Assembly (NCBI GenBank): GCA_964016885.1
Contig: OZ024749.1
Coordinates: 31,248,001 to 31,312,000 of the forward strand
DNA length: 64,000 nucleotides
Source of the DNA: Eledone cirrhosa
Lineage: Eukaryota
Direction: 5' to 3'
The notes beneath the pieces are model-generated. The model saw nothing but the letters and a program-made list of their open reading frames with translations. It did not search any database and was not told the origin of the DNA. The translations under genes were made by a program, and so were the position numbers. Positions 1 to 64,000 of the stretch are shown here, in pieces; the first letter of the stretch is position 1, and the number at the start of each line of letters is the position of its first letter.

Positions 1-3
1 ATA

Positions 4-345
4 TTTGGACAACCTGCGGGATGAAATACAAGGCCCGGCAAAAGGCGGAAGAACTCAGTAGAGCCAACGGCCCTCCAAATAGTGCTTTTTTTTCACCTAG
101 GAGTGAAAGGCCCCCTGTTGTTGTCACAACATCTTTCTAAAAGAGGGTAAATCTGAAAAAACCTACAGCTTCGGAAGCATCCGATGATGTGGACGAGTTC
201 TCCTTCTCGGTTAGTGTTTCAAAGCACAGGCATTGCTGGTTCAGGATATGGTACAGGTTCGTGTAGCTGGCCGTAGCCTAAAGGTGCACCAAACTCTATA
301 ATCTGACAGGCAATTGCAATACTCTTAGCACAGTTTGCAGCCATC
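4..345 (+). mobile_element. Probable 5' UTR fragment of an RTE-type LINE
   Basis: Bases 4-80 align without gaps to the minus strand of 20194-20270. No ORF is present. Assignment to RTE rests on recalled resemblance only. Confidence 0.4.
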
Positions 346-778
346 ATGTATGTTTATATGTTTATATGTTTATATGTATGTATGTTCCTTGATTGTATAC
401 GTTATAATATAAGTTATCTGAAACATATATACATATATACATCCATATCGAGACAAGAATCTCAGATAAACAGTTTACCTTAAATTCTAAAGTTTCCTAA
501 CACCCTAAAGTAATATCGTACTTTACATCAAAATTCTATTACAATCGCTATTAAGCAGCGGTATTTCAGGTAATATAATACGTTAAGCCATTTATTCGGG
601 TTTTTAAAGAAATTAACATATGGAGCAGTTATAAATCGTATTAGTGTTGTACATTAAATAGCAACAGCTATAATATATTAATTATATAATACGTTGTTAA
701 TTACGTGACATTATCTATGTTGTTTTTATTTGATTTTTCTAAAAAAAACATTATATATCTGATAATTATATAGAGAAG

Positions 779-1390
<612 letters not shown>

Positions 1391-2164
1391 GTTTTTCTGC
1401 ATATTCATATAACTGTATGTACCTGTTTCTGATGGAGTGTCAGATTATATATGTAATTGCGAAATGAAAGTGAATATTTCAAAATATATACAAAACAGAA
1501 AACAACATATCTCAACGCTATGAACATATTTCGTGAGATATTTGTAAATGTTATTAAGGCAAACAAAGCCACATTTCTTATTGCAGAACTAATATTAGTG
1601 CCAGTCATTTTATGTTTGTTGTGTCATAATTAAATATAAGCGGGGAATAAGCAGAGGCGGAAGAAAGTCAGGTAGGATGCTCCCCGATATTCGGTGATTT
1701 CAAATTATGGCAGGGGAGTAATATTTGGCTTTCATTCTTTTGAAATCAATAAATATATATATTATGCGTGCATACACATGCTTATATATTTCTTCTCAAC
1801 AAGAAAGACTATACACACTTGCATCAACAACATCTTTAATTTTTAATTTTTAATTCTTTTTAATTCTTTTTTATTTGTAATACTCAACATTTGATAAGAT
1901 CGATTTTACTAATACATCGACACTGGTTATATTTTAAATATTCTATATTCATAATAAAGCACTTTTATTAAAGAATTATCCCTCTCATGTTTTCAATAAT
2001 GTCACTGTGACGAATCAAAGAAAAACAGACCATTAAATATATTTTTCGTGCTATTTCCAATTTCACCTTTTCTCCATAACCAGTTTTGTATAGAACCTGA
2101 CTCCCTTTTCATATATATATATATATATATATGTGGGGGGGGGGTCTGTGTGTATGTGTGTGGG

Positions 2165-2227
<63 letters not shown>

Positions 2228-2232
2228 ATATA

Positions 2233-2402
2233 TAGTAATAATAATAAATGTGAAGACTAAAATTCGAAGAGGCCTCGATAAGGATAATATATATATAAAT
2301 ATACATAAAAAATCGTAGAGCAAATATTTATTAAAATAACACATTAAAGTTTAAGCAAAGAATCGCTGCTTTCACCCTTAACGGGAACTTCTGAAACTCT
2401 GT
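2233..2402 (-). mobile_element. TA-flanked short element, family B, with degenerate hammerhead
   Basis: Homologous to 19680-19740 and 59118-59250. The minus strand of 2346-2400 reads gttt-CAGAAGT-tcccgttaagggt-GAAA-gca..tgc-TT-aaac: type I hammerhead layout with a mutated CUGANGA box. Confidence 0.6.
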
Positions 2403-2427
<25 letters not shown>

Positions 2428-2433
<6 letters not shown>

Positions 2434-2565
2434 AAGAAGGTGTGGTAAGATACCAGGTGGACCATAACGCACCAGATTACTCGATCGATTGTATGCTTAC
2501 GCATGGTGAATTTAGATCTAGCTGTCAAAACGGCCGGAGCTCTTCCGTCGGGGTCCTTACTCTTT
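2428..2565 (-). mobile_element. TA-flanked element family A, diverged copy
   Basis: Shares gtggtaag..ggaccataacgcacca and aaacggc..gagctct..ccgtcggggt with five other copies. Flanked by (TA)n. Confidence 0.7.
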
Positions 2566-3482
2566 ATATATATATAGTTCACAGTTAAAATACATGGAAA
2601 ACTATTATACACTATCTTAGTTTAAAACTTGGGGTATAATGATAACGACGGTTTAACAGTATCGTACGTTAGTCCTTCTTCAGGAATGAATCAAGTTAGA
2701 ATTGAGATATTTGAAGATTGAAAGAGAAAGAAAGAGAAAGGAAGTGTGTGTGGGGGGGGGGGTAACAGAAGGAGTGAGATGAATAGGGAATTATGTTGTG
2801 TCTGGAAAATCTTCTGTAGTTTTGATTCCAGAACAAAATGTATAGTGTCAGCTCGAATGTATTTATGTATAAGTAGTTGGTATATAAGTGATAGTTCATT
2901 GTCCTAACTATATGTGCAAGACATTAAAATTGTTATATCAGTATCAATGTATTTTTGCATTTATATATCGACACGCTCCCTATTTTACGTTCTACAAATT
3001 CCAAGCACAGGGCGTTAGTGAAAGCAAGGCTATAGTAGAAAACACTCTGTCAAAAGGAAACACTTTCCCAAATGTAACACGTAGTGGGATCGAACACAAG
3101 ATAACATGATTGAAAAGAAAAGCTCTTTAGCCGAAGATACCTTCTTCCACCTAACTTACATGATATGGTTACTAACTGAAATGAATTAATAGACGCAAGT
3201 AGACAAAACATTACATCGAACTGGAGAAGCAAGTATCTCATATGCTTGTACAGTTTCTCTGATTGGAAGAGGTGTATTTTTGCTCTGTAACGTTTGTCAT
3301 CAAATTTATTCTTATTGGAAAGAAACGTAAGTTGACAAATCTCGCACATTTTGGTAGTGAAGAGATGTAATGGCAGCCGAGGATGAAATTAAATATATGT
3401 TGCGTCGAACGAGAAGAATGTATTGTCTCTTTGGGATATATCACTTTGTCTGTTGATATATGGACATGGACGACACACACTG

Positions 3483-3707
<225 letters not shown>

Positions 3708-3757
3708 AACATATATGTATATATATATATATATATATAGAAATAATACTATATTAA

Positions 3758-3839
<82 letters not shown>

Positions 3840-3856
3840 ATATATATATATATATG

Positions 3857-3907
<51 letters not shown>

Positions 3908-3999
3908 GTAGATAGATATATACATATATATATATATATACATACATATATATATATATACATATATATAGATACATATATACATATATATATACATAT

Positions 4000-4037
<38 letters not shown>

Positions 4038-4252
4038 TCACACATGCGCGCACACACATGCATATTCATATACACGTACATATGTACAAACATGATTATA
4101 TTTATGTACAATATATATGTCTACAGATACATAGGTTGCACTCCTAAACTTCATTAGTTTTTTCCAATTACTCACCATCGTTGGTTATTCATTGTATTCT
4201 ATGGATGAGTCTTGACTTTCTCTCATTCCCTTTCCCCCTCTCTTACTTCCTC

Positions 4253-4501
<249 letters not shown>

Positions 4502-4529
4502 GTATATATATATATATATGTGTGTGTAT

Positions 4530-4724
4530 AATGGAGGAGGTGTGGTAAGGATGCAGATGGACCATAACGCACCAGATTATTCAATACTTAGAGCAGTAAA
4601 GTGGGTAATAGGAAAATGTTTAACCCCGACGGCAGAGCTCAAGCCGTTTCGACGGCTATTTCTGAGTCCAGAATAAGCCGTCGAAACGGCTTGAGCTCTG
4701 CCGTCGGGGTTAAACATTTTCCTA
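4530..4724 (-). mobile_element. TA-flanked fold-back element family A (3' half of a hammerhead)
   Basis: Inverted repeat 4609-4724 plus ~80 bp unique tail. Contains GAAA-cggc-ttgagctct-gccg-TC-gggg. Confidence 0.85.
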
Positions 4725-5206
4725 TATATATATATCCTTCCCTCTCTTTCACTGAGGTATTCAATCCAGAGAATGAGAGAGAGAAAAAATCTTTGTTGCG
4801 TTGATTACCATTTTTTTTCATTTCTGTCATCCTCCTCTCTCTCTCTTTCTCTCTCTTTCTCTCTCTTTTTCTCTCTCTTTCTCTATCATTCACTCTCTCT
4901 ATTTCTCACTCTCTCTCTCTCCCCCTCACTCTCCCTCACATACTCCATGGCTCTTTCTCAATCATTCTCCCTCACTCCTCACACCGCTCTTTCCCTCGCT
5001 CTCTCTCACTCACTCCCTCTCTCTCTTTCTCACTAACTCCCTCTCTCTCTCTCTTTCCCCTCTCCTTCCCTGGAATATTCAATCCACACAACAAGTAACA
5101 ATTACTGTGTTGATTACCCTTTTTCTTTTTTTACATCTTCATTCTATGTTTTGTATTCCTAATCTCTTCCTTCCAATGTCACTATCAATATATATACATA
5201 CATAGA

Positions 5207-5422
5207 CAGTCGATCGACTTTTGTCAAATCGGACCGATGAAACGATGTTTCCATTGGTCTTTCTAATTGCTAATACTCTCTATCGGTCGCAACTCCAAGT
5301 AGAAGGAGCAACGTGAAATAAAGTGTCTTGCCCAAGGACATAACGCATCGCCTGGTCCGGGAATCGAACTCACAACCTCACGATTGCGAATCCAATTCTC
5401 ACCACTCGGCCACGCGCCTCCA
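5207..5422 (-). mobile_element. tRNA-derived SINE, family 2
   Basis: Reverse complement of 63494-63708. Box A tggccgagtgg and box B gagttcgattcc on the minus strand. Confidence 0.85.
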
Positions 5423-5603
5423 CATACATATATATATATACATATATATATGTGTGTGTGTCTGTTTTATCTTTATGTTTATATATTTATATATATCCAT
5501 TTGTTCCCATTCTTCTATTCTCCTGTTTTCTGTTGAATGTTTCTTTATATTTTGGACTAATTAGCGCTTCTTCAGTGAATGTTTCAATTATATAGATGTA
5601 TAT

Positions 5604-5793
5604 AATTGTTTCTACTTTTGGCACAAGGCCAGCAATTATCCCAGTGTATTACTTGTGCTTTATTTTATCGACCCCGTAAGGATGAAAGGCAAAGTTAACT
5701 TCGGCGGGATTTGAACTCAGACCATAAAGGGCCGTAACTCTTTGCTGCAAAACATGGTGTCCGACCCTCTATCGATACTGCCAATTCACCGCC
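5604..5793 (-). mobile_element. tRNA-derived SINE, family 1
   Basis: Box A tggcagtatcga, box B gagttcaaatcc, core gcctttcatccttacggggtcgataaaataaag. At least 8 copies in the window. Confidence 0.9.
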
Positions 5794-5811
5794 ACATAGA
5801 TGTATATAATA

Positions 5812-5881
<70 letters not shown>

Positions 5882-5885
5882 TATA

Positions 5886-6200
5886 CAGAGGTTATATTTA
5901 ATTTGTTGGGATTCAACAAGCTTAAAAATATTATAACTGATATAAAGCACTCAACAATGTAGTTGAGTAAATATTCAATATATTAAGAAATGGAAACTAT
6001 ATTTATAAAACCATAATTATTTTATTATATATATTTCAAGGGCAACCAAGGCAAATTATGGTGCGCTTTCATCAGATAAAATACAGATTTGTTTTATAAA
6101 TAAATATTGACATACCCGGAAAAAAGACAACCTTAACTGTTGAAATTCGCTGGATAATTGCTGACCTTGTAGAAACAATTATTATAAATGGTAGTCTAGT
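5886..6200 (-). mobile_element. TA-flanked hammerhead-bearing element family C (Penelope pLTR-like)
   Basis: Homologous to 61485-61705 and more distantly to 21795-22198. The right-hand boundary is uncertain. Confidence 0.65.
6018..6083 (-). ncRNA. Minimal type I hammerhead ribozyme
   Basis: Minus strand: tattttat-CTGATGA-aagcgcacc..ggttgccctt-GAAA-T-atat-A-TA-ataaaata. Perfect 8-bp stem I and 1-bp stem III with a palindromic loop. Confidence 0.8.
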
Positions 6201-6661
6201 GCTCTAATGAAATCGATTTCCATTTTGGCTCCATATTTCTTGTATATTTCCATTGTTTTATCCAACTATAACGATCTCTTCGTTTTTACTCAATTTCCAA
6301 TTTGTACTTTCACATACAGTAATATATATATGTTTCAATTACCTCCTTTTGCATGCCTCTAATTATTTTAATGGGGCCTTTTCTCTTGTGTTTAATACTT
6401 ATTGAAATATAGCAAACTTCTCCCATGTCTGCTAATTAAGTATATTGTGTCAATATGCGTTTTGCAGATGTCGAATTGGCAGAGTTGATAAAGAATCTGA
6501 TATAATGTTTCCCTGGTTGCGTTTCCAACATTTGTGACGTAGGTTCAAATAACTGCGAGGTGGAAATTGTCTTTCATTTCTTTTTTTTTTAATATTTGAA
6601 TATGTAAAGTACCAGTCTTGTACTGGTATCGATTCTTCATTGGTATCTCATTATACTACGG

Positions 6662-6875
6662 TGGGCGGTGGATTGGCAGTATCGGTAGACGGTCGGACGC
6701 CATGTTTTGCAGCATAGAGTTACGGCCCTTTATAATCTGAGTTCAAATCCCGTCGAGGTTAACTTTGCCTTTCATCCTTACGGGATCGATAAAATAAAGT
6801 ACCAGTTACGCACTGGGGTCGTTTTAATCGACTTTCTCCTCCCCGAAAATTGATGGCCTTGTGCCTACATAAGAA
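6662..6875 (+). mobile_element. tRNA-derived SINE, family 1
   Basis: Same A/B boxes and core as 5604-5793. Confidence 0.9.
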
Positions 6876-7065
6876 ACTCAGAAACCATCTTGCTACCTCT
6901 CTTTCTAACTCTCTTTCTAACTCTCTCTCTCTCTCTTTCTCTGGAGAAGAAGAGAGACAGAGAAAGAGAGAGAGAAAATAAAGGAATGAACAATAGAGAG
7001 ATGAAAGTGTAGGGGTGAGCTGCTTAATTCGTGGATAGACAGATAGGTAGATAGATAAATATATA

Positions 7066-7286
7066 TAATTGTTTCTATTTTTTGGTACAAGGCCAATGAT
7101 TTTGGGGGAGGGGAAAGTCATTTAAATAGACCCCAGTGCGTGACTGGTACTTTATTTTATCGACCCTGTTAGGATGAAAGGCTAAGTTAATCTCGACGGT
7201 ATTTGAACTCAGATCATAATGGTCCGTGAGTCTCTGCTGTGAAGCATGGCGTCCGACCCTCTACCGATACTGACAATCCACCACCC
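7066..7286 (-). mobile_element. tRNA-derived SINE, family 1
   Basis: Reverse-complement copy, inverted relative to 6662-6875. Confidence 0.88.
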
Positions 7287-7330
7287 TAGATAGATAGATA
7301 TATAATAGATATCTTTTTTTATAGATAGAT

Positions 7331-7425
7331 ATCTTTATTTGCCACAAGGGCGTACAAAAAGGGGACATTACAAGACGTGACGGCGGGGGTTTTACATAAA
7401 AATCATATAACTTTAATATTAACAA
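7331..7425 (-). mobile_element. Tx1-like LINE 3' stub in (GATA)n
   Basis: tctttatttgccacaagggc..aaaaaggggaca resembles the 3' termini at 7740, 11660, 12189 and 14323. Confidence 0.65.
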
Positions 7426-7585
7426 CAATAGATAAGCAGATAGATAAATATATATATAGAGAGAGATATATAGTTAGATATATAGATGTATAGATAGATA
7501 TACAGATAGAAACATTGATAGATAGATGCATAGATAGGTAGATAGGTAGATAGATAGATATACAGATAGAAACATAAATAGATAT

Positions 7586-7690
7586 GTTTCTTTATTAGCC
7601 ACAGGGGCACAAAAGAAGGGGAAAAATACAAAGGGGGAAGTTTACATACAATAAAAACGTGTAAAATACTATCACAAATGCAATTTAAAC
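7586..7690 (-). mobile_element. Tx1-like LINE 3' stub in (GATA)n
   Basis: ttctttattagccacaggggcacaaaagaagggga..tacaaagggggaagtttaca matches the 3' UTR ends of the longer copies. Confidence 0.75.
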
Positions 7691-7739
7691 ATAGATAGAT
7701 AGCTGCATAGATAGATAGATGTATAGATATATAGATATG

Positions 7740-10700
7740 TTTCTTTTATTTGCCACTAGGGCATCAAAAGTGGGACAAGTACAAAGGGGGGAGTTTACAC
7801 AAAAAGGCGTCCTCAATAAGGAGGAGGTAATAACAAAATATAAAAATAAAATAAGATATAACGAAAAATAAAATTGATAGCAAAATCCTCAATAGAGAGG
7901 AGGCGCCTTGGGGGGTCGCACACACCCCCGAAAAAAGTGTGCAACCCTTCTCCTCAGGAGCACAGAGAACGGGTGCTCCCTTGGTCTTTCATCTTCCTCA
8001 CCTATAGTCTGATGTAGAGTGAAGGCCCATTCACACAGGCCATTCTCGCCACTTTCACCCATCTTTCATAGAAACGGCTGGGGTGCAGCACCTCTCTCTC
8101 CATCCTGATCCTTCTTCCAAAATGATATCGGAAGAAACGGACCAGTTGTTGGCCAGAGAGAAAGGTGCCTGACCTCAGTCCTTTCAGACGCGTCCACCAT
8201 ACAACCTCTTTCGCCATGGCTATTACGCACAGAAACACCGCCTCTGCTTCATCTTTGAAGCGGGGAGGCGGCTTGATCATTACAATAGACTCGGTGGTCA
8301 ACCGGATCGGTCCCACCCTTGACAGCAGTTGTTCGACATAGCCCCACAGATCGGCTACGCCCGAGCAGTGTACCAATGCGTGTGCAAGGGTTTCCTCGTC
8401 GCACACGCATCTGGGACAGATCTTTTTGGCGGGGTCCCTACCCGGGCGCCCGTGTCTGTAGAGCCTTTCTCGAACCGGTAAAGCCCCTCGGTAGCACTGC
8501 CAGGCCAGGGACTTCTGGAAGTTGTCCATAGGTCCCGGGCTGAATGTCCTACCGAACAGGCTGGCCAGTTCGTCCTCCTCCATGTCTAGGGCTTCTCCGA
8601 GGGCGTCGTCGCACCTGCTGCGTACCAGCCCTCTATAGAATGTTGCGGTGGAGTCTCCACTGATAACCGGATCCGCCTGCCAGAGGGCGGTGAGCTCCTG
8701 GGTACACTCAGTGTGCCAGGCGCCCAGTTTTCTTGGTCTTTGCTTGACCCAGGATTGCAGCTCGGTGAGTGAGACGAGTCTGGGAAAGGTTCGTCTCACA
8801 AACGAGGCCCACACCGGTTGTCCGGTGAGGAATACGTAGAGGTGCCGTAGCCTTAATGCGTGTTTACGCATCATTAGCCACGGCATCCCCAGCCCTCCTT
8901 TCGAAGGGTGTGGACAGCAGATGGATCTCCTCACCATAGGAGCCCGCCTCTTCCAAAGGAATTGGAAGAGCGCGCGCTCCATCTTGGTGAGGGTTTCCCT
9001 TGGGCAGGGCACTACGGTCAGGCGGTAGTAGATGACGGACGCTATGTAGGTGTTCGCCACCTCCGCCCGACCTTTCAGGGATAGTTTGCAACTGGCCCAC
9101 TTCTGGGTCAGTGCAAACACCCTGTTCGTAACCTCCGCCCAGTTTTTCTCCACCTGGAGGTCCGGTCCGAACCAGACCCCGAGCAACTTCACCGGGCCCT
9201 CCGTCCAGCGTCCGACGACGCCATCGGAGGGCATCGGTCTGCCCCTCCACGTGCCGAGTTGCAAACCGATCGACTTGTCCCGGTTCAGCTTAGCCCCTGT
9301 GAACTTTTCGTACTCCTCCAGTAAGGTGCCGACCGCCTCGATTTCGGAGGCCGTCGACACCATTACTGTCACGTCATCGGCGTAGGCCGACACCGCTTTC
9401 CGCAATCCCGGTTCCAAAGGGATGCCCTGCAACAACTCCAACTTCCGCAGTAGTGGCTCGAGAGTCAACACATACAGAAGGGAGGAGAGAGGGCACCCTT
9501 GTCGGATGGACCGCGCGATTTTGAACGGCTCCGAGAGGTAGCCGTTCACCTTGACCCTAGAGCAGATGCGGCTGCTGTGCATAGCAGTGATCCAGCCCCT
9601 GAAAACGGGTCCGAAGCCTGCCGCCGCTAGCACCGCATCCAGGTAACCATGGTCGACCCTATCGAACGCCTTAGATTGATCCAAGTTGATCAGAGCCCCA
9701 CCAAAGCCGGGTTCGTTCCCAACCCTCTCTATGATGTATCGCATGAGGTGGAGGTTGTCATGGATGGATCTGGACGGGATAGCGCATGTCTGCGCATCTC
9801 CCACCAGGTTGCCCACGACAAGCGCCAACCTCTTTGCTAGCACCTTGGCCAAAATCTGTAACTCTGTATTTAGCAGAGTTATGGGCCTGAAGTTACGTAT
9901 TTCGTCCCCCTTGTTCTCGTCCTTCCTCACTAGCGTGACTACGCCCTTGGTCATGTACAGGGAATTCTCCCGTTCTGTTGCCAGTTGCAGTAGACCGCCT
10001 CGAGGAGATCGGGGAACAAGTCCGGCATAGCTAGATATAATTCGTAAGGAAGACCATCGAGACCCGGGGATTTGCGTTTGCCGCATTGGCTCAGCACGTC
10101 CTCTATCTCAGCGGCCGAAATCGGCTCCTCGCAGGACTTCGCCTCCCTGTCCGAGAGGCGCGGCAGGCCGTCGAGGTATGGACCGAAGTCCACGTTCCCA
10201 ACCGGCTCCCCGCCCCTCCCGAACAGTCGGGCAAAGTGCCTTTGAAAGGCCTCACACATCTGCCTAGGCTCAAGAATCGCCCGTCCATCCAGGTCTCGCA
10301 AAGACCGGATGGTGGATTTAGTTCCACTGTTGGCCTCTGTCACGTGGGCCCAGCTAACAGCTTTGGTCCCCTCGTTCCCTAGAGTACGTATTTTACTTCG
10401 GACAACGCAGCCTTCGTGCTTCGCGTCGAAAAACTGGCTCAAAGCCGTTCTCGACGCTAGCACTCTGGCCACGTCGCCGCTTCTAATTGCCTCTTCTACT
10501 CTATCTATTAGCTCCCTTTCCTTCCTATTCCTATCCGCAGCTAGAACCTTACTAAATTCTATCGAGACTACTCTAATCTCTCTCTTTAGAGATACCCACC
10601 ACCTGCTGTTGACGATCGCTCCAGTCAACCGTTCCTTAACTAACGTACTAATCCGATTCCTGTAGGCTCTACTTGCCGGCAAGGACAAGTTGAGCTTCCA

Positions 10701-11578
10701 GTAACCGGGGCCCTGTCTATGAGTTCTGTCAAGGTTGACCATGCAGGTCACTAATTTGTGGTCTGAATAGCCAACCATGCGCATTTTTGGACAACTTAAA
10801 AAGTCCTTATCCTTAATTCTAACTAAGAACCTATCTAGGTACGACCTAGATGATCCGCTACGATTTGCCCAAGTCCAGGTTGGCGCAGTCGGAAAATCTA
10901 GTCGATATCTATCGGCCAGGTCAAATCGACCGATTAACCCTTTGAGGCTATTACACCCCTCTCTATTGGGACAGGCCCCTACGTAGTCCCAGCGTGCATC
11001 TAGGATACCATTCCAGTCCCCCACTAATAGCAAGGAGCGGGACGTCCCTAGAAAAGTCTCCAGACGATGGAAGAAGTCCGGCCGCATTGACCCGAAGGGG
11101 CCGTAGGCGGCTACCTAGCTAAACGCTCCGCCTTTACCACTGCCAAGGTCCAGAACCACTAGTCGACCCTCCGGGTCCAAATGTACCATCTGTGTTGCGA
11201 GACCCAGATGTTTTTGCAGCAGAACGACAACTCCACCCCCACCTCCGGGATGACAGAGAGATGCGTGCATCTCAAAGTCATCAAAGGTGGGGGCCAGCTG
11301 TCGCACGTTGCTGATCCGGGCCTCGCAAATAACCATCACATCTATACGTTGTGACCTGAGGTCATTTAGAAGCATTGCTTGCTTCCAAGTTGAGCCCAGG
11401 CCACGCGCATTTAAACAGCCTACTCTTAGCATAGCCATGTTGGTGGTGAAGAGAAAAGGCACTTACCTCTCTGCGTCCCGGGTATCGGGCTGCACAATTT
11501 CCATTAGGGTGGGGGATGGGTTGTTGGGTGGGGTGGTGGTTTGTGGAAGTGTGGGGGCATCAGTGTTTTGTGTGGTTG
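7740..11578 (-). mobile_element. Tx1/L1-clade non-LTR retrotransposon, copy A (5'-truncated in the ORF1 tail)
   Basis: Full ORF2 region plus ~260 bp 3' UTR. (GATA)n on both sides. Confidence 0.93.
8002..11438 (-). pseudogene. ORF2: APE endonuclease + reverse transcriptase + C-terminal zinc knuckle, frameshifted
   Basis: Motifs LNARGL, GDWN, YLDRF, SDHK, SPGLDG, FRPITLLN, KAFDRV, QGCPLS, YADD and CPRC..ETLAHALVHC. Split over three ORFs with frameshifts near 11110 and 9955. Confidence 0.93.
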
Positions 11579-11587
11579 TATAGATAT

Positions 11588-11659
<72 letters not shown>

Positions 11660-11660
<1 letters not shown>

Positions 11661-12168
11661 TTTCTTTTTATTTGCCACCAGGGCATCAAAAGTGGGACAA
11701 GTACAATGGAGGGAGTTTACATAACAAGGCGTCCTCAATAAGGAGGAGGCAATAACAAAGTATAAAAATAAAATACAATATAACAAAATAAATTTTATAA
11801 CAAAATCCTCCATAGGGAGGAGGCGCCTTGGGGGTCGCACACACCCCCGAAAAAAAGTGTGCAACCCTTCTCCTCAGGAGCACAGAGAGGGGGTGCTCCC
11901 TTGATCTTTCCTCTTCCTCACCTATAGTCTGATGTAGAGTGAAGGCCCATTCACACAGGCCATTCTCGCCACTTTCACCCATCTTTCATAAAATCGGCTG
12001 GGGTGCAGCACCTCTCTCTCCATCCTGATCCTTCTTCCGAAATGATATCGGAAGAAACGGACCAGTTGTTGGCCAGAGAGAAAGGTGTCTGACCTCAGTC
12101 CTTTCAGACGCGTCCACCATACAACCTCTTTCGCCATGGCTATTACGCACAGAAACACCGCCTCTCCT
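11660..12168 (-). mobile_element. Tx1-like LINE copy B, ~0.5 kb 3' fragment of the copy A subfamily
   Basis: ORF 11922-12158 is nearly identical to the C-terminus of copy A, and the 3' UTR is similar. Confidence 0.92.
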
Positions 12169-12188
12169 TAGATAGTTAGATAGATAGA

Positions 12189-14297
12189 TTTCTTTATTTA
12201 CCATAAAGGCATAAAAAGAAGGGACAAATACAAAGGGGGAGTTTACATATAATCGAGTAAAAAGGGTGTAACATGAAAATAATCGAAAATAACCTCAAAA
12301 GGGAGGGGACGTGATGGGGGTTGCACACACCCCCGAAAAAGTGTGCAATCCTTTGCCCGGGGAGCACATGGAGAAGGTGCTCCCCTCTCCTTTACTTCTT
12401 TACCTACAGGATGGTATACAGAGAAGGCCCATTTACACGAGCCATTCTCGCCACTATCACCCACCTTTCATAAAACTGCCTGTGGCCAAGCACCTCTCTC
12501 TCCATTCTTATCCTTCTTCCGAAGTGATATCGGAAGAAGTAGACCAGACTATGGCCAGAGAGGAAGTTGCCTGACCTCAGACCTTTCAATCGTGTCCACC
12601 AAACAACCTCTTTCAACATGGCTATTACGCACAGAAAAACCGCCTTTGCTTCCTTTGTGAAGAGGGGAGGCGGTTTGATTGTCATCACGGACTCGGCGGT
12701 CAATTTAATCGGCGCCACCCGCGACAGCAGTTGTTCGGCGTAGCCCCACAGATCAGCCACGCCAGGACATTGCACCAATGCGTGCGCCACGGTTTCTTCG
12801 TGACGCACGCATCTAGGGCAAATCTTTTTTGAGGGATCCCTGCCCGGGCGCCCGTGTCTGTAGAGCCTCTCTCGAACGGGTAGAGCCCCTCGGTAGCACT
12901 GCCAGGCCAGTGACTTCTGGAAGTTGTCCATTGGTCCTGGGCCGAAAGTCCTACCGAACAGGCTGGCCAGTTCGTCTTCTTCCATGTCCAGCGACTCTCC
13001 AAGGGTGTCATCGCTCCTGCTAGCCACCAGCCCTCTATAGAATGATGAGGTGGATTCTCCACCGATGGCCCGGCCCGCTTGCCAGAGAGCCCTGAGCGCC
13101 TGAGCACACTCAGTGTGCCAGTCTCCCAGTTTTCCGGATCTTTGCTTGACCCAGGACTGTAGCTCGGTGAGTGAGACGAGTCTCGGAAAGGCTCGTTTCA
13201 CGAACGGAGCCCACACCGGTTGACCAGTGAGGAATACCTGTAGGTGCCGTAGCCTTAATGCGTGCCTACGCATCATCAACCACGGCATCCCCAGCCCTCC
13301 TTTCGAAGGTTGTTGGCAGCAGATGGATCTTCTCACCATAGGAGGACGCTTCTTCCAAAGAAATTGGAAGAGCATGCGTTCCATGGTGGTGAGTGTTTCC
13401 TTAGGGCAAGGCACGACAGTCAGGCGGTAGTAAGTGACGGACGCTATGTAAATGTTCGCCACCTCCGCCCGGCCTTTTAGGGACAGCTTACACTTGGCCC
13501 ATTTCTGGGTTAGTGCAAACACCTTGTTCGTAACCTCGTTCCAGTTCTTTTCCACCTGGAGGTCCGGTCCAAACCAGACCCCAAGCAACTTTACCGGGCC
13601 CTCCGTCCAGTGTCCGACGACACCGTCAGGAGGCATCGGTTTGCCTCTCCACGTTCCGAGTTGCAGCCCGATGGATTTTTCCCGGTTCAGTTTCGCTCCT
13701 GACAACCTTTCGTACTCCTCCAGTAAGGTACCGATCGCCTCGATCTCCGAGTCGGTTGATACCATTACTGTTACGTCATCGGCGTAGGCCGACACCGCTT
13801 TGCTCAATCCTGGTTCCAGGGGGATACCCTGCAACAACTCCAACTTCCTCAGTAAAGGCTCGAGAGTCAATACGTACAGAAGGGAGGAGAGAGGGCACCC
13901 CTGTCGAATGGATCGTGTGATTTCGAACGGCTTCGAAAGATAGCCGTTCACCTTGATCCTAGAACAGATGTGGTTGCTATGTAGGGCAGTGATCCAGCCT
14001 CTGAAAACAGGACCGAACCCAGCCGCCGCTAGCACCGCATCCAGGTAACCATGGTCGACCCTATCGAAGGCCTTAGACTGATCCAAGTTGATCAGGGCCC
14101 CACCGAAGCCGGGTTTGTTGCCAACCCTCTCTATGATGTATCGCATGAGGTGGAGGTTATCGTGAATGGAGCTGGATGGGATAGCACATGTCTGCGCATC
14201 TCCAACCAGGCCACCCACGACAAGCGCCAACCTCTTTGCTAACACCTTGGCCAAAATCTTTAACTCTGTGTTTAGCAGGGTTATGGGCCGAAAATTC
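12189..14297 (-). mobile_element. Tx1-like LINE copy C, 2.1 kb 3' fragment, second subfamily, open RT frame 12404-14297
   Basis: QGCPLS, YADD and zinc knuckle. The 3' UTR differs from copy A. Confidence 0.93.
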
Positions 14298-14322
14298 TTA
14301 GATAGTTAGATAGATAGATAGA

Positions 14323-16431
14323 TTTCTTTATTTACCATAAAGGCATAAAAAGAAGGGACAAATACAAAGGGGGAGTTTACATATAATCGAGTAAAAAGGG
14401 TGTAACATGAAAATAATCGAAAATAACCTCAAAAGGGAGGGGACGTGATGGGGGTTGCACACACCCCCGAAAAAGTGTGCAATCCTTTGCCCGGGGAGCA
14501 CATGGAGAAGGTGCTCCCCTCTCCTTTACTTCTTTACCTACAGGATGGTATACAGAGAAGGCCCATTTACACGAGCCATTCTCGCCACTATCACCCACCT
14601 TTCATAAAACTGCCTCTGGCCAAGCACCTCTCTCTCCATTCTTATCCTTCTTCCGAAGTGATATCGGAAGAAGTAGACCAGACTATGGCCAGAGAGGAAG
14701 TTGCCTGACCTCAGACCTTTCAATCGTGTCCACCAAACAACCTCTTTCAACATGGCTATTACGCACAGAAAAACCGCCTTTGCTTCCTTTGTGAAGAGGG
14801 GAGGCGGTTTGATTGTCATCACGGACTCGGCTGTCAATTTAATCGGCGCCACCCGCGACAGCAGTTGTTCGGCGTAGCCCCACAGATCAGCCACGCCCGG
14901 ACATTGCACCAATGCGTGCGCCACGGTTTCTTCGTGACGCACGCATCTAGGGCAAATCTTTTTTGAGGGATCCCTGCCCGGGCGCCCGTGTCTGTAGAGC
15001 CTCTCTCGAACGGGTAGAGCCCCTCGGTAGCACTGCCAGGCCAGTGACTTCTGGAAGTTGTCCATTGGTCCTGGGCCGAAAGTCCTACCGAACAGGCTGG
15101 CCAGTTCGTCTTCTTCCATGTCCAGCGACTCTCCAAGGGTGTCATCGCCCCTGCTAGCCACCAGCCCTCTATAGAATGATGAGGTGGATTCTCCACCGAT
15201 GGCCCGGCCCGCTTGCCAGAGAGCCCTGAGCGCCTGAGCACACTCAGTGTGCCAGTCTCCCAGTTTTCCGGATCTTTGCTTGACCCAGGACTGTAGCTCG
15301 GTGAGTGAGACGAGTCTCGGAAAGGCTCGTTTCACGAACGGAGCCCACACCGGTTGACCAGTGAGGAATACCTGTAGGTGCCGTAGCCTTAATGCGTGCC
15401 TACGCATCATCAACCACGGCATCCCCAGCCCTCCTTTCGAAGGTTGTTGGCAGCAGATGGATCTTCTCACCATAGGAGGACGCTTCTTCCAAAGAAATTG
15501 GAAGAGCATGCGTTCCATGGTGGTGAGTGTTTCCTTAGGGCAAGGCACGACAGTCAGGCGGTAGTAAGTGACGGACGCTATGTAAATGTTCGCCACCTCC
15601 GCCCGGCCTTTTAGGGACAGCTTACACTTGGCCCATTTCTGGGTTAGTGCAAACACCTTGTTCGTAACCTCGTTCCAGTTCTTTTCCACCTGGAGGTCCG
15701 GTCCAAACCAGACCCCAAGCAACTTTACCGGGCCCTCCGTCCAGTGTCCGACGACACCATCGGGAGGCATCGGTCTGCCTCTCCACGTTCCGAGTTGCAG
15801 CCCGATGGATTTTTCCCGGTTCAGTTTCGCTCCTGACAACCTTTCGTACTCCTCCAGTAAGGTACCGATCGCCTCGATCTCCGAGTCGGTTGATACCATT
15901 ACTGTTACGTCATCGGCGTAGGCCGACACCGCTTTGCTCAATCCTGGTTCCAGGGGGATACCCTGCAACAACTCCAACTTCCTCAGTAAAGGCTCGAGAG
16001 TCAATACGTACAGAAGGGAGGAGAGAGGGCACCCCTGTCGAATGGATCGTGTGATTTCGAACGGCTTCGAAAGGTAGCCGTTCACCTTGATCCTAGAACA
16101 GATGTGGTTGCTATGTAGGGCAGTGATCCAGCCTCTGAAAACAGGACCGAACCCAGCCGCCGCTAGCACCGCATCCAGGTAACCATGGTCGACCCTATCG
16201 AAGGCCTTAGACTGATCCAAGTTGATCAGGGCCCCACCGAAGCCGGGTTTGTTGCCAACCCTCTCTATGATGTATCGCATGAGGTGGAGGTTATCGTGAA
16301 TGGACCTGGATGGGATAGCACATGTCTGCGCATCTCCAACCAGGCCACCCACGACAAGCGCCAACCTCTTTGCTAACACCTTGGCCAAAATCTTTAACTC
16401 TGTGTTTAGCAGGGTTATGGGCCGAAAATTC
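14323..16431 (-). mobile_element. Tx1-like LINE copy D, near-identical to copy C at 2134-bp offset, open RT frame 14538-16431
   Basis: Same 5' truncation point. About 9 substitutions seen relative to copy C. Confidence 0.93.
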
Positions 16432-16849
16432 TTAGATAGTTAGATAGATAGATAGATAGATAGATAGGGAGATAGATATATAGTTATCTTGAAAGTAATT
16501 TAGATGAGAAAAAGTATAAAACATATGATAACAAAATCTGTTAGAACAACAACGAAGCTATAAACCAAATGTTCATCTTCCCATTTTTCTCTGTGTAAAC
16601 CAATTAACTTTTTATTAAATAAATAAACACAGCAGATTAAAATGTTTGGATAATAAAATTGTTTAAGCGAATGGAAAAAAGAAATGGAATTTGAAAATGT
16701 AAAATTTTGCAAATTTATAAAGATTTGTGTTATAATTATTATTGTTATTATTATTAATATATATTGTATCTTCATGTTATTGTTTAGAGATAATTTATGT
16801 ATGGAGATAATTGTTAATGTTTTGTTATTCTTCTTGGTGATGTTCTTGT

Positions 16850-16951
16850 AGTTGTTGTTGCTGTTGTTGTAGTTCTTGCGATAACAGTAGTAGTATTAGT
16901 AGTAGTAGTAGTAGTAGTAGTGGTAGTAGTAGTAGTAGTAGTAGTAGTAAC

Positions 16952-16982
<31 letters not shown>

Positions 16983-16984
16983 AC

Positions 16985-17049
<65 letters not shown>

Positions 17050-17063
17050 CAGCAGCAGTAGTG

Positions 17064-17097
<34 letters not shown>

Positions 17098-17152
17098 AAG
17101 TAGTAGCAACAACAGCAGTAGTGGTAGTAGTAGTAGTAGTAGTAGTAGTAGC

Positions 17153-17184
<32 letters not shown>

Positions 17185-18390
17185 AAGCAGCAGCAGCAGC
17201 AAAAGCGGTAGTAGTAGTAGTAGTTGTAGTAACAGCAGCAGTAGTAACAGTAGTAGTACTTGTTGCTGTATCTGTTGTTGTTGTTCTAGTAGTTGCTGAT
17301 GATGATATGGGTAGTTATTATAACTATGGTTGTTCTAACAGAGACTGTGTTGTTGTTGTTGGTGGTGGTGGTGCTGTTGTTGTTGTTGTTGTTGTTTTGT
17401 TGTTGTTGTTGTTGTTGTTTTTGTTGTTGTTGTTGAATTTGTTGTTGAATTTGTAGCTGTTGTTACACATATTTTTGTTGTTGCTGTTGTAATTATGTAA
17501 TGTTTTTTTGTAGGTTTTGTTGTAGTTGTTGTTAAAGTCGTAGTTGCTTTTGTTGTTGGATTGGCAGTATTGGTAGAGAGTCGGACGCCATGCTTCGCAG
17601 CATAGAGTTACGACCCTTTACGGTCTGAGTTCAAATCCCGCCCGCCGAGGTTTACTTTGCCTTTCATCCTTACGGGGTCGGTCGATAAAATAAAGTACCA
17701 GTAATGCACTGGAATAATTGCTGGCCTTGTGCCAAAAGTAGAAACACTTATTATTCCTGTACTTGTGGATGTTTTTGTAGTTATTGTTGTTGTTGTTGTT
17801 GTTGTTTTTATTGTTGCAGTTGTTGCTGCTGTACTTGTAGTAGTTGTTGTCATTGTAGTTGACACTGTAGTTGCTGTAGTTGTTGTACTTGCTGTTGTTG
17901 TAGTAGTTAATACTATAGTTGTTGTTGCTGTTGTTGTAGTAGTTATTGCTGTAGTTGTTGTTGCTGTTGTTGTAGTAGTTATTACAGTAGCTGATGTAGT
18001 TGCTGTTGTTGTAGTTATTACTGTAGGTGTTGTTGCTGTTGTTGTTGTAGTTATTGCTGTAGTAGTTATTGCTGTAGTTGTTGTAGTTATTGCTGTAGTT
18101 GTTGTTGCTGTTGTTGTTGTAGTTATTGCTGTAGTAGTTATTGCTGTAGTAGTTATTGCTGTAGTTGTAGTAGTTATTGCTGTAGTTGTTGTTGCTGTTG
18201 TTGTTGTAGTTATTGCTGTAGTAGTTATTGCTGTAGTTGTAGTAGTTATTGCTGTAGTTGTAGTAGTTATTGCTGTAGTTGTTGTACTTGCTGTTGTTGT
18301 AGTCATTACTGTAGTTGTTTAAGGTTATAGTTGTAGTTGCTGTAGTAGTTGTTGTTGTCATTCTAGTTGCTACTGTTGCTGTTACTACTT
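16850..18390. repeat. (GTA/GTT/GCT)n trinucleotide low-complexity tract interrupted by a SINE
   Basis: Directly visible. Source of the poly-L/V/T pseudo-ORFs. Confidence 0.95.
17556..17746 (+). mobile_element. tRNA-derived SINE, family 1
   Basis: Same boxes, core and 3' end gccaaaagtagaaac. Confidence 0.9.
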
Positions 18391-19112
18391 TTCTATCATA
18401 CTTCTTGTAGTTATCAACATTTTCTACATGTTTTGATATTTTTATCACATTTTCTACCTTTTGTTTCTCCAGATATGTATGGCTTCATTTTAAACATAGT
18501 CTTCTATTGTGTTCACCTATTCTGCACTTTAACAATCTATACCATCTCTTCATTCTTTTCATTTCATTTAGTACGATAAAGAAATGCATTAAGTGCATTA
18601 TTTTTTATTCAAATCAACATGTCCCCAGTTGAATATCCCACCGGAATTCCATATCTTTCACTTCAATACATTGGGGGAGATCTAATCAGATAAAGTAAAC
18701 AAGAGGAAGACTATGGTACAAAAAACAGTGAAGGATTTGGTTGGAACTCTGTGTATGAGGGTGAGGGGCACCATGTATGTGTGGGGGCGTCATGATCCTC
18801 CATCACTCCCACCAATGAGTTTACATTCACTTGGTCAATGTAATTCTCAGGAAGATTCAGGGAAGAGCATTGGATGATAAGGTTTACTGCATTAATTACA
18901 TGTGCAACATATGTTTGCCGCTTGAGTGGACAGAAAGAAGGTTTTCTGTGGATAAGATGACGATGATGCGGTCTATTCAGTTTTATTAACAATTTGATTG
19001 TGTTTACATAATAACAGCTTGAAAAGAAACATCAGTAACCAATGTTTCACACCAACAATTATGTAGGAATGTGTCTCTCTCTCTATATATATATATATAT
19101 ATGTATATATAT

Positions 19113-19153
<41 letters not shown>

Positions 19154-19198
19154 GGGAGAGAGAGAGAGAGATTATATATATATATATATATATATATA

Positions 19199-19378
19199 TA
19201 ACGAAGGAAATGTGGTAAGGAACCAGATGGACCATAACGCACCAAAGTACTCAATACTTAGGGTAGTAGAGTGGGTAATAGGAACAAGTATGACCCCGAC
19301 GGCAGAGCTCAAGCCGTTTCGAAACGGGTCGAAACGGCTTGAGCTCTGCCGTCGGGGGGGGGGGGGGTCATACTTGTT

Positions 19379-19382
<4 letters not shown>
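19199..19382 (-). mobile_element. TA-flanked fold-back element family A
   Basis: Homologous to 4530-4724. Hairpin ~19279-19382. Confidence 0.85.
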
Positions 19383-19425
<43 letters not shown>

Positions 19426-19631
19426 GTATGTATAAAATTCAATGACGATTTATTAAGCCCTCATTACATTTATTGACTGCTGACGCGCGTTTCACTATTG
19501 ATCAGCTCAAGGTTCAGTCTATATCGAGCTGGCCCGACTCTGGAATCAAACGCTCATCGAACCTCTGCTATTATAATGACAAAATGAACACTATGAAAAA
19601 GTTCCATAACACTTCCTCCAGTACATTCCCT

Positions 19632-19679
<48 letters not shown>

Positions 19680-19680
<1 letters not shown>

Positions 19681-19736
19681 TGTTGTTTCCTTATCGAGCC
19701 CTCTTTGGATTTTAGTCTTCAAATATATTATTATTA

Positions 19737-19740
<4 letters not shown>
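19680..19740 (+). mobile_element. Family B 3' stub in (TA)n
   Basis: Reverse complement of 2233-2285 and 59118-59170. Confidence 0.7.
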
Positions 19741-19775
<35 letters not shown>

Positions 19776-19778
<3 letters not shown>

Positions 19779-20388
19779 GGTGGCTGCCAACTCGTTTTCA
19801 AGTACGGCCACTACTTTATATCCATGTAGGAGAACCCCTATCGATGCGCTGAACAAGTGTGACTTTTTAGTCCAGCCAGCGACTTGAAAACTCTGGTACA
19901 AACACTACACTTGTGAAAATTATTGACACATAATGCTGGGCCCATGGGACCATGTGATGACAAGTGCAGAGAGATCTCCAGATATAAAGCAATGCCTGTG
20001 CTGTGAAGCTTTTATAGTGAGCAAAGGCACTGCACAAAGCCAGTCCCACTCTCTTAACCAAGATGACATTTACCAAAACGAAGAACAAGTCAACTTTATT
20101 GGATACCATCAGGGTTGCAGGTGTTATATCAGAGTTTTCCTTCTCATAGAATTCTGCGCTTGACAAAGGCTAAGGAGTCATCTCTCCCGGTTATATTGGA
20201 TGGCCATTGACTCTTAAGAGCTCCTTTGCCCTTTGACAGGTTTTGTTTTTAGTCCTGCAGGATGTCCAAAGTCACCCTCCTCACCAAGAAACCTTGGTGG
20301 GGTTGCCAGTTTAGTCGCCAGCGACCCGACCATCAGACAGGTTGTAGTGGGATACATGTTACCAGTAGCACCAACTGGTGACCTGACA
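19776..20388 (-). mobile_element. Probable RTE-type LINE 5' UTR fragment, possibly internally inverted near 20100
   Basis: GC-richer island between TA tracts. 20194-20270 is homologous to 4-80. Strand is supported only for 20100-20388. Confidence 0.45.
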
Positions 20389-20505
20389 TATATATACATA
20401 CATACATGCATACATACACACATATATATATATATTGTCATTGGAATATGTATCACAGCATTATCAATAAAGGGCTTTAACATCTGAAACTACTTCGCAT
20501 TTTCT

Positions 20506-20578
<73 letters not shown>

Positions 20579-20590
20579 TCTCTCTCTCTC

Positions 20591-20637
<47 letters not shown>

Positions 20638-20693
20638 ATACTTGGGGAGGGTCATATGTGTGTAATATTGCCAGAATTAATAACAGAACACAG

Positions 20694-21035
20694 TCACTGT
20701 TTGGTTGGTTTTCGCTTTTCGCTTCTGTGTCTTTTATATCGGTAATCTAATTTATTCGGTCCCCAATGTCGCCATTGACTTGACAAGACCAGAGAATACA
20801 AAGCTTCAACGGTGTGAGTGGCCGTGGTAAATATTATCAGAAAAAACAGGATATCCTGGCGTTTTACCATGTAGCTGAGAAAGTGACCAAAAGGACCAAG
20901 ATTTTGGTATGGAATTATTGATGGCTGGAAGTAGCAGATAAACAACAGTGATATACCCAAAGGTACGATTAAAGCAACCAACAAACTTGGAAATCGTGGT
21001 TTAGTGCCCAAAATACTCTTCATTTGTCCTGCCAT
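20694..21035 (-). pseudogene. TMEM254: TMEM254-like processed fragment (left arm)
   Basis: Mirror copy of 21282-21680, with a 1-bp indel near the C-terminus. Confidence 0.72.
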
Positions 21036-21281
21036 TATTGTTATAGCCTACTTGTTATGTCTAACCTGTTTGATACAACACTTAATACGGCTGCTGAAGC
21101 AGTCTAATCTAAATTATAAAAAAATAATTATAGGATTGGTGTTAAGCTCTTAATGTAGATACATTAAGAGCTTAATACCAATCCTATAATTATTTTTTTA
21201 TAATTTAGATTAGACTGCTTCAGCAGCCGTATTAAGTGTTGTATCAAACAGGTTAGACATAACAAGTAGGCTATAACAATA

Positions 21282-21680
21282 ATGGCAGGACAAATGAAGA
21301 GTATTTTGGGCACTAAACCACGATTTCCAAGTTTGTTGGTTGCTTTAATCGTACCTTTGGGTATATCACTGTTGTTTATCTGCTACTTCCAGCCATCAAT
21401 AATTCCATACCAAAATCTTGGTCCTTTTGGTCACTTTCTCAGCTACATGGTAAAACGCCAGGATATCCTGTTTTTTCTGATAATATTTACCACGGCCACT
21501 CACACCGTTGAAGCTTTGTATTCTCTGGTCTTGTCAAGTCAATGGCGACATTGGGGACCGAATAAATTAGATTACCGATATAAAAGACACAGAAGCGAAA
21601 AGCGAAAACCAACCAACAGTGAGTGTGTTCTGTTATTAATTCTGGCAATATTACACAAATATGACCCTCCCCAAGTATAA
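21282..21680 (+). pseudogene. TMEM254: TMEM254-like processed (intronless) fragment with an unrelated C-terminus
   Basis: FQPSIIPYQNLGPFGHFLSYMV...HTVEALYSLVLS resembles, from memory, human TMEM254 WPQSIPYQNLGPLGPFTQYLV...HVGESLYAIVLC. Similarity stops at ~21538. Confidence 0.75.
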
Positions 21681-21724
21681 CTATATTTGTTTCGACACAC
21701 GATTTCATATAAAAAACCTCGCAA

Positions 21725-21794
<70 letters not shown>

Positions 21795-21796
<2 letters not shown>

Positions 21797-22191
21797 TTAA
21801 GAGTTAAATAAGGTTCAATGAATACATCAAAGAATGAGTTTTACATTAGATTGGAAGCACTCAACAGCCAAATGTTTTCCAGAGTTATTAATATTAATTC
21901 AAAATATTAACAAAATAGATATTGTTGTGATCAATTATATTTTATTATACATATTTCAGAGGTACTGAGTTAAGTTCAACAGTACGTCCTGATCAGATAA
22001 AATAAAATGATACATGACATACATGATACATGACTTGATTGAATCTTAACCATCTACTATGTCAGGGTATGTCATGTATCATTTTCTTTTATCTGATGAG
22101 GACGTACTGTTGAACTTAACTCAGTACCTCTGAAATATGTATAATGAAATATAATTGCTCACAAGAATATCTATTGTGTTAATATTTTGAA

Positions 22192-22198
<7 letters not shown>
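21795..22198 (-). mobile_element. TA-flanked fold-back element related to family C, hammerhead in each arm
   Basis: Inverted arms ~21890-22022 and ~22067-22198 plus a unique tail containing aagcactcaaca, shared with ~5945-5956. Confidence 0.85.
22087..22149 (+). ncRNA. Minimal type I hammerhead ribozyme
   Basis: ttttat-CTGATGA-ggacgtactg..cagtacctct-GAAA-T-atgt-A-TA-atgaaa. The mirror copy at 21940-22002 (-) has CTGATCA. Confidence 0.78.
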
Positions 22199-22558
<360 letters not shown>

Positions 22559-22575
22559 GTATATATATATATGTA

Positions 22576-22623
<48 letters not shown>

Positions 22624-23899
22624 TATATATATGTATATACATATGTATATATACGTATGTATATACACTCATATACATATGAATATATATATATGTGTGT
22701 GTGTGTTTGTGTGTGTGTCTGCCTGTCAGTCTGTGTGTATGTCTGTATGTATATATACACATATATTCGTTGTCAGGCTTTAATTCGTATATACTGAATC
22801 AGCTGTTTGTTTTCGTATCTTTTAATGTTTATACCATCTTAATTATACCAGGAATAAATACAGCCCGGCAGCCATATGATTAGATTTTCTGGTCATACAA
22901 GAAATTTCCGTGTTTCACACAATTTTATGTTGTTTTTTCTGATTAATCTCCAAAATAATGCCATTTTGCTGCGAGGCCAATCTTGTCTGTTGCATAGTGG
23001 AAATATTAGAAATACATCAAATATGATTTTTATATGGAAATATTTTTGATCTTATGAAGTCTGCCATTGTATAAAGTTGGTGTATATAAAGAAATAATTT
23101 GAAAACCTTCAGATATAATCGTATATACGCCTTACTCAGTTATATACACATACATACATGCATACATACACATACATACACACATACATATATATACACA
23201 CATAAATATACACACACATATATACATACAATGATACATGCTTGCTTGTATACATGCATATATGTATACACACATCCTTACACACATATTCGTACGTGTG
23301 GCTGCGCGTTTGTCTGTAACTATATCAATAAGGAGCTATCTGTTAAAGGATTTATGTATGTATGTATATATGGAAAATATTTATTTGTCTATGCGTGTCT
23401 CTTTTGTTTGGAGTGGTGTGAACAGGACAGTGGAATATCTGACTTTCATAAAATGACGGCCTTATCATTTTTATAGAATCGCGCAAATTGAGAAAACCAG
23501 CAACGTCAATGTTTTTACTGATGTGGGTTAAACCTAGCAACGAGCTAAAACGTTTTACTCTATTCTTGACCATTTGAATTAAGATATCTTTACCCTAAAA
23601 TTTACCAGGATTATTAAATATATTTTAATAATTCACACCTTGGTTTTGTTTTATTTTAGTTATTCAATCCATTTCAACTGTATTGTCGTAGTTGACGAAA
23701 TCACTGGCTTTACTTATTTAACCATTATATATTTAACAATTTCTTTAGCATGTCTTAACCAATGTCTTTGGAAAATAATCTAGAACTTCCATCATCTTTG
23801 GCGGCGGGTACATAGTTTTAAAACATTTCTGTCAAAATGATATAAGAAATATTTTAGGTTGTTTGATATCAAATTTTAAAGTAAATGTCTGTTTTCAGC

Positions 23900-24130
23900 C
23901 AAAGTCTCATTCAGGCCGTGGCTTATACCCGGTTTCTTTTGCGTTAAGCGACTGAGAATAAAAGACAGAACGCTGGTCTATTACAGGTTTACCTCCCCAG
24001 CTACAGTTAGTTCTCACTAATCTCAGCTGAGTGTAGTGGAACAATGTGAAATAAAGTATTTTGTTCAGAAACATAAGGCAGCGATCGAACCGACTACATT
24101 GTGATTGTACTCAAGCATCCTATTTACTAT
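23900..24130 (-). mobile_element. Degraded SINE related to family 2
   Basis: cagctgagtgtagtggaacaatgtgaaataaagtattttgttcagaaacataa matches the family 2 body. Also related to 33745-33965. Confidence 0.6.
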
Positions 24131-24467
24131 ACACTGGTCGTTGTATTGTTCAACATTAAAAAGTATCCAAGACTAGATATTTCTAACTAGATAACAAGGT
24201 AGTAAAGTTGAATAGTTTATCAAAGACCGTATCTAGCACCATTTGTTTCATGGGTTGACAGTAGATGGCGGCCTCTAACTTGTAAATCTATTGAAATTCA
24301 CCTGACACAAAATTCTTGAAACGGTCGTATAAATCCAAGTGTTATTATTCAACAATTTACATTGACAAAAACACAAAACACGAAAGACGAAATACCTCGC
24401 ACATATACAAACATACATGCACAGACACTTACACACACGCACGAATAAACGCAGAAACACAGACACG

Positions 24468-24562
<95 letters not shown>

Positions 24563-24894
24563 TTAGATAGATAGACAGATATACAGATATATATGTATAT
24601 ATAGATAGATAGATAGCTAGATAGATAGATAGATAGATAGAAAGAAAGCTAGATAGATAGAGAGATAAGTAGCTAGATAGATCTCCATACTTATGGATTC
24701 TGTCAGTGGAAACTGTTGACAGAATTCAATGTTTCCTTTAGAATCCCAGAACAATATAATTCCCTGTCTTCATTATAACGACGGAAGTCTGTAAAAGGAA
24801 AACGGAAGTTGTATTACTAATTGTTATTCTTCATGTTTGGCCTTCCCTCATACTAACAGCGAAAGTTCGGCAAAGACCTAGAACTGAATAACGG

Positions 24895-25412
24895 CAATGA
24901 CAACAATAACAACAGCAACAACAACAATAACAACAGTAATAGCAACAACAATAACAACAACAATAACAGCAGCAATAACAACAGCAATAACAACAACAAC
25001 AACAACAGCAATAACAACAATAATACATCAACAATAACAGCAGCAATAACAACAACAACAACAGCAACAATAACAACAACAACAGCAGCAGTAACAACAA
25101 CAATATTAATAACAACAACAGCAGTAGCAATAAAACCGCACAACAGCATCACCAACAACAACAACCATAGCAACAACATCAACAACAACAGCAGCAACAA
25201 CAACAACAACAACAACAGCAGCAACAATATCTTCTCTCCTCGTTATCATCTCCATAACCACCACGATCATCCCCACCACTAACAACATCAACAACAGCAA
25301 TAACAACAACAACAACAGCAACAACAACAACAGCAACATCACCACCAACAACAGTAACAACAGCAACAGCAACAACAACAAAAACAGCAACAACAACAGC
25401 AAAAACAACAGC

Positions 25413-25488
<76 letters not shown>

Positions 25489-25790
25489 GCAACAGCAGCA
25501 ACTACAATAACAGCAACAACTAAAATAGCAGCAACAACAACAGCAACAGCAGCAACTACAATAACAGCAACAACAACAGCAACAACAACAGCAACAACAG
25601 CAACAACAACAACAGCAGCAACAACAGCAGCAACAACAGCAACAACTGCCACAACAGCAGCAGCAACAGCAGCAGCAACAACAACATCATCAACAGCAAC
25701 AACAGCAATAACAACAACCACAGCAACAGCAACAACAACAACAACGGCAACAATAACAACAAAAACACCACCACCAACAACAACAACTGC
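24895..25790. repeat. (CAA/CAG)n low-complexity tract
   Basis: Directly visible. Confidence 0.95.
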
Positions 25791-26595
25791 TGCTCATTGA
25801 AGTATGACCGTAAGACAATTCGTAACAGGTGATATGTCACTAATTATAAAAGAAATATCAATACCATAATACAGGTGAGGTGTTTGTTCATGACTTGTCC
25901 ACACGTGTGTGTTAAATATTCAACTATTGAATGGAAAAAACCGGTCTCTAAAACTGCCCTCAACAAGTACTATTTCATTGGTTTGTCTCCAGGGAAAAAC
26001 TGTCGTTAAAACGTTGGATTGAAAGAGCTCTTTGTGACATTCGTTACAGCTGACTGCGCGCTCTCATATTTATTTGCATTTGGATATCGATAAATAAAGC
26101 ATAGGTCGATGGGTGGTCGATTGATGGAATTGTTAAATTGGAAAGAATCAGTGAACAGATTTTACGGACAAAACCAACCGGCAGGAGACCCAGGGAGAAG
26201 CAATGTCCCTGATTCTTAGCTGGGTATTTAGATTGGTGGGGAGGAAATAAGAAAAGAGCAAAGTATCCTTACACCGGGAATCTGGTCCGAATGCTAGCCA
26301 ATGAAACGCATCCGCTGAAGTCCTTAACCAGGTTCTGGTGTTAAACTAAGCCACTAATTAAGACTATCACCCATGAACCTAAGGTACAAAGACAGAGCAA
26401 ATGCCACAAGGCATCTAGTCCGACGCTCTAACAATTTTGCCAATCCAACATTAGATAGTATAATAAAACAAATAGAGGAATTTGTCTCATCCCTCTTCAA
26501 TCTTCATCCGCTCAAATTCAACTTTTCTTTCTATTATTTCTGCATCGACAAAATAAAGTATAGGAAGGTTTCGAATATAGATTTTCACATAATAT

Positions 26596-26784
26596 AATTG
26601 TTTCTACTTTTGGCACAAGGCTGGGGATTACTCATGCATTACTGGTACTTTATTTTATCGATCCTGTAAAGATGAAAGGCAAAGTTAACCTCAGCGGGAT
26701 TTGAACACAGATCATAAAAGGAGGTAACTCTATGCTTGAAAGCTTGGCGTCCGACCCTCTACCGATACTGCCAATCCACCGCCT
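26596..26784 (-). mobile_element. tRNA-derived SINE, family 1
   Basis: Homologous to 5604-5793. Confidence 0.88.
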
Positions 26785-27180
26785 ATTTTCACATAATATA
26801 ATACGCGTTAAAAGACTTTGTGAAGTAGTAAAGTTATGTAAATCAAAAAGAGACCGCTTGGGAAAAGTATATGTATCACAACACACACACAAACTCACAC
26901 ACACACACTCACAAACATAAATACGCACACACACAAGCACACACACGCAAACACGCACAGACACTCACACACACACACAAACGCGCACGTTGATTGAAAG
27001 TTTGCAAGAGGAGGTGCTTTGCTTGAAAATAAATACATTTTCTAATTTCACATCAGTCAAATCTATATAAAGGTTGTAACGATTTAACTAGTCCACACCT
27101 AGGTGAGTATCTTATTATTGACTGATTGGCAAAGGTGACCTAAAATGAAATGGAAAAATATATCTAACAGTTATGTAAGT

Positions 27181-27385
27181 GAAGGCGAGTGACTTAATGG
27201 TTAGATAATTGGATTCGCAATCGTGAGTTTGCGAGTTTGATTCCAGGACTGGGTGATACGTTATGTCCTTGAGCAGGACACTTTATTTCACGTGCCTCTT
27301 TCTACCAGCAGTTGCGACCGTAAATATCTACCAGCAGAGGAAAGATTAATGGAAACATTGTTTCTTTGGTACGATATGTTGAGTT
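27181..27385 (+). mobile_element. tRNA-derived SINE, family 2 (diverged)
   Basis: Homologous to 63494-63708. Confidence 0.8.
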
Positions 27386-27981
27386 CCACTTCACTCGGTA
27401 AGTAAATGAGATATGGGATTTTTTCGAGCGTTTAAAAGGAAGTAGCTTACGTGACTTCCTACAAGCTTGTATCTCGTGAAAGATATATGGGTAGTGTTAC
27501 TGAAAGATGCTTCAGTGATATCAGGAGTCGTAACCTGAAATGAAGTATCCTGTTCCAAAACGCAACGCTCTGATGGGTTCAGGAATTGAAACAGCAACTT
27601 CAAAATTATGAATTCAGGAACTTAACCACAAAGACACCTGCCTTCACACAAATTTCATTTAAGTGGGATATTGAATCAGAGCACAAAGGAGTTGGATTAA
27701 ATAACACAAGACGTTTCGTCCGACGCTCTAAACAATTAAATGTTGAAAATTCTCACAAGACTGTGAATAGCATGACAATTGATAAAGCATTATAACTATT
27801 ACCATGTTCCCTAGACGCCGAATCAAAGATCAAACAACGCAAACAGCTTGGTACATCATCGTAGTATTCCCTTATATACACACAATCACACACACACATA
27901 TATATATATATATATAATATATATATATAATACATATATATATATATATAATACATATATATATATACATATATATATATT

Positions 27982-28203
<222 letters not shown>

Positions 28204-29095
28204 CATATATATATACACACACATATATATAAGTATGTATGAATAATTGTAGAATTTATCTAATAATAGACGATTAACTTCAGTTTTGGCACCTGCGACT
28301 TTCTCGTGTTTCAAAAATAATTTATTTCATTATTTGGAAAAACTTGAACTGATCGACACTTAGACATATATTAACATAACTACGCCTCTATTGCTCATAT
28401 AATAGTGGTGTATATAGATATATATAAATGTATATAAAACATTTATTTACAATAAACCTGTCGGTAGCGTCGATGCCGAAAAAAGATATTTTTTCGTAAG
28501 GTAACCAAATGATGAAAAAAATAATTTTCTTTATTTTCTCTATGAATTTATCCTAAAGTTGCCAAAGGGTGTCAGAGAGTACTGTTTTAAGATTTATTAT
28601 CTTTCATTATTGATATTCACTCAGAACATGCTGGTATAGAATAGACTATAGAATATATAGTCTATTCCATGCCAGAACATGCTGCCATGGAATAGAATAT
28701 ATAGAGAAAAACTCTATATAGACTACAGAATAGTCTATGTATAGTTTTGTGTGATGATCGAATACTGGAGATGCTCGTTTGCGTTTGGTAATTAGAGAAC
28801 ATGGATGTGGTCATTTGTATATAGTGCAAGCATAGCTGGTTATATTTAATTGGTGGTAGCACTAAGACAGCGTTTCAGTATAATACGTGTGTATATGAAG
28901 ATATATATATAAACGTATATAATACGTATATAAAATAAAAAGGGTTGAGAAACGTTTAAAAATGTGTGAACTACTGCCTGAAAAGAAAATAATCGAAGAA
29001 AATGACTTTAACAACAGCAGCAACCATAATAACAAAAATAACTCCAACAATTCTAATTCTGCGTTTTATTTTTTCATCGTCATCATCATCATCAT

Positions 29096-29286
29096 AATTG
29101 ATTCTACTTTTGGCACAAGGCCAGCAGTTACCCCAGTGTATTACTGGGGCTTTATTTTATCGACACCGTAAGGATGAAAGGCAAAGTTAACCTTGGTGGG
29201 ATTTGAACTCAGACCATAAAGAGCTGTAACTCGGTGATGCAAAGCATGGCGTCCGACCCTCTACCGATTCTGGCAATCCACCACCC
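29096..29286 (-). mobile_element. tRNA-derived SINE, family 1
   Basis: Homologous to 5604-5793. Confidence 0.88.
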
Positions 29287-29289
29287 ATA

Positions 29290-30915
29290 ATGATAGTAAT
29301 AATAATAAACAACATTATCATCATCATCCTCCTTACCATCAACATTATCACAATCATCTCCATCATCATCAACATTTCCATCATCATTATCGCCATCATA
29401 ATCCCACACTCCGTCATCATCATCGTCGTCATCATCATCGTCATCATCATCATCATCATCATCACCTCCCCATCATCATCATCATTCCCATCATCATCGT
29501 CATCATTATCAATATCATCCTCATCATCATAGAAATAACAGCAATGATGACAACAGTGGTGACAACAACAACAATAAAAACAACAATAATTTCTATAAAA
29601 CCAACACTAATAACACAACATGGTGACTAATTAAATACATTACAGAGATTAAAACATGAAGACAAGTGCAACAAAAAAACAAAACAATAACAATAAAACA
29701 CAACAATATCAACAGCAGCAGCAAAAACAACAACAACATAAACATCAACAACAACAAGAACAACATCAACAGTAACAACAACGTTAACTGCAACAAGAAG
29801 AATATTATGTAGGAGAACAACTGTAGCTACATCAACAACAACACGCCAGCAATGACACTGACAACTGTAGCATCTATAATAGCAACAATAGCAGAAACAA
29901 CCACAATAAAAGCAACAATAACAACAACAATAACAACAACAATAACAGCAACAATAATAGCAACAATAACAACAACAATAACAACAGTAATAACAACAAT
30001 AATAACAGCAACAATAACAACAACAATAACAACAACAATAACAGCAATAATAACAACAGCAATAACAACAACAATAACAGCAACAATAATAGCAACAATA
30101 ACAACAGCAATAACAACAACAATAACAGCAACAATAACAACAGCAATAACAACAACAATAACAGTAACAATAATAGCAACAATAACAGCAACAATAACAG
30201 CAACAATAATAGCAACAATAACAACAACAATAACAGCAACAATAATAGCAACAATAACAACAACAATAACAACAACAATGACAGCAACAATAACAACAGC
30301 AATAACAACAACAATAACAGCAACAATAATAGCAACAATAACAACAACAATAACAACAGCAATAACAACAACAATAACAGCAACAATAACAACAGTAATA
30401 ACAACAGCAATAACATCAGCAATAACAACAACAATAGCAGCAATAATAACTACAACAATAATAATAGCAGCAATAACAACATCAATAACAACAACAACAA
30501 CAGCAATAAGAACAATAACAACAACAGCAATAACAATAATAACAACAGCCGCAATAAAAACAACAATAACAGCAGCAATAACAACAACAATAACAGCCGC
30601 AATAACAACAACAATAACAACAGCAATAACAACAACAATAACAACAGCAATAACAACAATAACAACAGCAGCAATAACAACAATAACAACAGCGGCAATA
30701 ACAACAATAACAAAAACTGCAATAACAACAACAATAACAGCAGCAATAACAACAACAATAACAACAACAATAACAACAGCAATAACAACAACAATAACAA
30801 CAGCAATAACAACAACAATAACAACAGCAATAACAACAATAACAACAGCAACAATAACAACAATAACAACAGCCGCAATAACAACAACAATAACAGCAGC
30901 AATAGCAACAACAAT

Positions 30916-30947
<32 letters not shown>

Positions 30948-30960
30948 CTGCAACAGCAAC
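29290..30960. repeat. (CAT)n then (AAC/AAT/AGC)n trinucleotide-derived tract with ~12-bp ATAACAACARCA periodicity
   Basis: Directly visible. Confidence 0.93.
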
Positions 30961-31465
30961 ATGCACGAATCCTATATTAAAATTAAGACATCTGATAATG
31001 TGTGAGCGATGATGAATCGTTACACACATACTGAAATACAGATATAGACACATGCACATATAAACACAGAAACACACACATATACACTCAGATTTATTCG
31101 AACACACTGATAGACAGGCACACACACACACACATACTCACACAAACTCACAAACACAGACACAGACACTCGTACGAACAAAAATACGTACGAACACAAA
31201 CATCAGTAATACCGTCAGTAGGTTACGAAACTGTGTGCGGCAAATTTACGGCTGAAATCTAGGGTTTTGTAATTATTGTCAACATTACAATATCACACGT
31301 GGCACACTCGGCTCCCTTTCTCTTCTTTTGATAAGCCATGTAGAGCAGTGGGTGGCAGCTTCATTTTTTTTTTGGGGGGGGGGGTCTTTAAGGGTTTTCA
31401 TCTTTTTTATAAGCTCTTTTATTTAAAGCGATTTAATGGCATATTCACGCTGAAACAAACCTCTG

Positions 31466-31518
<53 letters not shown>

Positions 31519-32191
31519 ATATGTATATATGTATATATGTATATATGTATATATATATATATATATGTATATATGGGGGGTGTGTTTGGGTGTATGTGCG
31601 TTTGTGGACGGTATATATATATATGCGCGCGCGCCCGTGTGTGTCTGTATATTTATATATACCTTCTAAAGACACACACGGACACCCCAACAGACACACA
31701 GACACAAACATACACACACACACACTGACTCAAGCACACACGGATACACTATATCCCCATATACAAAAATATAATTATGTACACATCAAATCTACATAAA
31801 TTCCGTCTTGACTTATTAATCCGTTAACGAAGTCTACAAAACAACGTTGTTTTGGAATAGAGAATATCGTAATATTTTTTTATAGTTAACATTTATGTAT
31901 GAAATATTTTTATATCCTCTCCTCTCCATATCATATATGGTTAATTCCGTTTTTCTTTTCATATTCTTGAATTTTAAATATAATTCATTAGTTTGTTATT
32001 GCTATTTTGCTTCAAACTATATTTATTTACGAAACAAAATATTACGAAAAACAAATTATATACGCTTCATTGATAGAGGAAAATAGCAAACATGAGATTA
32101 TTAAAAAATTCCCAATGATTAAGAATAAAACTGTATGAAGATATATATCTCATTATATACATATATTTTTTATATACATATATCACATGAT

Positions 32192-32259
<68 letters not shown>

Positions 32260-32400
32260 ATGCATATATATGTGTGTGTGTGCGTTGTATGTGTATGTAT
32301 GTGTGTGTGGAAGGTATGTATGTATATATGTATATATATATATATACACACACATGCACACAGCGATAACAAATACCTTCTACAAACTAAAACCTATTTC

Positions 32401-32454
<54 letters not shown>

Positions 32455-32463
32455 CATATTATA

Positions 32464-32572
<109 letters not shown>

Positions 32573-32843
32573 AACATGTTTCCCTACACTAATATTTCAA
32601 ATATTTCAAGGAACGATTAAATTTATTGGAATTATGGAATTTGTAAAGAAATGTCCAACATATTCCGGATACAACTCTGTAAAAATTTACATTTAATTTC
32701 GACAAAATTTTAATTCTTTCCTAAAAAGAATCTTTTGTAGAGATATCGGCTGATGAAACTGCGAGGGGGTTCAGCGAATTAGAATGGATATTTTTATTAA
32801 CCTGACACAAATGAGTGATTGAACCCCTTAAACTATACACACA

Positions 32844-32912
<69 letters not shown>

Positions 32913-32940
32913 ACCATCTCTCTCTCTCTCTCTCTCTACC

Positions 32941-33016
<76 letters not shown>

Positions 33017-33101
33017 GAGAGAGAAACATACGTACAGATATATATATATATATAAATAGAGAGAGAGAGAGAGTAAGAGAGAGATACAAACATACGCACA
33101 A

Positions 33102-33155
<54 letters not shown>

Positions 33156-33744
33156 ATACATATAGGTGTGTGTGTGTACATATATATACACACAATGTAA
33201 AATATGCCATATTAGCATAAATTGTGTTGAGTGATCAACTGTCAGTGGTAATATTTATTTGTCACTAACAGAACATTGTTAGTTAGTCCCTTTGTAATCA
33301 ATATAATCGACTTTGTATAGAAATTGTTTTATTACAGTATTGATTTCTACACAGAAGCCACATGAGCGGCCATTTTCTTATACACAAATATAAACAAGGA
33401 CGCGGCAGAGACCCCGGATGTGAATGTATGCGTGATTGTATACGTGAGATATTGCGTGAATATATATATATATGGGTGGTGTGTTTGGACAGCAATATGA
33501 ACAAATCTTTAAAAAATGTACACCGCGACCATTAGGTCCCACGTTCGATCCCACTGCATGGCCTTTTTTTAGTAGGTGCTGTTCCCTAGCTTGTGAGAGA
33601 GCCCTTGTAAAAGAAAAAAGTATTTGAAAACCTATTAGATGGACTGCATTTGCAATGCCTGTTGTCCTCCTAATATTAACACCACTTCATGGTCTAATGA
33701 TATCTCAATATTAGTCAATTTTGGGGCGTACACCCTGTATCGTA

Positions 33745-33965
33745 GAGGCACGTGGCCTAGTTGTAAGGGTGTTGTACTTACGATCAGTTCCTGTTGCTCC
33801 AGTATACTCTGCTGAAAATGAGTACCAGCAATAACTGGGTGTTTATCCCTGCGATGGACTGGCGCCCTGTCCAGAGGGTAGTATTCTACTCTCATCTCAG
33901 TCGCTTCACGCCATGAAACCGGGATAAGCACCGGCTAAATGAACCTCCTGGCTGAAGACAAACTT
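33745..33965 (+). mobile_element. SINE, family 2 relative with an internal deletion
   Basis: tRNA-like head gaggcacgtggcctagttg, then tgttgctccagt..gctgaaaatgagtacc..cctgcgatggactggcgccctgtcc. Confidence 0.65.
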
Positions 33966-34082
33966 TAGACTTTAGACATCCTCTATATCGGCCATCTTTG
34001 TCCCAAACAATGTGTCACGATGTATCTATTTGAAAATTATATTGAGGTTATACACATGCCTGAGAAATGTTTAGACACTTAC

Positions 34083-34225
34083 ACGTTACTTTCCTTAGCA
34101 AGCTGTTCCGTTGATTGTATAGCTGGCGAATTTCATGAAAGTTACCTCCTGGGTCTGTAGATTGCTCAGCCACTTTCACTTCAATTTCCTGCAGCACACA
34201 CTCGTCGGCGGAAACGAGGCAGATC
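34083..34225 (-). CDS. Probable internal coding exon of an unidentified host gene
   Basis: Acceptor tttttactattgtag|G and donor T|gtaagt. 143 nt with a single open frame ICLVSADECVLQEIEVKVAEQSTDPGGNFHEIRQLYNQRNSLLRKVT. Product not recognised. Confidence 0.5.
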
Positions 34226-34373
34226 CTACAATAGTAAAAATAATACAAGAGAGTGTCATTGGACGTCTTTTATGGATATATGTGTCGATATATGGTTGTC
34301 TATGTGTGTTTGTATAGATATATGTCTAACTATATCCATATCAAAGTGTATTTGTATGGATATATATATATAT

Positions 34374-37300
34374 ATAGATATGTCCTATGTAGATATGTCC
34401 TGTGTAGATATGTCCTGTGTAGATATGTCCTATGTAGATATGTCCTCTGTAGATATGTCCTGTGTAGATATGTCCTGTGTAGATATGTCCTGTGTAGATA
34501 TGTCCTGTGTAGATATGTCCTCTGTAGATATGTCCTGTGTAGATATGGCCTCTGTAGATATGTCCTGTGTAGATATGTCCTGTGTAGATATGTCCTATGT
34601 AGATATGTCCTCTGTAGATATGTCCTGTGTAGATATGTCCTGTGTAGATATGTCCTCTGTAGATATGTCCTGTGTAGATATGTCCTCTGTAGATATGTCC
34701 TCTGTAGATATGTCCTCTGTAGATATGTCCTCTGTAGATATGTCCTCTGTAGATATGTCCTCTGTAGATATGTCCTCTGTAGATATGTCCTGTGTAGATA
34801 TGTCCTGTGTAGATATGTCCTGTGTAGATATGTCCTCTGTAGATATGTCCTGTGTAGATATGGCCTCTGTAGATATGTCCTGTGTAGATATGTCCTGTGT
34901 AGATATGTCCTGTGTAGATATGTCCTGTGTAGATATGTCCTGTGTAGATATGTCCTCTGTAGATATGTCCTGTGTAGATATGTCCTCTGTAGATATGTCC
35001 TCTGTAGATATGTCCTGTGTAGATATGTCCTCTGTAGATATGTCCTGTGTAGATATGTCCTGTGTAGATATGTCCTGTGTAGATATGTCCTGTGTAGATA
35101 TGTCCTCTGTAGATATGTCCTGTGTAGATATGTCCTGTGTAGATATGTCCTGTGTAGATATGTCCTGTGTAGATATGTCCTGTGTAGATATGGCCTCTGT
35201 AGAAATGTCCTCTGTAGATATGTCCTGTGTAGATATGTCCTGTGTAGATATGTCCTCTGTAGATATGTCCTCTGTAGATATGTCCTGTGTAGATATGTCC
35301 TGTGTAGATATGTCCTGTGTAGATATGTCCTCTGTAGATATGTCCTGTGTAGATATGGCCTGTGTAGATATGTGCTCTGTAGATATGTTCTGTGTAGATA
35401 TGTCCTGTGTAGATATGTCCTGTGTAGATATGTCCTGTGTAGATATGGCCTCTGTAGAAATGTCCTCTGTAGAGATGTCCTGTGTAGATATGTCCTCTGT
35501 AGATATGTCCTCTGTAGATATGTCCTGTGTAGATATGTCGTCTGTAGATATGTCCTGTGTAGATATGTCCTGTGTAGATATGTCCTGTGTAGATATGTCC
35601 TCTGTAGATATGTCCTGTGTAGATATGTCCTCTGTAGATATGTCCTGTGTAGATATCTCCTCTGTAGATATGTCCTGTGTAGAAATGTCGTCTGTAGATA
35701 TGTCCTGTGTAGATATGTCCTCTGTAGATATGTCCTGTGTAGATATGTCCTCTGTAGATATGTCCTGTGTAGATATGTCCTGTGTAGATATGTCCTCTGT
35801 AGATATGTCCTGTGTAGATATGTCCTCTGTAGATATGTCCTGTGTAGATATCTCCTCTGTAGATATGTCCTGTGTAGAAATGTCCTCTGTAGATATGTCC
35901 TGTGTAGATATGTCCTCTGTAGATATGTCCTGTGTAGATATGTCCTCTGTAGATATGTCCTGTGTAGATATGACCTGTGTAGATATGTCCTCTGTAGATA
36001 TGTCCTGTGTAGATATGTCCTGTGTAGATATGTCCTGTGTAGATATGTCCTGTGTAGATATGTCCTGTGTAGATATGTCCTCTGTAGATATGTCCTCTGT
36101 AGATATGTCCTGTGTAGATATGTCCTGTGTAGATATGTCCTCTGTAGATATGTCCTGTGTAGATATGTCCTGTGTAGATATGTCCTGTGTAGATATGTCA
36201 GGTGTAGATATGTCCTGTGTAGATATGTCCTGTGTAGATATGTCCTGTGTAGTTATGTCCTGTGTAGATATGTCCTGTGTAGATATGTCCTGTGTAGAAA
36301 TGTCCTCTGTAGATATGTCCTCTGTAGATATGTCCTGTGTAGATATGTCCTATGTAGATATGTCCTCTGTAGATATGTCGTCTGTAGATATGTCCTGTGT
36401 AGATATGTCCTGTGTAGATATGTCCTGTGTAGATATGTCCTGTGTAGATATGTCCTGTGTAGATATGTCCTCTATAGATATGTCCTGTGTAGATATGTCC
36501 TGTGTAGATATGTCCCCTGTAGATATGTCCCCTGTAGATATGTCCTGTGTAGATATGTCCTGTGTAGATATGTCCTGTGTAGATATTTCATATGTAGATA
36601 TGTCCTGTGTAGATATGTCCTGTGTAGATATGTCCTGTGTAGATATGTCCTGTGTAGATATGTCCCCTGTAGATATGTCCTCTGTAGATATGTCCTGTGT
36701 AGATATGTCCTGTGTAGATATGTCCTGTGTAGATATGTCCTCTGTAGATATGTCCTGTGTAGATATGGCCTGTGTAGATATGTGCTCTGTAGATATGTTC
36801 TGTGTAGATATGTCCTGTGTAGATATGTCCTGTGTAGATATGTCCTGTGTAGATATGGCCTCTGTAGAAATGTCCTCTGTAGATATGTCCTGTGTAGATA
36901 TGTCCTCTGTAGATATGTCCTCTGTAGATATGTCCTGTGTAGATATGTCCTGTGTAGATATGTCCTGTGTAGACATGTCCTCTGTAGATATGTCCTCTGT
37001 AGATATGTCCTGTGTAGATATGTCCTCTGTAGATATGTCCTGTGTAGATATGTCCTGTGTAGATATGTCCTCTGTAGATATGTCCTGTGTAGATATGTCC
37101 TGTGTAGATATGTTCTCTGTAGATATGTCCTGTGTAGATATGTCCTGTGTAGATATGTCCTGTGTAGATATGTCCTCTGTAGATATGTCCTGTGTAGATA
37201 TGTCCTGTGTAGATATGTCCTGTGTAGATATGTCCTCTGTAGATATGTCCTGTGTAGATATGTCCTCTGTAGATATGTCCTGTGTAGATATGTTCTCTGT

Positions 37301-40300
37301 AGATATGTCCTGTGTAGATATGTCCTGTGTAGATATGTCCTGTGTAGATATGTCCTGTGTAGATATGTCCTGTGTAGATATTTCATATGTAGATATGTCC
37401 CCTGTAGATATGTCCTGTGTAGATATGTCCTGTGCAGATATGTCCTGTGTAGATATGTCCTGTGTAGATATGTCCCCTGTAGATATGTCCTCTGTAGATA
37501 TGTCCTGTGTAGATATGTCCTGTGTAGATATGTCCTGTGTAGATATGTCCTCTGTAGATATGTTCTCTGTAGATATGTCCTGTGTAGATATGTCCTCTGT
37601 AGATATGTCCTCTGTAGATATGTCCTGTGTAGATATGTCCTCTGTAGATATGTCCTGTGTAGATATGTCCTGTGTAGATATGTCCTCTGTAGATATGTCC
37701 TGTGTAGATATGGCCTGTGTAGATATGTGCTCTGTAGATATGTTCTGTGTAGATATGTCCTGTGTAGATATGTCCTGTGTAGATATGTCCTCTGTAGATA
37801 TGTCCTGTGTAGATATGTCCTGTGTAGATATGTTCTCTGTAGATATGTCCTGTGTAGATATGTCCTGTGTAGATATGTCCTCTGTAGATATGTCCTGTGT
37901 AGATATGTCCTGTGTAGATATGTCCTGTGTAGATATGTCCTGTGTAGATATGTCCTCTGTAGATATGTCCTCTGTAGATATGTCCTGTGTAGATATGTCC
38001 TGTGTAGATATGTCCTCTGTAGATATGTCCCCTGTAGATATGTCGTCTGTAGATATGTCCTGTGTAGATATGTCCTGTGTAGATATGTCCTGTGTAGATA
38101 TGTCCTGTGTAGATATGTCCTCTGTAGATATGTCCTCTGTAGATATGTCCTCTGTAGATATGTCCTGTGTAGATATGTTCTCTGTAGATATGTCCTGTGT
38201 AGATATGTCCTGTGTAGATATGTCCTGTGTAGATATGTCCTGTGTAGATATGTCCTGTGTAGATATTTCATATGTAGATATGTCCCCTGTAGATATGTCC
38301 TGTGTAGATATGTCCTGTGTAGATATGTCCTGTGTAGATATGTCCTGTGTAGATATGTCCCCTGTAGATATGTCCTCTGTAGATATGTCCTGTGTAGATA
38401 TGTCCTCTGTAGATATGTCCTGTGTAGATATGTCCTGTGTAGATATGTCCTGTGTAGATATGTCCTGTGTAGATATGTCCTGTGTAGATATGTCCTCTGT
38501 AGATATGTCCTCTGTAGATATGTCCTGTGTAGATATGTTGTCTGTAGATATGTCCTGTGTAGATATGTCCTGTGTAGATATGTCCTGTGTAGATATGTCC
38601 TCTGTAGATATGTCCTCTGTAGATATGTCCTGTGTAGATATGTCGTCTGTAGATATGTCCTCTGTAGATATGTCCTGTGTAGATATGTCCTGTGTAGATA
38701 TGTCCTCTGTAGATATGTCCTGTGTAGATATGTCCTGTGTAGATATGTCCTGTGTAGATATGTCCTGTGTAGATATGTCCTCTGTAGATATGTCCTCTGT
38801 AGATATGTCCTGTGTAGATATGTCCTGTGTAGATATGTCCTCTGTAGATATGTCCCCTGTAGATATGTCGTCTGTAGATATGTCCTGTGTAGATATGTCC
38901 TGTGTAGATATGTCCTGTGTAGATATGTCCTGTGTAGATATGTCCTCTGTAGATATGTCCTCTGTAGATATGTCCTCTGTAGATATGTCCTGTGTAGATA
39001 TGTCCTGTGTAGATATGTCCTGTGTAGATATGTCCTGTGTAGACATGTTCTGTGTAGATATGTCCTGTGTAGATATGTCCTGTGTAGATATGTCCTCTGT
39101 AGATATGTCCTGTGTAGATATGTCCTGTGTAGATATGTTCTCTGTAGATATGTTCTCTGTAGATATGTCCTGTGTAGATATGTCCTGTGTAGATATGTCC
39201 TGTGTAGATATGTCCTGTGTAGACATGTCCTGTGTAGATATTTCATATGTAGATATGTCCTGTGTAGATATGTCCTGTGTAGATATGTCCTGTGTAGATA
39301 TGTCCTGTGTAGATATGTCCTGTGTAGATATTTCATATGTAGATATGTCCCCTGTAGATATGTCCTGTGTAGATATGTCCTGTGTAGATATGTCCTGTGT
39401 AGATATGTCCCCTGTAGATATGTCCTCTGTAGATATGTCCTGTGTAGATATGTCCTGTGTAGATATGTCCTGTGTAGATATGTCCTCTGTAGATATGTTC
39501 TCTGTAGATATGTCCTGTGTAGATATGTCCTGTGTAGATATGTCCTCTATAGATATGTCCTGTGTAGATATGTCCTGTGTAGATATGTCCCCTGTAGATA
39601 TGTCCCCTGTAGATATGTCCTGTGTAGATATGTCCTGTGTAGATATGTCCTGTGTAGATATGTCCTGTGTAGACATGTTCTGTGTAGATATGTCCTGTGT
39701 AGATATGTCCTGTGTAGATATGTCCTCTGTAGATATGTCCTGTGTAGATATGTCCTGTGTAGATATGTTCTCTGTAGATATGTCCTGTGTAGATATGTCC
39801 TGTGTAGATATGTCCTGTGTAGATATGTCCTGTGTAGACATGTCCTGTGTAGATATTTCATATGTAGATATGTCCTGTGTAGATATGTCCTGTGTAGATA
39901 TGTCCTGTGTAGATATGTCCTGTGTAGACATGTCCTGTGTAGATATTTCATATGTAGATATGTCCCCTGTAGATATGTCCTGTGTAGATATGTCCTGTGT
40001 AGTTATGTCCTGTGTAGATATGTCCTGTGTAGATATGTCCTCTGTAGATATGTCCTGTGTAGATATGGCCTGTGTAGATATGTGCTCTGTAGATATGTTC
40101 TGTGTAGATATGTCCTGTGTAGATATGTCCTGTGTAGATATGTCCTCTGTAGATATGTCCTGTGTAGATATGTCCTGTGTAGATATGTTCTCTGTAGATA
40201 TGTCCTGTGTAGATATGTCCCCTGTAGATATGTCCTGTGTAGATATGTCCTGTGTAGATATGTCCTGTGTAGATATTTCATATGTAGATATGTCCCCTGT

Positions 40301-43300
40301 AGATATGTCCTGTGTAGATATGTCCTGTGTAGTTATGTCCTGTGTAGATATGTCCTGTGTAGATATGTCCTGTGAAGAAATGTCCTCTGTAGATATGTCC
40401 TCTGTAGATATGTCCTGTGTAGATATGTCCTATGTAGATATGTCCTCTGTAGATATGTCGTCTGTAGATATGTCCTGTGTAGATATGTCCTGTGTAGATA
40501 TGTCCTGTGTAGATATGTCCTGTGTAGATATGTCCTGTGTAGATATGTCCTCTATAGATATGTCCTGTGTAGATATGTCCTGTGTAGATATGTCCCCTGT
40601 AGATATGTCCCCTGTAGATATGTCCTGTGTAGATATGTCCTGTGTAGATATGTCCTGTGTAGATATTTCATATGTAGATATGTCCCCTGTAGATATGTCC
40701 TGTGTAGATATGTCCTGTGTAGATATGTCCTGTGTAGATATGTCCTGTGTAGACATGTCCTGTGTAGATATTTCATATGTAGATATGTCCTGTGTAGATA
40801 TGTCCTCTGTAGATATGTCCTGTGTAGATATGTGCTGTGTAGATATGTTCTCTGTAGATATGTCCTGTGTAGATATGTCCTGTGTAGTTATGTCCTGTGT
40901 AGATATGTCCTGTGTAGATATGTCCTCTGTAGATATGTCCTGTGTAGATATGGCCTGTGTAGATATGTGCTCTGTAGATATGTTCTGTGTAGATATGTCC
41001 TGTGTAGATATGTCCTGTGTAGATATGTCCTCTGTAGATATGTCCTGTGTAGATATGTCCTGTGTAGATATGTTCTCTGTAGATATGTCCTGTGTAGATA
41101 TGTCCCCTGTAGATATGTCCTGTCTAGATATGTCCTGTGTAGATATGTCCTGTGTAGATATTTCATATGTAGATATGTCCCCTGTAGATATGTCCTGTGT
41201 AGATATGTCCTGTGTAGTTATGTCCTGTGTAGATATGTCCTGTGTAGATATGTCCTGTGTAGAAATGTCCTCTGTAGATATGTCCTCTGTAGATATGTCC
41301 TGTGTAGATATGTCCTATGTAGATATGTCCTCTGTAGATATGTCGTCTGTAGATATGTCCTGTGTAGATATGTCCTGTGTAGATATGTCCTGTGTAGATA
41401 TGTCCTGTGTAGATATGTCCTGTGTAGATATGTCCTCTATAGATATGTCCTGTGTAGATATGTCCTGTGTAGATATGTCCCCTGTAGATATGTCCCCTGT
41501 AGATATGTCCTGTGTAGATATGTCCTGTGTAGATATGTCCTGTGTAGATATTTCATATGTAGATATGTCCCCTGTAGATATGTCCTGTGTAGATATGTCC
41601 TGTGTAGATATGTCCTGTGTAGATATGTCCTGTGTAGATATGTCCCCTGTAGATATGTCCTCTGTAGATATGTCCTGTGTAGATATGTCCTGTGTAGATA
41701 TGTCCTGTGTAGACATGTCCTCTGTAGATATGTCCTCTGTAGATATGTCCTGTGTAGATATGTCCTCTGTAGATATGTCCTGTGTAGATATGTCCTGTGT
41801 AGATATGTCCTCTGTAGATATGTCCTGTGTAGATATGTCCTGTGTAGATATGTTCTCTGTAGATATGTCCTGTGTAGATATGTCCTGTGTAGATATGTCC
41901 TGTGTAGATATGTCCTGTGTAGACATGTCCTCTGTAGATATGTCCTCTGTAGATATGTCCTGTGTAGATATGTCCTGTGTAGATATGTCCTGTGTAGACA
42001 TGTCCTCTGTAGATATGTCCTGTGTAGATATGTTCTCTGTAGATATGTCCTGTGTAGATATGTCCTGTGTAGATATGTCCTGTGTAGATATGTCCTGTGT
42101 AGATATGTCCTGTGTAGATATGTCCTGTGTAGATATGTCCTGTGTAGATATGTCCTGTGTAGATATGTCCTGTGTAGATATGTCCTATGTAGATATGTCC
42201 TATGTAGATATGTCCTCTGTAGATATGTCCTGTGTAGATATGTCCTCTGTAGATATGTCCTATGTAGATATGTCCTGTGTAGATATGTCCTGTGTAGATA
42301 TGTCCTGTGTAGATATGTCCTGTGTAGATATGTCCTCTGTAGATATGTCCTGTGTAGATATGTCCTCTGTAGATATGTCCTGTGTAGATATGTCCTCTGT
42401 AGATATGTCCTGTGTAGATATGTCCTGTGTAGATATGTCCTGTGTAGATATGTCCTGTGTAGATATGTCCTGTGTTGATATGTGCTGTGTAGATATGTCC
42501 TGTGTAGATATGTCCTGTGTAGATATGTCCTGTGTAGATATGTCCTCTGTAGATATGTCCTTTGTAGATATGGCCTCTGTAGATATGTCCTGTGTAGATA
42601 TGTCCTATGTAGATATGTCCTGTGTAGATATGTCCTGTGTAGATATGTCCTGTGTAGATATGTCCTGTGTAGATATGTCCTCTGTAGATATGTCCTGTGT
42701 AGATATGTCCACTGTAGATATGTCCTGTGTAGATATGTCCTGTGTAGATATGTCCTCTGTAGATATGTCCTCTGTAGATATGTCCTGTGTAGATATGTCC
42801 TCTGTAGATATGTCCTCTGTAGATATGTCCTCTGTAGATATGTCCTGTGTAGATATGTCCTGTGTAGAAATGTCCTGTGTAGATATGTCCTGTGTAGATA
42901 TGTCCTGTGTAGATATGTCCTATGTAGATATGTCCTCTGTAGATATGTCCTCTGTAGATATGTCCTGTGTAGATATGTCCTCTGTAGATATGTCCTATGT
43001 AGATATGTCCTGTGTAGATATGTCCTGTGTAGATATGTCCTCTGTAGATATGTCCTATGTAGATATGTCCTGTGTAGATATGTCCTGTGTAGATATGTCC
43101 TGTGTAGATATGTCCTGTGTAGATATGTCCCCTGTAGATATGTCCTGTGTAGATATGTCCTGTGTAGATATGTCCTGTGTAGATATGTCCTGTGTAGATA
43201 TGTCCCCTGTAGATATGTCCTGTGTAGATATGTCCTGTGTAGATATGTCCTGTGTAGATATGTCCTATGTAGATATGTCCTGTGTAGATATGTCCTGTGT

Positions 43301-46300
43301 TGATATGTCCCCTGTAGCTATGTCCTGTGTAGATATGACCTCTGTAGAAATGTCCTCTGTAGATATGTCCTGTGTAGATATGTCCTGTGTAGATATGTCC
43401 TGTGTAGATATGTCCTGTGTAGATATCTCCTGTGTAGATATGTCCTCTGTAGATATGTCCTGTGTAGATATGTCCTGTGTAGATATGTCCTGTGTAGATA
43501 TGTCCTGTGTAGATATGTCCTCTGTAGATATGACCTGTGTAGATATGTCCTCTGTAGATATGTCCTCTGTAGATATGTCCTCTGTAGATATGTCCTGTGT
43601 AGATATGTCCTGTGTAGACATGTCCTCTGTAGATATGTCCTCTGTAGATATGTCCTGTGTAGATATGTCCTCTGTAGATATGTCCTGTGTAGATATGTCC
43701 TGTGTAGATATGTCCTCTGTAGATATGGCCTGTGTAGATATGTCCTGTGTAGATATGTTCTCTGTAGATATGTCCTGTGTAGATATGTCCTGTGTAGATA
43801 TGTCCTGTGTAGATATGTCCTGTGTAGACATGTCCTCTGTAGATATGTCCTCTGTAGATATGTCCTGTGTAGATATGTCCTCTGTAGATATGTCCTGTGT
43901 AGATATGTCCTGTGTAGATATGTCCTGTGTAGACATGTCCTGTGTAGATATGTCCTGTGTAGATATGTTCTCTGTAGATATGTCCTGTGTAGATATGTCC
44001 TGTGTAGATATGTCCTGTGTAGATATGTCCTGTGTAGATATGTCCTGTGTAGATATGTCCTGTGTAGATATGTCCTGTGTAGATATGTTCTCTGTAGATA
44101 TGTCCTGTGTAGATATGTCCTGTGTAGATATGTCCTATGTAGATATGGCCTCTGTAGATATGTCCTCTGTAGATATGTCCTGTGTAGATATGTCCTCTGT
44201 AGATATGTCCTATGTAGATATGTCCTGTGTAGATATGTCCTGTGTAGATATGTCCTGTGTAGATATGTCCTGTGTAGATATGTCCTCTGTAGATATGTCC
44301 TGTGTAGATATGTCCTCTGTAGATATGTCCTGTGTAGATATGTCCTCTGTAGATATGTCCTCTGTAGATATGTCCTGTGTAGATATGTCCTGTGTAGATA
44401 TGTCCTGTGTAGATATGTCCTGTGTTGATATGTGCTGTGTAGATATGTCCTGTGTAGATATGTCCTGTGTAGATATGTCCTGTGTAGATATGTCCTCTGT
44501 AGATATGTCCTGTGTAGATATGGCCTCTGTAGATATGTCCTGTGTAGATATGTCCTATGTAGATATGTCCTGTGTAGATATGTCCTGTGTAGATATGTCC
44601 TGTGTAGATATGTCCTGTGTAGATATGTCCTCTGTAGATATGTCCTGTGTAGATATGTCCTCTGTAGATATGTCCTGTGTAGATATGTCCTCTGTAGATA
44701 TGTCCTGTGTAGATATGTCCTGTGTAGATATGTCCTCTGTAGATATGTCCTCTGTAGATATGTCCTGTGTAGATATGTCCTCTGTAGATATGTCCTCTGT
44801 AGATATGTCCTCTGTAGATATGTCCTGTGTAGATATGTCCTGTGTAGAAATGTCCTGTGTAGATATGTCCTGTGTAGATATGTCCTGTGTAGATATGTCC
44901 TGTGTAGATATGTAGATATGTGTAGATATGTCCTCTGTAGATATGTCCTCTGTAGTTATGTCCTCTGTAGTTTTGTCCTGTGTAGATATGTCCTGTGTAG
45001 ATATGTCCTGTGTAGATATGTCCTGTGTAGATATGTAGATATGTGTAGATATGTCCTCTGTAGATATGTCCTCTGTAGTTATGTCCTCTGTAGATATGTC
45101 CTGTGTAGATATGTCCTGTGTAGATATGTCCTGTGTAGATATGTCCTGTGTAGACATGTCCTCTGTAGATATGTCCTCTGTAGATATGTCCTGTGTAGAT
45201 ATGTCCTGTGTAGATATGTCCTGTGTAGACATGTCCTCTGTAGATATGTCCTGTGTAGATATGTTCTCTGTAGATATGTCCTGTGTAGATATGTCCTGTG
45301 TAGATATGTCCTGTGTAGATATGTCCTGTGTAGATATGTCCTGTGTAGATATGTCCTGTGTAGATATGTCCTGTGTAGATATGTCCTGTGTAGATATGTC
45401 CTATGTAGATATGTCCTCTGTAGATATGTCCTCTGTAGATATGTCCTGTGTAGATATGTCCTCTGTAGATATGTCCTATGTAGATATGTCCTGTGTAGAT
45501 ATATCCTGTGTAGATATGTCCTGTGTAGATATGTCCTGTGTAGATATGTCCTCTGTAGATATGTCCTGTGTAGATATGTCCTCTGTAGATATGTCCTGTG
45601 TAGATATGTCCTGTGTAGATATGTCCTGTGTAGATATGTCCTGTGTAGATATGTCCTGTGTAGATATGTCCTGTGTTGATATGTGCTGTGTAGATATGTC
45701 CTGTGTAGATATGTCCTGTGTAGATATGTCCTGTGTAGATATGTCCTCTGTAGATATGTCCTTTGTAGATATGGCCTCTGTAGATATGTCCTGTGTAGAT
45801 ATGTCCTATGTAGATATGTCCTGTGTAGATATGTCCTGTGTAGATATGTCCTGTGTAGATATGTCCTGTGTAGATATGTCCTCTGTAGATATGTCCTGTG
45901 TAGATATGTCCTCTGTAGATATGTCCTGTGTAGATATGTCCACTGTAGATATGTCCTGTGTAGATATGTCCTGTGTAGATATGTCCTCTGTAGATATGTC
46001 CTCTGTAGATATGTCCTGTGTAGATATGTCCTCTGTAGATATGTCCTCTGTAGATATGTCCTCTGTAGATATGTCCTGTGTAGATATGTCCTGTGTAGAA
46101 ATGTCCTGTGTAGATATGTCCTGTGTAGATATGTCCTGTGTAGATATGTCCTATGTAGATATGTCCTCTGTAGATATGTCCTCTGTAGATATGTCCTGTG
46201 TAGATATGTCCTCTGTAGATATGTCCTATGTAGATATGTCCTGTGTAGATATGTCCTGTGTAGATATGTCCTCTGTAGATATGTCCTATGTAGATATGTC

Positions 46301-48190
46301 CTGTGTAGATATGTCCTGTGTAGATATGTCCTGTGTAGATATGTCCTGTGTAGATATGTCCCCTGTAGATATGTCCTGTGTAGATATGTCCTGTGTAGAT
46401 ATGTCCTGTGTAGATATGTCCTGTGTAGATATGTCCCCTGTAGATATGTCCTGTGTAGATATGTCCTGTGTAGATATGTCCTATGTAGATATGTCCTGTG
46501 TAGATATGTCCTGTGTAGATATGTCCCCTGTAGCTATGTCCTGTGTAGATATGACCTCTGTAGAAATGTCCTCTGTAGATATGTCCTGTGTAGATATGTC
46601 CTGTGTAGATATGTCCTGTGTAGATATGTCCTGTGTAGATATCTCCTGTGTAGATATGTCCTCTGTAGATATGTCCTGTGTAGATATGTCCTGTGTAGAT
46701 ATGTCCTGTGTAGATATGTCCTGTGTAGATATGTCCTCTGTAGATATGACCTGTGTAGATATGTCCTCTGTAGATATGTCCTCTGTAGATATGTCCTCTG
46801 TAGATATGTCCTGTGTAGATATGTCCTGTGTAGACATGTCCTCTGTAGATATGTCCTCTGTAGATATGTCCTGTGTAGATATGTCCTCTGTAGATATGTC
46901 CTGTGTAGATATGTCCTGTGTAGATATGTCCTCTGTAGATATGGCCTGTGTAGATATGTCCTGTGTAGATATGTTCTCTGTAGATATGTCCTGTGTAGAT
47001 ATGTCCTGTGTAGATATGTCCTGTGTAGATATGTCCTGTGTAGACATGTCCTCTGTAGATATGTCCTCTGTAGATATGTCCTGTGTAGATATGTCCTCTG
47101 TAGATATGTCCTGTGTAGATATGTCCTGTGTAGATATGTCCTGTGTAGACATGTCCTGTGTAGATATGTCCTGTGTAGATATGTTCTCTGTAGATATGTC
47201 CTGTGTAGATATGTCCTGTGTAGATATGTCCTGTGTAGATATGTCCTGTGTAGATATGTCCTGTGTAGATATGTCCTGTGTAGATATGTCCTGTGTAGAT
47301 ATGTTCTCTGTAGATATGTCCTGTGTAGATATGTCCTGTGTAGATATGTCCTATGTAGATATGGCCTCTGTAGATATGTCCTCTGTAGATATGTCCTGTG
47401 TAGATATGTCCTCTGTAGATATGTCCTATGTAGATATGTCCTGTGTAGATATGTCCTGTGTAGATATGTCCTGTGTAGATATGTCCTGTGTAGATATGTC
47501 CTCTGTAGATATGTCCTGTGTAGATATGTCCTCTGTAGATATGTCCTGTGTAGATATGTCCTCTGTAGATATGTCCTCTGTAGATATGTCCTGTGTAGAT
47601 ATGTCCTGTGTAGATATGTCCTGTGTAGATATGTCCTGTGTTGATATGTGCTGTGTAGATATGTCCTGTGTAGATATGTCCTGTGTAGATATGTCCTGTG
47701 TAGATATGTCCTCTGTAGATATGTCCTGTGTAGATATGGCCTCTGTAGATATGTCCTGTGTAGATATGTCCTATGTAGATATGTCCTGTGTAGATATGTC
47801 CTGTGTAGATATGTCCTGTGTAGATATGTCCTGTGTAGATATGTCCTCTGTAGATATGTCCTGTGTAGATATGTCCTCTGTAGATATGTCCTGTGTAGAT
47901 ATGTCCTCTGTAGATATGTCCTGTGTAGATATGTCCTGTGTAGATATGTCCTCTGTAGATATGTCCTCTGTAGATATGTCCTGTGTAGATATGTCCTCTG
48001 TAGATATGTCCTCTGTAGATATGTCCTCTGTAGATATGTCCTGTGTAGATATGTCCTCTGTAGATATGTCCTGTGTAGATATGTCCTCTGTAGATATGTC
48101 CTGTGTAGATATGTCCTGTGTAGAAATGTCCTGTGTAGATATGTCCTGTGTAGATATGTCCTGTGTAGATATGTCCTGTGTAGATATGTA
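34374..48190. repeat. 15-bp tandem satellite (TAGATATGTCCTSTG)n, ~920 units
   Basis: Directly visible. Phase breaks only near 44910, 45030 and 48185. Confidence 0.99.
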
Positions 48191-48675
48191 GATATGTGTA
48201 GATATGTCCTCTGTAGATATGTCCTCTGTAGTTATGTCCTCTGTAGTTATGTCCTGTGTAGATATGACCTGTGTAGATATGACCTGTATGTAGATATGTG
48301 TAGGTATGTAGATATGTGTAGATATGTAGATATGTGTAGATATGTCCTGTGCAGATATTTGTAGATATGTAGATATGTCCTGTGTAGATATATGTAGATA
48401 TGTGTAGATATGTGTAGACATGTGTAGATATGTGAAGGTATGTAGATATGTAGATATTTGTAGATATGTAGATATGTAGATATGTGAAGGTATGTAGATA
48501 TGTAGATATGACCTGTGTAGATATGTGTAGATATGTGTAGATATATGTAGATATGTGTAGATATGTAGACATGTGTATATATGTGAAGGTACGTAGATAT
48601 GTAGATATTTGTAGATATGTAGATATGTAGATATGTCCGGTGTAGATATGTGTAGATATGTAGATATGTAGATAT
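48191..48675. repeat. Degenerate satellite edge of 8-, 10- and 15-bp units (TAGATATG, TAGATATGTG)
   Basis: Directly visible. Confidence 0.9.
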
Positions 48676-48840
48676 TTCCTGGGTATGACATTAAACTACA
48701 TCCAGTGGCAAGGCTCCAGCTCGGGAGTTCAGGAGCTGTGGGGGAATGTGGAGTTACCCCTTAGTTGTTATTACTCCCAGAATCTGCTCTGGCCCGGAGT
48801 AGTAGTACCTGTTAGGGCCCCATTTATGGGTTAAATAATT
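48676..48840 (-). mobile_element. Fragment of a third interspersed repeat (SINE-like)
   Basis: The minus strand ctgggagtaataacaactaaggggtaactccacattcccc..ctggagccttgcca..tttaatgtcatacccagga resembles a recalled octopus repeat. Single copy in this window. Confidence 0.45.
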
Positions 48841-48909
48841 ACCTTACTCGAGTGGCGCCGGTAAGGTCAGCCATTGAAAAGAACGAATCTCTGGAATTTT
48901 ACCCGCCCT

Positions 48910-49480
48910 AGATATGTGTAGCTATATGTGTGTCAATTTGTGTTTGTATGTATATATGTCTATGTGTGTTTCTATAGATATGTGTAGCTATATATATATG
49001 TCTATGTGTGTTTGTATGAATATATGTGTAGCTATATATATATATATGTCTATGTGTGTTTGTATGAATATATGTGTAGCTATATATATATGTCTATGTG
49101 TGTTTGTATGAATATATGTGTAGCTATATATATATGTCTATGTGTGTTTGTATGAATATATGTGTAGCTATATATATATGTCTATGTGTGTTTGTATGAA
49201 TATATGTGTAGCTATATATATATGTGTATGTGTGTTTGTATGAATATATGTGTAGCTATATATATATATATATATATGTCTATGTGTGTTTGTATAAATA
49301 TATGTGTAGCTATATATATATATATATATATATGACTATGTGTGTTTGTATGAATATATGTGTAGTTATATGCGTGTCTATGTGTATTTGTATGAATATA
49401 TGTGTAGCTATATGTGTGTAGTTATATGTGTCAATGTGTGTTTCTATGGATATATGTGTAGCTATGTATATATGTTTCTA
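48910..49480. repeat. ~40-bp minisatellite tatgtgtagc(ta)n tgtctatgtgtgtttgtatgaata
   Basis: About a dozen units with variable TA length. Confidence 0.93.
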
Positions 49481-49799
49481 TGTGTGTGTGCGTGTCAAGT
49501 ATCCACACAATGCTTTCATAAATATTACCCGAGCGGATATCTGAAATGATTAATGGCAATAATTGTTATCCTATTGCTATAGTTGTGGTTGTTATTATAG
49601 CTATTGTTGCTGTTGTTATTGTTGTTGTTGTTATTATATGATTCTCGATCAATCCTGCCCCAGCAAATTTATGATCAAATGGTCTCCACTAGTGATCAAC
49701 TGATCATACAAGCTTGTTTTTACATGCAAAGAACTACATTATTCAATAGTGTGATGTGAGTGAAATTTAACTGCACTTTCTAGCAGGTTAATTAATCAG

Positions 49800-49960
49800 A
49801 AGTCGCATGGCTTAGTGGTTAGAGCATTGGCCTTGCAATCGAAATGTTGTGAGTTCGATTCTCGGACCGAGTGATCTGTTGTGTCCTTGAGCAAGACACT
49901 TTATTTCATGTTGCTCCAGTTTACTCAGCTGTAGAAATGAGTTGCGATCCTGCCAAATCA
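49800..49960 (+). mobile_element. tRNA-derived SINE, family 2
   Basis: Box A tggcttagtgg, box B gagttcgattct, body gtgtccttgagcaagacactttatttca. Confidence 0.85.
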
Positions 49961-50391
49961 ATGGGTGGCAGTAGTTCCAGCTGCCCGCATCAAAAGACTG
50001 GTGTAGTGGTTCTGAGAACAATGCGGCTTTGCAGATAATCAATACAAATTGACAATGGAAAGGTGCTCCTGCTCGAGTTAGAAGAGAACTATTGACCTTC
50101 AGGAGAAACAGCAACCCACGATTGTATTCAGCAACCGAAACAAACATGAAGAACACCAAATCCAATGCTCATAGGGGAGGCCCAGGTTCTTCTTATTTGC
50201 GAGTGTAAACTCGGTCATATTAGATTAGATTAGATAATTAACAACGTGCACCTTCCAGCATTACCTTCATATATATATAAATCTGACAAATACAAACACT
50301 TCATAATCAGTCTATGAACCTTTCAGCCTACCCTGGGATATTTATACGAACTTCAGGATATTAACGAATTTATTTAGTATATATTATTTAC

Positions 50392-50674
50392 AATTTGCGT
50401 ATAGGTAGGTCTCTCTCAAAATAAACTTGGTTGTGGGGTGTTGAATGTATTAAATGACCATAAGGGGAGCGGTGGCCGAAAAGGTTTAAGGACCTCTTGT
50501 TTATACGGATATAGCCAATGTACGTGCTTGATATGATTACAAGGAAGCATTCTAAGATTAATCCTTGAAGACGTTGAAAGTTCAGAAACGTGATGACACC
50601 AATATTAAAGATCTTAGAAACAGTTCTTGACAATAATTTCCTGATTTCTGGAATGTGGAATAAACCTACATTCG
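50392..50674 (-). CDS. Possible coding exon upstream of 34083-34225
   Basis: Acceptor aattacag|, 93 open codons, weak donor |gtaaat in phase 2, compatible with the downstream exon. No homology recognised. Confidence 0.25.
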
Positions 50675-50814
50675 CTGTAATTATTGATTAAGTATTAAGT
50701 GTGATAGATTATCAGCTGGTTCTGAGTTCGATGTCTGAAATTGGATAACTAGATTAACCCTTAAAGTCATACAGCAAGAAGTTCTTCTTCTTATTATTAT
50801 TATTATTACTATTA

Positions 50815-52735
50815 TTGTTCTTTAAGTCTCAGTCATTGATGTTAGTTAACTGGTGTTAGTTAAATATCAAGCCACTACCTGCAGCCTCAGATATTCAGGA
50901 CGTATCGGAGGGTTCTTGCTGTTCCCAGCAAGCATGCCATTTGAAGCGTTCCAAAAAGCGTGGCGGGGCCAATTTTCTTTAACCATCCCTGGAAACTTTT
51001 TGAGATAGTACATAGTGCACCTATGACAATCGGGACCACTTTGACTTCATGGCAGTTCCAAATCCTTTTTACCTCCCACTTTAAGTCCTGGTATCGGTTA
51101 ATTTTCTCCCTCTCCTTCTCTTGCACTCTCGTGTCGAATGGACAGGCCACATCCACAATCAGGCACGATCTTTTTTCCTTGTCCAAAACCACCAGGTCAG
51201 GTCTATTGTGTTCCAGTTTCTTGTCCATCTGTATCCTAAAATCCCACAGCACCTTCACCTGATCGTTTTCTATCACCGACTCTGGATTATGCTCATACCA
51301 CTTCTCAGAATGTGGTAAATTGTTTACTTTGCATAGGTGCCAGTGGATCACCCTGCCCATCACATCATGTCTCCAGCCTTTATAGTGAGTCTGGGCTAGG
51401 TGTTTACACTCGGATACAATGTGAGCCACAGTCTCCTCTCTCCACAGATCCTGCACAGTGGGCTAGCCTCCTCCTTGTAAATATGGTGTTTCAACCACTT
51501 CGTTTTGAGGGCCTGCTCTTGCGCAGCCATTAGCATTCCTTCTGTAGCCTTTTTAAGGTCTCCTCTTTTCAACCAGTTCCATGTCTGTGGATCTCTGAAT
51601 TCAGTTTTCTCAAAGAAGGTAATATGAAGGGATTGTTCATGAAGGCTGCTCTTTCTCCTTGTTGTTATTTCCTCCTTGGACATCCCCTGGTCTACTGTCC
51701 TCTCCTTCAGTACAATTCTGAGCATTGGCTCCTTACTATCAGTCACGTATTTGTGTAGGTTGTTTTTCTCCATCTGAACACAGTCCTCTATGCTGATAAG
51801 ACCTCTTCCACCTTCAGATCTCCTTAAGTAGAGTCTATCGACATCACTCCTCTTGTGGAACATGTTGTAGATAGTCAATAGCTTCCTAGTCTTCCTATCC
51901 ATTTCTTTTTGTTCAGCAACATTCCATCTCAGAATTCCCGCACTGTACATAATAATAGACACAGCTCGGGAATTTACTGCACTTATGGCATTCCTACTGT
52001 TCAGATGTGACTTTAATACGCTCCCTACTCTCCGAATGTATTCAGATCTTATCAATTCCTTCATTTATTTTGTTCTTGATGTCATCAGTCTCCAGAATAC
52101 CCAAATACTTGTATCCTTCTTCAGTGTCAATTTCCTTTATCATCTCACCTGTGGTACCTGGATTCCGTTGCTTCTGCTCAATTTACCCCCTCTTCATCAC
52201 AAGGACTCCACACTTACTAATACCAAATTGCATACATATATCATTGCTGAAAATACGGACAGAGTCAACAAGCACATCCAACTCCTTCTCACTCTTCACG
52301 AAGATCGTCCATGAAGAGGAGGCGATTGATGATAATCCCTCCCTTTCCCAACTTGTATCCTGCTCTCACTTTTCGCAGAATAATGGTCAGGGGCATCAGG
52401 GCAAGGACAAACAACAGAGGGGACAGACTATCTCCCTGGAAGATACCTCTCTTGAACTTCACGCCTTCCAAGGATTCTCCAGCTGATGTTAACTCTGTTT
52501 TCCAGGACTTCATACTTTTGCCCAACAACTGTCTGATGTCATCTGCCACCTTGAAGATCTCTAGGCTTTTGGTGATCATAGATTGAGGCACCATGTCAAA
52601 TGCCTTTTTGTAGTCTATCCATCCCATGGCAAGACCAGTGTGTCTTCTCTTGCAATTCCTCATTACCATCTTATCAATAAGTAACTGGTCCTTTGTACCA
52701 CGGGACATCTTTCGGCATCCTTTCTGTTCGTCCAT
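50815..52735 (-). mobile_element. R4/Dong-type non-LTR retrotransposon (RT + restriction-like endonuclease), 5'-truncated and frameshifted
   Basis: RT motifs WIDYKKAFD, GIFQGDSLSP, LLFMDDL. Then AAQEQAL, CRIC..ETVAHIVSEC, RHD, RPDLVV..IVDVACP and EKINRY. (TAA)n at both ends. Confidence 0.9.
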
Positions 52736-52743
52736 TATTATTA

Positions 52744-52817
52744 CCTTACGGGTTCGATAAAATAAAGTACCAGTAATACACTGGGTAATTGCTGGCCTTG
52801 TGCCAAAGGTAGAAACA

Positions 52818-52820
<3 letters not shown>
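52744..52820 (+). mobile_element. 5'-truncated SINE family 1 with (ATT)n tail
   Basis: Core and 3' end only. Confidence 0.8.
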
Positions 52821-52863
<43 letters not shown>

Positions 52864-52996
52864 AACCAAACAATTTACCTACAAAATATGAATAAACAAA
52901 TATATAACCACTGACATAAAAATATATATATATTTATAAATATAAAACTACATATACACATACGTACATAATTACATATATATATATATATATATA

Positions 52997-53063
<67 letters not shown>

Positions 53064-53449
53064 AAGCGCATAGAGAACCGTTAACAACGGAGAAAATTAT
53101 CATCAAATGAATTGAGCATCAAATGAGACGGCATGAGGGGAGATTGGCGAGGTTTGGCTATTGTGAGAACGATAATTCAACGATAATTCACGTGAAAGAA
53201 ATTAGTAACATTAAGTAACATCAAGTGAGACCAGCCGAGCTCAAGGATGTTTTACAAACATCATACTCGGAGTTTCTAAGGCTGGGTCACCTCCTGGTTG
53301 GATTTTTTCCCTTAAAAGTTGTCGTTCTTCAAATGTAAAAAGAAAAATCAGTATTGGGATTAGTTTCTCTAAAAACACTAGAGACACCTAGTGGCCCTGT
53401 TGAAAGAAAACCTCACGCTCTGACTTTATTATTATATATTATTCTAAGA

Positions 53450-53636
53450 ACGGTTGATTTGGCAGTATCGGTAGAGGGTTGGACGCCCTCCTTTGCAGCA
53501 AAGAGTTACGGCCCTTTATGGTCTGAGTTCAAATCCTGCCGAGGTTAAATTTGCCTTTCATCCTTACGGGGTCGATAAAATAAAGTACCAGTAATGCACT
53601 GGGATAATTGCTGGCCTTGTGCCAAAAGTAGAAACT
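53450..53636 (+). mobile_element. tRNA-derived SINE, family 1
   Basis: Same boxes and core. Confidence 0.9.
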
Positions 53637-53719
53637 TAGAGAATTATTATACATTATTCTATAAGTCATAAATAATTTTAAAAATGAAAAGAAATTAAGG
53701 AAAGGAGGAAGGAAGGAAT

Positions 53720-53752
<33 letters not shown>

Positions 53753-54534
53753 AATGCATTTATCTTTTTTTTTAAATTCATATTAGTCGTCTCGGGATTA
53801 AAAATATGAATTTAGTGGTCCGTGAGGTCCGAAAATTGGCGACCACTGGTTTAAGAGACAGTGCATTATAGAGAGGCTTGTAACCTTAACATAATTCTCA
53901 GGGAAATTCAGTGTAACACAGTATCTGAGTGTGACGATGCTAGTGCAGTCCATTTGATAGGCTTTCAAAAATGTTCTTGTTTCTTCCAAATTTCCCTTTT
54001 CAAAATATGAGTCGACCCAACTCCATAGTAAATGATATTTACCCAATATGATACTACATGGGCAAGAGAGAAAGAAAGAAAGAACAGAAAAAAGAAAGAA
54101 TGAAAGACAGGAAGAAAGAAAGAAAGAAAGAAAGAGAAAAAGAAAGAAAGAAAGAAAGAAAGAGAAAAAGAAAGAAAGAAAGAACTAGAATATTACACCT
54201 TCACCTTGCTGATGCCTCATGGTTATTGGTGAGATAAAATTATATTTAAGAAATTCTCCTTGAAAAGACGAGACATATTCTCAGTATTTTGGAAATGTTT
54301 AGTGAATACATAAAATCTAATCTTACTCTAGAAAACAACAGGAAATTAACAAAAGAAGTAGATTGGAAATTGAGTGTATATAAAGAATGTATATAGAGAG
54401 TTTATATAGAGAGTGTATATAGAGACAAACATTGTCTATTGTATATTAATAGAGTGTTGAAGGAATCTCTGGCAGTAAAGATGATTTATTTGGGATGGAA
54501 ATATACTTGAGGGAACTAGACAATAGTTCTGTAT

Positions 54535-54795
54535 TATATGATGAGGATGATTATAATGGTGATGATGATGATGATGATGATGATGGTGATGTCGCTGATG
54601 TGGGTGATGGAGGTGGTGATGGTCGTGATGACGGTCATGGTGAAGATGAGTTCGACAATGATGGTGGTGGTGATGGTGATGGTGATGATGGTGAAGATGG
54701 TGATGATAATGATGATGGTGATGATGATAATTGTGAAGATGAATATTGTGACGTTGATGTTAAATATTATGATGATGATGATGATGATGATGATT
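54535..54795. repeat. (GAT/GGT)n low-complexity tract
   Basis: Directly visible. Confidence 0.9.
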
Positions 54796-54846
54796 GAGAG
54801 GAATCTATTGGCGGGAATACACCTGCGGAAATAGACAATAATTCTT

Positions 54847-54937
<91 letters not shown>

Positions 54938-54943
<6 letters not shown>

Positions 54944-55713
54944 ATAAACTCAAATAGTCTTTTACAATTAAATAGCTCAAAGAAAGGGATATTTCTGAGC
55001 CGTGTAATACAAATGAATATATGATAGGGATAAACACTGATACAAGTATACATGTGTTTGCATTGCAAATGACCAAGTTAGCTAGATTGAAAAATACTAA
55101 TTAAAATAATACGGTTTGCCTGTCTCGATTTAAAATAATAAATCAATAAAAACAAACCTATATTGGCAATAGCCGTGATACAGTGTTTATCCCTATCATA
55201 TATTCATTTGTATTACACGGCTCAGAAATATCCCTTTCTTTGAGCTATTTAATTGTAAAAGACTATTTGAGTTTATAACTCTATATATAATATTCTCGGC
55301 TCCATGCGTTGAGCTAATTTCTAGTCCCATTAAACCGGTGGCTATTTTTAGCGGCACGAGTATAGGACGTGCTAGACGCTGGGATACATGTGCGTTCAAC
55401 AACACAGTTATCTCAGTTTCCTAGGTATTTTGAAGTGAAACTTACCAATTTCTGGATACCTGCTGAAGAGCACAGGAATAGGAAATTTCACTTAATTGTT
55501 GCGAAACAAATTTAAAATTTGAAATTTAAATTTGTCCAGGTATCACGGCTATTGCCAATATAGGTTTGTTTTTAATGATTTATTATTTTAAATTGAGACA
55601 GGCAAACCGTATTATTTTAATTAGTATTTTTCAATCTAGCTAACTTGGTCATTTGCAATGCAAACACTTGTATACTTGTATCAGTGTTTATCCCTATCAT
55701 ATATTCATTTGTA
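54938..55713 (+). mobile_element. Hammerhead-bearing element family D with inverted and partial direct copies (Penelope pLTR-like)
   Basis: 55008-55181 is the reverse complement of 55540-55713. 54938-55040 is the reverse complement of 55181-55283. Microsatellite flanks. Confidence 0.85.
55455..55544 (+). ncRNA. Complete type I hammerhead ribozyme
   Basis: gatacctg-CTGAAGA-gca..tgc-GAAA-caaatttaaa(loop)tttaaatttg-TC-caggtatc. Perfect 8-bp stem I, 10-bp stem III, GUC site. Predicted cut after 55536. Confidence 0.9.
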
Positions 55714-55761
55714 TATATATATATATATATATATATATGCATGATTGTATGTATATATATG

Positions 55762-55815
<54 letters not shown>

Positions 55816-55819
<4 letters not shown>

Positions 55820-55998
55820 AAAAGGTTTGACCCCGACGGTAGAGCTCAAGCCGTTTCGACGGCTAAATAGCCGTTGAAACGGCTTGAGCTCTGCCGTCGG
55901 GGTCAAGCTTTTTCCTATTACCCACTCTACTACCCTAAGTATTGAGAACTCTGGTGCGTTATAGTCTATCTGGTTCCTTACCACACCTCCATCGTTAT
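55816..55998 (+). mobile_element. TA-flanked fold-back element family A
   Basis: Homologous to 4530-4724 in the opposite orientation. Confidence 0.85.
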
Positions 55999-56256
55999 AT
56001 ATATACATATATTTATTTACAAATACAAATAGTGAAAACAATGAAATTAAACAAAAAACGGTTAACTCATAGTTTAATTTCATTGTTTTACTATTAGGTA
56101 TTTTTTACTCTGTATCCAATGAATTATATCGTTGAAATTTTGTATTTTCAACTTTGCTTCACGAAATCTTCTACATACGGATTACATTGAATTCTTCATA
56201 CGGCTTAGACCCTACCATTAATTGGTGGATTTATCTGTGTATATTTATATATATAT

Positions 56257-56833
56257 ACTAGCAGTGGTACTCGGCGTTGCACGTGATAAGGTATCGTGAA
56301 ATATATAACCGCCTTAGCTAAGCTTAGTATTGCCACAACAACGGCTGACAAAGAAGTAGGGGTCTGGTGGTACGTAAGTAAGCAACACTGTGGCTTAAAA
56401 CGTGAGGAAGAAGTTGTGTGCACTTACCAACTGTTTGGGGAATGAGTGTGAGATTTGTCTTGAGCAAGGGTGGCCAGATAACCGGAGGCAGCAGACAGTT
56501 AGACATACAGACATCTATTATAAGGGCGCGTTCTGGACGCAGAGCGAATTGTAGGAAGTGACGTAATGCAGACATACAGACAGATATTATAAGGGCGCGG
56601 CGTTATATGTATATATCTAAAAAGAGAAAGACTACGAATTACAGAGAGAGATCGCTCAATCGCCTAATGCGGTCTCTAGGGCATTGAAAATTTGTAATTG
56701 TTTTTGTTCAGAACATTCCCTGAAACATAAGTATTATATGTGTAAAGTTTGAAGACAGTCGGTTAGGTGCTTCTCTAGTTTTAGGGATTCAAACTCACAC
56801 ACACACAGACAGACATCCTCAGTTTTATATATA
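56257..56833. mobile_element. Possible non-autonomous Helitron/Helentron-like element
   Basis: Starts actagcagtggtactcggcgttgcacg and ends ..tgtaaagtttgaag..cacagacagacatcctcagttttatata, recalling Lep1/DINE-like ends. Internal ~30-bp direct repeat at 56501 and 56570. Confidence 0.45.
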
Positions 56834-56835
56834 TA

Positions 56836-58108
56836 CAGGGGTTGGACAAAATAATGGAAACACCTTAAAATTTCAAACAAATTTATTTTAATATGGGGTA
56901 GGACCGCCTTTGGCAGTAATTACAGCTTGAATTCTACGAGGTATGGACTCGTACTAGGTTTTAATTGTTTCCAAAGGAATTTGTGTCCATTCTTCAGCTA
57001 AAACAGTCTCCAGTTCTTGTAGTGATGATGGTGGAGGATATCGACTCCTTACTTGTTTTTCTAAAATGCACCATAAATGTTCAATAATATTGAGATCTGG
57101 GGACTGTGGTGGCCAGATAAGATGTTCAACTTCACTAGAATGTTCCTCGTGCCATTCAGTAACAACTTTAGCTGTGTGAATTGATGCGTTATCTTCCTGA
57201 AATATTGCGTCTCCCTCCGGAAACAGTTCCGCAACCATAGGATGAATTTGATCTGATAAAATGCTTAAATAGTCTTGACTATTAATTCTGCCATGAAGGG
57301 AAACCATTGGGTCGGCGGATTTGCAAGATATAGCCCCCCAGATCATCACAGATCCACCTCCATGTTTAACAGTTGGAAGAAGGTAGTCTGGGTCAAATGC
57401 TTCTTTTGGCTGTCTCCACACGTATACTCGGCCGGTGGTCGGAAATAAGGTAAAGGATGACTCGTCCCAGAAAATAACATTCTTCCACTGCTCTAGGGAC
57501 CAATTCTGTAGGTTTTTACTCCACACTAAACGCTTTGCAACGTTTGTTTTTGAAAGTAGTGGTTTTCTGATTGCAGCCCTCCCGTGAAATCCGGCTTTGT
57601 GCAGCTCCCGGCGAACAGTTTTTGTGGAAACTGGGTTCTCGAGGTGGTCATTAAGCTCTGCAGTAATGTTGGGAGCTGTACATTTGTGATCCTTTCTAAC
57701 AATTCGCGTAAGAGACCGACAGTCCCTATCTGAAAGTTTTGGTTTTCGTCCGGAGTTTTCTTTCGACGAGGAGGTGTTTCCCTCTTTCTCAAAGGCTGTC
57801 ATTAGTTTCAAGACACTACTTCTTGATTTACCAAACATTTCGGCTGGTTTTGTTACGCTAGCGCCTGCCATACGAGCACCAACAATTTGACCTCTTTGAA
57901 AGTCCGATAGATCTGTCATTTTAATGAATTTTAATTACCTATTTCTGATGATAACTGAAAAGAAACAGCAATTTTAACAAAACATATTAAGCAACACTAA
58001 TAATAAATCAAAAAACATAAAAATAAACAAGCTTTTGACGGTTTTATAGATATTTCAAAATTATGATGCTATGATGTTAGGTGTTTCCATTATTTTGTCC
58101 AACCCCTG
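56836..58108 (-). mobile_element. Full-length Tc1/mariner DNA transposon (1273 bp)
   Basis: 30-bp perfect TIRs caggggttggacaaaataatggaaacacct, with a TA target duplication at 56834-56835 and 58109-58110. Confidence 0.96.
56889..57919 (-). pseudogene. Tc1-family transposase (DD36E) with a premature stop near the C-terminus
   Basis: HTH region, GRKPK, WDES, QEDNA, WPPQSPDLNIIE. An in-frame TAG at 56954-56956 is followed by YESIPRRIQAVITAKGGPTPY*. Confidence 0.92.
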
Positions 58109-58655
58109 TACATATAGGCAGATTGATAAATATATAGATAGCTAGATAGACAGACAAAAATATAGATGGGTAGTTAAATTAATAGATATATATATAGATA
58201 AAAAGGTGAATAGATATGGGTAACTGAGTGTTGGTTAAAATGTGAGATGGAACGGTTTGTGGCATTCGTTCTTAGAATTCTCTCACCGACTTCAAAAGAT
58301 GGTGAGCTAAAATTTGCATTTTATCCTTTCGAGACCTACACTGGGTTCGATTCTTGCCCTATATCTCTTTCTGAATTCCTCTGTATCGCACTTTATCTAA
58401 AAGAAATCGACTGTAGTCAGACCTTAAGATGGGCGATCGCAGTTTGAAAAATGTCCCCTAAAATGCCGTATGTCACAAACATATATATAAAAAGAGATGT
58501 TTATATATTTATTCACGAACACATACACACACACACACATTCAACGGAACAAATTGAAAAGTTGGTCGGCAGGGCTAACGAAACTACGTACATAGTACGT
58601 ATGTAGTAACCTAGTAACTGGCCTTAATAATGATATTACATATATATAATTATAT

Positions 58656-58717
<62 letters not shown>

Positions 58718-58723
<6 letters not shown>

Positions 58724-59103
58724 TAAACGGAATAGAAAATGCTGACAAATTGTTCACAGTGAAAAATAGTTTAATTAGGAATAAGTGAGAATTAGTAATT
58801 GTATTGGTTAGTATTCAGTTTTGGTTTTAAGTTTTACCGGTTGCGCATTTCTAAATGCTTTTCAAAAATAATTTTGAGATAGCGCGTCAGTGATGTTTGC
58901 TCTATCTCAAAATTATTTTTGAAAAGCATTTAGAAATGCGCAACCGGTAAAACTTAAAACCAAAACTGAATACTAACCAATACAATTACTAATTCTCATT
59001 TATTCCTAATTAAACTATTTTTCACTGTGAACAATTTGTCAGCATTTTCTATTCCGTTTACCAATATATAATAACTTGTGTGTTACACCTCTATTCTTTT
59101 AAC
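58718..59103 (+). mobile_element. TA-flanked asymmetric fold-back insertion (~165-bp arms plus a short tail)
   Basis: ~58718-58884 and ~58899-59068 are near-perfect reverse complements, followed by a unique ~35-bp tail. Confidence 0.85.
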
Positions 59104-59117
59104 TATATATATATATA

Positions 59118-59243
59118 TAGTAATAATAATAAATTTGAAGACTAAAATCCAAAGAGGGCTCGATAAGGATAAATATATCAAATATAGATCCTGTTAAGGG
59201 TGAAAGCAGTGATTCTTTGCTTAAACTTTAATCTGTTATTTTA

Positions 59244-59250
<7 letters not shown>
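59118..59250 (-). mobile_element. Family B element with an internal inversion
   Basis: The left part is colinear with 2233-2290. The right part is the reverse complement of 2323-2385. Confidence 0.75.
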
Positions 59251-59309
<59 letters not shown>

Positions 59310-59312
59310 ATA

Positions 59313-60022
59313 TATCTGAGTCAGTTCCTTGGTCAGTGTCCAAGTTTCAGACCCGTACAGCAGCACACACTCCACTACAGCAACCAAGAGACGGATCTTC
59401 TGGTATTTATGAAGGTCCGAATTCCACACCGATCTCAAGCTGTGGCGCGACGCCCAGGCTTTGCTCTCCCTCTCGGCCACATCATCTTCCGTACTCCCAA
59501 TTTTTGCTCCCAAATACAGGAAGTCCTCAACCAATTCTAGCGGCTTCCCGCCTACATTAGTAATCTCCTCTGGCTTCTTAATGTTCTCTACCAGATACTT
59601 CGTATTAATCTCATTCATTCTCAGCCCCTCACTCATCGACACAGTCTCCACCTCCCGCATCAAATCAGATGGTGGATGGGTGCAACATGAGAATGCTGAG
59701 GATGGCTCTGAACATTAATCGCTATACACTGAGGATGAAGAACTCAGAGCTGTATGGGAGCCTCCCATATGTTAGCACGAAAGTGACACAGAGACTGAAG
59801 TTAGCTGGATATGCTCACCGACATCCAGAGTTGACACGACACTCAGTGCTTCTGTGGGAGCCCCTGCATGGACACACAGGAAGAGGAAGACCGAGGTTAA
59901 CATTTGTTGATGCACTAAGGACAGACACTAGTCTCTTGGAGACGCAGGACATGGCAGCGATAATGGGGGACAGAGGCGGCTGGAGAGAACTCGTCCATGG
60001 ATCTCGGGAATTTTACCCACCC
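59313..60022 (+). mobile_element. RTE-type LINE 3' fragment with 5' inversion
   Basis: The minus piece encodes EDFLYLG..VLLYGSETWTLTKELTQ and the plus piece continues MVDGC..RMLR..LAGYAHR..GRGRPRLTFVD..DRGGWR. Confidence 0.85.
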
Positions 60023-60038
60023 TACATATATATAAACA

Positions 60039-60100
<62 letters not shown>

Positions 60101-60144
60101 GACTGTTTTTTTATGTGTGTATATGTATATAAATATATGTATAC

Positions 60145-60221
<77 letters not shown>

Positions 60222-60353
60222 CAAAACCAGACACAGAATTAGAAATAAGATTAGGAAGAGAGGGGGGATAAATAGTTAGATAGATAGATAGAGAAAGAGA
60301 GCGAGAGAGTGGGAGAAAGAGATAGAGAGAGAGAGGGGGAGTGGGAGAAAGAG

Positions 60354-60436
<83 letters not shown>

Positions 60437-60499
60437 CAGACGACGTAAAATGATAGATCATAAAATGATGAATGCAAAACTATATAGGGATGACGGTTA

Positions 60500-61090
60500 A
60501 TATGATGGTGGTGGTGGTGGTGGAAACATTGCAAGAAGGTGGTGGTGGAGGTGGAGGAGACATTGGATGATGGTGGTGGTGGCAGTGTAAACATTTGACG
60601 AAGGTGGAGGAGGTGAAGTCATTTGATGAAGGTGATGGTGGAGGCATTGGATGATGTTGGAGGCGATGGAAACATTGGAAGAAGGTGGTAGTGGTGGTGG
60701 TGGTGAAGACATCGGATGATGGTGGTGGCGAAGGAGACATTGGATGATCATGGCCGTGGTGGTGGAAACATTGGCTGATGCTGGTGGTGGTGGTGGAAAT
60801 ATTGGAAGAAGGTGGTGGTGGAGGAGCCATTGGATGATGGTGGTGGCGGTCGAAACATTGGCTGATGGCGGTGGTGGCGGTGGTGGTGAGGGGGGGTAGT
60901 TATGGTGAAGAAGAAGAAGAAGAAGAAGAAGAAGAAGAAGAAGAAGAAGAAGAAGAAGAAGAAGAAGAAGAAGAAGAAGAAGAAGAACTGGAACAGGAGG
61001 AGGAGGATGAGAAGGGGGTGCAGGAGGTGGAGGAATTGAGGAAGGAGGAGAAGTATGAGGAGGAAAAGGAAGAACGAGAGAAGAAAAGCA
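60500..61090. repeat. GGT-rich degenerate minisatellite (..gaaacattggaagaaggtggtgg..cattggatgat) followed by (GAA)n
   Basis: Directly visible. Confidence 0.88.
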
Positions 61091-61484
61091 GTTGAGAAGA
61101 GTGAGAATGTTGGGTGGGCCGAGACGATCGGAGGAACGCAGCTGATACCAATACCAACTCATTTTAATTATTGACCAATCAGAAAGCCACACGTCATCAA
61201 ATAGAAATTATTCTAACTTTGTGTGTCTCTTTACGTTCTTCTATTATAGATTCGGGCACACGCACGCAACTACACATACATACATTTACATAGTCTTCTA
61301 TAAACATACACTTGTACGTTTGCACACACGCTGGCTTGAACACGCAGACACAAACGTGCTTAGATAGTCACACATAGAAACGTTGACTTAAGTCTTTGTG
61401 TGCGTGTGTGCGTGTGAGTATTCACACACAGACACTTGCACACACACACATACACATATATATATATATGTATATATATATATG

Positions 61485-61705
61485 ATATTAAATAAATGGA
61501 AACTATATTTATAAAACCATATTTATTTCATTATATATATTTCAGGGATATCATATTAACAATATGTTATGCCTTCTTCAGACAAAATACAATATAAACA
61601 GTCTTATAAATAAATAAATATACTCCAAATACTTGTTGAGTGCTTTTATATCAGTTATAAATATTTACTCGTTGTTAACCCAACAATTTAAATATAACTT
61701 TCCAT
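61485..61705. mobile_element. Family C element with an inversion; hammerhead at 61524-61589 (-)
   Basis: Minus strand tattttgt-CTGAAGA-aggcataacatatt..aatatgatatccct-GAAA-T-atat-A-TA-atgaaata. 61620-61703 is the reverse complement of ~5888-5970. Confidence 0.78.
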
Positions 61706-61764
61706 GTATATATATATACATATATATATATGTGTGTTTGTGTGTATATATATATATATATATA

Positions 61765-61940
61765 TAACGAAGGTGTAGTAAGTAACCTGGTGGACCATAA
61801 CGCACCAGAGGACTCAATACTTAGGGTAGTAGAGTAGGTAATAGGATAATGTTTAACCCCGACGGCAGAGCTCAAGTAGTCCAGAAATAGCCGTCGAAAC
61901 GACTTGAGCTCTGCCGTCGGGGTTAAACATTTTCCTTTAT
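61765..61940 (-). mobile_element. TA-flanked fold-back element family A
   Basis: Homologous to 4530-4724. Confidence 0.85.
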
Positions 61941-62046
61941 CTAGATATACAAGATGTCCCAAGTAATGTATACATTCTTTGAATACCTATGCAGGCAATT
62001 CTTTTAGGAGACTGTTTAAGTGTGTAATCATTTTGGGGGATTTCTT

Positions 62047-62301
<255 letters not shown>

Positions 62302-62317
62302 ATATATATATATATTT

Positions 62318-62349
<32 letters not shown>

Positions 62350-62432
62350 GTTTCGACCGCCACCACCATCATCCAATGGCTCCTCCACCACCACCTTCTT
62401 CCAATATTTCCACATAGAATATATATATATAT

Positions 62433-62581
<149 letters not shown>

Positions 62582-62617
62582 TATATATTTATAAGTATAT
62601 ATTTTATATATATATAA

Positions 62618-62670
<53 letters not shown>

Positions 62671-62671
62671 C

Positions 62672-62748
<77 letters not shown>

Positions 62749-62795
62749 AATGTATATATATATTTATATATATTTATATCTATATATATATATAA

Positions 62796-62826
<31 letters not shown>

Positions 62827-62854
62827 TGTATATATATTTATATATATTTATATA

Positions 62855-62889
<35 letters not shown>

Positions 62890-63405
62890 CTGTAGGAGCC
62901 ATATCTATATTAACTATATATATGTGTGTGTGTGTGTACATGTGTGCATATATATATTCATGCATATGTATCCACACGCACATTATGTCTATATATGTGA
63001 ATATCTATATATATGTGTGTGTACGCGTCTGTGTGTGTATATGTGTATATGTGTGTATCTGTATGAATGTATGTGTGTGTGCATATGTGTGTGTATGTGT
63101 GTGTATGTGTGTATGTATGCGTTTGTGTATGTGTGTGTATATGTGTGTGTTTGTATTAGTAAGTGTGTGTGTGTGTGTGCGTATTTGTATGTATGTGTGT
63201 ACTAGCGGCAATCCGTAAAACTGAGAGTAACAACCGAATGAAATCACTGAGATATAATCGATAAATATTATTCAATATTATTATGCACTCTTTTCCTTCT
63301 GTTTATAAATACAAATTTTCGAATATAGATCGACTGCCAACACACACACATGCACACGCACATACACACACACACCTACACACACACACATACACACACA
63401 CATAT

Positions 63406-63493
<88 letters not shown>

Positions 63494-63708
63494 GAAGCCG
63501 TGTGGCTGAGTAGTTACAGAATTGGATTCACAATCTTGAGGTTGTGAGTTCGATTCCTCGACCGGGCGATGCGTTATGTCCTTGAGCAAGACACTTTATT
63601 TCACGTTGCTCCTTTTACCTGGAGTTGCGACCGATAGATAGTATTAGCAATTGGAAAGACCGATGAAAACATTGTCTCATCGGTCCGATTTGACGAAAGT
63701 CTATCGAT
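63494..63708 (+). mobile_element. tRNA-derived SINE, family 2
   Basis: Box A tggctgagtag and box B gagttcgattcc. Matches 5207-5422. Confidence 0.87.
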
Positions 63709-63723
63709 AAAAAAAGATATATA

Positions 63724-63882
63724 TTATATAGAAAAGGCTTCTACAGGAAGCCTGATGATTTCTCCCGACTGAAACAGGTCTTGTCCTGTAGAAGCGTTTT
63801 CTATATTAAATATTTATACTCTGCTTTGTAATGAGTACCTTACTTACTGTGGTTACCCCCGATTGAACCGGGGATAAACTTA
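63724..63882 (+). mobile_element. TA-flanked element family E with a degenerate hammerhead (63727-63805)
   Basis: Long stem tagaaaa.gcttctacagga / tcctgtagaagc.ttttcta enclosing CTGATGA..GAAAC-ag-GTC. Stem II appears deleted. Confidence 0.65.
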
Positions 63883-64000
63883 TATATATAGATATGTATA
63901 TATATATATATATACTAAGCGTACGTACATATTCTTACGTGCATATACACACAGACACAATTATAAACACACACATGTATTTATTTATCTATATGTACAT

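Follow-up and report, generated by a model that had tools for sequence, protein, structure and literature searches.

Repeated insertion of L1/Tx1-type LINEs in one degenerate GATA tract of an octopod genome, with a likely preference for GATA repeats

APE-type LINEs are mobilized by target-primed reverse transcription, and in Tx1L, TRAS1/SART1 and R1Bm the specificity for the target is set by the endonuclease (EN). The choice of microsatellites by such elements is poorly understood (PMC3812793), and the grafting of the known specificity hairpin failed to transfer specificity (PMC1950540). Among the described systems, Kibi and Koshi of fish are found in (TC)n and (TTC)n, respectively, and a crocodilian Tx1 group is found in (TTCC)n/(TTTC)n (PMC4494074, PMC3812793). 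SINEU-3/Tx1-Mar of crocodilians forms tandem insertions that sandwich a target site duplication (TSD), which were read as sequential insertions, and the SINE was partnered with a Tx1 family (PMC4494074).

In the present work, a window of 64 kb (the whole stretch of octopod DNA that was analysed) was found to contain six minus-strand L1/Tx1-type LINE copies of 95, 102, 3839, 509, 2107 and 2107 bp, arranged head-to-tail in a single degenerate GATA tract. This family resembles Kibi, Koshi and the crocodilian Tx1 group in being an APE-type LINE in a microsatellite. Its target is GATA/TATC and its host an octopod, whereas the targets of Kibi and Koshi are pure pyrimidine repeats. The CT-rich tracts of the window (4835-5054 and 6888-6942) contained no copy.

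Layout of the stack and its target duplications

The left end of the tract was a degenerate GATA/TA flank (7034-7069). It was followed, in the same tract and orientation, by a minus-strand SINE-like repeat (7070-7285) with the 3′ hairpin GGC-CTTGT-ACC at ~7083-7095, the flanks of which carried an imperfect ~22-bp duplication. Two LINE 3′ ends were present as stubs: S1 (7333-7427), with a hairpin at ~7340-7352, AATAAAG and an uncertain 5′ boundary, and S2 (7585-7686), with a hairpin at ~7597-7609 and AATAAAGAAACA. Copy A (7738-11576) comprised a 264-nt 3′ UTR (hairpin at ~7751-7763), the whole ORF2 (8002-11438), which encoded an APE endonuclease, an RT and a zf-RVT domain and was interrupted twice (stop codon 11115-11117; frameshift near 9955), and a probable ORF1 end (11463-11576). 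The last piece lies immediately ahead of ORF2 and consists of 37 codons and a stop; it was assigned from its position alone, and a homology search with it gave no match. Copy B (11659-12167) belonged to the A subfamily. Copy C (12190-14296) had an open RT-zf frame of 631 codons and a 214-nt 3′ UTR, and copy D (14324-16430) had the same 5′ breakpoint as C.

All copies were 5′-truncated. The 3′ end of every copy consisted of AATAAA(A0-2)G and 0-5 A-rich bases, to which TATC/ATC repeats were joined at once, with poly(A) in 0/6; all six 3′ junctions opened with TATC or ATC on a single strand. A and B were 95.4% identical, A and D 86.2%, and the stubs were 67-79% identical to the other copies over ~60-70 nt. 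An initial annotation of this DNA had described two ~0.1-kb stubs and copies of 3.8, 0.5, 2.1 and 2.1 kb, all on the minus strand and from at least two subfamilies, each with an AATAAA(A)GA end adjoining (TATC)n without a long poly(A). The six sets of coordinates and the identities above agree with this description, and the 3′ end was as described in 6/6 copies. On each side, at least two GATA words lay no farther than 24 bp away for 6/6 copies; outside the stack and the minisatellite, the same was true of 89 among 39,799 background positions. Six copies in one tract do not count as independent trials. Spacer purity along the stack was 0.53, 0.34, 0.51, 0.87, 0.59, 0.65 and 0.69; any age gradient along the stack was weak.

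The TSDs were compared with pseudo-sites, computed without the 15-bp minisatellite of the window. A had an exact 18-bp TSD with two variant units (left copy 7720-7737; right copy 11577-11594, continuing as a near-pure GATA run to 11658), which occurred twice in the window, and 0/968 pseudo-sites scored as high. S2 had a 15-bp TSD with one mismatch (7570-7584 and 7687-7701), the score of which was reached by 2/968 pseudo-sites, both inside an empty paralog of the site. In both A and S2, the TSD began right after AAAGAAACA, with zero extra repeat units. For C/D, the TSD was a 23-bp word, with a left copy at 12167-12189 (the final bases perhaps common with the 5′ end of B), a middle copy that together with one GATA unit spanned 14297-14323, and a right copy that together with the right end of the GATA tract spanned 16431-16483; its score was reached by 5/966 pseudo-sites, all in the C-D spacer. 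The flank match of B (up to 21 bp) was plain GATA and uninformative (26/970 pseudo-sites), as was the 7-bp match of S1 (68/970). Informative TSDs of 15, 18 and 23 bp were obtained for three of the five events. The uninterrupted empty paralog (7490-7544) matched the left flank of S2 at 20/20 and the right flank at 17/20 positions, and the two S2 TSD copies at 13/15 and 14/15. The TSDs of A, S2 and C/D and this paralog speak against an element tail; a GATA repeat older than the insertions and hit repeatedly is supported at this locus. The earlier proposal that the same site was re-targeted is upheld at this locus by the three informative TSDs and the empty-site paralog.

The 22-nt word TTAGATAGTTAGATAGATAGAT occurred three times in the window (12168, 14298 and 16432). 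It had been taken as a duplication after B, C and D, which stands for C/D, where it belongs to the TSD, but fails for B; the word was rejected as a TSD of B as it was present on one side only. Its variant unit ATAGTTAGATAG was also found at 24559 and 60272, in the two GATA tracts that the window has besides this one, and hence the variant unit alone is weak evidence.

C and D started at the same base and differed by nine substitutions in 2130 bp (five synonymous, four nonsynonymous) and one GATA unit. Because of the common 5′ breakpoint and the few substitutions, C/D is likely a single insertion that was doubled afterwards, which gives five insertion events rather than the six first annotated; six independent insertions were rejected on the 99.6% identity of C and D and their breakpoint. 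Two adjoining truncated units of a sister lineage (described below) were similar to C/D, with one breakpoint in common and 14 substitutions in 3.1 kb. The doubling may have occurred by unequal exchange or slippage between the TSD copies, and the C/D insertion would be later than B, since its TSD ends on the 5′ junction of B. For this sub-question alone, it is conceivable, though we lean away from it, that the assembly placed two haplotypes in tandem or that two insertions came from an already truncated source. The divergence of 0.42% could be allelic, and with a single TSD-flanked unit, unequal exchange would have no more than ~25 bp of homology to act on; the three word copies in exact register argue for doubling, as does the same sort of twin in the sister lineage, itself from an assembly too.

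Classification and the common 3′ hairpin

ORF2 contained the domains Exo_endo_phos (E 1.3e-8), RVT_1 (E 5e-27) and zf-RVT (E 5e-6) and matched human L1 ORF2p (E 3e-9). The layout of an N-terminal APE endonuclease, an RT and a C-terminal zinc motif was that of the L1 group/Tx1 clade, and the 5′ truncation and the TSDs of target-primed reverse transcription were also as in this group. The N, E, Y, D, N, D and H that align with L1 and Tx1L were preserved in the EN of A, which had a longer Gly-rich loop where human L1 Q69/K70 align. In a 46-row IQ-TREE, the window LINE and Tx1L each formed a clade (100/99 for both), with an open backbone, no L1 outgroup and a bootstrap that had not settled. Among the matches listed, Tx1L was the only named element (36% over 57% of D, E 9e-56) and neither a named L1 nor a labelled Kibi or Koshi sequence was present. 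Membership of the Tx1 clade is likely. The ESM Atlas gave generic RVT_1/zf-RVT clusters only. Rfam searches of the window and of three sister loci detected neither ribozymes nor tRNAs; the sole match in the window, Plastid-psbJ-2 on a TA tract, was taken as chance. A telomeric array of the HeT-A/TART or SART/TRAS type was rejected, as the stack in the window was interstitial and at least three sister arrays ended in ordinary flank; (TTAGGG)3 or (TTAGG)3 was found in 0/62 sister loci.

The LINEs and the abundant SINE of the window, and also the sister lineage, carried a common 3′ hairpin. Pairing was kept in 53/54 stem cells, with one G-C/C-G swap, and the sister lineage carried the hairpin form of the SINE, GGCCT(N)GTGCC. 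The SINE and LINE 3′ ends were alike at 16-19 of 25 nt, and the similarity spanned only ~25 nt; for 7/8 SINE ends, the 3′ tail match was scored as high by 0/127,950 other positions. The SINE TSDs were 15-19 bp long and started with ATTAT (3/8 clear), a target and TSD pattern unlike that of the GATA LINE family, so the SINE partner would be a related family and not the GATA one. A LINE ending in GGCCTTGTGCC with ATTAT targets would be the candidate partner. The RLE-type LINE at 50.8-52.75 kb was rejected as a partner (tail match of at most 12/25, without the hairpin). The common hairpin points to a candidate driver lineage for the abundant octopus SINE; SINEs make up 11.6% of the Octopus vulgaris genome (PMC13282606).

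A sister lineage and the basis of target choice

A sister lineage, the ORF2 of which was 42-43% identical to that of the window LINE, was present in eukaryote-type contigs inside a bacterial MAG record. Its elements had an ORF1 of 723 aa followed by an ORF2 of 1155 aa and formed head-to-tail arrays on short non-GATA words, with one word type per subfamily; (GATA)3 or (TATC)3 occurred in 0/77 sister loci, and the window 3′ UTRs gave nothing beyond low-complexity matches in these loci. The 66 sister 3′ ends, on 16 contigs, all carried the hairpin and AATAAA, and poly(A) was found in 0/66. Next to them came a short word and then a full-length head (58), a truncated unit (3), an unrelated flank starting with the word of the array (3) or sequence too short to classify (2). 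In one subfamily, 30 junctions contained 11 distinct 15-nt words with a single consensus, with which two different end flanks began. Across nine subfamilies, the words were unrelated (77% mismatch). Words varied inside single arrays and recurred across arrays, indicating that they can move with the units and do not in every case represent local TSDs. The ENs of eight subfamilies with unrelated words were 90-96% identical, and their bB5-bB6 hairpin was near-identical. This hairpin is the loop best known for specificity. Such near-identical ENs with unrelated words would be as compatible with RNA-target pairing as with EN specificity. The adjacent EN residues 63-64 were two of the four most variable among the 1155 ORF2 columns of the eight subfamilies (shuffle P 0.011, post hoc). 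They are likely in a DNA-contact loop, as judged from a mapping to L1 by a single HMMER alignment and a single invariant Gly; L1 Lys70 contacts DNA (PMC8565326).

On balance, we favour the reading that the six copies are five target-primed insertions, in which the EN of the element nicked the GATA strand, the duplications regenerated the targets and C/D was doubled afterwards. Targeting of GATA repeats by the family is likely, on the basis of one locus. As judged from the TSD starts, S2 and A would have had their first-strand nick at the border of two GATA units (C|TATC, read in the sense of the element), and so, with less certainty, would B and S1; the phase of C/D is off by one base, which counts against this reading, as does the lack of an informative TSD for B and S1. 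Each target duplication likely regenerates the target for the next insertion, the use of one strand as target would give all copies the same orientation, and the 3′ hairpin ahead of AATAAAG may be the RNA signal for the RT. Specificity in the lineage may be retuned by the EN loop aligned with human L1 Q69/K70. About four sequence types were found on the same target. Between A and D, 144 codons differed synonymously and 85 nonsynonymously, indicating that both descend from selected, active elements. Also against the favoured reading, no more copies of the family were found elsewhere in the 64-kb window, including its two other GATA tracts, and a search of the genome-contig collection with a close alignment confirmed 0/39 candidates. 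The earlier wording of a GATA-specific lineage is too broad and needs narrowing, since the sister lineage stacks alike on non-GATA words; stacking looks like a trait of the lineage, with GATA as one target among many.

The target might instead be set mainly by RNA-DNA pairing, a reading that we consider unlikely: a transcript would read through past AATAAAG into the source flank and anneal at a nicked site of the same sequence, so that a loosely specific EN would yield a self-perpetuating target memory, locked on GATA here. The window junctions fit this and the EN model equally. The missing poly(A) in 6/6 window copies and 66/66 sister ends favours pairing, as do the near-identical sister ENs alongside unrelated words and the movement of words with units between arrays. 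However, variability among the ORF2 columns peaks in an EN loop that likely contacts DNA, and A and S2 are at variant repeat sites, where imperfect pairing would be expected with a pure tail. Moreover, EN swaps reset the target of TRAS1/SART1, and the Tx1L EN nicks its own target almost exclusively (PMC1919474, PMC1950540). Another reading holds that there is no GATA specificity but a general preference for AT-rich or microsatellite DNA, with the tract as a local sink that tolerates insertions. The evidence comes from one locus, the window is rich in microsatellites, and a SINE whose preference differs (its TSDs begin with ATTAT) lies in the same tract; this reading is nevertheless quite improbable given that TA, TAA, CAA and TAG tracts of far greater size in the window contained zero copies and that 6/6 3′ junctions start with TATC or ATC on one strand. 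A reading in which the element itself encodes the TATC runs as tails, and the stack made its own repeat, is highly improbable. This reading would suit the missing poly(A), and in pure repeat a tail is indistinguishable from a TSD for B, C and D. It had been named in the initial annotation as the result that would speak against re-targeting, and it is contradicted by the variant-bearing TSDs that start at the element end on both sides of A and S2, by the empty paralog of the S2 site, and by GATA upstream of D, the outermost copy.

Returning to insertion guided by the EN, the sister subfamilies weigh more than the GATA target itself, as they combine the same hairpin with different words and two variable residues in another loop. 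Control by the EN loop or by RNA pairing is therefore testable with natural sequences, and this question bears on tools for site-specific gene insertion. A broader scheme is put forward tentatively: a cephalopod-linked Tx1-like lineage would re-target its own sites and swap words very fast (unrelated words at 90-96% EN identity), through two EN-loop residues or pairing of read-through flanks, with the GATA family as one locked state and a related family driving the dominant octopus SINE through the common hairpin. If true, it would provide a set of natural integrases that are nearly identical but addressed to different sites.

Comparison with described systems

A GATA-targeting family would be an added target for APE-type LINEs. 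The described simple-repeat targets include those of Waldo (ACAY), Mino (AC), Dong (TAA), Togen (TG) and Tx1-1_ACar (telomere repeat), and GATA is not among the targets given in the parts seen of these sources (PMC3812793, PMC4640811, PMC10088271). The first four differ from the window family in repeat and lineage, and Tx1-1_ACar in repeat only. No description of a GATA target was found for the group of the family, and its relatives form similar stacks on other words. A target-specific family has been defined by one sequence type in >20% of genome-wide flanks (PMC4494074). In Octopus vulgaris, L1-Tx1 comprises 80 families, 13 of them recently active, and the part seen of this source was not found to give a target, TSD, stacking or SINE partner for L1-Tx1 (PMC13282606); this class probably holds the window family. 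Tx1L of Xenopus laevis (YTX2_XENLA, P0206) has the EN-RT-zf-RVT layout in common with the window LINE, but it inserts in the Tx1D transposon, belongs to the separate 100/99 clade and has an EN identity of 23-24% to the window LINE. For SINEU-3/Tx1-Mar, the target is a Mariner element, whereas the stacked units of the window are LINEs of several subfamilies; SINEU-3 has a Tx1-family partner, whereas the candidate link of the window SINE is the common 3′ hairpin.

Copies, flanks and history of the GATA stack

Six LINE copies, all on the minus strand, were located at 7333–16430 of the AT-rich, microsatellite-rich animal DNA of the 64-kb window, which bore out the initial annotation of a stack in a GATA repeat. 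Two were 3′ stubs, S1 (95 bp) and S2 (102 bp), and the others were A (3839 bp), B (509 bp), C and D (2107 bp each). A whole ORF2 was present in A (APE endonuclease [EN], reverse transcriptase [RT] and zf-RVT; one stop and one frameshift), and 631 codons were still open in C and D. Neither tblastn nor a blastn search from the 3′ ends had further copies in the window among the matches listed. Flanks with two or more GATA words within 24 bp on both sides were seen for 6/6 copies and for 89/39,799 background positions, the copies being non-independent trials.

A was flanked by an exact 18-bp target duplication (TSD) with two variant units, which occurred twice in the whole window and whose score was reached by 0/968 pseudo-junctions in GATA-like DNA. 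The score of the S2 TSD (15 bp, one mismatch) was reached by 2/968 pseudo-junctions, both within 7490–7544, an uninterrupted paralog of the S2 site (20/20, 13/15, 14/15 and 17/20). A tandem duplication of ~60 bp was observed at 7490–7584 in the degenerate GATA tract, and one of its copies was the S2 empty site. The 23-bp C/D TSD was reached by 5/966 pseudo-junctions, every one in the C–D spacer; flank-match scores were uninformative for B (reached by 26/970) and S1 (68/970). The TSDs of A and S2 started immediately after AAAGAAACA; hence, no tail was added in these copies. That the TATC run was an element-encoded tail was ruled out by these TSDs starting at the element end and by the S2-site paralog. 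The GATA repeat is older than the insertions, and the stack is a real, site-re-targeted one. The TSDs imply that the first-strand nick would fall between repeat units, at C|TATC in the element sense; the C/D nick phase was one base off.

C and D had an identical start base and differed by 9 substitutions in 2130 bp and one GATA unit. Six insertions had been counted initially. The common breakpoint and the few substitutions argue for one C/D insertion, and the history likely comprised five insertions and one duplication. In the simplest reading, C/D was doubled afterwards between its own TSD copies, which gives three copies of the 22-nt variant-bearing word. This word had been taken for a TSD following B, C and D; the three copies around C/D stood, whereas at B the word was one-sided. 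The breakpoint rather than the variant unit carries the argument because the variant, ATAGTTAGATAG, occurred in both other GATA tracts (24500–24682 and 60270–60372), neither with LINE copies. The pair may instead be an assembly artefact; adjoining truncated units with one common breakpoint, as in C/D, were also seen in a sister pair.

Elsewhere in the window, a 15-bp minisatellite, TAGATATGTCCTGTG (34375–48391, ~933 copies, 93% matches), yielded very long spurious open frames, and an open Tc1-type transposase frame of 326 codons (DDE_3, HTH_Tnp_Tc3_2) lay at 56954–57934 (minus strand). A broken LINE ending in TAA repeats (50800–52750, minus strand) had RVT_1 as its only Pfam match; from its CCHC and restriction-like nuclease motifs, we take it to be Dong/R4-like.

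Relatives and sister arrays

The closest named relative of the LINE among the matches listed was from Argonauta hians (62%), followed by Sepia pharaonis, which makes an octopod the probable host. A 61%-identical fragment (protein match P0005) was named as a Herbaspirillum MAG protein, where it is probably contamination. One protein search yielded 538 matches and a second 347, with 120 listed from each; the listed proteins numbered 215, of which the RT core was covered by 193, and 22 were left out. A quick tree had 79 rows and an IQ-TREE 46 hand-picked rows. In the latter, one clade (100/99), separate from a Tx1L clade (100/99), united the LINEs of the window with the proteins from Argonauta and Sepia and with further listed rows. 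Judged from these sequences, the window LINE likely belongs to the Tx1 clade, and no more than likely because the backbone was open, the bootstrap unsettled, and the rows without an L1 outgroup or labelled Kibi or Koshi.

A genome-contig scan with the close alignment confirmed 0/39 candidates, and that with a broader alignment 104/133; the best 80 of these 104 gave 77 loci. Record CAXXMW01, a GTDB genome entry whose title is that of a bacterial MAG (Arenicella), contributed 62 of the loci (L001–L058, L060, L072, L076 and L077), spread over 16 contigs. Because these contigs were arrays of two-ORF LINEs, they are probably eukaryote, and probably host, DNA in a bacterial bin. The contigs were largely head-to-tail, full-length eukaryote-type LINEs, and contig 8 had a run of 12 or more consecutive ends. 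Sister ORF2 was 42–43% identical to D in nearly all. GGCCT(N)GTGCC and AATAAA, with no poly(A), were found at 66/66 sister 3′ ends, which had been located by that motif. Behind 58 of these ends came a short word and then a full-length head; behind three came a truncated unit, and behind another three an unrelated flank starting with the array's word. Two were too short. Array neighbours were 98.5–100% identical over 2 kb. (GATA)3 or (TATC)3 was found in 0/77 loci; hence, the sister lineage stacks as the window LINEs do but does not share GATA with them.

Distant L1/Tx1-like elements (29–36%) stood among U1, U2 and 5S genes at L061–L063, L066, L067 and L074 (CBDAUV01 and CBDHHR01), with U1 at L062:4749–4912, ~250 nt beyond an ORF end. 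These are again eukaryote DNA inside MAG records, and it is possible that they target snRNA/5S clusters.

What sets the target

The sister arrays raise the value of the stack because the question of specificity becomes testable. Junction words were unrelated across nine sister subfamilies (77% mismatch), and in eight of the nine the ENs were 90–96% identical with a near-identical bB5–bB6 hairpin. One subfamily had 11 distinct 15-nt words with one consensus among 30 junctions, and the words mismatched at 14.5%, against 7.1% for the element end next to them, both in ungapped comparison. Its consensus word opened two different array-end flanks, which points to a word truly selected at several sites; sister words also moved between arrays.

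The ninth subfamily (EN 43%) was excluded from the ORF2 column count. Among 1155 columns of the other eight, 982 were invariant and 4 had at least four states, two of these four most variable columns being EN residues 63 and 64 (P 0.011, shuffle, post hoc; reference L003 ORF2 at L003:2453–5920, with seven other subfamilies). By a hand count on one alignment and an invariant Gly, they align with L1 Q69 and K70. In L1, K70 makes contact with the second strand between −4 and −6 (PMC8565326). A longer Gly-rich loop occupied this position in the EN of A. The main rival is that the target is set by pairing of the RNA flank with DNA, and the window junctions do not separate the two readings. Specificity set by the EN is favoured from sequence comparison because the variable adjacent residues align with L1 Q69 and the DNA-contacting K70.

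The 3′ hairpin and known systems

A hairpin with a 4-bp stem and a 5-nt loop was predicted by RNAalifold ahead of AATAAA in five window LINE ends. Eight abundant window repeats, which we presume to be SINE-like, lay at 5606–5800, 7070–7285, 26600–26783 and 29100–29286 (minus strand) and at 6663–6880, 17554–17745, 52744–52820 and 53451–53635 (plus strand); Rfam gave no tRNA match in them. Their ends matched the LINE hairpin end at 16–19 of 25 nt, and for seven of the eight, 0/127,950 other positions were as good. The hairpin and an AGAAACA ending were common to the SINE-like 3′ ends and the LINE lineage, and 53/54 stem cells were paired across 18 LINE, sister and SINE ends. The middle pair was G–C in SINE and sister ends and C–G in the five window LINE ends, a difference that is one inherited event. 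TSDs of 15–19 bp starting with ATTAT flanked three of the eight SINEs; one had 6 bp, two had none, and in two the head was not located. The LINE partner of the SINE would be a family related to the GATA LINE, which is a lead only because the shared match is short.

Targets of such elements are often entered in Repbase Reports and Dfam. In the literature outside these two sources and bioRxiv supplements, as far as its text was accessible, no description was found of cephalopod Tx1 arrays, of a Tx1–SINE pair or of GATA as a target of Tx1-type elements, for which prior description is possible. PMC4494074 gives a list of targets in its Fig. 3. The window LINE works like Kibi and Koshi but differs in its target, GATA, and it stacks as SINEU-3 does.

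Follow-up and report, generated by a model that had tools for sequence, protein, structure and literature searches.

A palindromic, intronless TMEM254 copy in Eledone cirrhosa, very probably made by a Penelope-like element

The palindrome and its parent gene

The window, the whole stretch of 64 kb from Eledone cirrhosa that was analysed, contains a 1.09-kb insert at 20635-21727. The insert is a palindrome with 522-bp arms (20636-21157 and 21160-21681), a 2-nt loop (21158-21159) and a 46-nt one-sided tail, by which the right arm extends past its left-arm counterpart to 21727. It is flanked on both sides by (TA)n tracts, and the flanks differ. Each arm carries a 122-nt leader, an ATG (21282 on the forward strand and 21035 on the reverse strand) and 86 TMEM254 codons, within open reading frames of 132 residues (forward) and 113 residues (reverse). 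A preliminary description, made from the letters alone, had given TA-flanked arms of about 523 bp with the same loop and tail, a leader of about 120 nt and about 85 codons per arm, and the measured values agree closely with it. The arms differ by three substitutions (21176, 21623 and 21658) and a 1-nt indel near 21614; the fifth difference is the short-end junction at 21682. The features of the locus are as follows.

20596-20635, no strand: left (TA)n target tract, with (CT)n before it
20636-20778, reverse: left arm, 3' part of the Penelope-like pLTR, to the family short end (22 nt past the element ORF start)
20779-21157, reverse: left arm, TMEM254 exons 1-3, spliced and inverted
21152-21165, no strand: fold-back tip, 6-bp stem and 2-nt loop; loop and left stem equal parent 5' UTR
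21160-21377, forward: TMEM254 exon 1, 5' UTR and codons 1-32; parent G000:C1:206970668-206970866
21378-21478, forward: TMEM254 exon 2; parent G000:C1:206983499-206983599, one substitution
21479-21538, forward: TMEM254 exon 3, through its last base; parent G000:C1:207013823-207013882, then a GTAAG donor; identical
21539-21727, forward: right arm, pLTR 3' part and 46-nt Penelope-like tail, ending at the family medium end (+67)
21282-21680, forward: chimeric predicted ORF of 132 residues, 86 TMEM254 codons and 46 element-derived codons
21728-21788, no strand: right (TA)n target tract

The peptide had been recognized by its motifs as TMEM254, an identity confirmed by a match to the Pfam family TMEM254 (PF14934) over residues 31-87 (E 1.2e-8; score 35.5 bits, cut-off 23). 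Its closest full-length relative is the Octopus transmembrane protein 254, with a sequence identity of 53%. A HMMER search with the 86-residue TMEM254 part gave 17 matches, the top one of which (P0001, a 7,327-residue repeat protein) was rejected as spurious, as was the only Rfam match (plastid-UTR), which reflects a TA tract plus a hairpin. A word-index protein search with the 132-residue ORF gave no match.

A genome search with 21160-21540 returned five matches, of which two are the arms and three are exons on another chromosome-scale contig, C1. The parent TMEM254 gene on C1 has four exons; the Pfam family search missed them, and tblastn with homologues recovered them, including exon 4. All of its introns are GT-AG (12.6, 30.2 and 29.4 kb) and the joined exons encode a complete protein of 121 residues. 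In the copy, exons 1-3 are fused, the introns of 12.6 and 30.2 kb are precisely absent, and the host sequence stops at the last base of exon 3. The earlier proposals that the copy consists of spliced 5' exons, that an intron-containing parent with matching exon boundaries exists and that the similarity ends at an intron site are thus all borne out, the last at 21538/21539, which is the exon-3 donor, in phase 2. Since introns 1 and 2 are gone, a reverse transcriptase must in any version of events have copied a spliced sense RNA. The palindrome has no poly(A), and an element tail stands in place of exon 4, so it is not a LINE-type retrocopy; a target-site duplication would be unreadable inside (TA)n.

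Exon 1 of the copy differs from the assembled parent by 8-9 substitutions and a 14-nt indel (extra in the copy), and exons 2-3 differ at one site. Three versions of exon 1 occur across three runs of one sample, one of them equal to the left arm over 164 nt and another intermediate; as this sample may be the assembly source, the run contigs do not count as independent support. Versions of the parent exon 1 (G000:C1:206970668-206970866) are up to 8 bases and the 14-nt indel apart, and two of the bases alter amino acids. The exon-1 differences, together with the third version in one run, mean that the copy may stem from a haplotype other than the assembled one. Such an origin is likely, and the divergence of the copy from its parent is no clock.

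Run X3 behaves like RNA, although it is not recorded as RNA. One of its contigs, 556 nt long, carries exons 1-3 of the assembled parent allele spliced together at its positions 25-384, in the layout of the exon model. X3 shows exons 1-3 in the parent version only; contigs lose rare forms, so this is uninformative on whether the copy is silent. Records from X1 and X2 cross from exon 3 to exon 2 by 29 and 20 nt and, being below the 31-letter threshold, were not counted as bridges.

The Penelope-like element and its surroundings

The segment 21539-21727 is 98% identical to the best of many genomic copies, and a 22-nt anchor has 9,568 exact matches in the genome. The suspicion that the foreign tail is a retroelement end was correct: it is the 3' part of a Penelope-like pLTR plus its tail. 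Three copies (L154, L088 and L098) run from the tail into a long ORF whose ATG corresponds to window position 21661, so that the element ORF starts within the locus and the arrangement has the pLTR-plus-tail layout of Penelope-like elements (PLEs). Open frames in single copies contain YVDD, CX4CxxC and VVY..C..C..YIG, followed by R, H, E and N, which were read by eye, against PMC8557442, as reverse transcriptase (RT), linker zinc-finger and GIY-YIG motifs. Pfam support is weak (RVT_1, E 0.001, under the cut-off); the Pfam search of the element frames gave no GIY-YIG profile match, and no solved relative was found.

Ends of the copies cluster at +22 (35 of 91), +67 (11 of 91) and +81 (20 of 91) relative to the ATG, with 19 of the 91 unclassified and six at other positions. 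In PMC11167929, the RT of another PLE initiates in vitro at two tail sites within the ORF start. The two ends of the palindrome are +22 and +67. A short end is paired with a longer one in all 22 two-armed insertions, which come from a selected sample of loci, and of the 91 copies whose upstream part is intact, 26 are accompanied by an inverted partner inside the 1.2-1.5 kb retrieved. Short plus longer end is therefore a signature of the family, which argues that the palindrome is an element product and not an assembly fold-back. We consider it highly probable that the palindrome is a spliced TMEM254 retrocopy made by a PLE.

Both arms carry a two-base tail variant found in only two of the 9,568 anchor matches, both within the palindrome locus; both arms must therefore derive from one source. 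Confinement of the variant to this locus fits a private donor copy on another haplotype, but also later mutation or editing, both of the changes being A to G.

In 32 of 58 copies, a hammerhead-like core with stem II precedes the junction by 67-78 nt. It has a weak stem I, and the fold of the region is no more stable than those of shuffled sequences (z -0.9). The core is absent from the palindrome locus. Downstream of the junction the pLTR has strong donor-like sites (equivalent to window 21562-21567 and 21619-21626) that read GTAAGT in one subfamily and GTGAGT in most copies; judged by their sequence, they are candidates for an intron in the element's own 5' UTR.

Near-perfect fold-backs of other repeat families stand by TA tracts at 21896-22200, 22232-22310 and 58786-58998, and arms related to these lie elsewhere in the window, at 4608-4725, 19294-19357 and 61848-61931. 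The first two of the fold-backs adjoin the palindrome and are perfect hairpins, and that at 21896-22200 contains a hammerhead-like CTGATGAG...GAAA stretch, noted by eye. Neither shares DNA with the 3' 800 nt of the Penelope-like element, which places them in other families. The idea that they and the palindrome came from the same machinery finds no support in DNA similarity, although the family that supplied the tail does have a hammerhead-like core of its own, some 70 nt before the junction. The window also holds a LINE (8002-16439, reverse strand) with endonuclease-like and RT frames, the RT part occurring three times at about 2.1-kb spacing; a 14-kb array (34375-48391) of 933 copies of a 15-bp unit with 93% matches; and a Tc1/mariner-type transposase frame of 326 residues (56954-57934, reverse strand; DDE_3 and HTH_Tnp_Tc3_2).

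Origin of the exon-element junction and of the second arm

Host sequence gives way to the pLTR precisely at the exon-3 donor, and the pLTR sequence begins with the base that follows a CAG in the element. Among the 18 best copies listed, GGTCAG directly precedes the element side in 14 and a near variant of it in the other four. The stretch upstream of the junction is T-rich and lacks any AG in 26 of the 32 copies whose hammerhead-like core is intact. Exon 3 itself ends in AG, leaving a 2-nt ambiguity at the join. A host donor joined to an element AG is the junction of an exon trap. From what can be read in the DNA (the exon structure, the donor-side junction, the element CAG, the family-typical ends and a tip taken from the parent 5' UTR) we infer splicing as the joining step, priming at the tail and self-priming of the cDNA. 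Exon 3 would have been spliced to the CAG in the pLTR, giving a hybrid TMEM254-pLTR RNA; the element's enzyme would have reverse-transcribed this RNA at a nicked (TA)n, beginning in the tail; and, having folded back on the 6-bp hairpin near the mRNA 5' end, the cDNA would have been copied out to the short end.

Splicing accounts for both sides of the junction at once, and we regard it as the probable means of joining. The donor copy that had been suggested to lie in a parent intron was not found: on the assembled haplotype, neither intron 3 nor the 160 kb covered around the parent contains a sense copy with the junction CAG. Intron 3 contains only an older subfamily without the CAG, and the one nearby copy that has it is antisense, 68 kb beyond exon 4. 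The chance of a sense copy in an intron this long is about 5%. Trapping in cis by an intronic copy, polymorphic or since lost, comes close to an even prospect; trans-splicing is unlikely. Another PLE has its binding site within 172 nt of the ORF start (PMC11167929). If the same holds here, the donor would be a copy that continues into the ORF, and such copies are few (about 4 of 91), which keeps trans routes alive. Among the matches listed (32 pieces, with 12,556 more beyond the list), no read-derived contig bridges the exon-3/element junction; a contig of X3 has its first base at exactly 21539, which is no more than a weak hint.

A rather unlikely alternative to splicing is that the RT copied the element's own RNA as far as the AG and jumped, by the 2-nt homology, onto a TMEM254 RNA (either mature mRNA or the free exons 1-3 of a splicing intermediate), all later steps being unchanged. 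Junctions with 2-4 nt of homology are frequent in the family's inversions, the parent has no donor copy, and the event is unique among the surveyed copies. The mRNA model has 22 AGs, however, of which the exon-3 end is one, so that a jump guided by an AG would strike the exon end about once in 22, and it would have left unused a better, 5-nt homology at the junction. The junction sequence TCAGT resembles an initiator, which would place an RNA 5' end at the site. Transcription start at TCAGT was considered, and the 5' ends give no clear peak: those joined to (TA)n lack a dominant peak at the site, and 5' ends fall at TCAG in 5 of about 43 loci, none at the A, among the first 100 of 370 rows listed.

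The survey of other junction copies bears on the same choice. It covered 96 of 96 copies preceded by DAG, 84 of 84 preceded by VCAG and 47 of 58 without GG at -6/-5, and is thus confined to one acceptor in one family, leaving aside exons with TCAG or another ending. Within it, the TMEM254 locus is the only host-exon chimera among 180 AG-junction copies, and none of the DAG, VCAG or GG-lacking copies provided a second; nor did any surveyed copy show the element's own pLTR spliced at the junction AG. Most of these copies are point mutants, 5' ends in (TA)n or the element's own inversion junctions; five whose flanks are of low complexity were classed by eye. Breakpoints are frequent near the site and scattered about it. 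In one copy, L066, the junction AG is joined to a different tandem repeat that offers no GT donor, which shows that the junction can form without splicing and speaks for a template switch. The repeat in question (L066 / L204-L213, e.g. G000:C14:18773536-18776654) is a second young repeat of about 580 bp in head-to-tail tandems within (TA)n, with >1,300 candidate matches at near 100% identity, and from its sequence looks like a non-autonomous PLE-type or retrozyme-like unit.

It is extremely improbable that a LINE first made a processed pseudogene, into whose exon 3/4 boundary a truncated element then inserted before the pseudogene was re-mobilized. LINE RT frames do lie within the window, but the assembly holds no further TMEM254 copy (five DNA and four protein matches), the Penelope-like family targets (TA)n, and a hit on the exon boundary combined with one exactly after the CAG would be a double coincidence.

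As for the second arm, the parent upstream of the exon-1 match has the same 11 nt as the tip loop and left stem. The assembled parent allele has no fold at the tip (z +1.1), so the 6-bp stem requires the copy's own bases. The tip thus lies in the parent 5' UTR, about 10 nt downstream of the start of the 556-nt X3 contig, in keeping with the earlier suggestion of reverse transcription followed by snap-back near the mRNA 5' end. We favour self-priming of the cDNA at this tip with good confidence. It is unlikely that a dimeric enzyme instead made two cDNAs from two hybrid RNAs, one per tail site, which annealed at the tip; such priming on two strands would concern the second arm alone and is compatible with splicing. 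In PMC11167929, a PLE protein cleaves and extends both strands, with two start sites, which would suit the short-plus-long ends in 22 of 22 insertions; four of the five arm differences also fall in the element part (p about 0.02). Against it, two copies of a rare RNA would be needed in one complex, and the variants of each arm recur in only 1-3 other loci, as later mutation predicts.

That a one-armed retrocopy was folded back in assembly is likewise extremely improbable. Perfect inverted repeats are a known assembly hazard (PMC8557442, on short-read assemblies), and no contig among the matches listed (32 pieces) bridges the tip; contigs of the runs do not cover the tip or most of the right arm, with reads assigned to one arm, and this gap proves nothing. 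An artefact would not explain five arm differences with the ancestral base sometimes in the left and sometimes in the right arm, two different family-specific ends, a tip that is a natural hairpin from the parent UTR or flanks that differ.

Hairpin RNA and comparison with known systems

Read-through of the palindrome would, by computation, form a hairpin of 518 pairs. The locus itself bears no editing signature. Elsewhere in the family, T-to-C-rich segments are rare (4 of 300; median 1 change), and three copies, L259 (G000:C5:90107800-90110500), L138 (G000:C2:144083555-144086577) and L275, have 21-30 T-to-C changes per about 300 nt. The L259 and L138 fold-backs have 27-45 such changes, on the same DNA strand across both arms. 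This is the pattern expected if an ADAR-edited (A-to-I) hairpin RNA had been reverse-transcribed and re-inserted, and it suggests that fold-backs of the Penelope-like family are likely transcribed in the germ line. Our literature search gave no report of edited, re-inserted copies in cephalopods.

The TMEM254 copy is most likely a dead-on-arrival pseudogene. A more general scheme, which we consider quite improbable, is that pLTR RNA, cut by its own hammerhead about 60 nt upstream, serves as a trans-splicing acceptor that captures the 5' exons of host pre-mRNAs and passes them to the element's RT, after which they are inserted as siRNA-yielding hairpin genes. If true, captured host 5' exons would become ready-made hairpin genes, and siRNAs against the parent would be possible. 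Inverted-repeat pseudogenes and hairpin RNAs can yield endo-siRNAs. Like them, the locus would upon read-through form a near-perfect hairpin of about 520 bp matching an expressed gene; unlike them, it does not include the parent promoter.

The element resembles canonical PLEs of the Neptune/Nematis type with a C-terminal endonuclease, as described in PMC8557442 and PMC11167929, in its RT, CX4CxxC linker and GIY-YIG-like domain with two internal cysteines, in a pLTR overlapping the ORF start with an optional tail and inverted 5' copies, and in its hammerhead-like core and (TA)n target. The TMEM254 locus differs from canonical PLEs in retaining only 189 nt of the element, without coding capacity. 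In Adineta vaga, a host gene was mobilized in trans by PLE enzymes via pLTR cis-sequences (PMC3846280). The two cases share an inverted pLTR with a one-sided tail and palindromes at inverted junctions. In the Adineta vaga case, the host gene lies between pLTRs with all of its introns, whereas the cargo of the TMEM254 locus is a spliced sense mRNA that joins the pLTR internally, at the end of an exon, and this cargo itself forms the head-to-head palindrome. That study ascribes palindromes and intron retention to self-priming on an antisense template and leaves the question open; the core of the present palindrome is a spliced sense mRNA, which indicates that a head-to-head palindrome can arise from such a template by fold-back of the cDNA.

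The closest parallel for the junction is exon trapping, or 5' transduction, by SVA_F1 (MAST2) and pt_SVA_D6 (STK40) (PMC6139936). In both systems host exons are joined to an AG in a retroelement and retroposed, splicing is deduced from the coincidence with an exon end, and the source element is perhaps extinct. The SVA cases are L1-driven and poly(A)-primed and number 84-94 copies, whereas the TMEM254 copy would be PLE-driven, tail-primed and (TA)n-targeted, and is folded back and single. The literature surveyed (titles and abstract openings, with few subscription papers covered) describes no spliced PLE-made retrocopy. The TMEM254 locus represents one event and is probably non-functional. If the proposed reading is correct, a single step would turn an mRNA into a 0.5-kb hairpin locus. 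PLEs, which normally keep introns, would also make intronless gene copies, and exon-trap retroposition, described for L1/SVA, would extend to a third class of retroelement.
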